Part shown: positions 1-64,000 of the stretch, piece after piece
How positions within the stretch are numbered: position 1 is the stretch's first letter
How the letters are laid out: every line of letters begins with the position of its first letter
NCBI GenBank assembly: GCA_964016885.1
Contig: OZ024743.1
Coordinates: forward strand, 285,386,001 to 285,450,000
Origin: Eledone cirrhosa
Taxonomy: Eukaryota
Direction: 5' to 3'
DNA length: 64,000 bases
Program-made: the position numbers and the translations under genes
The notes under the pieces: generated by a model
What the model saw: only the letters and a program-made list of their open reading frames with translations
What the model was told of the DNA's origin: nothing
Database searches by the model: none

Positions 1-270
1 AAGTTGCCTTCTGCAGGACAAATCCAAGCAAGGTTGTTTGTGGAAGACCAGCAGTTGTTAATACCAGCCTCCCCTCTCCATGCCACCGATGTTGTCCAAG
101 AGAAAAACTATAGCCAATACAACTTGGCACCAGTGATGTCATAATTCATTTCCACAGTCAACTGGAGCAACGTGAAATAAAGTGTCTTGCTCAAGAATAC
201 AAGACATAGCCTGGTCCATGACTTGAACTCACAACCCCACGATTGTAAGCCCAACACTCTAACCACTATA
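1..270 (-). mobile_element. tRNA-derived SINE, family B (CORE/Meta-like central domain); other copies ~5470-5730(-), 36290-36430(+), 44200-44370(-), 61911-62232(+)
   Basis: Reverse complement of the 61911-62232 copy; A-box-like TAGTGGTTAGAG, B-box-like GAGTTCAAGT, central TCTTGAGCAAGACACTTTATTTCACGTTGCTCCAG. Confidence 0.75.
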
Positions 271-1546
271 CTATAATATTATGCTAGTGTCTTTATATTT
301 TTATCATTATTTGCACAAAACATTATTTGCACAAGAAATATATTTTAATTAAGGGAGATAATTATTTTCTAGAATGTTTTTAAAATGAATGTTTTTAAAA
401 TGAGCTTAAACATATTTTGATTTTTGACAATTTCTCCATGCTCATGTAAAGAACAACTTAAAAAGTTTAAATCTTGAAATATTATTACATTATGAGAAGT
501 TCATATAAATCGAATGATGAATGTGATAATACTGAAAATGGAATACTGTATATACTTGTGTATCATTTCCAACTATTTCCATAAAAATAGGATGTGAAAA
601 CCTAGCATGCAACTTATCTACTGGACATAAAAAAAAGCTTAATTCAAAATACATAGAACATTGTAAATATTGTATGCAAACTGGAGGTGTAATTTATCTA
701 CCAGTGTGACCTATACATGAGTATACACAGTATATTTAGCCTTGTTTAGTGAGAAATCAATGATGATATGAAAGTGTACCAGACAATATAATAATGTATT
801 GTAAGTCAATTAATTAATTACCTAAACCCTTTTGATACTAATCAGCTCAAAACTGTTTCTGTTTCTATGAAACAAACCCACCTATTGTAAAGGGTTGCTA
901 TTTAAATTGAAATTTTCCAGCATAATTTGACTTTAGAACATTTAGTTGTGTTTAAAATACCATCATAATAATGAAATAATTAATAATTTTAATAAATCCC
1001 TACAAATTCTTCATTAATTTATTCAAATACAATGTATTTGAATTAATTAATGAAGAATTATGTGACAATGAAAGGGTTATTCTGATATTGGTGTTGTTGC
1101 AGAGTTACTCCACTTTGATACTTCAACAGAAGCTGAAAATCACAAGTGATGAATGCTGGCCTAACAATCAAAATATGAACAGTTCATATATTACTGGTGC
1201 AGCACTATTTCTCTCAGAAAACTACATAGCTCTACTCTCTTTAGCTGAATGTTATAGTTTACTGTTTTATTAGTATTTTATTAGCTTACAATGTTGAACT
1301 TCAGTCCTCTCAAATTGTTACAGAATGCAATGGGAAATCATTACATTTGATCTTCCTTTGAATCACAAAACTTATTTCAGTGTTTTCTTTATTTTGAACC
1401 CCCCCCCCCCCCCCCCCAACCATTGAGATTGATTTCTCAGGGACGCCTTTCATCAGAAAATCAGCAGTTAAGTAATGGGTGAACAAATATTTAATGTTGT
1501 GTGTCCAAATTTCAATTAGAAATACTATTGTGACGAGGAGAGAATG

Positions 1547-1735
1547 TGGATTGGCAGTATCGGTAGAGGGTCGGACGCCATGCTTTGACGCAAAGAGTTA
1601 CGGCCCTTTCCATTCTAAGTTCAAATCCCGCCGAGGTTAATTTTGCCTTTCATCCTTACGGGGTCGATAAAATAAAGTACCAGTAATACACTAGGATAAT
1701 TGCTGGCCTTGTGCCAAAAAGTAGAAAATTATTTC
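1547..1735 (+). mobile_element. tRNA-derived SINE, family A (~195 bp); other copies 10868-11050(+), 25100-25315(-), 25328-26105(-, split by an RTE), 26208-26620(+), 39430-39552(-), 45863-46045(-), 47155-47345(+)
   Basis: Recurrent TGGCAGTATCGGTAGAG (A box)...AGTTCAAATCC (B box)...GCCTTTCATCCTTACGGGGTCGATAAAATAAAGTACCAG...CAATTATT. Confidence 0.85.
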
Positions 1736-2189
1736 AATGCCTGATTTTAATCTAATCCTCTCAAGATGTAGGGGAGAAAACTCTGGATATGTTTGGTCTT
1801 TTTAGACTTCTTCAATGAAGCATAGACTTCTTGCTGAAGTTGTGGGAAATGAATCTCTAAGTAGAATTACAGTAGTGTAATCTATATGACTGTAAAGTTA
1901 GCATATTTATAAAAATAAAACTTTGTTTGGGAAATACGGTGAAGCTTATGACATCTAAATAAGACTGAAACATGCCTGGAGTTATGATTAAAATAATATT
2001 AGTTACTGAGCTAATGTTCTCTTTTTGCCTCATTTATACTTCTAAATACTGTTTGATGTTCTGTATTACATTTGTTCACTCCTACATAACTGTTGATTTT
2101 CATGCAGATGGAATCTCTGTATAATTAACCTCAATGTTGTTTTTTTTCTTAACTAAATATGCTAATTTTCTCTGTCCATGCAATCCTAT

Positions 2190-2470
2190 TTATCTATCTA
2201 TACCGACTGTCAGGTTGTTCATCTGCATTTACACATGCTCTCCAAAGCTCTCTGTCTATCATCAGCATTCTGAGCTCCCCCACACTATCCAGTTCAGTAT
2301 CTTCCAGCAGACTATCAATGTAATTTCATTTTCTTCTGCCCCTGTTTGTGTATCCATCTGATAGTTCCCACAGAACAAGATCACTTGCTGTCTCCTCATG
2401 GTTTCTAACACAGTGACCTGCCTTATATTTTCTGTTACTGGTGGAAGCTGTTGATACAATTTTTCAGGTG
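2190..2470 (-). mobile_element. 3' fragment of an old RTE-type LINE ORF
   Basis: Frameshifted translation LYQQLPPVTENIRQ..GHCVR..LVLW..RGR..YIDSLLEDT..LMIDRELWR resembles RTE C-termini. Confidence 0.6.
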
Positions 2471-3589
2471 CCTGTCATATTTGGTTATGTTCTTAGAATT
2501 TCAAAGAAAACCTTTTATTCAAACTCCATGGATAGATTGTTCTCAGTCTATTATCTAGGTTCAGTATATGCTCATATTAGCTATCAATTACTTATGATGT
2601 TACTTGCTTGTTCCAATTAAAGTAGAATATGTATAGATACACAAATCCAGGGATTTAACTTATGGCTGGCAGGCGAAATTATATATTTAACACTGAACCA
2701 GTCTACTCTTTTGATTAGAATAAAGTGTTCTATTCAAAATTCCAAGAACATAATTGAATATTATTGGCACCTGAATAAATTCAGAGCATGCAGCAGCTGA
2801 AACATTGTGATTAAAACAATGAAAATGATGGACAATCAATATTTAATAATGATAAATTGAGATTTCAGAATTTCAGACAAATTGCATTAACCCTTTTGAT
2901 ACCAAACTGCTTGAAACTGCCCCTGGTTCTATCATCATCATTTTTCCATCATAATTTTGTGCCACCTTTGTTAAGTTATGTTCCAAACACCAAATAATAA
3001 TGAGAAAGTTGCTAAAATCCTCTAAATTTTTGATTTTTTTTCAAAATTATTTGAAATCCACAGGTAGTATTTTTAATTAGAAATATAATAATGAAATATG
3101 TTTATTACATAGATAAGTATTTTTCCATTATATATATTAACAACACATATCTTCAGAATTAATATTTGAACTCTATGACACAAAGTTTAAATATATGCAC
3201 CAACCACACTACTGCAAATGATAATGAACGATTTCTATTTTATTCATTGTTATCTCTAGATTGAATTGAAAAGAGTCCCATATTTTCAGTGGATCAATCA
3301 AAATTGTATTAATTCACACAGCAACACTTTAGACAATATTTGATACAACCCACTGAAAGATTGCAGATTGTTTCGCCAACACTACACATGATATCCACAC
3401 ACATGCACGCATGTATCTGTGTGTATATCATGACTCATATACTGTTCACTTACCTGACATTTGTAAATTATTCTATATACACTATACATGCACATTTGAT
3501 GAGTTGTAGTGCACCTGAGCACTGTACACAATAATTTTCATTATTGTTATTAAACTATTTAATACAAACATTTTTAAAAGTCATACTTA

Positions 3590-3787
<198 letters not shown>

Positions 3788-3895
3788 TCAGTTTCATATT
3801 ATATATATATATATATTTAATACATTAACAGAGAAAGCTTTAAGCGATACTCTGACCAACTCCATCTCACTCCACAAACATTAGGATATACCTGA

Positions 3896-3944
<49 letters not shown>

Positions 3945-4369
3945 CGAAATTATAAACAAGTATATTTTCAAAGCATATTTATTTCTTTACACATGTTTCA
4001 AGGGAGTTGTACATCAAATTGTATTCATATTGTCAACCACCTATGGGGTGAATTGGATGCACTTTTTCATGGCATTAGCACTACAGAGGTTGATGATCAT
4101 TTATTCAACTAAATAGACTTCTCTACATGACAGGGTGGGGAAAGGGGAGAATAGAACTGGTAGGAAAGATAAGCATGATATCATAGTTATATGATAAGTA
4201 TGATAGAGGATTTGATATGGAGAGAAGTAGGAGGGAAGGGGGGTGACTTCTGATAGTATAGAAGGTACTGAGTTGATAACAGTTACTAAGAGTTTATACT
4301 TTAGTGTTTCAAGATTTTAGAGGGGAGATGATCCTAGATAGAGCAGGGGTGGAGGGTATAGTGATGGTG

Positions 4370-4790
4370 AGAATCAAAAGGGTTTAAAGTAAACTGAACA
4401 AAAACCACAGTTTTAATAAATAAGAAAGAAGCCAAGATTCTGATTCCATAAAAGAAGTAGTCCTGTTCAATATGCATAAAAAGTGTAGGTAAAAACTCTA
4501 TTATAGGATGTACATAATGTTTAATATGGGTACACAAGAGGTGTAGGAGGATTGTAGGCAAGCTAGCAGAAAAGGTTGACTTGGTATGTTGCAGGTGCAC
4601 AGGGAGAATTGGTAGTAAGAGCACCAGTGAAATAAACTTTTCCCAATCCCAGGAAGATCCCATAGAAATAGTTAAACACTTTTTTTACCTAGGTGACCCA
4701 ATTAACAGTGGGGGAGATAGTTTTGAAAGCTTAGCAGCCAGAATAAAAAACAAGATGGAAATAGCTCAGAGAGCTACTGCCCCTGTTGAC
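4370..4790 (+). mobile_element. Decayed RTE LINE fragment (PHD-finger region)
   Basis: WVHKRC..CCRC..FFYLGDPINSGG; homologous to 48550-48900. Confidence 0.75.
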
Positions 4791-4806
4791 AACACTTTAA
4801 ATATAT

Positions 4807-5035
4807 TTAACCCTTTAGCATTTAAGCCAGCCATATCCAGCTAGAATTCTCTCACCTCTTTCTGTTCAAACCAGCCATAACCGGCTGTTCATACTGATGT
4901 TAAAGTAGTTTTCTTAAAATAAATAATATCAAAATTTCATAGATTCGGTACTATGTGAGATAATTATGTGAAGTAAAGCATTTACCGTGAAAATATAATA
5001 GTAAATATAGAGTAATGTAAATATTAAAGGGTTAA
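4807..5035 (+). mobile_element. piggyBac-like MITE (TTAA TSD, CCCTTTAGCATTT termini); copies at 18306-18529, 22843-23046, 31256-31482, 37712-37919, 43509-43644, 43835-44038, 44405-44844, 49806-50034
   Basis: TTAA|CCCTTTAGCATTTA...TAAAT(G/A)(C/T)TAAAGGG|TTAA with a shared internal sequence in about 9 copies, both orientations. Confidence 0.85.
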
Positions 5036-5087
5036 ATATATATTATATTCGAACATCTTACAGACCTATGGAGCACATGATACTTAC

Positions 5088-5203
5088 ATCCTCCATGTAC
5101 AATGACATCATTGACACAAACACTGCCACTTGAGGTTTCGGAAATAAACTTATGAACTGTTTCTTTGTTATTTGAGAAGACATACAAAGATAATGGTTTC
5201 TCC
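5088..5203 (-). CDS. ALDH3: ALDH3-like exon 11 ([38 protein letters not shown])
   Basis: EKPL-x-LYVFS...TSSG-x-V-x-x-ND motif; AG/GTAAGT. Confidence 0.96.
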
Positions 5204-6194
5204 CTAGAATAGAGAACAAAAATGAGATAAAGTAATTTTTATTTCTTCAAAGATAGTCTGCATCCACTACAGTTATATACTTTGATATATGGCACGTAGG
5301 TATACATATTTATCACTTGCACTAATATAATATAATCAATTCTTGACCTATATAATCTGGAGTATCTATCAATAAATACCTAATTTTATTGATTTTAGTA
5401 GAGATGAGAAATGACAGTTGAGAGTCTATGCTTTTAATAAGGGTATTCTAAAGTCTAAAGTCTGTCACAAGCCTAGAGGCTCAATAGGCTGGTGCTTATT
5501 CTGATTTCCTTAGCATTAAGCAACATGACTTCCCCCTGGACTGGACACCAGTCCATGACAAAATTAAACCTCCAGTTATTTCTGGTACTCAATTTCAGCT
5601 GAGTATACTTGAGCAACTTGAAATGAAGTGTTTTGCTCAAGAATACGCACACAACCTAGTCCAGGAATTGACCTACAACATTATGATTGTAAGTCCAACA
5701 TCCTAACCACTAGGTCATGTACTTACACCATAGTAAGGGCATTATCATCATCATCATCATCACTGTTTAATGTCCATTTCCCATGCTTGCATGGGTTAGA
5801 CGGGTTGTCCAAGTCATGAGACAAGTCTGGCCAGTTAGCCACACCATACCTTGCTCAGACGGAACTGTAAATTTGGCTGGGATTATTACAGATGGATGCC
5901 CTTCCTAACACCAACCACATTTAGTGGTATAAAAAAAGAAAAACAACAACCCAAAACTGAAATCAAGTTGCAAAATTGGTTTCCCGAAAGTTTACATCTT
6001 ACTGAAATCTATTCACCAAACATTTTTATTCCAAACATCAATATGATAAATAAAATAATTGCTTGACCATTTATGATTGGCAGTATTTTTCATTAGATGA
6101 TCAACTGAATTGACTTTTTCTCAGAAAACCTGATAATTTGTGTTTAATGTTACATTGATTCCTTGATAAAGACACTTAACTAGCAATAACTCTG

Positions 6195-6689
6195 TTTATC
6201 AAGTCATAGAGACGTGCAACCACGCGAATACTATCCATCAGGCAATTACCATAATCTGAACGCCTTGCTTCCCTGGGCTCTGACGTCTGGCAACTGACTT
6301 GGTAAACACCCACAAAATTATTAACCATCTTGCCAACAACAACCTTTTTGATTTCCATGTGTCTAACACACGTGGGCATGCCCACAAAGTCAGAAAACAG
6401 CACAGCTCCCATGACTTTCGGAAACATTTTTTCACGCTCAGAGTTGCTGAAGCATGGAACAAACTACCTGCATCAGTTATTAGCTGTTGAGACACTGCAT
6501 CCTTTAAAACCCCCATGCTTCCTGAGATTCGCAAACACTACACCTAATATTCCCCCTCCATACACACACACACACACATGTATATCATGACTCATACAAT
6601 ATTCACTTCCCTGACATTTGTATATTATTCTATGTACTATACAAGCACCTTTAATGAGTTGTAGTGCACCTGAGCACTGTACACAATAA

Positions 6690-6730
<41 letters not shown>
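6195..6730 (+). mobile_element. CR1-clade LINE 3' end with (TTA)n tail; related copies 11665-12460, 32118-32410, 3355-3550
   Basis: TRGHAHKVRKQHSSHDFRKHFFTLRVAEAWNKLP (CR1-type C-terminus), shared 3'UTR ending GCACCTGAGCACTGTACACAATAA(TTA)n. Confidence 0.85.
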
Positions 6731-6732
<2 letters not shown>

Positions 6733-6895
6733 AAAAATGTATTGATAAAAGAAAGTTCCTCCCTATTATTAATGAGTATTTCATTACTTGAATTGTTGAT
6801 CTGAGCAAAAAGAAAGCAACAAAAAATCACTCTTGTATATTCCTTCTTGGATTACTACAGTAAGACAGAACACAGAGGTGTATTTATGTGTTAAA

Positions 6896-7113
6896 TACAA
6901 GGGTTGGCTGAAAAGTTCATCGGCTGAAAAGTTAATAAGTTGACCAAGATACTCTTATGGAATGACCAAATGAGGTTTATTTTTCAACATAGTCCCTGGA
7001 AAAAAACAATGTAGTTATTAATAAGAAGAGTTGAAATTAATGCATGCAAGCATTCACAGCTCTAGCATCACTTCTTCATAGTCAGCCTATGAACTTTTCA
7101 ACTACCCCTCCTA
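6896..7113 (+). mobile_element. Mariner-like MITE (TA TSD); second copy 18963-19180 in opposite orientation
   Basis: TA-CAAGGGTTGGCTGAAAAGTTCAT...ATGAACTTTTCAACTACCCCTCC-TA inverted termini; internal sequence shared between copies. Confidence 0.75.
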
Positions 7114-7449
7114 CATTCATCATCATCGTGTAATGTCCATTTTTCGACACTAGCATGGGTTAGACAAGTTCTCCCAAGGCGATTGTTTTGCTGTTTCTGG
7201 TTTGGTTTCTATGTCTAGATGCCTTTCCTAATGCCAACTACATTTACAATGTGAACTGGACGCTTTTTGTTGTGACACCTACATGACCACTTTATAGTGT
7301 GAACTGGGCACTTTTTGTCATGACACCTACACAACCACTTTACAGTGTGGACTGGGTGCTTTTTGTTGTGACACCTACATGACCACATTAAAAGAATACA
7401 TTTGGAAACATCTCTTTCCAGTTGGTTTTAAAGAAATATTGGTACATAC

Positions 7450-7520
7450 CCACTCTTAATATATTGAAGTACTTCATCTGGATTTTCTACAGTCATTATT
7501 GGTAGAATTGGACCAAATAT
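7450..7520 (-). CDS. ALDH3: ALDH3-like exon 10 (IFGPILPIMTVENPDEVLQYIKS)
   Basis: EEIFGPILP motif completed across the junction; strong polypyrimidine acceptor, GTATGT donor. Confidence 0.96.
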
Positions 7521-8353
7521 CTATAAAAAAAAAGAAAAAAGGATTTTTTTATAATGACAATAAAATGGTGAGGAAATTGAATACCAATAGCATTTCCCAT
7601 TCAATATGGTCTTAGCCATTTGGGTCTTTTTAACACCTATCTAAAAATAGACTTTATAAGCGATAAGCATACATAAATGTTTGAATCTATATTGTAGTAG
7701 CTCAAACACCTAGGGGGTTGCAACTAAATCTCCCTAAACAAACACTCAGCCTTAAAAGAGAGGCCTTACATTTTAACTCATAAATTTTAGGAGTCCTTTC
7801 TACAATGTACATACGAGAATAGATATGCCATTTTGTTGATTAAATACTTCATTTAACCAGTTGTATCATTTCCATAATAAAACAAATAAAATATTAAAAC
7901 AATAACATCAATTTATCTCTCATGATATATACTAGCTACATGACCATTTGTTAATTTGAATAGTATGTTGTTTTTTGTGTGTGTTTGTTGGATTGGATAG
8001 GATTAAAAGTATCATTAAAACATTGTTGCAATGTCCTTCTGATGTATTGTTAATGTTCCATAAAATATGTAGTTGCAAAGGATCTATTGGTTGGAAAATA
8101 CAACAATCAAGAACTGTACTTCTCATATGTCTAACTGTTATATTTGGTAGTCTTATATCATATAATTAGTTAGCAGAAGCACTAACATAGTGTGATTCAT
8201 AATAGGAGTGTATATGAAGGCAAATACAATATGTTTAGGTACAATAAACATACATGAATGTATTATCTATGTATATCTATGAATATATGTTTATATCTTG
8301 GTGTGTTATTTTAGAGGTTTACATCAAGAAAGGGGTTACTGTTTAATACTGAC

Positions 8354-8480
8354 CTCTTCTTGCATTATAGGATCATTTGCTGTGATATCAGTCAGAATTG
8401 CTGGTGTTATCAGTCGACTTTCATCACAAATTTCACCGCCAAATGCAGGCTTTCTGTTTTCTAGATGTTTCTTCAAATGC
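8354..8480 (-). CDS. ALDH3: ALDH3-like exon 9 (HLKKHLENRKPAFGGEICDESRLITPAILTDITANDPIMQEE)
   Basis: AFGG...P-x-ILTD...MQEE; phase 2/0, AG/GTCAGT. Confidence 0.95.
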
Positions 8481-8571
8481 CTGAATTAGATGATAGAATA
8501 ATTGTTTTATATCCAAAAATATACAAGTAAAATATTTTTTTTTACTACTGATTTCATCTTGTGTAAATTTG

Positions 8572-8800
8572 ATTTGGCAGCCGTTGAAACTACAGGTGTC
8601 TTTGGTACCTGCACTGCCGATTTCCCCTGCAAAATTGGAAAGACAGCAGCCCACCTGAGGCCCATGAAGCAGGGTGGCTATTGCAGCAGGTGTTGCTGGC
8701 CATTCTCTGTGGCAATGCCTTCATCATTCTGTCTGGGGTATAGAGTCGGTTCCTCCTTCTCTCCTTTTCTTTTGTGGCTAAATTCTCTTTTTTCCTTTTC
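8572..8800 (+). mobile_element. CRE-like non-LTR retrotransposon 3' fragment (C-terminal to the restriction-like endonuclease)
   Basis: LAAVETTGVFG..F..KIG..W..Q...GNA pattern, homologous to 34540-34862. Confidence 0.55.
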
Positions 8801-8872
8801 TTCTTTCCATTTATTTTCTTTTTTGTTTCATTTAAATATTATTATTTTTTTATAATCATAAATATTATTGTA

Positions 8873-10048
8873 CTAACTGGCCCGTTAGGCTGGCGCCCGG
8901 CTACCATTGACGTGTTCTACGGCATCCATATATATATATATATATATATAGCTGACGTACCTAGCTTCGATTGGATAAACAGATGATAAGCCGTCTGTGT
9001 TGAAAATTACTGTTGAAAATATCTAGTACAGTATAGTATTACTGTTGAAAATATATAGTATAGTATAGTATTACTGTTGAAAATATATAGTACAGTACAG
9101 TATTACTGTTGAAAATATATAGAATAGTATACTATTACTGTTGAAAATATATAGTATAATATTACTGTTGAAAACATATAGTATTACTGTTGAAAATATA
9201 TGGTATAGTATTTTTGTTGAAAATATATAGTACAGTATTACTGTTGAAAATATATAGTACAGTATTACTGTTGAAAATATATAGTACAGTATTACTGTTG
9301 AAAATATATAGTACAGTTTACTGTTGAAAATATATGGTATAGTATTACTGTTGAAAATATATAGTACAGTATTACTGTTGAAAATATATGGTATAGTATT
9401 ACTGTTGAAAATATATAGTACAGTATTACTATTGAAAATATATAGTACAGTATTACTGTTGAAAATATATAGTACAGTATTACTGTTGAAAATATATAGT
9501 ACAGTATTACTGTTGAAAATATATAGTACAGTATTACTGTTGAAAATATATAGTACAATATTACTGTTGAAAATATATAGTATAATATTACTGTTGAAAA
9601 TATATAGTACAGTATTACTATTGAAAATATATAGTATAGTATTACTGTTGAAAATATATAGTATAGTATTACTGTTGAAAATATATAGTACAATATTACT
9701 GTTGAAAATATATAGTATAATATTACTGTTGAAAATATATAGTACAGTATTACTATTGAAAATATATAGTATAGTATTACTGTTGAAAATATATAGTATA
9801 GTATTACTGTTGAAAATATATAGTACAGTACTACTGTTGAAAATATATAGTATAGTATTACTGTTGAAAATATATAGTACAGTATTTCTGTTGAAAATAT
9901 ATAGTACAGTATTACTGTTGAAAATATATAGTATAGTATTACTGCTGAAAATATATAGTATAGTATTACTGTTGAAAATATATAGTATAATATTACTGTT
10001 GAAAATATATAGTATGGTATTACTGTTGAAAATATGTACACAAATATA

Positions 10049-10121
<73 letters not shown>

Positions 10122-10630
10122 TTAAAAGTTGGTTAGAAGTGAAGTCAATGCAGACAGGCAGACATACAGACAGATATTATAAGCATGCGACGTTATAGCT
10201 ATGTATCTATCTAAAAAGACAGAGTAAGAAAGAGAGAGGTATGTCGTATTATATATATTATATATAATAAAGCACCAGTAATGTAATCAACTTTATTAAT
10301 ATAGATAGAGATTGACAATATACACAGAAATTTAATCCATGATACATTAAAAAAAAAGACGATATTATATATAAACTGCAAAATATATGAATGTTTATTT
10401 AAGCGATCGCTAACCGGAAGTGTTGACATTTGAAAATTTTAAAGAAGGGAATCTTTAGATAAATAATAAAATATCTTTAATCAATAATAACGAAATTTAG
10501 TAGACAAAAACACCCTCACTTTCTTTCTTGGAACAAGTTACATCTATGGTGCAAATTTGGTGCTGTTTGGTCCAGCCGTTTTGCCAAAAGTTTGTTACAT
10601 ACATACGGCCGTCAGCTTTATTAATATAGA
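8873..10630 (-). mobile_element. Probable non-autonomous Helitron containing a minisatellite
   Basis: Minus-strand 5' end A|TCTATATTAATAAAGCTG at 10630. Subterminal CAAATTTGG..GGTCCAGCCGTTT resembles insect Lep1-type Helitrons. Degenerate CTAG plus GC hairpin 3' ends near 8873-8902 and 8948-8975. Confidence 0.55.
8998..10035. repeat. 27-bp minisatellite (ATTACTGTTGAAAATATATAGTACAGT)n, ~35-38 units
   Basis: Directly visible; explains the 9-aa-periodic ORFs on both strands. Confidence 0.95.
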
Positions 10631-11664
10631 TGTACTACCATCATGTAGTTCTCACCATCTCTCTTCTATTATGCCAAACATTAAAATTAACACATTTCTC
10701 TCAGAAAAAAATCTCCCAACTCCAGAGGCAATCCTTCATTATATATCAATCAAATCCATAAAAAAAGAACAAATGTAGGAAAAAGAAAGTTAAAATAGAA
10801 ATTGTGTGAATTAGGTGAGAGGGAGTGAGATAAAATGAATATCATTAATGATGACTCTGTGTCATTGAATTGGCAGTATCAGTAGAGGGTCGGACACCAT
10901 GCTTTCCAGCATAGTTACGTCCTTTTATGGTCTGAGTTCAAATCCTGTCGAGGTTAATTTTGCTTTTCATCCTTACGGGGTCGATAAAATAAAGTACCAG
11001 TAATGTACTAGGTATTTGCTGGCCTTGTGCCAAACGTAGAAACAATTATGTGTTAATAGTTTTCTCCCTTTACGCCATTCTCTACTCTTTGGTCCCAAAT
11101 AATAGGGTGGGGAATAAGTGGAGGGTGGAAGTGAAAAATTGATAATTTTTCTAGGTTGTCTCCCTTGATTAAAAAACAAAACAAAAACAGAATTAGTCAT
11201 TTAGTTTATATTTATTTTAAAATTCATGAGGTTTTGTGTAATGTTCTTTTTTTGTCATGTGTAATGCTTTTTAATGTCTAAAGAAAATTAATTGTCATAG
11301 GAATGCTACCACTTAAAATAAAATCTCGCCAGAGATACATTAGCAAAATTTAATAAGCAGGGTGTACTGTTTGAATACGATTATTTGAGTCCTGAGAGTA
11401 TGTCGATATGCACGTTTTGTACAGAAAAAAGTAAACTGGATAAGATGCTTTTCATTATAAAAAAAAAATTAGTTTTATATTTTTGTATTCAAATATTTAG
11501 TTTTTCATTTATCCAAAATTTTCCCAGTCAGTGATGATGGAATAGCTATCAGTAATATACAGGGGTTGATTAGATTAACCATACAATACATTTATAAAAA
11601 AAATAGTGTTGTATCCAGAGCAAGTCTTGGTGAGGTCTAAGCTTTGGGAGTAAAAACCCAGCGT

Positions 11665-12460
11665 CCACATACTCCCTCCACAACACTAATATCAAGAAGC
11701 CTTCTTGTGAACGTCACCTGAGCATTACTGTCAGCAGCAATTTGCGTTGAATGAAGCACGTCTCTAAAATTGTTAAGAAGGCTGAGGGTGTCTTAGCATC
11801 ACTCAGCAAGACCTTTGTCAGCTGCTCTCCAGCTATCTATTTAAAGCTGTATATAGCTATGGTGTGGCCACACTTAGAATTTGCAACACCAGTCTGGAAC
11901 CCCTATCTTGCTCAGAACATTGACTACCTGGACACTGTTCAGAGACGCGCAACCAACGAATACCCTCCACCAGGCATCTACCATACTCTGAACGCCTTGC
12001 TTCCCTGGGCATGGATACATTGAAGCTCCGATGTCTGGCAACTGACTTGGTAAACACCACAAAATTATTAACTATCTTGCCAACAACAACCCTGAGTACC
12101 TTTTTGATTTCCATGTGTCTAACACACATGGGCATGCCCACAAAGTCAGAAAACAGCACAGCTCCCATGACTTTCGGAGACATCTTTTGACGCTCAGAGT
12201 TGCTGAAGCATGGAACAAACTACCTGCATCAGTTATTAGCAGTCGAGACAATGCATCCTTTAAAACCTCCATCCTTCCTGAGATTTGCCAACACTACACC
12301 TAATATTCCCCCTCCATACACACACACACACATGTATATCATAACTCATACACTATTCACTTCCCTGAAATTTGTATATTATTCTATGTACTATACATGC
12401 ACCTTTGATGAGTTGTAGTACACCTGAGCACTGTACACAATAATAATTTCATTATTATTA
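11665..12460 (+). mobile_element. CR1-clade LINE, 5'-truncated, frameshifted
   Basis: KLYIAMVWPHLEFATPVWNPY..ID.LDTVQRRAT (CR1/L2 post-RT domain) plus the same 3' end as 6195-6730. Confidence 0.85.
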
Positions 12461-12897
12461 TAGCGAAATTGCACCAGAAGGTTTCACAAAAATTGAAAAC
12501 AGGTTTGCTTTTTGAGGCCCTTATGGATAGCAAAGGTTTGAACTGTAGCTTGTCTAGTGTTTAGCTTATGTCTAAATTCAGAACTGGGAATATATTTTAC
12601 TACTTGCTCAACCTCAAGTTAGACATATGATAGCCAAGATATTGTACCCATTTCTATAAAAAATATATAACCCTGCTAGAGACTGTGCTGACAAAACAAG
12701 TTCTTTAAAACAATATGTAGGTTTATAAGTTGGTAGTTTGATCCCATATTTACTCATATAGATTGAAATAAAATCATTATTAAATTATAATAAACAGAAA
12801 CTAACAACAAAAAAGAAAAACATGGAGGAGGAAGGAGGAGAAAAAGAAGGCAATGACAACTTCAATGACAAAATATAATATTTAATGGTATAATTAC

Positions 12898-13001
12898 TGG
12901 AAATGCCTTTCATTAATAATACGTCCATAGTCCTTTGTGTCATGGATTGTGTCAGCATAAAACATTTCAAATGTTTCCTTTAGCTTTTCAACAAATGGTC
13001 C
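12898..13001 (-). CDS. ALDH3: ALDH3-like exon 8 (GPFVEKLKETFEMFYADTIHDTKDYGRIINERHF)
   Basis: DYGRIIN-x-RHF motif; tttcttttAG acceptor, GT donor. Confidence 0.95.
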
Positions 13002-14107
13002 CTAAAAGAAAGAATATTACAGGGAATTACTTAGTCTTTTGTTTATTTTATCTTTTTATTTATTATGCAGCTATGTTCAGATCAATCCTATCAGTAACTA
13101 CTTTACAGAGTGTACTAGGCGTGGTTATCATATAAATCACCAACACTAGGGAGGTCATTATGTCTTTCACGCAGCTGAAGAGGCCACCTGACCCTTTCAT
13201 TGGCCAGCTTTTTACACCTGGATGCCCTTCTTATCACCAACCACTTTGTAGAGTGTCCTGCCTGCATATATTGTGTAGCTTATCAACACTAGGGGGTTGT
13301 CATACCCTTGGCAATCTTGGAGAGACCCTTCAGCTCTTTTGACATAATTTCTACCCAGGGATGTGCTTCATGTTGCCAACTGCCTTACAGGATGTACTGA
13401 TACATCTCTAGTGGCACTAGTACTAGGGGGGTTTTGTCATTGACTCAACTGAAGAGCCCTCCTTACTCTACAGAGGCGACAGGATCAGAAAGATGATAAA
13501 AATGTCCTGAGTGTATGGTGAATATGGGGGAGTGGTGGGATATAGCAGGGTGGTGAATAAGGTTGAAGGAGTGGGGAGACCTCCAATAGCACAGGAGGTA
13601 CTGTGATAAAAGTTACTCAGAGGGGTGGGGTGAGACATGGAGTGTTATAGGAGGGGTAAGTTAAGAGTGGTGTGTTATGATTTTAGGGAGTTGGTGTGAT
13701 ATTGGGGAGAGTCACTAACCTGGATAAAGTGGGTATTAGAGTGTGGTGACCTTCAGTAGTGTAGTCAGTACTGAGGAAGGGAAAGGGATGGTTATAGCCA
13801 GTGGGTTAGGGCTTTAGGGTAAGGGAGGGTGTTCCTGTACAGAGGGATTGAGTGTGGATGTGAGGATTTAAGGAGGTGTTTGGGGGTGAAGAAGGGGTGG
13901 GGATGTACAGTTATGGGGGAAATAGCTACTAAGGAGGGTTAGTGGGAGGGGGGGGGCATGTGAATAGGTCAGGTTTCATTCCATACTGCTGGGTTGGTCT
14001 AAAATGTAACCTGACCCATAAATGTACACAAACACACACACATACACAAACACACACACATACACATACACACACACGTTTATACATATATAAGTCCAGT
14101 CCTTTAA

Positions 14108-14139
<32 letters not shown>

Positions 14140-14213
14140 AATGATAATGATAATGATAATGATGCTGACAATGATGACAGCAATGATGACGATGATGATG
14201 ATGATATTTAGGA

Positions 14214-14271
<58 letters not shown>

Positions 14272-14381
14272 ATCATCATCATCATCATCATCATCATGTA
14301 TATATGTATATATATATATATATATGTAAGTATGTATGTATAGTTGAACGTTGATAGTTGAACTATCTGGCAGATGGGTAA

Positions 14382-14424
14382 ACGGTGCTGATGATAGCTA
14401 ACAAGCTTGAAACTAGTACATCGT
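14382..14424 (+). ncRNA. Minimal type-I hammerhead ribozyme motif
   Basis: acggtg CTGATGA t-agct-aaca-agct-t GAAA ctag TA catcgt: 6-bp stem I, intact core, palindromic stem III (ACUAGU), GUA cleavage triplet. Confidence 0.85.
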
Positions 14425-14578
14425 TCCTGTGTCAGTGTTGAACAAAAAGGTGACGTGGTTGCCTTAACACCGTATGGCATAAATTCAGGCTGTTCAGTTT
14501 GTTGACAAACGAACAAAGCGGCGTTATAATAAGCGTCCGCTAAACTGATGCGTGCATATATGTATGTGTACCTGTATG

Positions 14579-14611
<33 letters not shown>

Positions 14612-14727
14612 ATGCATGCTACTGTACGTCTGTATACATATATGTATGTACGTATACATACATACTTACATTTAAGTAAGTGCCATACTAAGAGTGAGAA
14701 ATGAAATTTCGTTTTCATTTTTTTCAA

Positions 14728-14785
<58 letters not shown>

Positions 14786-14835
14786 ACCCTTGCAAGCAGG
14801 GAAAAGCTGACGTAAAATGATGATGATGATGATGA

Positions 14836-14929
<94 letters not shown>

Positions 14930-15120
14930 TTAGGTTTGTTGGTTCACCACTGGATAGAACTGGTCATTCCGTATAGTCAATCTCGATGTAATATTATGGA
15001 GAGTACTCAACGTAATGCAGCTCACCTGTCTTCGTTTGTGTAGTTGGTGGTGCGAGTACGGAGTTAATTATTATAAAATAACAGGAGGCTGGACTGGTGT
15101 AAATCCTTGAAAGATTTATT

Positions 15121-15178
15121 ATACTATGATCATTTCAATGACCGGGTTCAGTATGAATCCGGTGATATCATCAGGTAT
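15121..15178 (-). ncRNA. Minimal type-I hammerhead ribozyme motif followed by AATAAA
   Basis: Minus strand: atac CTGATGA tatcaccggattca-tac-tgaacccggtcatt GAAA tgatca TA gtat aataaa. Confidence 0.8.
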
Positions 15179-15571
15179 TCGAAATATAACAAAGGAATAT
15201 AACAGATAAAATCCATGGGGCTGAAAATCAGAGACAAGAGGACGACCGACTATTTAGCAGCTTCTACCTCAGTCGGTCACCCTCGAGTGTTGATTAATAA
15301 GTCTACTTATGACCATCTGGTGAGGGGGCGTAAGCTTATAATGTGCTACTACATCCCCGTCAAAGAGAAATGTCAGCGTTGAGGTCATGCCACAATCAGG
15401 CTGACTATGCGTGCTAGAAATTGCCGCGAAAAATGTTTTTTCCAAAGAACATATATCTTTAACAAAGGCATATATATGTATATATATATATTTAACGAAG
15501 GAAATGTGGTAAGGAACCAGGTGGACCATAACGCACCAAAGTACTCAATACTTAGGGTAGTAGAGTGGGTA

Positions 15572-15720
15572 ATAGGAACGAGTAGGACCCCGACGGCTGA
15601 GCTCAAGCCGTTTCGACGGCTAATTCTGGACTTAATAAACATTTAAAAAAAAATTTTCATTTAGTCCAGAATTAGCTGTCGAAACGGCTTGAGCTCAGCC
15701 GTCGGGGTCCTACTCGTTCC

Positions 15721-15723
<3 letters not shown>
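15572..15723. repeat. Fold-back inverted repeat (~60-bp arms) carrying the 3' half of a hammerhead (GAAA-cggct-loop-agccGTC)
   Basis: Arms 15572-15632 and 15663-15723 are near-perfect reverse complements; ends in (TA)n. Confidence 0.85.
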
Positions 15724-15756
<33 letters not shown>

Positions 15757-15907
15757 TACACGGGTATGTATGATTGTGTATAGAAGATTATATTAATAAA
15801 AGGAATTCCAACTTTGTCTGATTTACTCGTTTTATTTACAATCCTTTAAAATTATAATGGTATTATAATGAAATAGTTTGGTAGAATATTAAATGTTAAG
15901 TGTTAAT

Positions 15908-15946
15908 TGAACAAGTACTTTCATGTTTTCGCAATCTTCAGGTTCA
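15908..15946 (-). ncRNA. Minimal type-I hammerhead ribozyme motif
   Basis: Minus strand: tgaac CTGAAGA t-tg-cgaaaa-ca-t GAAA gtac TT gttca; 5-bp stem I, palindromic GTAC, weak stem II. Confidence 0.7.
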
Positions 15947-15982
15947 TATTCAGTGGTGACAGTCAAGTTTGCAATTTTCAAC

Positions 15983-16043
<61 letters not shown>

Positions 16044-16132
16044 CCAGAATCAGTTCCTGTCCCACCCTTGCAAGCAGGGAAAAAGCGGACGTAAAATGAA
16101 ATGATGATGATGAGGATGATGATATATATATA

Positions 16133-17410
16133 CAGGGTGTGGACGACATTTGTTCGCAATTTTCAACTGCTAATTTTATGCTAATTTTTTTTACTTCCGT
16201 TGTCACTCTTGTCTTCATAAAAACAGTGACTATATTTCCATTATTTATTTTCAGAATAATTGATTATGAATAATTTTGAACCTCCAAATTTGTGGAAGAG
16301 ACACAGAGTTCTTCTTGGAATCCGCGCCAGGAAGACAAATAAGGAAATTTCAGACTTTCTCAGTATCAGCAGGAGAATGGTGGAAAAAGTCAGAAAGGAA
16401 TTGGAAGATTCAGGATTCGACTACGAAGCAACATCAGAGAGGAAAACACATGATCGACGATCTGATGCCTTCAGAATGCCCGAGTTCATCGCTGAAGTTC
16501 AGGATATCATCAACAATGAACCTAGCAAGTCGATGCATGCCATTGCAAGGGAGAAAGGCGTGGGTGAAAAGCTCATTAGGCTGGTGGTACATGAAGACAT
16601 TCGCTACATTTCATACAAGATGAGGAAAGGACAATTTCTGTCAAAGGCGATGCAAGAAAAGTGACTGAAGCATGCAAAGAAGCTGATCAACAAGTTGAAA
16701 CACCCACTGGAGCCAGACATGCTGTGGTTTTACTCCGACGAGAAAAACTTCTGCCACGACCAGAAGATCAACTCCCAGAACAACAGGTGGCTTGCTGTCT
16801 CATCCAAAGATGTGCCCAGAGTCATGCAGACAAAGTTTCCAGCGACAACATTGGTCTTAGGTGTCGTCAGCAGTCAAGGTGACGTCATGCCACCTCACTG
16901 CTTCCCTGAGGGCCTCAAGCTGAACACCAATGGCTACATCCGCGTTCTGAGCGAGGTAGTAAAGCCCTGGATCGACCAGGTAGCTGCAGGTAGGCCATAC
17001 GTGTGGGAGCAAGACTCAACGCCCTGCCATACCAGCCGAAAGACCCAAGCCTGGCTGTCAGAGAACTTCATCGACCACACTTCACCTGACATCTGGCCTC
17101 CCAGCTCGCCTGACTGCAACCCCCTCGACTTCTTTGTGTGGGGTGCAGTGGAACGAGACACCAACAGATCTAGCTGCAATATGAAAGATTATCTGAAGGC
17201 CAGGATCGCAAGTGCCTTTAGGGGCCTAAGTCGGGGGTCAGTGAAGAAGGCCTGTAGCTGGTTCCGAGGCTGGGTTTATCGAGTGAGATCGAAAGAACAA
17301 GTCATGAAGACAAACTGACCCAAGTTTGATAAATATATCTTAAAAAATAAAACTACTGTGTTATTATTTCCTAGACAGTAATCTTGCGAACAAATATCGT
17401 CCGCGCCCTG
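16133..17410 (+). mobile_element. Tc1/mariner DD37D (maT) transposon; transposase pseudogene 16260-17318
   Basis: ~27-bp TIRs CAGGG(T/C)G(T/C)GGACGA(C/T)ATTTGTTCGCAA, TA flanks. Catalytic SDEKNF / QDSTPCH / SPDCNPLD with 37 residues between D2 and D3. One in-frame TGA (16662) and a C-terminal deletion/frameshift. Confidence 0.92.
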
Positions 17411-17656
17411 TATATATATATATAGATCCAGTGAAAAAGTACTTTATACTTTGGCAAGATTGTATGAAGGGAGCTTCCTGCCAAACTGTTCTTGAGATGT
17501 CTGAGGATGTAATGCTGTGTGTGACTTTAGTAATTTCAAGAACAAGCATTCCATGCTTCATATTGGGTTAGCTTTCCAATAGGGAATTTGAGAATCTGTG
17601 TGTGTGAATGGATATATGTGTATGTGTATGTGTATAGATAGAAAGAGGGGAGAGAG

Positions 17657-17755
<99 letters not shown>

Positions 17756-18752
17756 CTTGTTTATTAGGACCAGCTAAAAAAGAAGTCAATACTATTATAG
17801 GAGAGTAAATCATCATCATCAACATCATCCTTTAATGTCCGTTTTCCCTGCCTGTAATGGTTGGATAGGTTATCATCACTGATCAAATCAGTGTTTAATT
17901 GAAACCCCTGTAGTAATTAAAAAGGAAGGTGGGGTCACATGGACGCTAAAGGGGAATACAATTTATAAAGGGAACACTAAAGATGAATAAAATATATTTC
18001 TAATGCAATTTAATACTCAAGATTATAACAGAGCAAATATTTAGGGAATTTATAAGAAAATGTGTTGATGTAAACTGAGAAGGACATAAACAGGAATAAA
18101 TAAATGTGTTAAGTAGCTATGCAGATTAACATATAACTTAACAAATTCCTTTTGAGAAGGATATATATGGCTTGATACAAACATGTTAGTAAGTTTGTAA
18201 TAATCCAATGGATTGTCAGTTTTGCAGTAATGTATAGCAGATTAACTCTTTTAAAACAAACCCACCCAAAACTGCTTCTGGTTCTATGAAACTAAACCAC
18301 AATCTTTAACCCTTTAGCATTTACATTACACTATATTTACTATTGTATTTTCATGGCAAACACTTTATCTCATATAATTATCTCATATCGAATTTATGAG
18401 ATTTTGATATTATTTATTTTGAGAACAATACCTTAACATCAGTATGAGTGGCCGGTTACAGCTAGTTTGAACAGGAAGAGGTGAGAGAATTCTGGTCGGA
18501 TACAGCTGGTTTAAATGCTAAAGGGTTAAAGCGTTTCTATTTAAATTCAAATTTCAACAACATTGTTGTTTGATATAAGAACCTTTTAAGTTATATTACA
18601 AATATAACTCTCCCCCGCCACCATCTCTCAATCTGCTACACACACCATTTTACCCTCTCAACTATCCTATCTGTTTTATATCACTCTATTCTCATTCAAA
18701 AGAAATTACATCTAGTGCTAGCTTGATTGATTGTTAATGAAAATAATTATAC

Positions 18753-18879
18753 CTGCAGTTCCTTTGAACACATTACATAGTCTGGTGCTATACAAATCTG
18801 GCCAGAGTTCACAGTTTTCCCCCACAGAATACGATTAGCAACATTCTGTAGGTTACAGCTATCATCGATATAAACTGGA
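18753..18879 (-). CDS. ALDH3: ALDH3-like exon 7 (PVYIDDSCNLQNVANRILWGKTVNSGQICIAPDYVMCSKELQ)
   Basis: Catalytic Cys motif N-x-GQ-x-CIAPDY; tttttcAG acceptor; phase 2/0. Confidence 0.97.
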
Positions 18880-19699
18880 CTGAAAAATATAAAAAAATTA
18901 ATGAAATGCTGCAGTGGCATAGAAAAACATAGGCTTTAAGATGAGACCTGAGAATAGAAATATATGACGGTGGGCTGAAAGGTTCCTAGGCTGAGTATGA
19001 AGAAGTGATGCTAGAGCTGTGAAATCTTGCATGCATAAATTTCAATTCTTCTTATTAATAACTGCATTATTTCTTTCCAGGAATTATGTTGAAAAATAAA
19101 TCTCATTTGATCATTCCATGAGAGTATCTTGGTCAGCCTATGAACTTTTCAGCCTATGAACTTCTCACTTGACCCTTGTACATATTAAGTGCTTGGAGGG
19201 GTGAAATACAGCTAAGGAACAGAATGGGAGAAATAGATGTGATAAGTAACTGGAGAGGAGACATAAAGGTGATGACAGTCTGAAGATGCTGTTTAAGTCA
19301 AAAGTTTTGGAAGTTTTGTTTTCACTGTATGAGGCTTCAGTTTAGTTAAAACTATTTGGCACAAACATATCCAATTATCCAGTATTTGGCAATAGGACAT
19401 TACTAATAATTGATTCTGTTTTAGGCAACAAGACAGTTTTAGTAAAATAGAACAAGGGGTGGTTGACTCATATACATCCCTATAAGGCAAAGTTGACTAT
19501 GATGGAATTTGAAGTTAGAACATGTCAACTGCACATTTTACTTTGACTAAGAAAAAAATTATAGTAATAGGCACAGACATGATTGTGTGGTTAAGAAGTT
19601 CACTTTGCAATGATGTGGATTCTGGGTCCAGCCCACTGTACAGAACCTTAGGCAAATGTTTTCTACTAATAGCCTTGGGCTGACCTTCGAAAACCATCA

Positions 19700-21195
19700 T
19701 ATAATCATCATCATCCTCATCATCATCGTTTAACGTCTCTTCCACGCTAGCATGGGTTAGACGGGAATCGTCCCACTTGAGGCAAGATTGGTCGGGTGAC
19801 CGTGTCTCACTTGTATAGGACTGTCTAGCAGGTTTTCTACGGCTGGATACCCTTCCTAACACCAACCACATTTACAGTGTGGACTGGGAGGTTTTTATTG
19901 TGTTACTTACACGGCCACATTACAGCGTGGACTGTGTTTTTTTGTCGTGACACCTACACGACCTCATTAGTTTGGATTGGATGTTGTGGTACCAACATAA
20001 CTTTATAGAGAAAGGGTGGTGTTGGTGGGAGTGGGAGGATGGAGTAGGGGTAGTGGGTTAGGGTGTATATTTGGTTAAGAGGTGCCTACTGACTGTAGGT
20101 TTTGCTTTGTACATAGGCAAGGCAGGTCTTCTGTATTACTGCGTGGCGCCAAAGATCTCGGTCCAGTGACATTGTGTTAGAGAGGTGCAAGTGTGTAAGG
20201 TCGGAATTTATCAAATCCTCCCAGGTTTTTCTCCATAACTTCCATCAATTTTGATCACCCTGCACTTTTTTATACAACTGTCGTCTTTCATGCACATCAC
20301 GTGACTATACCAACGTAGCCTTCTCTCAAGTAAACAGCATCTGATCCCTCTTATTCCTAATTTCTCACTTAGTTCATTTATGTTTTGCAGTATGTTCGCG
20401 TATATTACTATTACACATCCAACGGAGCATGCATGCTTCGTTTCTTTCCAGTCTGCGCAGGTCCTCTGCACACAATGCCCATGTCTCACTGCCATGTAAC
20501 ATTGCTGTTTGTATACAGGCATCATACAATCTGCCTTTTATTTTTAGAGAGAAACCTTTGGTGGCCAACAGCGGTATAAGCTCTCTGAACTTTTTCCATC
20601 CCGTTCTGACTCTGGCTACTGTACTTTCAGAACACCATCCACCACTGCTGATTTCGTCACCCAGGTAATGGAAAGTGTCCAAGTGTCCACTATTTCTATA
20701 GAACCATCAGGGCAATAGAAGGAGCTAGTATCCTGTGTGCACTTGCGACTTATTGCACCTGAGCATCGGTCACATATAAAATCTATGTTCTTAGATAGCT
20801 TACCTGTGATCCCACTACATCGTTTATGTACCCATAGTTTGCATTTGGGACATAAAATGGAATTTCTACCTACTCCTTTCCTACACACTGAGCATGGACA
20901 TTTCCCAGAGGGTACCTGTACCTTATTTTCCTTTCTACATACATCTTAGACAAGTTAACTTTAAGGCCTTTTGATTCTAGGCCATGCTTCAATGTTTGGA
21001 ATTTCTTCTCTAGTTCAGCCATAGATTCAGCTATGAGAGTTAGATCATCTGCATATAGAAGTTACCATGGGCAGCCGGTCTTAAACTCCTCTATTATAGC
21101 CCGAAGGGCAATAATAAATAGGAGTGGGCTAAGGACAGAGCCTTGATGAACACCAACTTTTACGCTAAATTCTTCGCTATATTTATTGTTAATTC
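19700..21195 (-). mobile_element. RTE LINE, 5'-truncated (RT end, PHD finger, 3'UTR, (GAT)n tail); related pieces 23564-24082, 54200-54862, 62930-63295
   Basis: VGVHQGSVLSPLLF, LYADDL, CSVCRKGVGRNSILCPKCKLWVHKRC, LHGSETW, RRLRWY; tail with GGTGTTAGGAAGGG(C/T)ATCCAGC. Confidence 0.9.
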
Positions 21196-21505
21196 TATGT
21201 GATGTGTTGTTTCCTTGAGCAAGACACTTTATTTCACATTGCTCCAGTTTACTCAGCTGTAGAAATGAGGTGATAGGGACTATGGTCGTGGAGGTGCCAC
21301 GGAAGAAAAGCACCCAGCACTCACTGTAAATGAGGTTGGTGTTAGGAAGGGCATCCAGCTGTAGAAATCAAGCCAGAATCAGTTCCCATCCCACCCTTTC
21401 AAGCAGGGAAAAGTGGACGTAAAATGAAATGATGATGATGAATGAATGATATCATCATCATCATCATCTTCGTTTAACGTCCATCTTCCATGCTAGCATG
21501 GGTTA

Positions 21506-21550
<45 letters not shown>

Positions 21551-21850
21551 TGTTTAATATAGAAATGGCTTCTACAGGACTAGAACTGTTTCATTCAAAA
21601 GAAATCATTAGGAAAGTCTATATATATATATATATATCCATGCAAGTGGGAAAAACGGACATAAAAGAAATGTTGATGATAATGTATGTATGTGTGTGTG
21701 TATCTCTGTGTCTCTGTCTGTGTGTCTGCATGAGTGTGCCTATATGTGCATCTGTATGTGTTTATGTTCCATAACTTAATGCTTCAACAAAAAAGCAATA
21801 AATAAAATAAGTACCAGACTTGAAAATCCAAGCACACGGGTCAATATAAC

Positions 21851-22162
21851 TGTAGTGGAGCTACTTGCATGGCGTGTAACAATAATCTATCCAGGCGTGA
21901 TTTGGCTAAAGTCAGACCAATCGTAAGCCACGTATGGATATATATCAACTTCCGCCAGCTCAAAGATTTCCCCGCTTCTTTGGTTTAAACTAGCCTCTTG
22001 CTGCTTTGGACTTCTTCGGCCTGGCACAGCGCCTTTCTTTACTTCTTAAAATTCTTAATTTTGTTTGTCCTTTTGTTTAGCATGTCAAGCCAGCTTAACT
22101 TTTGTGGTTGGTTGTAAATAAAACTTGTAAAATATTATAAAGTGTTGTAATATTTTTCTACA
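21851..22162 (+). mobile_element. Possible solo LTR inserted in a SINE
   Basis: TGTAG...CTACA termini, CCAAT, TATA-like and AATAAA signals in order; no clear TSD. Confidence 0.4.
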
Positions 22163-24084
22163 ACTGAACTACAACTACTTCTAACATTCTTCTTTAATAC
22201 AAACATACTTTTACTTCAACAAACATTCACTGTATGGCTAACTTTGCCTCTCTCTCACTAAACAAACGTTACATTTCGTGCAATAACAATTGGCTAAACA
22301 ACTCCTCGGGTACAACAACAAAATAAATAACAACAACAACTTATATTCATTTCTTATTAATATTATGCCAACACGGCATAATATTATTTTTATGCTAAAT
22401 AATCAACTAAAATCTCCTTAAGGCAGTGCCCCAGCATGGCCACAGTCTAATGACTGAAACAAGTAAAAAAATTAAAGAATAAATGTGGAGTAGTTTAACA
22501 GAATTACTGTGATCTCAAAATTCTCAGGTGTGAGAATAGGTGTAGTAAATATATTTTTTACATAGGAAGTAAATATATCATATACACTGAAATAGAAGCT
22601 GAGGAATATGAGACCAAAAATTTGATGGTAAAATAGTGGTGGAGGTGGTGGGTCGACTTATATACTCCATATAAATAATGTGTTGATTAGCTGCCTTGGC
22701 TTATAAATGGAGTTTGGATTTTTGCCCATTTCTCAGACATAAAATTGATTCCAAAATAATCCCAAAACAATAAAAGACAAAATCCACCACATAGGCTTCA
22801 AGTTCAGGACTGACATAAAGGGACATAACTAAATACCATAAATATTCTATATTTACTATTATATTTTCATGGTAAAGTCTTTACCTCACATAATTATCTC
22901 ACATAATATCGAGCCTATGAGATTTGGATATTATTTATTTTAAAAACAATACCATAACATCAATATGAGTGGCCAGTTACAGTTTGAACAGAAAGAGGTG
23001 AGAGAATTCTGGCTGGATATGACCGGTTTAAATGTTAGAGGGTTAATTAGTAAATATATAGACAAATTTAATTCCTAAAACAGCAGAAATAAGCTAATCA
23101 ACTAATCCTACTTATAATAAGTAATTGTAAGATTACAATGACAGAAAAGAAAGAAAATGATACAGTAGTTTGCTAGATTAAAGAAAAAAGAGTTAATTGA
23201 TCATATCAGCTTACAAATAATACCCGACTAGTAAAGCAAGGTTACTTACTGACCTGCTAATGATTGAGATTTTGACCTTGAACTATTTCTTTACATTCAT
23301 GGTCAGTCACAATTCACAGACAATAACAATAACAGAAGAGTGAATGTTTCATCATAATCCTTAGTATAATCAAACACATTATTTCAGACTGTTATTTTAT
23401 CCCACTGTTCTTTCTTCCAAGTTCTGTGTCCAAATGTTGCTGAAATTACATGCTCATGTAATACATTTCGTGCCCCCAACCCTATTTCCCAAGGGATCTG
23501 CCTACACGCAAATTGTAAATAATATATAATAAATAAAATTATAGATAAATAATATAATATATACGTCCATTTTCCACGCTAGCATGGGTCTGGATGGGAA
23601 TTGTCCCACTTGAGGCAAGATTGGTTGTCTTGCTCAGGACTGTCTGGCGGGTTTTCTACGGCTGGATGCCCTTCCTAACACCAACCACGTTTAAAGTGTG
23701 GACTGGGAGGTTTTTACCATGTTACCTACACGGCCACATTACAGCGTGGACTGTGTGTTTTATTGTTGTGACACCTACACGTCTGGTGGGTTTTCTATGG
23801 CTGAGTGCCCTTCCCAACACCAACCACGTTTACAGTGTGTACTGGGAGATTTTTACCGTGTTACCTACACGGCCACATTACAGCGTGGACTGTGTGTTTT
23901 TTTGTCGTGACACCTACACGACCTCATTTGTTTCGGACTAGATGTTGTGGTACCAACATAACTTCACATTTAAGGGGGTGGTGTGGATGGGGTGAGGGTA
24001 GTGGGACGGGGGTGTATTTTGTTAGAGGTGTCTACTGACTGTAGGTTTCACTTTGTACTTAGGCAAGGCGGGTCTTCTGTAAAC

Positions 24085-24143
<59 letters not shown>

Positions 24144-24566
24144 CTATGTATAAATAAATATTGTATACTTTTTATTTTACTATATTTATATATATGTATC
24201 ATTTGATATTTAATATACTATTATATCATCTCTACGCCCCCAGGGAGGTGGGTGGGTGGGTGGGGGTAACACTCACTTTGAGAACCTCTGCATTAGACTT
24301 ACAACTATATCATCATCATCATCACCACCACCACCACCACCACCACCACCACCACCATCATCATCATCATCTTCATCGTTTTTATATTCCCATTTTTATG
24401 CTGGCATGGGTTGGATGGGACCTTTTGAGGCAATGTTTTATGGTTGGATGCCTTTTCTGATGCCAACCTTTTTAATCCCCTTTTATGCAAAGATCTGACC
24501 TGTCTAGTCTCAGAACTCATTCAATTTATTCCAGCATGGAAAGCAACCATAAAATGTTGATGATGG

Positions 24567-24597
<31 letters not shown>

Positions 24598-24817
24598 GGT
24601 GGTGGTGGTGGTTGTAGTGGTGGTGATGTTGGTGGTGATGGTGGTGGTTGTGTGGATGATGGTGGTGGTTGTGTGGATGATGGTGGTGGTTGTGGTGGTG
24701 ATGAAAATGATGATGATCTGTATACTTTTCTGGTTCACATTCATTCCTGAAAACTACAGAAGAAGAATGAAAATGGTAATAAAACTATTTCAAAAAATTT
24801 TCTCAGAAAAATCTTAC

Positions 24818-24981
24818 CATTTCCCTCCTAATTCTAAGGTGACAGGGGTCAAATGTTCTGCTGCACTTTTCATGATTATTTTGCCAACACGACTACTTCC
24901 AGTGTAAAATATATGATCAAATCTTTCCAGTAAAAGTTCCTGAGTTTCTGGGATTCCTCCATTGTAGACTCTAATACAATC
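24818..24981 (-). CDS. ALDH3: ALDH3-like exon 6 ([54 protein letters not shown])
   Basis: FDHIFYTG and [11 protein letters not shown] (catalytic Glu) motifs; AG/GTAAGA. Confidence 0.97.
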
Positions 24982-25385
24982 CTAATGAAGGAATTTATAA
25001 ATGATTGACACTTTGTTAGAGTTAACATTATTAATAAATGTTTCCAAAACAGATATACAAATAAATATTGGGCAATTTTCAATTATAAATTAAGTTGTGA
25101 TAATGGTTTCTGATTTAGGCACAAGGCCAACAATTCTGGGGGAGGGGAAAGTTGATTAAATCAAACCAAGTACGTTACTGGTACTTTATTTTATCAACCT
25201 CGTAAGGATGAAATGCAAAGCTAACCTCAGCAGGATTTAAACTCAGAACGTAAAGAGACGTAACTATATACCGCAAAGCATATTGTCCAATGTTCTACCG
25301 ATACTGCCAATCTACCCATCTTTAGATCAATAATAATTGTTTCTACTTTTTGGCACAAGGCCAGCAATTACCCCCAATGCATTAC

Positions 25386-25962
25386 CCAAAGCATAAATGA
25401 ATTGAGAGAGAGACTGAGCATAAGAGGAATCAAATGCTGTGTGTAGGAGAGGCGGTTGCGTTGGTATGGACATGTGATGCGTATGAAGGATGACAGCTGC
25501 ATAAAAAGGTGCAGAGCACTAGAAGTCGATGGAAACCGCGGAGTGGGGAGACTCAAGAAGACCTGGGATGAGGTGATAAAAGCCGACCTTACCCAATTAC
25601 ACCTCTCAAAGGCGTCATGCAGTAATACAGAGTACCCGACCTCCCATGGGTACAAGCTGAAGCATATAGACAATATGTCCCCACACCCTCCCACTGCAAG
25701 GTGGTCGTGGAGGTGCCACGGCAAAAAAGCACCCAGCCCACACTGTAAAGTGGACGTGTAGGCGCCACGAAAAAGCACCCAGCACTCACTGTAAATGAGG
25801 TTGGTGTTAGGAAGGGCATCCAGCTGTAGAAATCAAGCCAAATCAGTTCCTGTATGAGCAAGGCATGGTCAGCCGACCAGACACTGCCCACAACAGGACA
25901 ACCCGTCTAACCCATGCTAGCGTGGAAGAACGGACGTAAAACGGTGATGATGATGATGATGA
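25386..25962 (+). mobile_element. RTE LINE 3' end inserted into a minus-strand family-A SINE
   Basis: RWYGHVMRMKDDSCIKRC..KKTWDEV; flanked by ATTAC on both sides, and SINE sequence resumes after the (GAT)n tail. Confidence 0.85.
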
Positions 25963-26815
25963 TTACTGGTACTTTATTTTATCGACCCCGTAAGGATGAA
26001 AAGCAAAGTTAACCTCAGCGGGATTTGAACTCAGAATGGCAAGGGCTGTAACTCTATGCGTCAAAGCATGGCGTCCGACCCTCTACCGATACTGCCAATC
26101 CACCCAATAATAATGATTATATTCCTTTATCCTTCATTCTTTCAACTGCGGCCATGCTGGGGCACCACTTTCAAGTAATTATATTGACCTTAATCTGGTA
26201 CTTTTTTTGGATTCGCAGTATCGGTAGAGGGTCTGATGCCATGCTTTGCAGTAAAGAGTTATGGCCCTTTATGGTCTGAGTTCAAATCTCGCCGAGGTTA
26301 ACTTTGCCTTTCATCCTTACGGGGTCGATAAAATAAAGTACCAGTAATACACTGGGATAATTGCTGGCCTTATACCAAAAGTAGAAACAATTATTATTTA
26401 TGAAATAAAGGGTGGTGGATTGGCAGGATTGGTAAAGTGTTGGACAAAATACTTTGTTGTATTTATTCCCACTCTTTACATTCTGAGTTCAAATTCCACT
26501 GAGGTCAACTTTGTCTTTCATCCTTCCAGGGTTGCTAAAATAAAGTACCAGTCAAATATAATTGACTTTGCTCTCTCCCCAAATTGCTGGCCATGTGCCT
26601 AAATTATAAACCATTATTTATCAAATGACTAAGTCCACCTTTGACATAAAGAGACATAACTCATTACCTAAATAGCACAAGGTATTTTTATTCAATGTAC
26701 TGATGTTCCCCTCCTTTTCTTTTGTTATTTTGTGTTCAGAAGTTCTGTGGTGGATGGTGGATCCATCTATTAGCAGTTACTCATACATCCAAGTATTCTT
26801 TTAATATCTATAAGC

Positions 26816-27315
26816 ATCCTTATGGGGTCGATAAAATAAAGTACCAGTAATACACTGGGTAATTGCTGGCCTTGTGCCAAAAAGTAGAAACAATTATGTA
26901 TATTATTATATCATTATTTCACAGGGCGGTGGATTGGCAATATCGGTAGAGTCGGACACCATGCTTTGAAGCATAGAGTTACGTCCCTTTATGATCTGAG
27001 TTCAAATCCCGCCGAGGTTAACTTTGCCTTTCATCCTTACGGGGTCGATAAAATAAAGTACCAGTAATGTGCTGGGTAATTGCTGGCCTTGTGCCTAAAA
27101 TAGAAACAATTATTTCATAGGGCGGTGGATTGGCAGTATTGGTAGAGGGTCGGACGCCATGCTTTGCAGCAAAGAGTTACGTCCCTTTATGGTCTGAGTT
27201 CAAATCCCGCCGAGGTTAACTTTGCCTTTCATCCTTATGGGGTCGATAAAATAAAGCACCAGTAATACACTGGGATAATTGCTGGCCTTGTGCCAAATGT
27301 AGAAACAATTATTTC
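26816..27315 (+). repeat. Head-to-tail tandem of family-A SINE units (~197 bp, about 2.5 units)
   Basis: GGGCGGTGGATTGGCA...TAGAAACAATTATTTCA repeats directly at ~26922 and ~27120, with a partial unit before. Confidence 0.85.
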
Positions 27316-28574
27316 ATAATAAAATCTTATTTTTCATATATGTATGTGTATATCATCATCATTATCATCATTACTTTTACATCTACTTTTCAATCATTGT
27401 ATGTATTGGACATGTCACCAATTGTCACATTCCTTTGTCATCTCCTTCACGACATTTAGCATCTTAAGTTTAGTATTCATCGCTTCTGTCCAGGTCTTTC
27501 TTGGTCTTGATCTTCCTCTTCTACATCTTTACTGAACTGCCATCATTAACACACATTATTTGTCTATACTAATACAGTCTTTTCTCCTGCACACTTTTAA
27601 TTTATTTTATAAGTAGTTTTTAACTCAATACATCTGTGCCATGTCCTTTATTCCCACTAACATCCAACAGAGCATGTTTGCTTCATTTCTTTCCAACTTG
27701 TGCATATCCTTTGCATTCAATGCCCATATTTTACTACCATGTAACATTGCACTTCATACACAAGCATAATAAAATGGTATATTTTCAGAAGGAAACCTAA
27801 ATATTGTTACATTTATCTGCTTCTTCACTACCAACTTCCCAAAAAACACTTTGACCCACTCATGTGGAAAGGTGAGTCTTCTGTAGTATGGCAAATCGAC
27901 AATTAACCCAGTACTGCTTCATCTCCTTCAGGAGGTTTAGCTTCATGAGTCCAGCCTTCACCACATCATTTCAAGTTTTTCTAGGTCTTCTTTTCCGCAA
28001 GATTTATATATATATTATATGTGTGTGAGTGTGTGTACATATATTTATAAACAATCACATGCCACCCACGCAAATATATCTTACAGATAGATAAAGATAC
28101 AAATAATCTACTTGACTAAAATAAAGAACTTAAGAATATTATCAAGCTTTGTAATGGAATTCTCAGTCCCAATCTATATGAAGATTATGTTCATGACCCG
28201 AGTTTGCTGTGTCTTAATAGTGAGTGTCTATATAGTATATATTATAAAGGAGTTCCTTGAAGGAAGGCCTTGTTAAGGTAAAGGCAATCAAGCTTTGTAG
28301 AGCTTTGTTCTTCTGCAAGTTACACATAAAAGCTAAAGAAATACTTCTCAATAACAGTGCTCCTTTTGCTTACAACATAGAGATAATATCTAGTATATAG
28401 ACTACTCCAGTGAAAGCTAAATGTTTTAGATGTGCCAATAGTGCAGTATGAAGAATTAGTTATGAAACAATCTTTATGTGTAATGTGGAGCCACGACTAT
28501 TCAACCAGATTTGATCCCACTTAAAATGATATTCTATGATAAATTGTGTAAAATATGGGAAAAGTTTTCCTTAC

Positions 28575-28660
28575 TGTATCCAAATAATTGTGTAGAATCC
28601 TTGTTATTACTTCAGCAGAATGGGGTGCCAACTCTGAGGGTTTCACTACAGCGCAGTTAC
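28575..28660 (-). CDS. ALDH3: ALDH3-like exon 5 (GNCAVVKPSELAPHSAEVITRILHNYLDT)
   Basis: GN-x-x-V-x-KPSE cofactor-binding motif; phase 1/0, AG/GT. Confidence 0.96.
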
Positions 28661-28699
28661 CTAGCAATTTGAAATTTAAAGAAACGGAAGGAATATATT

Positions 28700-29233
28700 T
28701 GTACATACATACATACATAATGGCTGCAAACTTTGCTCAGAGTATTGCAATCGCTTGTCAGATTATAGAGTTTGGTGCATTTTTAGGCTATAGCCAGCGA
28801 CACGAACCTGTAACATATCCTGAACAAGCAATGCTTGTGCTTTGAAGGTTTTTTAAGTGGGGAAAGGCCTTGCACTCGACCAATCTCACTCTCTGAGCAT
28901 CGAAAACACCACCCGAAAAGGAGAACTGGTCAACATCATTGGATGCTTTCGAAGCTGCAGGTTTTTTTTTTCAGAGTTTCCCTCTCCTAGAAAGGTGTTG
29001 TGACAACAACTGGGGGCCATTCACTCCCAGGTGAAAAAAAAACAAAAAGAAAAAACCCTACTATTTGAATGGCCATTGACTCTGCTGTGTTCCTCCGCCC
29101 TTTGCCGGGTCTTGTATTTCATCCCCCTCACCAAGAAAGTTTGGTGGGGTTGCCGGTTTAGTCGCTGACAACCTGACCATGAGACAGGTTGTATTGGGTT
29201 ACATGTTACCAGTAGTGCTCGAGAGCGACCTGA
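28700..29233 (-). mobile_element. Unclassified repeat, possibly an RTE 5'UTR-like segment, flanked by (CATA)n
   Basis: Minus strand contains CTAGGAGAGGGAAACTCTGA, reminiscent of RTE leader motifs; GC-richer than flanks. Confidence 0.35.
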
Positions 29234-29582
29234 CATACATACATACAGTGGCGGACTGGGTCTAAAAATATTGGTTGCCAGGAGATGAAGGGGGCCCACC
29301 TACATAGAGAATGCTATCATTTAATTTTTATAATGAATAAATAACATTTTCGAAAAATAAGTAAGTGAAAACAAAACAGTGCAATCAAATTTTTGCTGAA
29401 AAATATCTTACCTTCTCCAATAAAAAATATTATATATTTTGCGCAATCCAGACTTTCAATAATGACCAGAAGTTGACCCTAAATATTACTAATAGCTCTA
29501 GGAAAGCCATGAACGACAAAAACGTCTTTTTAACTTTGATTTTGAAAGTAAGTTTATAATTATCAATTTTCATTATACTTTT

Positions 29583-29660
29583 GTAGCTGTCTCGGTGGCC
29601 TAGTTGGAGGAATCATAGCCGGTGGTGACCCTGGTCTGAAGTTCGATCCTGGTCGGTAGT
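29583..29660 (+). ncRNA. tRNA-like Pol III unit (left member of a convergent pair)
   Basis: A box TGGCCTAGTTGG, B box GTTCGATCC, upstream TTATAA, downstream T-runs. Confidence 0.5.
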
Positions 29661-29730
29661 AGGGTTCCCATTAAACCTTTTCAGTTTTTTTCTATTGGTT
29701 GTAAAATAAAAACTGAAAGAGGTTACATGT

Positions 29731-29806
29731 ACCTCTTGACCAGGATTGAACCCAAGGCCAGGGTCTCCACCATCTCTAGTAACTACCACTAGGCTACAGA
29801 GACTAC
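29731..29806 (-). ncRNA. tRNA-like Pol III unit (right member of a convergent pair)
   Basis: Minus strand: GTCTCTG TAGCCTAGTGG...GGTTCAATCC TGGTCAAGAGG, upstream TTATAA, downstream T-run. Confidence 0.5.
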
Positions 29807-29979
29807 AAAAATCTTACGAAAATTCATACTTATAAACCTCCTTTCAAAATTTTCAAAACAAAGTTTTGTGGTGGCGTTCATGTCTTTCTTGGTGTTATTG
29901 CTCCTGCTTAAGGTTGACTTCTAAATCATTTCGGTGTTCCATAAACTACATCCTCATTTTGTTTCACATCTATCTAGAC

Positions 29980-30319
29980 CAGTGCTACTCAAAGTGGTGG
30001 TCCGCGGACCGGTGACGGTACACGAGCCATCAGCTACCGGTACGCGGCCTTTCACATTAGTAAAGATTAAGGTTATATAATTTTTATTTTTGTGTTAATA
30101 AACTGCTTGTTATTTTTTTTATTACTTTTTTTATATGTTTTGATATTGTATTATTTGTTTACAAAATAAATAGAAGAAAAAAAATGGTCAACTTTTATTA
30201 TATTCATTATATATATCGTTTCCGGTATAAATTAATATTACTATGAAATATTAGCGGTACGTGGCACATCGAAAAAAAAAAATGCCGGTCCGCCACATCA
30301 GATAGTTTGAGAAGCACTG
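29980..30319. mobile_element. hAT (Charlie-like) MITE nested in the previous element
   Basis: TIRs CAGTGCT(A/T)CTCAAA; perfect 8-bp TSD ATCTAGAC (29972-29979 and 30320-30327). Confidence 0.9.
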
Positions 30320-30362
30320 ATCTAGACTATATTTTAACCTGTAATCCATGTTTCATTTCTGT

Positions 30363-30421
<59 letters not shown>

Positions 30422-31589
30422 ATATATCTATATATCTATATCTATCTATATATATATACACACACCACCTTCACCAGTAATTCACTTAACAGATGTCTTT
30501 AACCCATTGATAACCAATATTATTTGGTCAGTAGTTCCTGTATAAGTATATAAAAATATATATATACATATGCTTGTGTGACTGTCTCTATATATGTATG
30601 TTTGAATGCATGAATGAATACACTAAGCTTTAGATTTAATAGAATGTACAACCACTCATTCCAGCTATTTGCACTATGGTATATTTTGGTTTCTAGTAAT
30701 TCCCTGGGGAATTGGTTGACTAAATGCTTTGCTTAATTGTTTTATTTTTTTATTTTTTTAAAATTTTATCCTTTCTCTTAGATTTCAGGTATTTTTTGAA
30801 AGCAAAGCATTGACCTCTAAAATATTAGTGGGCCCTGCAATGCTACTGTGGGCCCCTGCAATGCCACTTGGGCCCCCTGGGGCCCACTTGCCATTGCGCA
30901 ACCTGGCAACCTGGCCAGTCCGTCACTGCATACATACACACACACACATACACACATACATATATACATGCATACATGCATACATGCATACATACATACA
31001 CACACGCATACATACATACATACATAGATACATACATTCATACGTACATACATAACTTCATAAGTAAAGTGATGTTTGGAACATTAAATAATAAAAATTT
31101 CTTAAATAAAATTATGATGGAGTGTTTTAATATAAATAGAAACACTTTAAAATGAGCAGGTTTTTACCATTAAACCAAGGTGGTTTCAGGCAGATTGGTA
31201 ACAAAAGGATTAAAATTAAGAGCTAGACAAACAAGATAACATATAGTAGATCATTTTAGCCCTTTAGTATTTAAACCGGCCTTATCGGACCAGAATTCTC
31301 TCACCTCTTTCTGTTGAAAGTGGCTGTAACTGGCCACTCATATCGACATTAAGGTATTTTTCTCAAAATAAATAATATCGAAATTTCGTTGATTCGATAT
31401 TATGTGAGATAATTATGTGAGATAATGCCTTTACCATGAAAACATTAATAAATATAGAGTAATGTAAATACTAAAGGGTTAAGGCAATTCCAAATAATTG
31501 TCTATAGATTTATTTTGTTTTCCTAATAGAATTAATTTTTTTTTGTTGCTCAGTTGACTGAATAAAAGTAAGAGTTTGTGATTACTCAC

Positions 31590-31725
31590 CTGCTGCTATG
31601 GCCCCAATTAAAGGTAAAATGCACAGCTGGAAGGGATAGTTCCAAGCCCCCATTATTAGAACAACACCTAAAGGTTCAGGTTTAATGTAGCAGTCATCCA
31701 GAATGTTTAGCAAACCTCGTTCAAC
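31590..31725 (-). CDS. ALDH3: ALDH3-like exon 4 ([46 protein letters not shown])
   Basis: Hallmark EPLGVVLI-x-GAWNYP...GAIAAG; cacAG acceptor, GTGAGT donor. Confidence 0.97.
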
Positions 31726-34539
31726 CTGTGGTTAATGTTAGAAAATGTAGAAAAAGATAGAGATATTTTAGATTAGCATATTAGAATATTGCATAATTCA
31801 TAAAAAACAACATAATGATGATGATGGTGAGGATTTGTTGCATTAGCACAAAAACACAAATCTGAAAGGAGAATGATATAGCTGTTTTAATGGACCATAG
31901 TATATGATTGGTACTTATTTTATAAGTCAGGAAGTGATGAAAGAAATAAAATCAACACTTGTCACATTAAAACTCAAAATATAGAAGGACTAAATTCTGA
32001 AAGGGAAAGATGAAAGGAAAGAATGGAAAGGGAGGAAAGAAAAACGAAAATTTTTTCATAATGGCTACAAAAATTTGTTTTCTTTTCTCTATAAATGAAA
32101 GCAATACATTGAATATCATACATGGACATGCCCACAAAGTAAAAAAACAGCACAGTTCCCATGACTTTCGGAAACATTTTTTCACGCTCAGAGTTGCTGA
32201 AGCATGGAACAAACTACCTGCATCAGTTGTTAGCTGTCGAGACACTGCATCCTTTAAGGCCTCCATGCTTCCCGAGATCCGCCAACACTACAGCTAACAC
32301 ATACACACATGTACTTCCCTGACATTTGTGTATTATTCTATGTACTATACATATACCTTTGACGAGTTGTAGTGCACCTGAGCACTTTACACAATAATTT
32401 CATTATTATATATATACATGCATACAGCACCAATATAACTGTTGAACATTGATTTCATTTAACATGTATAAATAAATATGCTGCAACTGTTAAACTTTTA
32501 TTCTTGTGTCTGTTTTGTATAACATGCATTCACATATAATATTTTACCTCACATATACAAACATCATTTGTGGAATATTCACTTTTGTTACTCCTAGTTA
32601 CATAGTTGCAATAAAGACAATACATTCACCAAAATCTGTAAATTCTGTAGACCTAAGCTGCTATCAAATTTTATCTTGTTCTATCTAACTTTTCATCTTG
32701 TTTTACTTTGTAAGTCCATTGAAAAAAAAACAAGTTTTTGTGAAACCAGTATGGAAGTTTGATAAAAAGAAAATATTAAAAACTGTTTGAAGACCCCAAG
32801 TGCATTTTCGACTTAAAAAAGACATTTTCTTATATTTCTATTTGTGTGGAAGAAAACATTTCCTCTACATCACCATTATCTTTATGTCTACTTTTTATGT
32901 TTGCATTTGTTATTATTAGTGACTGTTTACGTTGAAGTTTAGTTGAAACTAATGGTTTCTGATTTGAGAAAGGTTGGCATCAAGAAAGTAATCCAGCCAT
33001 AAAGACAGCCACAAAATGTCTCATTTAACCTATACCAACATGGAAAAGTGAACACAAACACTGTAATGATGATGAGGGTGATGATGTTGGTGACAACACT
33101 AATTAACACACAAGTAAAACAAAAAGTGTTGGGATTTATATAGTGTTTTGCCAATTGATTCAAATGATGATTTAAATTATGCTCTCAAATAGAAATCTTG
33201 ATGAAAACTATTAAAAAAATCTTCATCCACTTCAAACATTAAATTACAATCATAAATAGACATGAACACCAATTGTTTTCAGAAAATTTTGCTGAAATTC
33301 AGAAAATGGAATTTATATCAATAATAACAGTCAATGTTTATTTTAATCTTGTTAATATTTTAAGTTGCTTAACTGATTTACCAAAGTGTTAAAGGCTGTT
33401 TAAACAAATCTCTTCATTCATCCTCTGCTCTGATTACCATGTCTCCAAAACCAATTTAATCATAATCATATTTAATTTGTTTGTTAAATCTAAGTCTAAA
33501 CAATAATTAGTTCTGTAAATTAGTCTTTTCAGACTGCTTATTGGTTTAATTAGTTTCAATAATGTTGCTGTTATTTGTGACAAACAGGTTGCAGTGATGC
33601 AATCAAGACAATTTATGCCAGTGTAGAAAACACTGTAATTTGGTATTTTTGCTAGAAAATTGTCTCCAAGGTTAGTCCTTCTAGTACTTAGTCCAATACA
33701 GTTATAGTGAGGACAATAGACAGTCGGCTCGCAGCCAAACCAAACAATCGACTTCTTATGTAAAATTTCAAGGTCAAAAACCCATGACTACAGTCTGTGT
33801 CTAACTAGTCAAATAACATGACAATCAATTGGTATTTTATATATATCACACCAGTGAAATAAATACTGTCAATTGCTGGTTGTTTCAAAATCAGAGATAT
33901 CAAACTCTAAGTATATGATGAGTTCTGATGATGCTGTATTTCTAGTGTTTTTTAGCAATGTAAGAGGAATAATGCAAAAGAAATTCTGTATGAATTAGGA
34001 AAGAATATTTTGCAGGGTTAATTTTGATTAAAAAAAATGGAATTTTCAATTATATAGAAAAAGTTAAGTCAATGTTTTTTTTTTTAAATACATAAAATTG
34101 GAATTTTAATAATTAAATAAAATGAAACTTTTCTTTTATTAATAAGTGTAACCTATAAATATTTATTTGACAGACACAGTTAGTTCGATTATTTGATGCC
34201 CCAGGAGATGTTTTCAGAACACTATTTTAAATATATTATAGATAATAATACTACTGGTAATATGTATGTATCTTATTTGGTAGACAATAGTACTTTAAAT
34301 TCATAAGTCAGTTAGTTTCAAACAATTTCGTTTTTATTCCATATTATAAAATAAAAATGCAGACAATAAATCAATTCCCAGTTGTATAAATAACATTACA
34401 AATATTGATGGAAATATAAAAGAAAAAGAAAAAAAGAAAAAAAAGGTAAAAACAAAACTAAGCAACAAACAGAGGGGGGGGGGGGGGTGTAAAAAGGGCA
34501 GATCTGATTGTATAAGAAAGTAGGAGAAAGGACTATAAA

Positions 34540-34862
34540 TGCCATAAATGAGAGGAAAAGGAGGGGGAAAGCAAGGACTATGAGGCCATGGAAGAAAGGG
34601 AGGGGAAAGAGGAGAGGTTGATAGGCTCTATGCCTGGGATGGGGCGATGTTTAGGCTGTGCCCTACGGACAAAACTGCAAAGGCATTTCTGCGGACAATG
34701 ACCAGTGACAACCGCTGGAACAGCCACCCCACCTCACGGGGTTCCCTGCTCAGACAGGCTGCTGATGATCTGATTTTACGGAGGAGCTCGGCTATATGTG
34801 GCCCAAAGATGCTTGATGTCTTGACAGCAACCAGTGCTAAGAAGAAACAGCCGGACAAGCAT
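34540..34862 (-). mobile_element. CRE-like non-LTR retrotransposon 3' fragment
   Basis: FLALVAVKTSSIFGP..LLRKI...EPREVGWLFQRLSLVIVRRNAFAVL resembles the CRE-clade C-terminus (QRLS-x-A-x-QRGNA). Confidence 0.65.
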
Positions 34863-36046
34863 GTTTCAGTTACTTAAAACAATGAACTGTCACTATGCAT
34901 GGTACCTATTTACAGCTAGATGTACTGGGCCAGCAAATGATAAGTATCTTTACCAGTAACACAGTGAAGCATTAATAATAGGACATGAGATATGAACTCT
35001 TCAACAGGTAAGTAACTAAACAGCATATATCTTTAGCTCATACTTGTTATTAGATAGATACAGATTATGGTTGACTACTACTTAAACGTAATGTCTGATT
35101 ATCAGTTTATGAAACACGCCATATAGATGTTGACTTAATAGAAAAGACATCTAGATCTTCAGCCTAAAGAAGATTATTAATTAAACTACTGAGTTTGCTA
35201 CTGAAGAAGATAATAATATATACATCTAATTAGACATTACTGAGTTCAATTCCCAGAGAAAGCTTATTTGGCTTCAAAGTTGATAAAAAAAATATCAATA
35301 GAGTGAAGCATTATATCTGCATAAAACTGAATTTTTTCTGACTTTTAAATAATTTTTTGGAAAGATGACTTCAATGTCATTTAGGTTCATACTAAATTTA
35401 GATTTTGCATTTTTTCCCTTTTGTTTTCAAGAATTAGTATTTCATAAAACCCTATTCTTCAATATAGGTTATATAACTGTTTTATTTACTTGCTATTCAC
35501 TTCTATGTATCATATACTTTCTTTACATGGGTTAGTTAGTTTCAACTAAGCTCTATTTAGTTTGTTAGGGGTAGAAATTAAAACAAGATTAAATCAATTG
35601 TTACAAAAATTGGTAAATTCACTCTAGTCAATGCCAATTTTCTCAGTCAAATCCTTGTAGGTAAGTCAAGAAAGTATAAATCTAGGCAAGTTTGCCCTAA
35701 GAAAGGAAAACAAATATTTGGCAAGCATACCATCCATATCATATCTGGTTCTTCATAAGACTTGAGATTTTACAACCTTCTACTCTTGCGAGTTTTTCCT
35801 CCATATTATATCAAATATAATGTTATCAATGCATGGACAGATTGTCAATCACTTTAAATAGTTTACAACACATATGTATCAGTTATTCATTTGTATGTGC
35901 ATCTTGCATAGACTGGCATTGTCATTAATGAGTACTTACCCAACAGCTTCAATAAACAACAGAAAGAGTGGTGTGGCATATTGCCATGTATTTTAAGTTT
36001 TACTTCAGGAAATGTAAAAATATATGTAAAGAAAAAAATGATTTAC

Positions 36047-36142
36047 TTTTTCTGGTTTCATCCATTCCTTAAGGTTGATCATAGCATCTAGTGCTTCCTT
36101 CTGGGCAAAAATCACTTCAAAAAACATTGTTTCATTTTTGGG
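36047..36142 (-). CDS. ALDH3: ALDH3-like exon 3 (PKNETMFFEVIFAQKEALDAMINLKEWMKPEK)
   Basis: AG/GT boundaries, 96 nt, phase 0/0; NL-x-EW-x-KP motif typical of ALDH3. Confidence 0.92.
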
Positions 36143-37295
36143 CTGTACATATCACCAATGATGTAATGAAAATAAACAAAAACGAAACCCTCAAATCAAA
36201 TAATATAACAGCATTAAATACGCAGGTAAAATAGCTCAACAATTAAAACATATATAACTTGAATTTGTTTTTAATTTTGATTTTTTTAGTAATGGTTAGG
36301 TATAGGGCTCATAATTGTAAGGTTGTGGGTTCAATCTGCAAGTTTCCTTGCATTAATTCCTTGAGCCAAGCACTTCATTTCACATTGCCCCAATTCACTC
36401 AGCTGAAAAAATGAGTACCAGCTGCAGTAGCTGTAAACTTATCTTGCAATGAAGTGACACCCCAGCCAGGAAACAGACTTGTACTCTATCACTTAACACC
36501 TCATGAAATTAAGATAAAACCCAACCTGTTGAATCTCAAGACAGACTGTTTAGAGAGGAAAGATTTTTCAATATTTACATCATCTACACATTTTGTACAG
36601 CTTGATCTCTAATCATCATTAGATATTTGAACTAGGACTAAGAATCATTATTTCTAAATTTCAGACAATAATGTCCTTATTGATTAGGTCACTAAATATA
36701 AATGAAGATATTAAAAAAGAAATCTTTTACTCCTAAAGATAAGATTCATCATCACCATCTAACGTCTAATTTCCATGCTTACATGGGTTAGACGGTCAGG
36801 TGACCATGTCTTGCTCATATACTCCATTTTGGGTTTAGTTTCTGACTAGATGATAACCACTTTACAACATGTATTGGAAGCATTTTATCATGATTTCAGC
36901 ACTGCCACCTTACAGAGTAAACTAGGTGTTTTTTTTTGTTGTTGCATCAGCACCACCACCTTACAAGGTGGACTGGGTGTTTTTTGTCATGACATCAGCA
37001 CTTTGTAGAGTGAGAGTGGGCTAGGTGCATTTTTACAATGACACCAGCACTGGGGAGGTATTGATGGAGTGGGATGTAAAATGAAAAGGATAATGTTGCA
37101 TGCTGCTTGCTTAGAGAGTAGGGGTTATACCACCATGGAAGAAGATGCATTGGATCATGAAGATGATCTTGAAGAAAGTTAGTTACATTTGACAATGTTT
37201 ATATATTTAGACAGTTTTATTTCAAATATTCACAAAACATATTAATACAAATGGTATAGATTTAGATACATTATAAAGAATTCAGAAATACTTAC

Positions 37296-37439
37296 TCTGT
37301 GCAAATCTTTCATAAGAGCATCTTGGATATCTTGTTGACATTCACTCAACATTTTCATAATTTTAGACAGCTGGCGAAGTCTCCATTCCACAGGAAATGT
37401 ACAACCAGTAGAAAAAGACTGCCGTAGTTCTTTGACTAT
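37296..37439 (-). CDS. ALDH3: ALDH3-like exon 2 (IVKELRQSFSTGCTFPVEWRLRQLSKIMKMLSECQQDIQDALMKDLHR)
   Basis: tttttctgtAG acceptor, GTAAGT donor, 144 nt open; matches the ALDH3 N-terminal helices (R-x-F-x-G...R-x-x-QL...DL). Confidence 0.92.
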
Positions 37440-38086
37440 CTACAGAAAAAGACAATTTAAATAAGAATTCTTTAAAATTCTATTTCAAAATGATATTGTG
37501 TATAACAATAACAAGAAACAAGAAATAGATGAGATTTGAGCTCTTATCTTCTGGTTAAAATTCAGTTACATCTTTATTATTATTTTTCTCCCAGGCCTTT
37601 ACTCTTTTACCTGTTTCAGCCATCCGGCTGAGGCCATGCTGGGGCACCGCCATTTATCTTTTTTCTTATCATTTTGAGAAGCAAATCTTTGACTCTATCT
37701 TTAAACTAAACTTAACCCTTTAACATTTACATTAATCTACATTTACTATTATATTTTCATGGTGAAGTTAGCTCATATCGAATCTATGAGATTTTAATGT
37801 TATTTATTTTGAGAACAATACCTTAACATCAGTATGAGTGGCCGGTTACAGCCAGTTTGAATAGAAAAAGGTGAAAGGATTTTGGCTAGATATGGCCTGT
37901 TTAAATGCTAAACGGTTAATACTAAATAAGAAAATGAGATTAAATCATACATGAAGTTTGAGTGGTTATCAGAGTTTTCTCCACTCTTTTTCATTAAAAT
38001 ATTTTTGTAGGATCGACAGTTTATTTAATTTTTAACTTCTAACTCATTCTTTCATTTATTTTATGACAGAAATCATCATCATCATC

Positions 38087-38118
<32 letters not shown>

Positions 38119-38955
38119 CATCACCAATTATCGTCCATTTTTCCATGCTAGCATGGGTTAGACGAGTTGTCCCATTTGAGACAACTCAGGTCAGGTGACT
38201 GTGTCTTGCTCCTATAGAAATGTTTCTGGCTTGGTTTCTATGGCTGAATGCCCTTCCTAACTCCAACCACCTTAGAATGTTATCTCCATAATTTTCTGAC
38301 AAATTTCAATGCTTCAAAGTTTTTCAACAATTTCTGATTAATTTCAACATTCCTATGATTTAAAGATTTTTGTCTTCTTTTAGGCCTTGATATACAATAC
38401 TAAAGTACACCTCACTATCTATTAAGAATCTTTCATTGTAAAGTATAATTTTCATCCATCTATCCATTCATTTACTTTATTGTTGTTGAATACTGGATTG
38501 AAAATTCCGTTAATTCCAAAAAGAATCATTGAGGTTGCCAATGCATGGTTGCTCAACCTGCTAGAAATAAGAAGCAAATGTCCCTTACAATCTATGCCTT
38601 ACTATAAAAGGAGAAAAGGCGATATTGGTAAATGTTGTCTGGCATACACTATTCCAGAATAAAAGACATTACAGTCATGGTTGGAATAACCTATGATCAA
38701 AGATTTGTCGATTCTATCAGGGCTGACCTGGGGCTAAACAACAACAACACAGTGGAAACAGTTTACCAATACACTAAAGTACTTGGAAGCACATTCTATT
38801 ATAATTTTACTTTTTCCTATATTTTCATACAAACCCTACGTAGTTATTTATGTGAGAACATTTGTTAAGTACAATTACATTATACAGATTAAGCATCAGT
38901 ATGTATTTTACTATGTAAGTGTTTGGGTATGTGTGTATAATGATGATACTGATGG

Positions 38956-38995
<40 letters not shown>

Positions 38996-40909
38996 AGTGG
39001 TGGTGATGATGGTGATGGTGGTGGTTTTGGTGGTGGTGATGATGATGGTGGTGGTGGGGTGGTGATGATGATGGTGATGGTGGTGATTTTGGTGGTGGTG
39101 ATGATGATGGTGGAGGTGGTGGTGGTCATGATGATGATGATGATAGCATCAACAATAGCAATGACAAATGATAACAATGATGAAAGCCATCTACTTTCTC
39201 AACATGCTACCATGCTACTTGTTAGTCCAACATGTCCAGAAGCCACAGGTATTAGAAACAAGTCACCAGAAATGGTATAACTAGTGATCAAACCTACATT
39301 ACAATTATAGCATGTAGTTATTTCTTAGTATGCTATGACTGAAAAAACGGATGGCTTTCATCATTGTTATCCTTTGCCATTACCATTGCCATTGTTGCCA
39401 TCATCATCATCATCATCATCATCATTAATTATTTTATTGACCCTGCAAAGATGAAAGGCAAAGCTAACCTCAGCAGGATTTGAACTCAGAACGTAAAGAG
39501 CTGAACAAATACTGCTAAGCATCTGTCCGGCGCTCTAACTACTCTGCCAACATTGGAAATTGAAACTAGTTTACTGACTTGTTTCAACTGATCAGGAGCT
39601 TACTTTTATACTCAGCAGTACATGTGTATATCAAGGGAATGAATATATATATGATCACTTGAATTACTAGAAATAGCAGCTAAACTTCTTGAAATCACAT
39701 GTTAATGTCTTTAAAAAGATGTACCACACGAGATAATATGGTCCTAGATGCACAGTGTTGGAATAAAATAGATGGCCATGGCTAGAATGCTTTTGATCAT
39801 AAGTTTCATTGAGCAGTGAGCAACTCATCAACTCATCATACAATTGACAGCTCATCTATTAATAAAAGACACCCACACAATTCGATAGGAAGTTAGAGAG
39901 AGAGAGAGAGAGAGCAAGAGAGAGTAAGAAAGAGAGAGAGAGAAGGGGAGAGAAAGAGAGAGAGAGAGGGAGAGAGAGAGTGAAAGAGAGAAAGAGAAAA
40001 TGACATTGTTTCTCTACAGTTGGAAACATGGTAATTAAGGTAAGGTGGTGCAGTGTAAGTAACAAAGTCCAAAAACAAAGATTAATTTCATTTGAAATGA
40101 GTTGAACCTTGTTGACACTTGTTGAACCTAGTATCTATTGAAGCTTGGGAAGTATTGAGGCCAGAGAAGAGGCAGGAAAAAGAGACACACTGTTATAGTG
40201 TTGTCCTTAAACATAATACTATCTTGGGAAAAGAGACTGATAAAAAAATAATAATATTAATCAAAATATCAGCAACAAAAGGCAGCAACAAAATAAAACA
40301 AACAGAGAATTCCAGAAAGTGAAGGAGGTGGAGTGGTTCTTGACAACCTTGGAGGAAAGAGTAATAGTTGCAGTGCAGTAGTAGTAGTAAGAGTAGCAGT
40401 GGTTGTCATAGTAATCACAGTAGTTATTGTTGTTGTTGTTGTGGCTGTGGCTGTGGCAGTAGCGGTGGTGGTGGTGGTGGTGGTGGTGGTGGTGGTGATT
40501 TTTTTGGCAACAGTATTGGTAGTGGAGGTGGTGGCAGTGGTGTCAAACGCCAGCAGCGAAGGTGGCAGCAGTGACTGAAGAGGAAGAACGGAGGAAGGTG
40601 GGGCATGAAGAAGAGAAGGACGAAGAAAGAGGATGGGACAGAGGATGAGGAGTCAAGAACTGAAGAGGACAGAGAAAGAGAGAGGAGAGAAATGAAGGAA
40701 CTGAAGAAGAAAGAAGATGAGGCAAAAAAGAAAAAGGAAGAGGAAGAGGCAAGGAGGAGGAAGAAGAAGAAAGACGAGGAAGAGCAAGAGGAGCGACGGA
40801 AAAGGGAAAAGAGAGAAAAAGAAGAGATAAGGAGGAAGAAGAGAAAGAAATAGCAATGTGGCTGATGTGAGTGAATAATTATGTCAGTATATTTTATACA
40901 CCCCTTTCA

Positions 40910-42815
40910 AACATATGCCTCACTTCCAATCCATGTCAACCCATTCAACATATACCCCTTTCCTAGCTCATGTCTCCCTACCTACATGTTCTAGTAACTC
41001 ATTCTCTCTCTATTTCCAATAGATGTTCTCCTTCCTATACATGTTTTCCTTCCAATCCATGTCAACCCATTCAACATATACCCCCTTTCCTAACTCATGT
41101 CTCCCTACCTACATGTTCTAGTAACTCATTCTCTCTCTATTTCCAATAGATGTTCTCCTTCCTATACATGTTTTCCTTCCAATCCATGTCAACCCATTCA
41201 ACATATACCCCCTTTCCTAGCTCATGTCTCCCTACCTACATGTTCTAGTAACTCATTCTCTCTCTATTTCCAATAGATGTTCTCCTTCCTATACATGTTT
41301 TCCTTCCAATCCATGTCAACCCATTCAACATATACCCCCTTTCCTAGCTCATGTCTCCCTACCTACATGTTCTAGTAACTCATTCTCTCTCTATTTCCAA
41401 TAGATGTTCTCCTTCCTATACATGTTTTCCTTCCAATCCATGTCAACCCATTCAACATATACCCCTTTCCTAACTCATGTCTCCCTACCTACATGTTCTA
41501 GTAACTCATTCTCTCTCTATTTCCAATAGATGTTCTCCTTCCTATACATGTTTCCTTCCAATCCATGTCAACCCATTCAACATATACCCCCTTTCCTAAC
41601 TCATGTCTCCCTACCTACATGTTCTAGTAACTCATTCTCTCTCTATTTCCAATAGATGTTCTCCTTCCTATACATGTTTTCCTTCCAATCCATGTCAACC
41701 CATTCAACATATACCCCCTTTCCTAGCTCATGTCTCCCTACCTACATGTTCTAGTAACTCATTCTCTCTCTATTTCCAATAGATGTTCTCCTTCCTATAC
41801 ATGTTTTCCTTCCAATCCATGTCAACCCATTCAACATATACCCCCTTTCCTAGCTCATGTCTCCCTACCTACATGTTCTAGTAACTCATTCTCTCTCTAT
41901 TTCCAATAGATGTTCTCCTTCCTATACATGTTTTCCTTCCAATCCATGTCAACCCATTCAACATATACCCCCTTTCCTAACTCATGTCTCCCTACCTATA
42001 TGTTCTAGTAACTCATTCTCTCTCTATTTCCAATAGATGTTCTCCTTCCTATACATGTTTTCCTTCCAATCCATGTCAACCCATTCAACATATACCCCCT
42101 TTCCTAACTCATGTCTCCCTACCTACATGTTCTAGTAACTCATTCTCTCTCTATTTCCAATAGATGTTCTCCTTCCTATACATGTTTTCCTTCCAATCCA
42201 TGTCAACCCATTCAACATATACCCCTTTCCTAACTCATGTCTCCCTACCTACATGTTCTAGTAACTCATTCTCTCTCTATTTCCAATAGATGTTCTCCTT
42301 CCTATACATGTTTCCTTCCAATCCATGTCAACCCATTCAACATATACCCCCTTTCCTAACTCATGTCTCCCTACCTACATGTTCTAGTAACTCATTCTCT
42401 CTCTATTTCCAATAGATGTTCTCCTTCCTATACATGTTTTCCTTCCAATCCATGTCAACCCATTCAACATATACCCCTTTCCTAGCTCATGTCTCCCTAC
42501 CTACATGTTATAGTAACTCATTCTCTCTCTATTTCCAATAGATGTTCTCCTTCCTATACATGTTTTCCTTCCAATCCATGTCAACCCATTCAACATATAC
42601 CCCCTTTCCTAGCTCATGTCTCCCTACCTACATGTTCTAGTAACTCATTCTCTCTCTATTTCCAATAGATGTTCTCCTTCCTATACATGTTTTCCTTCCA
42701 ATCCATGTCAACCCATTCAACATATACCCCCTATCCCAACTCATGTCTCCCTTCCTACATGTTCTAGTAACTCATTCTATCTCTATTTCCAATACATGTT
42801 CTCCTTCCAATCCAT
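40910..42815. repeat. ~127-bp minisatellite, about 15 highly similar units
   Basis: TTCCAATCCATGTCAACCCATTCAACATATACCCC...TATACATGTTTTCC recurring at 40924, 41050, 41177 and onward. Confidence 0.95.
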
Positions 42816-44590
42816 ATCATTTTTCTAACTCTTCTTCCTCACCCAACCCACTTTCTCTAACTTGTCTCCCCACTTCATCTCATGTATGTACCCTTGCAGT
42901 ATACAGTTACCTCTACCTCTACCATCACCACCAACACCATCATCACCATAAACATAACCAACACCAACACCAACACCACAACCACACCACCACTGCTACT
43001 ATCACCACCACATCCATTACCACCAACACCACCACATAATCACCCTTACCACTGCCACCCCCATTACCAGCACCATCACCTCCATTACCAACACCACCAC
43101 CACCACTTAACCACCACCACCGACACCACCATTACCTGTATTACCACCACCTCCACAAAACCACCATCACCACCACCACCCTACATATTTTGCAACATAC
43201 ATGTCATTTCTAACAAATCTCCATTGTACTCTTGATACTATCTCCTTCATCTTCAAGTTCATACTCAACTCCAAAATATTCTTCAATTTCCATCCAATAC
43301 AGTTCCAACTTACAATCTCTTTCTCTCTTCTCACACCCTCTTTCAATATATATTACCATTTCTAACATTGTCTTTGTCTCTTTCCGATGAATGTCCTCTG
43401 TGAAATGCTTAAATGTCCAAGATGAGTTGTTTATAAATTACCATTTTGTTGACAATTAACCTCATCCTTAGAGTATAGAGATTTGATTATCAATCATCAT
43501 CAGGTGTCTTAACCCTTTAGCATTTAAACTGTCCATATCCAGCCAGAATTCTCTCACCTCTTTCTGTTTAAACCAGCCATAATCAGCCACTCATACTGAT
43601 GTTAAGGTATTTTTCTCAAAATAAATAATATCAAAAAGGGTTAATATGATTTACATTAACATATTAGCTGTTTATTCATAATTAAATTCATGAGATTATT
43701 TCTCATTGCAAATATCAAACTGAGTTATGACATGTTATTATATTGCACATTAGTAGAATAACATATCCTGCTAGCTCCAAGTGATAAAATGGTTTGCAGT
43801 GATAGACTTTCACAGTTAACATAACAGATATAATTTAACCCATTATTCTATATTTACTATTATATTTTCATGGTAAAGGCTTTACCTCATATAATATCGA
43901 ATCTATGAGATTTTGATATTATTTATTTTGAGAACAATACCTTAACATCAGAATGAACAGCTGGTTATGGCCAGTTTGAACAGAAAAAGGTGAGAGAGTT
44001 CTAACCAGATATGGCTGGCTTAAATACTAAAGGGTTAAGGAGATGAAATAACAAGTTCTTTGAAGATGGTTTGAGTCTTTTCAGATGCTTGTTTCTCTTT
44101 GCTATCTCAGATTAGTGCTTAAAATGTAATAATACCATTTAATCTATGATAGCGATTGACAATATTTCAAACCTCATTTGTTTACCGAGTGGGGTGGATC
44201 TCGTCAAATCAGACCAAGGAAACAATGTTTCCATTGCTGATACTATATACTTGTCACAACTCCTGGCATAGAGAGCAACATAACATAAAGTGTCTTGCTC
44301 ATGGATATAATGCATTGCCCAACCTTATGAATGTGAATCCAACTCTCTAACCACAAGCCATGTACCTTCACTTTTAATCTATACATTAAGCATATTGGCC
44401 TTGTTTAACCCTTTAGCATTTAAACTGGTTGTATCTGGCCAGAATTCTCCCACCTCTTTCTGTTCAAACTGGTTGTAACTGACTGCTCATACTGATCTTA
44501 AGGTATTATTCTCAAAATAAATAAAATCAAAACCTCATAGATTTGATATTATGTGAGGTAAAGCGTTTACCGTGAAAATATAATAGTAAA

Positions 44591-44830
44591 TATAGAGTAA
44601 TGTAAATATAGAGTAATTTAAATATAGAGTAATGTAAATATAGAGTAATGTAAATATAGAGTAATGTAAATATAGAGTAATGTAAATATAGAGTAATGTA
44701 AATATAGAGTAATGTAAATATAGAGTAATGTAAATATAGAGTAATGTAAATATAGAGTAATGTAAATATAGAGTAATGTAAATATAGAGTAATGTAAATA
44801 TAGAGTAATGTAAATATAGAGTAATGTAAA
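44591..44830. repeat. 16-bp tandem (TATAGAGTAATGTAAA) x~15 amplified inside a piggyBac-like MITE
   Basis: The unit occurs once in other MITE copies. Confidence 0.9.
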
Positions 44831-47399
44831 TGCTAAAGAGTTAAATGTCTGTTATATGTACATTGAATTTTATGTGGAGGATTAGAGTATTGAAGGAAAT
44901 GATATATAATGTATATAGCCCTTAATTGGTCTGAGTCACCACCAAAGTCTTCTTCTTCATTTGCGACATTGTGGGCAAGTCAACCTGACTGAATCTATTT
45001 TTTATCAGGCTGCTGACTTCTGATACAAATTGTAAAAACATGAATGAAATAAAAATGCTATACTAGTAACCAAAAATGCTAAATCTTTTGTCTCAAGAGA
45101 ATATTATATTTATATTAAAAACTATAAGCTAACAAAATAACTATTAATGCCCAAATACCTTTGGTGTTAAGAGTAATAATTATCAACACAGTTTTTAATA
45201 GTTTATCATTCTAATGATTCAACGGACTGTTGTTTCATGAATAAACAATTAAACGAAGGAAAAAAAAAATGAAATAAAGACAGAAATAGAAGAGAGAGGG
45301 GGGGGGGGATAGGGAAGGAGAAAAGGGAGGGAGAAAGAGAATGAGAGGTAGAAAGAGAGAGAGAGAAAGAAAGAAAGAAAGAGAGAGAGAGAACGAGAGG
45401 GAGAGAGAGAGAAAGAGAGGGAGAGTGAACGAGAGGGAGAAAGAGAGAATAAAACAATAAAAACAAAGTAACTAACAAAAAATTGTAAAATGATTATTTA
45501 GCTTATGTTTTGTTTGTTTTTTATTCTCAACAGGAAACAGCAGATGATGAAGAAAGAAATATCTCCTCACCTCACTTGTTTTTGGAGACAGAGAGAAGAC
45601 ATATCTAGACACCTTACAATGGACAATGCTATCTGAAACTTTGGCTTTTATTTAGCAATCAGCTTATGTTTTTTTTATTGTTTTTTTTTTCTGTTTTTCT
45701 TTCTTGAGTACTTTCATTTATATTTTAAGCAAATATATATACATATATATATATATCCCCCACCACATTTGACTTCCTTGATTTATTTTTTGAGGGTACA
45801 TAGTAATCTAAGATGAAAGGTTCACTGGGACATATATACAGTAAAATTTGGAATAGAAAAATATTGGTTTCTGATTTAGGCACAAGGCCAACAATTTTTG
45901 GGGGAGGAGAAAGTCGATTAAATCAACCTCAGTGCATTACTGGTACTTTATTTTATCGACCCCGTATGGATGAAAGATCGTAAAGGGCCATGACTCTATG
46001 CCATAAAGCATGTTGTCCGACGCTATACCTATACTGCCAATCTATCACTCTTGGATAGAAAAATAGTGACTATTAAAATTGAATTATGTGCAATGTGAAC
46101 AACGAAGAGTTGTCAATGAAAGTTTTATTGAAAGACTTAGTAAAAGTTTTATTGGGAAACGTAGACTAGGTAATTTGAGCACTAACAGTTCTGGTGTAAA
46201 ATGTGAACAATGTATTGGTAGTGAATCGTAGGCAATGAAAGGTAGTAATAAAATTGGGATTAGCAAATTTGGACATTAAAAATACATTTGTGAAATCTAA
46301 ACTTCCTTTCTTGCCGCATCCATTAAATGTTGGCGAAAGGATTAGTGAAGGACAGTGTGAGTACTTATTGCTGGACTCATTCACATAGCTGATTCTGAGA
46401 GAGAGAGGAAATTGTTTTAAGTATTTGACTGATATTTTCTCAATTGACTTTAAAAAATTGAAAGGTAAAGTTGATTTCAGTGAAGTTTGAATTCAGAACA
46501 TAGAGCATTCTACCTGATGATCTAATAGCTGGGCCAAACTGCCATCTTATCTGAATAGTGAAATAAATATTGTGCACATTGCAAAGTTAGTAGTGAAATT
46601 TAAATAATAATTTAAACATGGACAGGGAACTTTTGGTTATAAAATATGAATAGTTTATTGTGGAAAATTGGGAAGCTTTTAGTTATTTATGAAAACAGAA
46701 TAGTTCACATGAACACAAGTGTTAGGCTTTAATCTTGGTTTCACTTAAACGTTCTATTATCACGATATATTGACATTTTTTATTCTGTTAATCTAGACTC
46801 CTTTGTTCTAATTTTATCTTTAACTCCACCTAGCATTAAGACTAAACATGTAGATTAATTAAGTTAATCTTTATTTCAAACAGAATCTCTATATTATACT
46901 TTCTATAAAACATATACTTGTGTGAAAGGTTAAAATTTTGTTAGAACGTTATTTATTTTTTTTTTACACAGAATTACATTTTATAATCTTTTGATTATTG
47001 ACTATTGACCATATTGGTTTATTGATTTAACTGATGTGATATACTAAATCTTTAGATTAACTAAATCTTTGGAGAAACCAAATCTTTAGATAAACCAAAT
47101 CTTTGGATAAACTAAATATTTGGATAAGCTATGTTTATATAACATTATAAACAGTGGTGGATTGGCAGTATCGGTAGAGGGTCGGACACCATGCTTTGGA
47201 GCATAGAGTTACGGTCCGTTATGATCTGAGTTTAAATCCCGCCGAGGTTAAATATGCCTTTCATCCTTACGGGGTCGATAAAATAAAGTACCAGTAATGC
47301 ACTGGAATGATTGCTGGCCTTGTGCCAAAAGTAGAAACAATTATAATTTATATATATCTATATCTATATCTATATATATATGTATATATATATATAGCA

Positions 47400-49693
47400 T
47401 GGAAGAACGAGGTAAGCAGGGTACGTTACATAGAGGCCAAGAGGGAAGCAAGGCGATAAATATACTTAGCTAGAAGGGAAGCGGAGGATAGAAAATTCAA
47501 GCATATCTTGCAACGTGATGACCAGAAACAGGAGGTGTTCAAGATTGCGAGGCAGTGTCAAAGAGAATTGTGATGTCATTGGAGAGAAGTGTATCCAGAA
47601 TGATAAAGGTGAGCTTGCCCTCACAAGTGCTGAGAAGAAAGATGCGTGGAAGAGCCATTATGAAAGATTATTAAATAAGGAGAATGCATGGGAAGAAGAG
47701 ACCCTACCCCAAGTAGACCCTATAGAGGGGCCAGCAGTACAAGTCAGCAGCAGCGTAGTAAGTAAGGTAATCAAAGATATGAAGACGGGGAAGGCAACCG
47801 GTCCATCGGGTATAGTTGCCGAGATGCTGAAGGCATCTGGCTCGGTAGGTCACACCATAACTACACATATTGTTAACCAGGTAATACTAAAAGGTGTCAT
47901 ACCAAAGGATTGGTGCAGCAGCATTATTGTCAACTGCTACAGGGGTAAAGGTGATGCACAAGATATAGGAAACTATAGAGGTATAAAGCTGATGAACCAG
48001 GTCATGAAAGTAACAGAAAGAGTTATAGCACAGTTTAGGGACCGGGTGAAACTAGATGAGATGCAATTTGGGTTTGTGCCAGGAAAAAGCACCACTGATG
48101 CAAAAGTACCAAGCTAAAAGTAAGCCGCTCTACCTGGCATTTGTCGATCTGGAGAAAGCCTTTGACAGAGTTCCCCGTGCTATAATCTGGTGGGCTCTTA
48201 GAAAACTAGGAGTAGATGAATGGCTTATGAAAGCTGTACAAGCCATGTATAGGGGAGTAGTCAGCAAAGTTAGGGTTAGCAATGACTATAGCGAGGAATT
48301 TAGCATACAGGTTGGTGTCCAGCAGGGCTCTGTTCTTAGCCCTCTCCTGTTCATCATAGTTTTGCAGGCAATAACGGAGGAGTTTAAGACCGGATGCCCA
48401 TTGGAACTCCTGTATGTGGATGACCTCGCACTTATAGCTGAATCTGTGGTAGAACTAGAGAAGAAATTCCAAACATGGAAGCAGGGTCTAGAAAGAAAGG
48501 GTCTCAAAGTCAACCTGACAAAGACTAAGGTCCTTGTAAGCAGATGAGAAAACAGAACCCAGATCCCCTCAGGGAAATGGCCTTGCTCAGTATGTAGGAA
48601 AGGTGTAGGTAGGAACTCCATTCTCTGCCCCAAATGCAAACAATGGGTACACAAGAGATGTAGTGGGATCTCAGGAAGCTTAATTAAGAATGTAGGCTTC
48701 ACATGTAGCAGCTGTGCTGGGACAGCAAGCAGCAAACAGCCACAGGAAACAAGCACCACCAAACTCTGGGAGGGCTCTGAAGAAACAGTAGACAACTTCT
48801 GCTACCTAGGTGACCGAATTAGCAGCGGAGGTGGGTGTTTAGAAAGTACAATAACTAGGGTAAGAACGGGACGGAAGAAGTTAAGGGAATTACTGCCACT
48901 GCTAGCTGCAAAAGGCTTCTCTCTCAAAATGAAAGGCAGACTGTATGATGCGTGTTTACAAACAGCAATGTTACATGGTAGTGAGACCTGGGCGCTGTCT
49001 GCATAAGAGTTGTGTAGATTAGAAAGAAATGAAGCCTGCATGCTCCGATGGATGTGTAATAGTAATATACGCGAACGGTAAAGCATAAACGAATTGAGAG
49101 AGAGACTGAGCATAAGAGGAATCAAATGCTGTGTGCAGGAGAGGCAGTTGCATTGGTATGGACATGTGACGCATATGAAGGATGACATCTGCATAAAAAG
49201 GTGCAGAGCACTAGAGGTCGATGGAAGCCGCGGAGTGGGGAGACCCAAGAAGACCTTGGATGAGGTGATAAAAGCCGACCTTACCCAATTATACCTCTCA
49301 AAGGCGATGACACATGACCGTGACCTCTGGCGTCATGCAGTAATACAGAAGCCCCGACCCCCCATGGGTACAAGCCGAAGCTGAAGCATATAGACAATAT
49401 ACCCCCACACCCTCCCACTGCAAAGTGGTCGTGGAGGTGCCATGGCAAAATAGCACCCAGCCCACACTGTAAAGTGGACGTGTAGGTGCCATGGAAAAAA
49501 GGCACCCAGCACTCACTGTAAATGAGGTTGGTATTAGGAAGGGCATCCAGCTGTAGAAATCTAGCCAGAATCAGTTCCTGTATGAGCAAGACAAGGTCAG
49601 CCAACCGGCTACTGCCCACAACAGGACAACCTGTCTAACACCTGCTAGCATGGAAGAACGGACGTAAAACAGGGATGATGATGATGATGATGA
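47400..49693 (+). mobile_element. RTE LINE, 5'-truncated pseudogene (RT, PHD finger, 3'UTR, (GAT)n tail)
   Basis: NYRGIKL, QFGFVPGKST, FVDLEKAFDRV, QGSVLSPLLF, LLYVDDL, CSVC..CPKC..WVHKRC..CSSC, LHGSETW; frameshifts and stops. Confidence 0.93.
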
Positions 49694-50114
49694 TAGCACA
49701 ACATCATGGACTAATGTGTCATTTCTTAACTTTTAAAGACACATTGAAACTTATAAACTAGTGAAATATGATATGAAAATAAGCGAAAAATTTAGTGAAA
49801 TAACTTTAACCTTTTAGTATTTAAATCAGCCATATCCGGCCAGAATTCTCTCACCTCTTTCTGTTTAAACCAGCTGTAACCGGCCACTCATACTGATGTT
49901 AAGGTATTGTTCTCAAAATAAATAATACCAAAATCTCATAGATTTGATATTATGTGAGATAATTATGTAAGATAAAGCCTTTACCATGAAGATATAATAG
50001 TAAATATAGAATAATGTAAATGCTAAAGAGTTAACACACTTTAAAACTTTTACACATTTATGAGAAAAATTGAAACCTATGAAAGTATCAGAGAGAGTTT
50101 TATCATAATTGAGT

Positions 50115-51420
50115 AAGTATAAAAGTAGATTCAATGAAATGCAGTTTCAATTTGTGCCAAGCTTTTGACAGAACACCACATTCCTTAGTTTGGTTAGCTT
50201 TAAAGGCCTTTGACAGATTAACTTGTTCGATTATCTGGTGATCCTTATGGAAATTAAGTGTAGAAGAATGGTTTGTGAGAGCAGTGCAAGCCATGTACAG
50301 AGGAGCTTTCAGTAAAGTGGGAGTAGGAACTGAGTTTAGTGTGGAATTTAAGGTACATTAGGGTTGAGTTCTCAGCTGACTGCTGTTCATCATACATAAC
50401 AGGCCATACATAACAGAGAAGTTTAAGACTGGCTGTTCATGAGAGCTTCTCTATGTGGATGATCTGGTCCTTATAGCTGAATCCATAAAAGAACTAAAGA
50501 ATAAGTTCCAACTATGGAAACAGAATTTATAGTCAAAAGGGCTGAGAATAAACTTAGAAAAAACTAAAATGCTGGTAAGTAGGAAAGATGGCAGGACCCT
50601 GATCCCATCAGGAAAATGGCCCTGCTGGATATGAAGAAAAGGAGTAGGCAGACAATCTATACAATGTACACAATGCAAATCTTGGGTACACAAGAGGTGT
50701 TGTGGGATAACAGACAGACTAACTAGAAAGGAAGTCTTGGTGTGTACTAGATGCACAGGGTAATCGATAGGAAGTGCATCAGTTATATAAATCTTTTCCA
50801 ATCACAAGAAGGATCCATAGAATTAGTTTATAGCTTCTACTACTAATTATCAGTGGAAGAGGGTGCTCTGTGAGCATTATGGTTAGAATAAAGATAGGTT
50901 GGAAAAGGTTTAGAGAGCTACTCCCACTCTTGACAACAAAAGGTTTCTCCCTACATACAAAAGGACGGCTGTATACACCTGTGTGCAAAGTTTGATGCTG
51001 CAAGGTAATGAAACACAGGCAGTAACTGCAGAAGATATGCATAGGCTGGAGAGAAATGAAGCAACCATGCTTCATTGCATGTGCAATGTAAATATGAGAG
51101 AAAGGCAGAGCTTGCATGATCAGAGGGAGAAACTGGGTTGAAGAAGAATCAGAAGTGGTGTGCAAGAGAGAAGACTGTGTTGTTACAGATATGTGATGCA
51201 CATGAATGATGATCGTTGGGTGAAGAAGGGCCAGGAAATCCCATAGAAGGAAGCAGTAGTAGAGGTAGGCCAAGAAAAGATCTAGGCAGAGGTGGTGAGA
51301 ACTGAGCTACGAAGGAACATGACAAGTGGAGAGATGCTGTGCTGAAAGGAACCTGGTTAACCTATGCAAAAGTGAAAAAAAATGGACTTAAAAATGACGA
51401 TGAGGATGATAATGACAATG
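50115..51420 (+). mobile_element. Older, heavily decayed RTE LINE copy
   Basis: KAFDR, LLYVDDL, WVHKRC and C-terminal motifs, with many stops. Confidence 0.8.
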
Positions 51421-51904
51421 ACAACTCTTGCCTTAAAAAAACCAATGTTTACATACTTTATTTACCCTGCTAACAAGGGTTGGATAGGTCATTACAGACA
51501 AAGTAATAAGTCAAGTGGAGCTACTGACCTCTGAGATAGGCTGGGGGCCTGCATTTTTCTTAAATATGTTCCACACTCTGCTGAGTGCATTTTATCATGG
51601 CACCAGCACTTGGGAGGTTGCTGGTCATACACAAGGAGGTTGCTGGTCATTTATAACCAACCCCAAAAAAGACTTCGTGAGCCCCCTTTCTTTTTTCAAG
51701 TAAAAAGAAATTCAAACACTCATATATGAAAAAACAACCTGTGACAACCCCCCCCCCCTTATTTGAAGAACTATTGTAACGCGAACTGGCGCGAAATTTA
51801 TTATAATTATTGACCAACCACTCAAGTTACTTCTCGAAAAACCTGGCATTTCGAGCCACTTTTTCCATATAAAAGAAGTAACATTCAGAGACCAACCAGA
51901 TGTG

Positions 51905-52040
51905 AGAAAAACCACAGACCCTCCATCTCAACTCACCTTTTGAAAAGCAGAAGAACTGCGAAACCGGTAAAGGAACCAAATAAATATATATATTTTTTTA
52001 AAAAATAAGACTCCAGTTGCATTTTCGATTTCATCTCTTT

Positions 52041-52091
<51 letters not shown>

Positions 52092-52282
52092 AGAAAATGA
52101 GTTTTTTTTATAAAAGAAAAAACAAAAGAAAAAATAGATGTTCTACATGGGTGAAAGTATAACAAAAAGAAATTGAAAATACAACTGGGGTCTTTTAGGA
52201 ATATCTATTTATGTACTTTAGTGGTTTCACAGTTCTTATGCTTTTCAAAAGTAATATTGAGATGCAGGATTTGTGTTTCTGT
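51905..52282. repeat. Diverged inverted repeat around a (TA)n tract, probably a DNA-transposon remnant
   Basis: CATCTCAA..TTTTGAAAAGCAGAAGAACTGCGAAACC..GACTCCAGTTGCATTTTCGATTTC mirrored at 52160-52280. Confidence 0.6.
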
Positions 52283-52680
52283 TGTGTTTTGTATATATAT
52301 ATATATCATCATTATCATCATCATTATCATCATCGTTTAATGTCCATTTTTCCATGCTAGCATGGGTTAGATGTGTTGTCTTACTGTGAGACAAGTCAGA
52401 TCAGTTGACCATGTCTTGCTCATATAGAACGTTTGTGGGTTAATTTCTGTGGCATGATGCCCTTCCTAATGTCAACGACATTTACAGTGCAGACTAGGTG
52501 CTTTTTATCGTGGCACCAAAATGACCACTTTACAGTGTGAACTGGGAGTTTTTTGTTGGGGCAAGAAATATAGTCCTTCATCAGGAGATAGAATGAGAAA
52601 TAAAAAGTAAAATAGGAAGATAGAGAGTGAGAAGAAAGAAAAGAAAAATTTTTGAGAAAAATCATATACCTATTGGGGAA

Positions 52681-52719
<39 letters not shown>

Positions 52720-52800
52720 TTGGGTTCAATCGGGAGTATCTGCGGTTAGTAAGGTACTCAATACATTAGTTTAGTAGAGTGTAAACATCAAGTTTAATAT

Positions 52801-52908
52801 AGAAAGGACTTCTACAAGACTAGAACTGTTTCATTCAAAAGAAATTGCCAGGAAAGCCTGATAATTTCTTTTGAATGAAACAGTTCTAGTCCTGTAGAAG
52901 CCATTTCT
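52801..52908. repeat. Fold-back pair of degenerate hammerhead-like motifs; single copy at 21552-21619 (-)
   Basis: Arms 52801-52852 and 52857-52908. The three copies give a consensus CTGATGA tttc-tttt-gaat GAAA cagttcta GTC. Confidence 0.65.
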
Positions 52909-52919
52909 CTCTCTCTCTC

Positions 52920-52975
<56 letters not shown>

Positions 52976-53154
52976 GAGAGAGAGAGAGATTTTACCAGTT
53001 TAAAACTAATGAGACCATTATTCAGCTGAGTATTTGATACTTGGGATAGAAAATTGTAAATATATTAGAGCTCAACTGTCAGGCCCTAAATCTCTTATAT
53101 AAAGTGACCATCCTGGAGCCACAACAATAAGCGCCCATCCCATACTGTATATAC

Positions 53155-54180
53155 ATATCATCATCATCATCACCGTTTTACGTCCGTTCTTCCACGCTAG
53201 CATGGATTGTCCTGTTGTGGGCAGTGTCCGGTCGGCTGACCTTGACTTGCTCATACTGGAACTGATTCTGGCTTGAATTCTACAGCTGGATGCCCTTCCT
53301 AACACCAACCTCATTTACAGTGAGTGCTGGGTACCTTTTTTCTGTGGTGTCTGCACGTCCACTTTACACAGTGTGGGATGGGTGCTTTTTTGCCGTGGTA
53401 CCTCCACGACCACTTTGCAGTGTATGTGTGTGTGTGTGTGTGGGGGGGGGGATATTGTCTATATGCTTCAGCTTCGGCTTGTACCCATGGGTACTTCTGT
53501 ATTACTGCATGACGCCAGAGATCATGGTCATGTGTCATCACCTTTGAGAGGTGCAATTGGGTAAGATCGACTTTTATCACCTCATCCAAGGTCTTCTTGG
53601 GTCTCCCCACTCCACGGCTTCCATCGACTTTTAGTGCTCTGTACCTTTTTATGCAGCTGTCATCCTTCATGCGCATCACATGTCCATACCAATGCAACCT
53701 CCTCTCCTGCACACAGCATTTGATTCTTCTTATGCTCAGTCTCTCTCAATTTGTTTATGCTTTGCCGTTTGCGTATATTACTATTACATATCCATCGGAG
53801 CATGCAGGCTTCGTTTCTTTCTAATCTATGCAAGTCTTCCACAGACAGCACCCAGCTCTCACTACCATGTAACATTGCTGTTTGTATACACGCATCATAC
53901 AGTTTGCCTTTCATTTTGAGGGAAAAGCCTTTTGCAGCTAGCAGTGGGAGTAGCTCCCTGAACTTCTTCCATCCCGTTCTTACCCTAGTTATTGTACTTT
54001 CTGAACACCCACCTCCGTTGTTAATTCGGTCACCTAGGTAGCAGAAGCTCTCTACTGTTTCTACAGAGCCCTCCCAGAGTTTGGTGGTGCTTGTTTCCTG
54101 TGGCTGTTTGCTGCTTGCTGTCCCGGCACAGCTGCTATATGTAAAGCCTACATTCTAAGTTAAGCTTCTAGAGATCCCAC
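53155..54180 (-). mobile_element. RTE LINE 3' kb, same subfamily as 47400-49693, inverted relative to it
   Basis: Reverse complement of ~48665-49690. Confidence 0.9.
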
Positions 54181-54859
54181 TATATATATATATATATATA
54201 TATCATCATCATCATCATCATCAACGTTTAACGTCCGTGTTCCACGCTTGCATGGGTTTGGACGGGGGTAGTCCCACTTGAGGCAAGAGTGATTGTCTTG
54301 CTCGCATAGGACTGTCTGGCAGGTTTTCTACAGTTGGATGCCCTTCCTAACACCAACCACATTTACAGTGTGGGTCTGGGAGGTTTTTACCGTGTTGCCT
54401 ACACGGCCACATTACAGCGTGGACTGTGTGTTTTTTTGTCGTGACACCTACACGATCTCATTTGTTTCGGCCTGGATGGCGCGGCACCAACATAACTTTA
54501 CATAGAACGGGGTGGTGTGGATGGGGTGGGGGTGGTGGTGGTGGTGGTGGGACGGGGTGTATTTTGTTAGAGATGCCTACTGGCTGGAGTAGGTTTTACT
54601 ATATATTTAGGTAAGGCGGGTCTTCTCTGTTACTGAGTACCGCCAAAGGTCTCGGTCCAGTGACATTGTCTTGGAGAGGTGTAAGTGTGTGATGTCGGAG
54701 TTTATCAGCTCGTTCCAGGTTTTTCTAGGTCTGCCTATTCCGTGACTACCGTCTATCTTTATTGCCCTGCACTTTGTTATACAGCTATCGACTTTCATGC
54801 GCATCACGTGTCCATACCAACGTAGCCTTCTCTCGAGTAAACAACATCTGATCCCTCTT

Positions 54860-54895
<36 letters not shown>

Positions 54896-55511
54896 AAGCC
54901 AGAAACAATTCTGTATGAGCAATACGCAGTTATCTGATCTGACTTGTCTCACAATGGGACAAATTGTCTAACCTATGCTACTGTCAAAAGATGGACGTTA
55001 AACCCTGTTGCTGCTGCTGCTGATGATATACATATATGTGTGTATACATGGGTGTGTAGTTAAAAACATTTAAAAAAGTAAATATAAGATATTTAGTTTC
55101 ATGTTTTACTATTTCTTCCATTCTTCTGCTTTTATAATGGTAAAAGTGGGAGCATAGTAGAACTGACAAGTGTTTCATATACTACCAAATACTCATTCTC
55201 TCTTATTTACATATACACCAGGTCTGAACACAAAAGAACCAAACTCCCACAATCACTGACTCCATCTCTTCCGCTCTCCCCTTCTCTTACTATTGTGAGC
55301 AAATGGAAAAAGTTATTACAAACAATTGAAATGATCAGGATGGTAGTGGTGGTGGTGGTGGTGATGATGATGGTGTTAGAGATGGTGATGGTGATGGTGG
55401 TGATGATGGGTGATGGTGGTGGTGGTGATGGTGTTGGTGATGGCAAGGATTTACATTGATGATGACAATAATGATGATAACCATGAAACTGAATTATAAC
55501 TGTTCACTTAC

Positions 55512-55529
55512 TTTGCTGGCTTCTGTCAT
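55512..55529 (-). CDS. ALDH3: ALDH3-like exon 1, coding part (MTEASK); probable start exon, 5'UTR may extend to an acceptor at 55613
   Basis: ATG ACA GAA GCC AGC AAA followed by a GTAAGT donor. Phase 0 joins exon 2 to give MTEASKIVKELRQSF, comparable to the ALDH3 N-terminus (MSKISEAVKRARAAF). The 18-kb intron makes the assignment less certain. Confidence 0.6.
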
Positions 55530-56051
55530 GTCTAAGAGAAACTATTTTCTAAATGTGGATGGTGATACTATCTGCTTTGTTTGTCACGTCTGAATCTAAC
55601 TTCTGCTGACAGTCTAGGTATATAAGGTAGGCATGTATCTCTATAAGTATTAGTATTTATTACTATTTTTATCTTTATCTATATACACGTGTCTATGTCT
55701 ATATGTGCATGTATGTACATTAATATATGTCTGTACATATGTGTAGTCATATATATGTACCTATAAATATATGTGTGCCTGCCTATGCTTTTGTCTGTAT
55801 AATCTATGTAGTAATATTTATATGTGTGAGTAGCAAAAAAATAAAAAATAAAAATAACAATGTTATCAATTGATTGATTAGCAGCATCCTCACCAACACC
55901 AATAAAAATGACAACAACAACAACATCAGACATAATCTGACCTATATTTTAGATTAAAATGAATGATTAAGGATTATCTTGAAATTAAAATCACATATGC
56001 GACATTATTTATGGTTGTCTTTATATTTTTGTGCATGTGTTTATATATATA

Positions 56052-56803
56052 TCATCATCATCATCATCACCGTTTTACGTCCGTTCTTCCACGCTAGCAT
56101 GGGTTAGACGGGTTGTCCTGTTGTGTGCAGTGTCTGGTCGGCTGACCATGCCTTGCTCATACAGGAACTGATCTGGCTTGATTTCTACAGCTGGATGCCC
56201 TTCCTAACACCAACCTCATTTACAGTGAGTGCTGGGTGCTTTTTCGTGGCGCCTACACGTCCACTTTACAGTGTGGGCTGGGTGCTTTTTTGCCGTGGCA
56301 CCTCCACGACCACCTTGCGGTGGGGGGTGTGGGGGCATATTGTTTATATGCTTCAGCATGTACCCATGGGAGGTCGGGTACCCTGTATTACTGCGTGACG
56401 CCAGAAGTCACGGTCGTGTGTCATTGTCTTTGAGAGGTGTAATTGGGTAAGGTCGGCTTTTATCACCTCATCCCAGGTCATCTTGGGTCTCCCCACTCCG
56501 CGGTTTCCATCAACTTCTAGTGCTCTGCACCTTTTTATGCAGCTGTCATCCTTCATATGCATCACATGTCCATACCAGCGCAACCGCCTCTCCTGCACAC
56601 AGCATTTGATTCCTCTTATGCTCAGTCTCTCTCTCAATTCATTTATGCTTTGTCGTTCACGTATATTACTGTTACACATCCATCGGAGCATGCAGGCTTC
56701 GTTTCTCTCTAATCTACGTAAGTCTTCCACCTTCAGCGCCCAGGTCTCACTACCATGCAACATCGCTGTTCGGATACACGCATCATACAGTCTGCCTTTC
56801 ATT
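56052..56803 (-). mobile_element. RTE LINE 3' end
   Basis: MKGRLYDACIRTAMLHGSETW...RRLRWYGHV...WRHAV plus 3'UTR and (GAT)n tail. Confidence 0.9.
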
Positions 56804-56890
56804 CTGTATATATATACATACATACAACAGCATACATATACTTGCATATAGGCATATATACATACAACTGCATACATATATTCACATATA

Positions 56891-56944
<54 letters not shown>

Positions 56945-57091
56945 TATATATATAGGAACTGAGGAACTGGAATCATATGATTCCAGTTCCCCAGTGAATT
57001 AACAACCCAACCAGGAACTGGGCATATCAGAGTATTGACAAAGTTATACACCTCAACAACATGTGTACTCGTCTCTACCACACTAATTCGG

Positions 57092-57146
57092 ACTGCCTGA
57101 AGAGGTCACAGCCAAAGATGGCTGTCACCGAAATATATATAGCAGT
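57092..57146 (+). ncRNA. Minimal type-I hammerhead ribozyme motif followed by AATAAA
   Basis: actgc CTGAAGA ggtcacagcc-aaagat-ggctgtcacc GAAA tatata TA gcagt aataaa. Confidence 0.85.
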
Positions 57147-57210
57147 AATAAACAAAGCCAAATTTTAAACATTTGACTTATTTATTTCATTTTATTTTAT
57201 ATATATATAT

Positions 57211-57347
57211 ATATTTATTAAAATAACAGAATAAAGTTTAAGCAAAGAATCGCTGCTTTCACCCTTAACGGGATCTTCAGAAGATCCTGTTAAGGGTGAA
57301 AGCAGCGATTCTTTGCTTAAACTTTAATCTGTTATTTTAATAAATAT
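57211..57347. repeat. Near-perfect palindrome centred inside the hammerhead CUGAAGA box
   Basis: Centre TCTTC-A-GAAGA; minus arm reads CTGAAGA t-ccc-gttaa-ggg-t GAAA gcagcga TTC. Confidence 0.8.
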
Positions 57348-57464
57348 TTGCTCTACAGTTCTTATATATTTGATATATATTTATCCTTATCGAGCCCTCT
57401 TTGGATTTTAGTTTTCAAATTTATTATTATTACTATATATATATACATATATATATTTATATAC

Positions 57465-57523
<59 letters not shown>

Positions 57524-57635
57524 TATATATATATATATATATATGTAAATTTGAGTATATGTTGGTTAGTTACCAACATTTCAGTATGCAGGTTAGAGCA
57601 CTAGGTGGGTCTATTTACTCCGGAGTAATTTAAAT

Positions 57636-58066
57636 ACAAGTAGTGTAAGTCAACAGGTTAAAATTAACTTCATTTATTCATATTCGCTGTTATATATATT
57701 TCGTTGATAACCATTATTCAACAGCTATGACCTCATCGGACAGCTAGGACTTGAATAGAAAAAACAGGAAAACATAATAATGGAACAAAGTTTACCTCTT
57801 TTATTTCAATCTTTTGATATGCCCAGTCCCGAAGTATGGTGCCAGTTTTTGAGAAACCAACTCCATACTTTGGAACTGGGCATAACAAAAGATCGAAATA
57901 ACAGACACAAACTTTGTTCCATTATTATGCTTTTCTGTTTTTTCTGTTCAAGTTCTAGCTGTCTGATGAGGTCATAGTTGTTGAATAATGGTTATCACCG
58001 AAATATATATAATGGCGAATATGAATATACAAAGTTAATTTGAACCCGTTGATTTACACTTCTTGT
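57636..58066. repeat. Inverted repeat (~200-bp arms) with a hammerhead in each arm (+ 57958-58016; - 57686-57744)
   Basis: gctgt CTGATGA ggtcatagttgttgaataatggttatcacc GAAA tatata TA atggc; the mirror arm has CCGATGA. Confidence 0.85.
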
Positions 58067-58159
58067 TATATATATATATGAATCATCATCCTCATCGTTT
58101 AACGTCCACTCTCCATGCTAACATGGGTTTGACGGTATATATATATATATATATATATA

Positions 58160-60803
58160 CCGTCTCTAAGCACCAACAGAGGCGAACAAGACGGTACCAA
58201 CACCGAACCTAGCGGCGCCCCGACCAACAACACACCTGACGCAAAACACCTCGTTACAGACTTGACAGGATCCCTCTCCCGAGAGGAATTAGACCTCCTC
58301 AGCCTGGGTCCCAAGTTCATATTGAAACAGCGACTGGACGAAAAATTATGGCTCGACATAGAAACGAATTTCTGTCGGGCCGCCTACTAACTAAAATGGA
58401 TATCGACTCTCGGCAACAACACCACGGAATCTAACAAACCCAGATTCCCGATATACCAACTGGATCGCCCACTCTGTCCACCGCCTGCCAACCGCGAGCT
58501 TGAAGTAAAACTCTCGAGGCTAAAACATTCCGTATTTAACATCTTACGGAAACAGAAGAAGATAGCCCCAAACCTCTCCAGGACACGCCCTGAAGAACTT
58601 GCGGAATAGGGAACTTATATACTTACCATCCGACAAAGGTAAAGAGTTTTGTGTCATCTCTCAAGCCACATACAACAACCTAGCCTTTGAACACCTAAGC
58701 GACAACGAACTATATACAGAGATCGCGGACATGACTGCAGCCCAGATAAAAAAACAGGCCAACTCCATCTAGTTCGACATCTGTAGGAGAAGACAACTCC
58801 CAAATAAAGTTAAGCTCAACTACACCACTAGAAATAGCAGACTGCTCACTTTCTACCATTCATCAAGACCCACAAGAATAGTACTAAGACACAAATAAGA
58901 CCCATCGTATCTAGCATAGAAGGACCCCTATACAAAATCTCCTGGCTCCTCTCCCAGGTCCTCAAGCCTCTACTCCCCACCTTTCCCAGGCATGTCAGTA
59001 GCTCCGACGAGGTCATACGTAGACTACACCAACTCCAGCCAGAACAACTTAAACTATATAGATACACCTTTAGCCTCGACATTGTCTCCCTCTACACTAC
59101 AGTCCCCGCTCATCCAGCTGTCGATTTATTGATGGACTGCGTGGTCGCAGATGACATCCAGTGCTACAGCCTCCATCCGACGGGCATACACCAGCTTTTG
59201 TCCTTCAAAGCGGACAACACGTACTTCACCCTCCACCACCACACATACAGACAGACAACAGGATTACCCATGGGATCCAGACTATCGGGCCTGCTGGCCA
59301 TCACCTATATGAACCAGCTAGAATGCCGAGCCCTCAACACCTGCCATTCCCATACCTTCTTCACCTGATACGTAGATGACATACTCATCCTTACATCATC
59401 CCGTGAAGAGGCAGAGAAAATATACACCACATTCTCCAGCATGGACGCCAGTATAAAGTTCAGCATGGAGCACCCCGATGACCGCGGATCCCTATCCCTA
59501 CTGGACTTCCAACTCAGGGTAACAGAGGAAGGCAACATCCACACCTGCTTATATAAAAAAGCCGCCAGCACGGACCTGTTTGTACATTTCAGATTGGCCC
59601 TTCCAGCCGGTGCTAAGTTCGGATACATAAGGGACGAACGAACACGTATCCGGAACAAATGCACCGACACAAGAGACCGAGACACACACACCACACATTT
59701 CCTGGAAGTACTCAAACTGAACGGATACCCGACGTCCACCACGAACCGTGCCAGAAAGAACAGAGGACACCACACCCAAGGCACTAACACCTGCTTCCTG
59801 AAGCTCCCACACTTCAGTGACGAAACAACAACAGCCATCCGCAGAGCTATCAGACGAGAGGGACTAGATTTCCAACTAGCCCACTCAGAACCTTCTCTAC
59901 GCGGACAGCTAACCAAAAGACACTCCACCAGACATGACAGCTACTGCAGGCTAGCCAACTGCCCCATCAACGACACAGACCTATGCCACCAGGCTTACGT
60001 CATATACAGATTAGAGTGCGACAAATGCAGCAATTTCTACGTAGGTAGCACCACCAGACCAGTTCACATAAGAATAAAAGAACACCTCAATACTAACGCT
60101 TCCTCATTTAAGAAACACCTAGTGAAATGCAAAAACACCGACAAAAACATAACAGTTAGGATAGAAACTAAGGAAAGAAACCTCGGCAATCTTAGAATTA
60201 AGGAAGCACTAATTATAGACAAAACACAACCACCAATCAATAATAGACTAGAACTCAACACCCAATTTATAACATGATAGAGCACCTAGCCCCACACTTA
60301 CACCCCCCTCTCACAACACGCACACGCACACACACACGCTTACACCTCCACTTATTCTCTCTCACACACACACACACACACATACACCAGTTTTAACATG
60401 ATAGAGCATCTAGCTCCCACATTTACGTATAGACATATCTTCTCACACTCTCACACACACACACAGGCACACTTACGCCTTCACGTATTCTCCCACACAT
60501 TTAAACATACACGTACAAAACCCCTTTTAAAGGGAGACTACTATTTATCCACCTAACCTTCACTCTTTGACATTAGAGATAGAATGGAATCTCTATACCA
60601 TTTCCTGTCAGCATGACTTGGCAAGCTAATTAGAACACAGGATAAACCACTTTACTTCCCTCCGAAGAAGAGATATTATCTCGAAAATTAAGGATATTTA
60701 AATAAATTTAAGGTAAAAGACTAATTGTCAACAATATCTTTTGCATTTGCATTTATATCCTATATCCATACCTGCATTGTCTTGGCCTTACAACTACAAA
60801 CGT
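58160..60803 (+). mobile_element. Penelope-like retroelement (RT plus C-terminal GIY-YIG endonuclease), decayed, flanked by (TA)n
   Basis: RPIVS, FSLDIVSLYT, GLPMGSRLS, YVDDIL, IKFSMEH..LLDF, then VIYRLECDKCSNFYVGSTTR..RIKEH..KEALII..IN; several stops/frameshifts; hammerhead-like motif in the 3' end. Confidence 0.92.
60657..60694 (+). ncRNA. Hammerhead-like motif in the Penelope 3' pLTR region (U4>C variant)
   Basis: cct CCGAAGA a-gagat-att-atctc GAAA at TA agg ... AATAAA. Confidence 0.6.
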
Positions 60804-60916
60804 TTATATATATATACATATAACCAAAGATTAATATGGTTCATTGATTACTCAATGAATACAGTTTTACAATAGATTAAAAGCACTCAACAGTAGGTTT
60901 TCCTGGAGTTTTTAAT

Positions 60917-61208
60917 ATTATTCAAAATAATAACAAATGAAGATATTCACATAATCAAAATATATGCTTTATTATATATATTTCGAAGGTACTGTGTTGT
61001 TTGTTCAGTACGTCCTCGTCAGATAAAATATATGATTTGATATATGACATACCTCTACGGTCTTGATAGTTCAATTTCTGTATTGACATTCCTGTATTTT
61101 ATCTGACGAGGACGTACTGAAAAAACAACACAGTACCTTCGAAATATATATAATAAAGCATATATTTTGATTATGTGAATATCTTCATTTGTTAATATTT
61201 TGAATAAT
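60917..61208. repeat. Inverted repeat (~114-bp arms) with an intact hammerhead in each arm (+ 61098-61157)
   Basis: tttat CTGACGA ggacgtactg-aaaaaacaaca-cagtaccttc GAAA tatata TA ataaa; mirror copy at 60968-61027. Confidence 0.87.
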
Positions 61209-61242
61209 TTATATACATATATATATATATGAGTACATGAAG

Positions 61243-61852
61243 TTGTATATCTGGCGACATATAGTATGTTTATAAATAAACATTTTGAAAGCCTTCCGCT
61301 ATGAATTTGAAAACTTGCAGCATATCACCATCTAGTGTGTTCCAACAGGAGCTAAGTACAGGCAACCAGTGATGATGACGTCATCATTTCTGACTTTTCT
61401 TTTCTCGTTACCAAACTGGTACTGTCGACCGCTTACTGCTGGAACATATTATAAACCAAAAGATATAGTTTAGAAGCCTATTTACATTGGCTGATCAGCC
61501 AAATTTACATATAGAGTTACGGTTGGCTCAGCTGGAGATAAAATAAGGGCCAAAAGTCAGGTTTCTAAACTATATGTTTTGGCTTATAATATGTTCCAAC
61601 AGTAAGCTGTCGGCAGTACCAGTTTGATAACGACCAAACTCAGAAATGATGACATCATCATCACTGGTTGCCCATACTTAGCTGCTGTTGGCACACACTA
61701 GATGATCCTATGCTGTCAATTTTCAAATTCATAGCGGAAGGCTTTCAAAATGTTTATTTATAAACATAACGTATATCGCCAGATATACAAAGCTATATTA
61801 GAGTTAATGCCCTTATTTTATCTCCGGCTGAGCCAGCTGTAACTCTATATGT
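61243..61852. repeat. Compound diverged inverted repeat (61243-61477 vs 61562-61790; 61507-61551 vs 61809-61852), no hammerhead seen
   Basis: Direct reverse-complement comparison; bounded by (TA)n. Confidence 0.8.
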
Positions 61853-62229
61853 TAACTCTAAGAGTTAATGCCCTTATATATATATATATATATATATATG
61901 CCTATATATGCGCATGGCTTAGTGGTTAGAGTGGTGGGCTTACAATTGTGAGGTTGTGAGTTTGATTCTCAGACCAGGCTTCTTGAGCAAGATACTTTAT
62001 TTTACATTGCTCCAGTTTACTCAGCTGTAGAAATGAGCCACTGGTGCCAAACTGTATCAGCCTTTACCTTTCCCTTGGACAACATGGGTGGCGTGGAGAC
62101 AGGCAACTAGTATGTATAGGTGACTGCTGGTCTTCCACAAACAACCTTACCTGGACTTGTGCCTTGGAGGGGAACTTTCAAGGTGTAAATCCCATGGTCA
62201 TTCATTCGTGAACGAAGGAAGTCATTACC

Positions 62230-62273
<44 letters not shown>

Positions 62274-62281
<8 letters not shown>

Positions 62282-62506
62282 AATTTCTTTAAGTCGTTTG
62301 GAAGCCTCGACAATGCAGATGGGTAAATCTCCGGGTAACAAGATCCGGTGGTGGAGAGAGAGATGTAAGTGGGTGTACGTTAAGATGCGTTGAGATGCGT
62401 GGTACACCCACTTACATCTCTCTCTCCACCACCGGATCTTGTTACCCGGAGATTTACCCATCTGCATTGTCGAGGCTTCCAAACGCCTTAAAGAAATTTA
62501 CCTTAT
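62274..62506. repeat. Near-perfect inverted repeat (~105-bp arms), no hammerhead core seen
   Basis: Arms 62274-62378 and 62402-62506; starts at a (TA)n tract. Confidence 0.88.
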
Positions 62507-62555
62507 TATTCCACAATGCTTCAAGCAAACTTCAATACTCTCATATATATATATA

Positions 62556-62843
62556 ATATGGAAAACGAATAATCAGTGATGCATCGGAACACAATTTATT
62601 GTCGTATTACAATTGTTTCTCCAGCGAACAGCTCGAGGTGCAATCTATTTGTGGATCGAACCTGACTCTAGATTCGCAAGTTCCTCAGATTCGGAAGTCA
62701 CTAGACATATCTGAGGAAGTTGTGAATCTAGAGTCAGGTTCGATCCACAAATAGATCGCACCTCGAGCTGTTCGCCGGAGAAACAATTGTAATACGACAA
62801 TAAAGTGTGTTCTGATGCATCACTGATTCTTCGTTTTCCATAT
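62556..62843. repeat. Inverted repeat (~135-bp arms) with a long-stem-II hammerhead in each arm (+ 62707-62795)
   Basis: CTGAGGA [extended stem II] GAAA caattg TA atac gac AATAAA; mirror arm at 62604-62690. Confidence 0.8.
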
Positions 62844-63329
62844 CATTATACTCTGCTCCGAAGGTGCATAGAGTGCTCAACTGGCATACTGCCTATGGAC
62901 ACATCCAAGCTACCATACTTCAAATATATATATCATCATCATCATCATCGTTTAATGTCTATTTTCCATGCTAGCATGGGTTTAGACGGGAATTGTCCCA
63001 CTTGAGGCAAGATTGGTCGGGTGACCGTGTCTCACTCGTATAGGACTGTCTGGCAGGTTTTCTATGGCTGGATGCCCTTCCTAACACCAACCACATTTAC
63101 AGTATGGACTGGGAGGTTTTTACCGTGTTACCTACACGGCCACATTACAGCGTGGACTGTGTTTTTTTTTTGTTGTGACACCTACATGACCTCATTTATT
63201 TTGGACTGGATGTTGTGGTACCAACATAACTTTACAGAGAAAGAGTGATGTTGGTGGGAGTGGGAGGGTGGAGTAGGGGTAGTGGGATGGGGTGTATATA
63301 TATATATATCAGTGTGTTAGTGGGAATCG

Positions 63330-63960
63330 AGGTGTTGTTGGGGAAAAGTGTGTGTGAGAAATGATACTTAGCACCACTGATGCTCAAAAGAAAGAGGCCT
63401 GGAAATGTTACTATGAGAGGCTGATGAATATAGAAAATGAACGAGAGGAGGAGAAACTCTTCCCAACTTACCCAACAGAAAGACCAGCTATTGAAATTGA
63501 CAGTTATAGGGTCAATTATAGAAGCAATCAAGAAAATGAAGAAAGGAAAAGGTGTTGGCCTGTCAGAGATAGTTACTGAGATGCTAAAAGCATTGGGAGA
63601 AGTAGGAACCAAACTAGTAACCTGCATAGTCAATCAGGTAATACAAGATGGAGTCATACCCATTGACTGGCACAGCAGTACAACAGTAAATTGCTACAGA
63701 GGAAAAGGAGCAACTATAGAAGAATAAAACTAATGAACCAAGTTATGAAAGTGGCGGAAAAAGTTATAGCATAGCTAATTAGGGAAAGAGTCAAATTATA
63801 TGAGATACAGTTGAGTTTCATGCCTGGAAAAAGTACTGCAGATGCCCTCTTCTTAGTGAGGCAACTACAAGAGAAGCTACTAGCCAAGAATAAGCCACTA
63901 TATTTAGCTTTTGTTGATCTAGAAAAGGCCTTTAACAGAGTACCTCATTCTGTTATTTCA
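63330..63960 (+). mobile_element. Decayed RTE LINE RT fragment
   Basis: MKKGK..EMLKA..IP.DW..VNCYRGKG..FVDLEKAF. Confidence 0.8.
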
Positions 63961-64000
63961 CACACACACATGTTTGCCAGCAACAAACGGCTTCTTTCTT

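Follow-up and report, generated by a model that had tools for sequence, protein, structure and literature searches.

The window analysed here, a 64,000-nucleotide stretch of the Eledone cirrhosa genome (GCA_964016885.1, contig OZ024743.1, positions 285,386,001 to 285,450,000), contains an array of short modules strung on (TA)n tracts (Table 1). Four inverted repeats were found, as a preliminary description of this DNA had reported: 57211-57347 (96% arm identity), 57636-58066 (arms of 213 nt, 87%), 60917-61208 (119 nt, 97%) and 62548-62850 (138 nt, 94%). Their hammerheads point outward, one arm extends into a tail, and (TA)n tracts separate them, all of which agrees with that description. The true extents of the modules are larger than first listed (57211-57432, 57546-58066, 60820-61225 and 62548-62922), and two further inverted modules had been overlooked, one that is hammerhead-free (62274-62542) and one in which a hammerhead was looked for and none was found (61243-61875). 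Although dense, the array is not without parallel: 39 hammerhead matches occur among 60 regions of 10 kb spaced evenly along the genome, with 40 regions lacking a match and three containing 4-5, and the genome load is estimated at ~195,000 hammerhead motifs (bootstrap 110,000-290,000).

Table 1. Features of the array, in window positions
Feature	Family	Position	Strand	Details
(TA)n target tract		56894..56953		further tracts at 57198, 57434-57544, 58067, 58136, 60805, 61217, 61875, 62233, 62543, 62924
5'-truncated, tail-less 3' end of Hydra-type PLE family	F1	56956..57197	+	
Small local fold-back	F1	56958-56995		
Minimal type I hammerhead	F1	57092..57146	+	intact core CUGAAGA, palindromic UAUAUA
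Inverted tail-less arm	F2	57211..57278	-	hammerhead severed at junction
Tailed arm	F2	57279..57432	+	tail 57348-57432; young Hydra-type family with intact ORFs
Hairpin copy 1	F2	57350..57398	+	
Inverted tailed arm	F3	57546..57848	-	tail 57546-57635
Hairpin copy 1	F3	near 57626	-	partly deleted
Left-arm hammerhead	F3	57686-57744	-	core CCGAUGA
Tail-less arm	F3	57854..58066	+	
Right-arm hammerhead	F3	57958-58016	+	intact core
PLE of canonical clade		58160..60803	+	dead
Hammerhead of the 58160-60803 element		60657-60694	+	decayed; core CCGAAGA
Inverted tailed arm	F5	60820..61035	-	tail 60820-60916
Hairpin copy 1	F5	60882-60909	-	
Hammerhead	F5	60967-61028	-	intact
Tail-less arm	F5	61090..61225	+	
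Hammerhead	F5	61097-61158	+	intact
Unclassified TA-flanked repeat		61243..61875		unit ~350 nt; inverted and partial-tandem arrangement
Inverted module without hammerhead	F7	62274..62542		right arm tail 36 nt
Inverted tail-less arm	F6	62548..62690	-	stem I of its hammerhead cut at junction
Tailed arm	F6	62703..62922	+	tail 62847-62922
Hammerhead	F6	62703-62800	+	stem I decayed
Hairpin copy 1	F6	62850-62877	+	

The hammerheads are of the minimal type I: the core is conserved, and differing sequences maintain stems I and II. Six hammerhead-bearing modules had been claimed; a strict scan accepts four hammerheads (57092, 57958 and 61097 on the plus strand, 61028 on the minus strand), and the remaining listed ones are incomplete or decayed. 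A bulge-tolerant scan finds 4 hammerheads in 56950-62850, against none in any of 200 dinucleotide shuffles, and the fold at 57092 has a z of -3.1. Canonical cores are present in the pLTRs of F1, F3, F5 and F6. In four families stem I reads ACUGC/GCAGU, GCUGU/ACAGC, UUUAU/AUAAA and CGUAU/AUACG, with 145/145 (F1, where 29 of 30 copies match the hammerhead), 88/95, 126/130 and 122/130 cells paired, in the same order. Stem covariation is seen between families, while within families the copies only decay. An AATAAA directly follows stem I' at 57092, 60917 and 62556, as had been noted for most modules, and is missing from the right arm of 57636. At 57211 no complete hammerhead exists: stem I has lost its 5' strand on both arms, and the minus-strand CUGAAGA that had been read as a core is a product of the fold-back junction. 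The F2 family has the variant core CAGAAGA, with AGAAGA after a C in 30/30 loci (a hammerhead regular expression for F2 matched 0/30, and the stems were read by eye). What had been listed as a module at 60657 belongs to the 58160-60803 element, forming its 3' end, and is not inverted. Rfam searches of 50000-64000 and 10 loci gave no hammerhead match, and only sub-threshold miRNA-type hairpin matches, none of them to the twin hairpin described below.

The five listed modules that are not part of the 58160-60803 element, together with 62274, each correspond to the 3' terminus of longer copies that code for GIY-YIG or reverse transcriptase (RT) domains. The linking loci are L139 (GIY-YIG upstream) and L292 for F1; L106/L155 for F2; L172 (GIY-YIG upstream) for F3; L013, L153 and L156, with the pLTR-ORF-pLTR copies L257, L262 and L264, for F5; L152 (GIY-YIG) and L467 for F6; and L204, L211 and L214 for F7. 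The earlier proposal that the hammerheads belong to pLTRs of several Penelope-like element (PLE) families, which sit in TA microsatellites and show inverted arms, one of them tailed, is borne out. RT and C-terminal GIY-YIG domains share one ORF in F2 (713-aa frames in 7/16 loci, these being chosen for long frames) and in a sister subfamily of F1 (894-aa open frame); F3 and F6 coding sequence is known from fragments, which lack the F3 N-terminus. RWR/RWK motifs and DKT, instead of DKG, occur in F1, F2 and F5 and in a decayed form in F6. A CxCx5C linker and CxxC and CxH around conserved E and N are found, with no CCHH, these linker, CxxC and CxH motifs being decayed in the F3 and F6 copies. Pfam gave no direct match to the Hydra-type ORFs, and RVT_1 and GIY-YIG were each recognized in 1/18 alignment members; a sequence comparison of these ORFs with solved structures also gave no match. 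Profile A1, in turn, aligns to a Pfam-verified RT plus GIY-YIG protein across both domains (96.6%, E 6.6e-10). Insertion in (TA)n with tandem or inverted pLTRs and a tail is seen in L257, L262, L275, L276 and L294. Judged by these motifs, with references compared by eye, F1, F2, F3, F5 and F6 appear to belong to the Hydra clade. Neptune-like partners, suggested by the cysteine linker, were dropped once the Hydra diagnostics were applied.

The 58160-60803 element, by comparison, carries GxKF, DKG and CCHH-type motifs along with RVT_1 and GIY-YIG, and F7 is the 3' end of one of its relatives. It had been put forward as a possible mobiliser of the modules. This role is ruled out, because its coding sequence is decayed by stops and frameshifts and the protein it encodes shows hardly any relationship to the Hydra-type ORFs (best BLASTP E 0.028).

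Copies of the modules were sampled as the best matches to queries taken from the window, those for F2, F5, F6 and F7 containing one end and those for F1 and F3 being without the tail. Among 210 loci, 176 were scored, after 7 had been set aside as duplicates, 7 because no end could be scored and 20 because their arms exceed 850 nt. An inversion is present in 76 of the scored copies, and the other 100 have no inverted piece. The two arms of an inversion tend to differ in their tails: the states are tailed plus tail-less in 29, tail-less plus tailed in 25, tail-less twice in 2, tailed twice in 0 and unclear in 20. Thus, 54/56 clean calls show opposite tail states and 2 break the rule. For F1 and F3, with their tail-free queries, the tail-state table is 6/0/0/12 (Fisher p 5e-5). 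We found no published account of this one-tailed rule, whereas the architecture of inverted, truncated pLTRs is itself already published. That the palindromes are fold-back artefacts of assembly is extremely unlikely. Public contigs and RAD reads cover the families and none bridges the centres of this locus, including 57851; however, the arms differ by 1-13%, an argument already made in the preliminary description, only one arm carries the tail, the ends obey a biological rule, and opposite-strand joints in these families occur in raw Illumina reads of two other DNA runs.

A possibility raised in the first interpretation was that the modules are non-autonomous ribozyme hairpins that move as units and are mobilised in trans. 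In its favour, the samples consist mainly of short copies that lack an ORF (median main arm 110-280 nt), non-autonomous PLE derivatives, the retrozymes, do exist (PMC7229834; bioRxiv 2026.07.22.740005), and the F2 junction at 57211 recurs in L115, with three more matches breaking at the same place. This recurrent break, however, falls in the short palindrome TTCAGAA, which is likely a hot spot. Moreover, the 76 inversions display 75 distinct arm-length pairs and hence no fixed spreading unit, arm lengths are continuous up to ORF-bearing arms and include the kilobase head-to-head pairs L301 and L302, the hammerhead-free module 62274 shows the same layout, and the transcript of a module would contain one arm in sense, without hairpin 2. 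A non-autonomous class is accordingly very improbable and is not borne out; each listed module is the simple truncated end of an autonomous PLE family. Nor do the modules show the fixed terminal inverted repeats and uniform size of MITEs or fold-back DNA transposons, because the arms are unequal by the tail, the centres are variable and there is continuity with retroelement ORFs.

The ends of the copies correspond to a repeated element in the 5' UTR. Between the hammerhead and the ATG lie two copies of a bulged hairpin, RCUC-stem-loop-UW/UC-GAGY-RCU, and 122/123 ends stop 0-8 nt 5' of one of them, tail-less ends before hairpin 1 and tailed ends before hairpin 2; 115/123 ends abut TA. The distance to hairpin 2 has its mode at -3 (F1 15/20, F2 24/29, F5 10/10). 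The tail is the start of the element's 5' UTR, and its length equals the spacing of the two hairpins. An out-of-sample F6 junction, present in 1 of 16 fetched regions and absent from the other 15, has the second hairpin 3 nt beyond the tail end. We found no published account of this correspondence between hairpins and ends.

The hairpin also occurs outside this genome. In 78 metagenome loci with Hydra-type elements of other animals there are 77 distinct sense and 3 antisense instances, with the first inner pair paired in 77/77 (C-G 52, U-A 25), the second in 53/77 and the third in 50/73; 0/10,000 shuffles, which ignore relatedness, reach the observed values. The strict motif is absent from 25/49 full upstream windows of these loci. 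Individual folds do not reach significance (z -0.2 to -1.9), and support for the hairpin comes from its conservation. An alternative is that the motif acts as DNA, either as a cruciform or as a pLTR site for an endonuclease or a host factor, and not as an RNA on which the RT docks. Its fixed letters GCTC/GAGC form a DNA palindrome, and the tail of Drosophila Penelope is needed for endonuclease recognition of plasmid DNA (cited in PMC11167929). Still, the inner stems covary and vary in length, the bulge is asymmetric, the hairpin of L275 has a C(UUCG)G loop, and new ends arise at distant TA tracts without the motif in the target. G-U pairs are tolerated in the sense-strand stem, 6 against 2 A-C, a weak sign of action as RNA. 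We regard action as DNA as unlikely.

Inverted PLE ends could also stem from fold-back or self-priming, either on the new cDNA or on an antisense template, the latter having been proposed for rotifer PLEs (PMC3846280). Junctions frequently lie in short palindromes, for example at 57279 and 56976, and the fold-back at 56958-56995, which contains neither element end, fits self-priming better. But folding of a cDNA cannot add a tail, yet 8 inverted pieces consist of tail sequence alone that is missing from the main arm; many pairs have unequal arms without a shared centre; and both ends lie at fixed distances from two hairpins. As a general explanation self-priming is thus rather improbable. Instead, the modules are probably 5'-truncated, head-to-head 3' ends of several autonomous PLE families that have piled up in (TA)n tracts. 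They likely form when reverse transcription is primed by both cut strands, starting at two internal sites that the hairpin copies are predicted to set.

In the mechanism that we propose for this two-site priming, the element protein, probably as a dimer, would bind both hairpins on a read-through transcript, and its GIY-YIG domain would nick the (TA)n target, which is self-complementary, on both strands. Each target 3' end could then anneal to the UAU just 5' of a hairpin and be extended toward the hammerhead, one strand per hairpin. Both cDNAs would stop early and be joined head-to-head at microhomologies or short palindromes. The hammerheads would be passengers, copied twice; a hammerhead pair cannot dimerise in cis, because one genomic strand carries only one of them in sense. 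More tentatively, and with slightly less than even confidence, we suggest that the duplicated hairpin is an RNA docking signal that serves as a ruler, with a dimeric, telomerase-related RT/endonuclease binding both copies on one transcript and priming both strands of the (TA)n cut ~3 nt 5' of each. If true, such a ruler would explain the PLE tail, the head-to-head pLTRs and the single tailed end together, and would constitute a portable signal of two sites for target-primed insertion on both strands.

As such, the modules are unremarkable debris of retroelements. Their ends, however, are base-level maps of start sites, and with the one-tailed rule and a short conserved cis-element, for which the young, intact 709-aa F2 protein offers a partner, they make the origin of PLE tails and inverted pLTRs directly testable. 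No RTs are more closely related to telomerase RT than those of PLEs, so a hairpin that fixes where copying starts would bear on the evolution of template choice. For annotation, the hammerhead motifs of this genome, which number on the order of 10^5, and its numerous perfect hairpins will mimic miRNA precursors and MITEs. The origin of PLE tails and inverted pLTRs is an open question in the literature (PMC8557442; PMC11167929).

Among known systems, the Hydra clade (Craig et al. 2021, PMC8557442), which includes Hydra-1_Obim of Octopus bimaculoides, is like the families described here in its C-terminal GIY-YIG without CCHH, DKT, RWK-like motif, CxCx5C linker, pLTR hammerhead, (TA)n targets and inverted 5'-truncated copy with a tail at one end. 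It differs in that units here are 3.2-4.3 kb (pLTR-to-pLTR spacing ~3.2 kb in L275, 4.1 kb in L294 and 4.3 kb in L257) against 'generally under 3 kb', a tendency in that paper and not a diagnostic, and in that tails here are 76-99 nt against 30-40. The present analysis adds five further families, the F2 core CAGAAGA and the F6 stem II of ~60 nt. The passages of that paper covered here do not describe the twin hairpin, but in its published consensus sequences it can be seen by eye, twice in Hydra-1_Ajap and once each in Hydra-2_Ajap and Hydra-2_Amil.

Metazoan PLE minimal type I hammerheads (Cervera and de la Pena 2014, PMC4209133) share the short stem I, the extra base after A9 and the palindromic helix III, have low activity, only as dimers, and include opposite-strand, head-to-head pairs 100-700 bp apart from truncated PLEs. 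The load estimated here contrasts with 2,000-9,000 in their genomes; the axolotl has up to 120,000 canonical hammerheads (PMC7229834). Non-LTR retrozymes (PMC7229834; bioRxiv 2026.07.22.740005) are similarly short, ORF-less and PLE-derived with a type I hammerhead, but their units are arranged head-to-tail in tandem and give rise to circular RNA. The modules here are head-to-head or single, of variable length and continuous with ORF-bearing copies, and show neither head-to-tail tandem units nor a discrete, self-spreading ORF-less unit.

The closest precedent for the proposed mechanism is Poseidon PAc of Anolis carolinensis (Frangieh et al. 2024, PMC11167929), in which both strands of AT-rich targets are cut and extended, two internal starts lie 3' of the hammerhead at a spacing equal to the tail, the hammerhead is dispensable in vitro and a dimer is predicted. 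For PAc, no difference in start site between the strands was seen and the start was described as non-homologous to the cut DNA, and this behaviour does not by itself yield the one-tailed rule or the TA microhomology. PAc belongs to another clade, and its starts lie inside the ORF, in an AC-rich stem-loop, with no repeated motif named. Here, in contrast, both sites fall within the 5' UTR, one 5' of each copy of the repeated hairpin, and the paired arms use opposite sites.

Each of the modules in the window is the end of a longer Penelope-like element (PLE). A search of the 3.0-Gb assembly with each module gave 1,142-3,612 first-look candidates (not copy numbers), from which 30 loci per module were taken. 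Module copies share a common 3' end and have variable 5' cut points, and longer copies of F1 (locus L139), F2 (L106, L155), F3 (L172, reached with one extension search), F5 (L013, L153, L156), F6 (L152) and F7 (L204, L211, L214) lead upstream into coding sequence. An ORF flanked by the hammerhead-bearing terminal repeats (pLTR-ORF-pLTR) is found in F5 (L257, L262, L264), in F2 (L275, L276, L282; of the 16 loci selected on frame length, 7 have a 713-aa frame) and in a sister subfamily of F1 with 90% arm identity (L292, 894 aa; L294). Some of these copies have an additional inverted 5' arm; L301 and L302 pair ORF-bearing arms head-to-head at kilobase size, repeating the module layout at a larger scale. 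The 3' UTR of F1 (L136-L150 upstream, L300) contains internal pLTR-like block repeats (ATAACACACACACATTTT..., GACTGAGGAATG...ACTGACCAATG), which suggests that earlier partial tandems were absorbed into the UTR.

The inverted fold-back modules are real, since self-comparison recovers the four inverted repeats noted in the preliminary description, along with two more (see table). The six hammerhead-bearing modules reported there stand in part: four motifs are complete, and the others are decayed or severed by the fold-back junction. A second scan gave four hammerheads in the module region versus none in each of 200 shuffles; Rfam returned no hammerhead, solely sub-threshold miRNA-like hairpins. 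The CUGANGA core assigned to 57211 does not hold, as the F2 family reads CAGAAGA and the CUGAAGA of the window copy is a product of the junction. Young F2 copies with intact ORFs (L274-L289) have a hammerhead-like fold with this altered core (U4 to A in hammerhead numbering) and a full stem III; F2 is a successful family whose ribozyme is probably impaired. Relatives of F7, itself a hairpin module without hammerhead, show a similarly altered core. C(UUCG)G loops are stable.

Features of the module cluster and its surroundings (window positions; + and -, strand)
Feature	Position	Source
Inverted repeats, noted before	57211-57347, 57636-58066, 60917-61208, 62548-62850	window self-comparison
Inverted repeats, additional	62274-62506, 61243-61790	window self-comparison
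Complete type I hammerheads	57092+, 57958+, 61097+, 61028-	motif scan
Decayed hammerheads	57744-, 60657, 62703	motif scan
Hammerheads severed by fold-back junction	57211 (both arms), 62697-	motif scan
Hammerhead-like fold of F2	57279-57330	
Additional hammerhead match	near 14387	window scan
Other inverted repeats	15572-15723, 52801-52908, 1005-1059, 25962-27266, 43508-44602	
LINE fragments (presumably RTE-type) and (CAT)n-headed repeats	53300-56850, 62930-64000	

From 210 loci, 7 duplicates, 7 that could not be scored and 20 long ones were set aside; of the 176 scored copies that remained, 76 have an inverted piece. These 76 inversions comprise 75 distinct length pairs; the one shared junction, in window F2 and locus L115, lies inside a short palindrome, and three further first-look matches break there. 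Given this variability in length and the continuity with ORF-bearing copies, we reject modules that move as units, and the proposed non-autonomous class of ribozyme hairpins is not supported, F7 being a hairpin without ribozyme. The TA-flanked repeat at 61243-61875 (unit ~350 nt) is a more promising candidate than the modules for a PLE-like unit that is non-autonomous. Its copies (839 first-look candidates; L441-L460) are arranged as inversions and as partial tandems in head-to-tail order; no hammerhead was found and no ORF traced in them.

Clean tail-state calls follow a one-tailed rule: a tailed main arm with a tail-less inverted arm in 29 copies, the reverse in 25, both tail-less in 2 and both tailed in 0, the remaining scored copies being 20 unclear inversions and 100 without inversion. 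F1 and F3 alone, whose queries lack the tail, give 6/0/0/12 (p 5e-5), with the window's own copies included. Self-priming, as in PMC3846280, is a rival source of inversions; however, eight inverted pieces consist of tail sequence only, absent from their main arm, and therefore were not made by fold-back on the cDNA.

The tail forms the opening stretch of the 5' UTR in full-length copies, 40-50 nt ahead of the ATG, and after both end types comes a bulged hairpin (RCUC, variable stem-loop, 2-nt bulge, GAGY-RCU). Placed against natural junction copies, the ends of F1, F2 and F5 stop 0-8 nt 5' of hairpin copy 1 or 2 in 122 of 123 cases (for copy 2 the mode is -3 in each family), where the F2 and F5 queries each held one end and the mutated F1 reference copy 1 was positioned by its 5' half; 115 of the 123 abut TA, and the two copies are spaced 90-99 nt apart. 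In F6, a prediction test read by eye at one junction in 16 regions placed the second hairpin, with a CA bulge, 3 nt beyond the tail end. Among 78 Hydra-type metagenome loci, 49 have full upstream windows; the motif occurs in 24 of these, twice in 10, versus 7/245 ORF windows, 6/49 antisense windows and 11/2,450 shuffles. A fixed-letter definition yields 77 distinct sense versus 3 antisense instances in the 78 loci. Inner pairs are kept in 77/77, 53/77 and 50/73 (means of 60, 34 and 29 in shuffles that ignore relatedness), and 55/77 instances have a TAT no more than 9 nt upstream (background 133/643). The published Hydra-1_Ajap consensus (sea cucumber) has the hairpin twice ahead of the ATG; those of Hydra-2_Ajap and coral Hydra-2_Amil have it once, near the 3' end. 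The twin hairpin has no Rfam match, and a literature search that covered few subscription journals found no description of it; RNA folds in the figures or supplement of PMC11167929 could be relevant here.

Two-strand priming at the twin hairpins appears the likeliest route when the genomic ends are taken together with findings on anole Poseidon (PMC11167929). In that element, cutting and extension take place on both strands of the target, copying begins at two internal sites whose spacing equals the tail, the reaction in vitro does not need the hammerhead, and the prediction is of a dimer. A read-through RNA would serve as template, with protein, perhaps as a dimer, bound at both hairpins; both strands of the self-complementary (TA)n would be nicked, and each nicked 3' end would be primed, possibly by TA annealing, at the UAU just 5' of a hairpin; both cDNAs would stop early and be joined by microhomology. 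Alternatively, the twin motif may act at the DNA level. Through the twin hairpin and the one-tailed rule, the question of how tails and inversions arise in PLEs becomes testable.

In two DNA runs, raw Illumina reads contain opposite-strand joints in module families; public sequencing-run records gave none across this locus's own fold-back centres. Sixty evenly spaced 10-kb regions of large contigs held 39 hammerhead matches versus 0 in 30 shuffled regions; 40 of the 60 had none and three had 4-5. The estimate is ~195,000 motifs genome-wide (110,000-290,000; large contigs only), and the sampled motifs (L381-L440) represent many more families than the window's seven. The window is dense in such modules, yet as a pile-up at a TA hot spot it is ordinary. 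Our literature search found no paper on this genome's hammerhead load.

The element at 58160-60803, suggested before as mobiliser, matches RVT_1 and GIY-YIG. It is dead and of a clade other than Hydra-type, because of its several stops and frameshifts, its GxKF/DKG/CCHH-type motifs and its next to no similarity with the F2 protein. The Hydra-type proteins have RWR/RWK, DKT, CxCx5C and, close to the end, CxxC/CxH, and lack CCHH. This set matches the Hydra clade diagnostics of PMC8557442 (RWK-like, DKT, CxCx5C, no CCHH, CxxC/CxH). A Pfam search of their ORFs gave no recognition; the profile built from them covers both RT and endonuclease in its alignment with a Pfam-verified protein (96.6%, E 6.6e-10). 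Many 'metagenome' contigs and proteins labelled hypothetical or bacterial (L303-L380; for example, database protein P0067) are Hydra-type animal retrotransposons. A homologue from Argonauta hians, the published Hydra family of Octopus and the TA-rich sequence would fit an octopod as the source of the window. In L073, L153 and L156, inserts rich in asparagine separate the RT thumb from the endonuclease linker, like those of rotifer PLEs (PMC3846280).

According to the supplement of PMC8557442, Hydra-1_Obim combines a (TA)n preference with a hammerhead. PMC4209133 reports dual minimal hammerheads that derive from truncated PLEs and lie on opposite strands at a distance of 100-700 bp. Inverted copies that are 5'-truncated and have one tailed end are described in PMC8557442 and PMC3846280. 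The head-to-head layout and the one-end tail are thus already published, and the modules are new families of a known kind.
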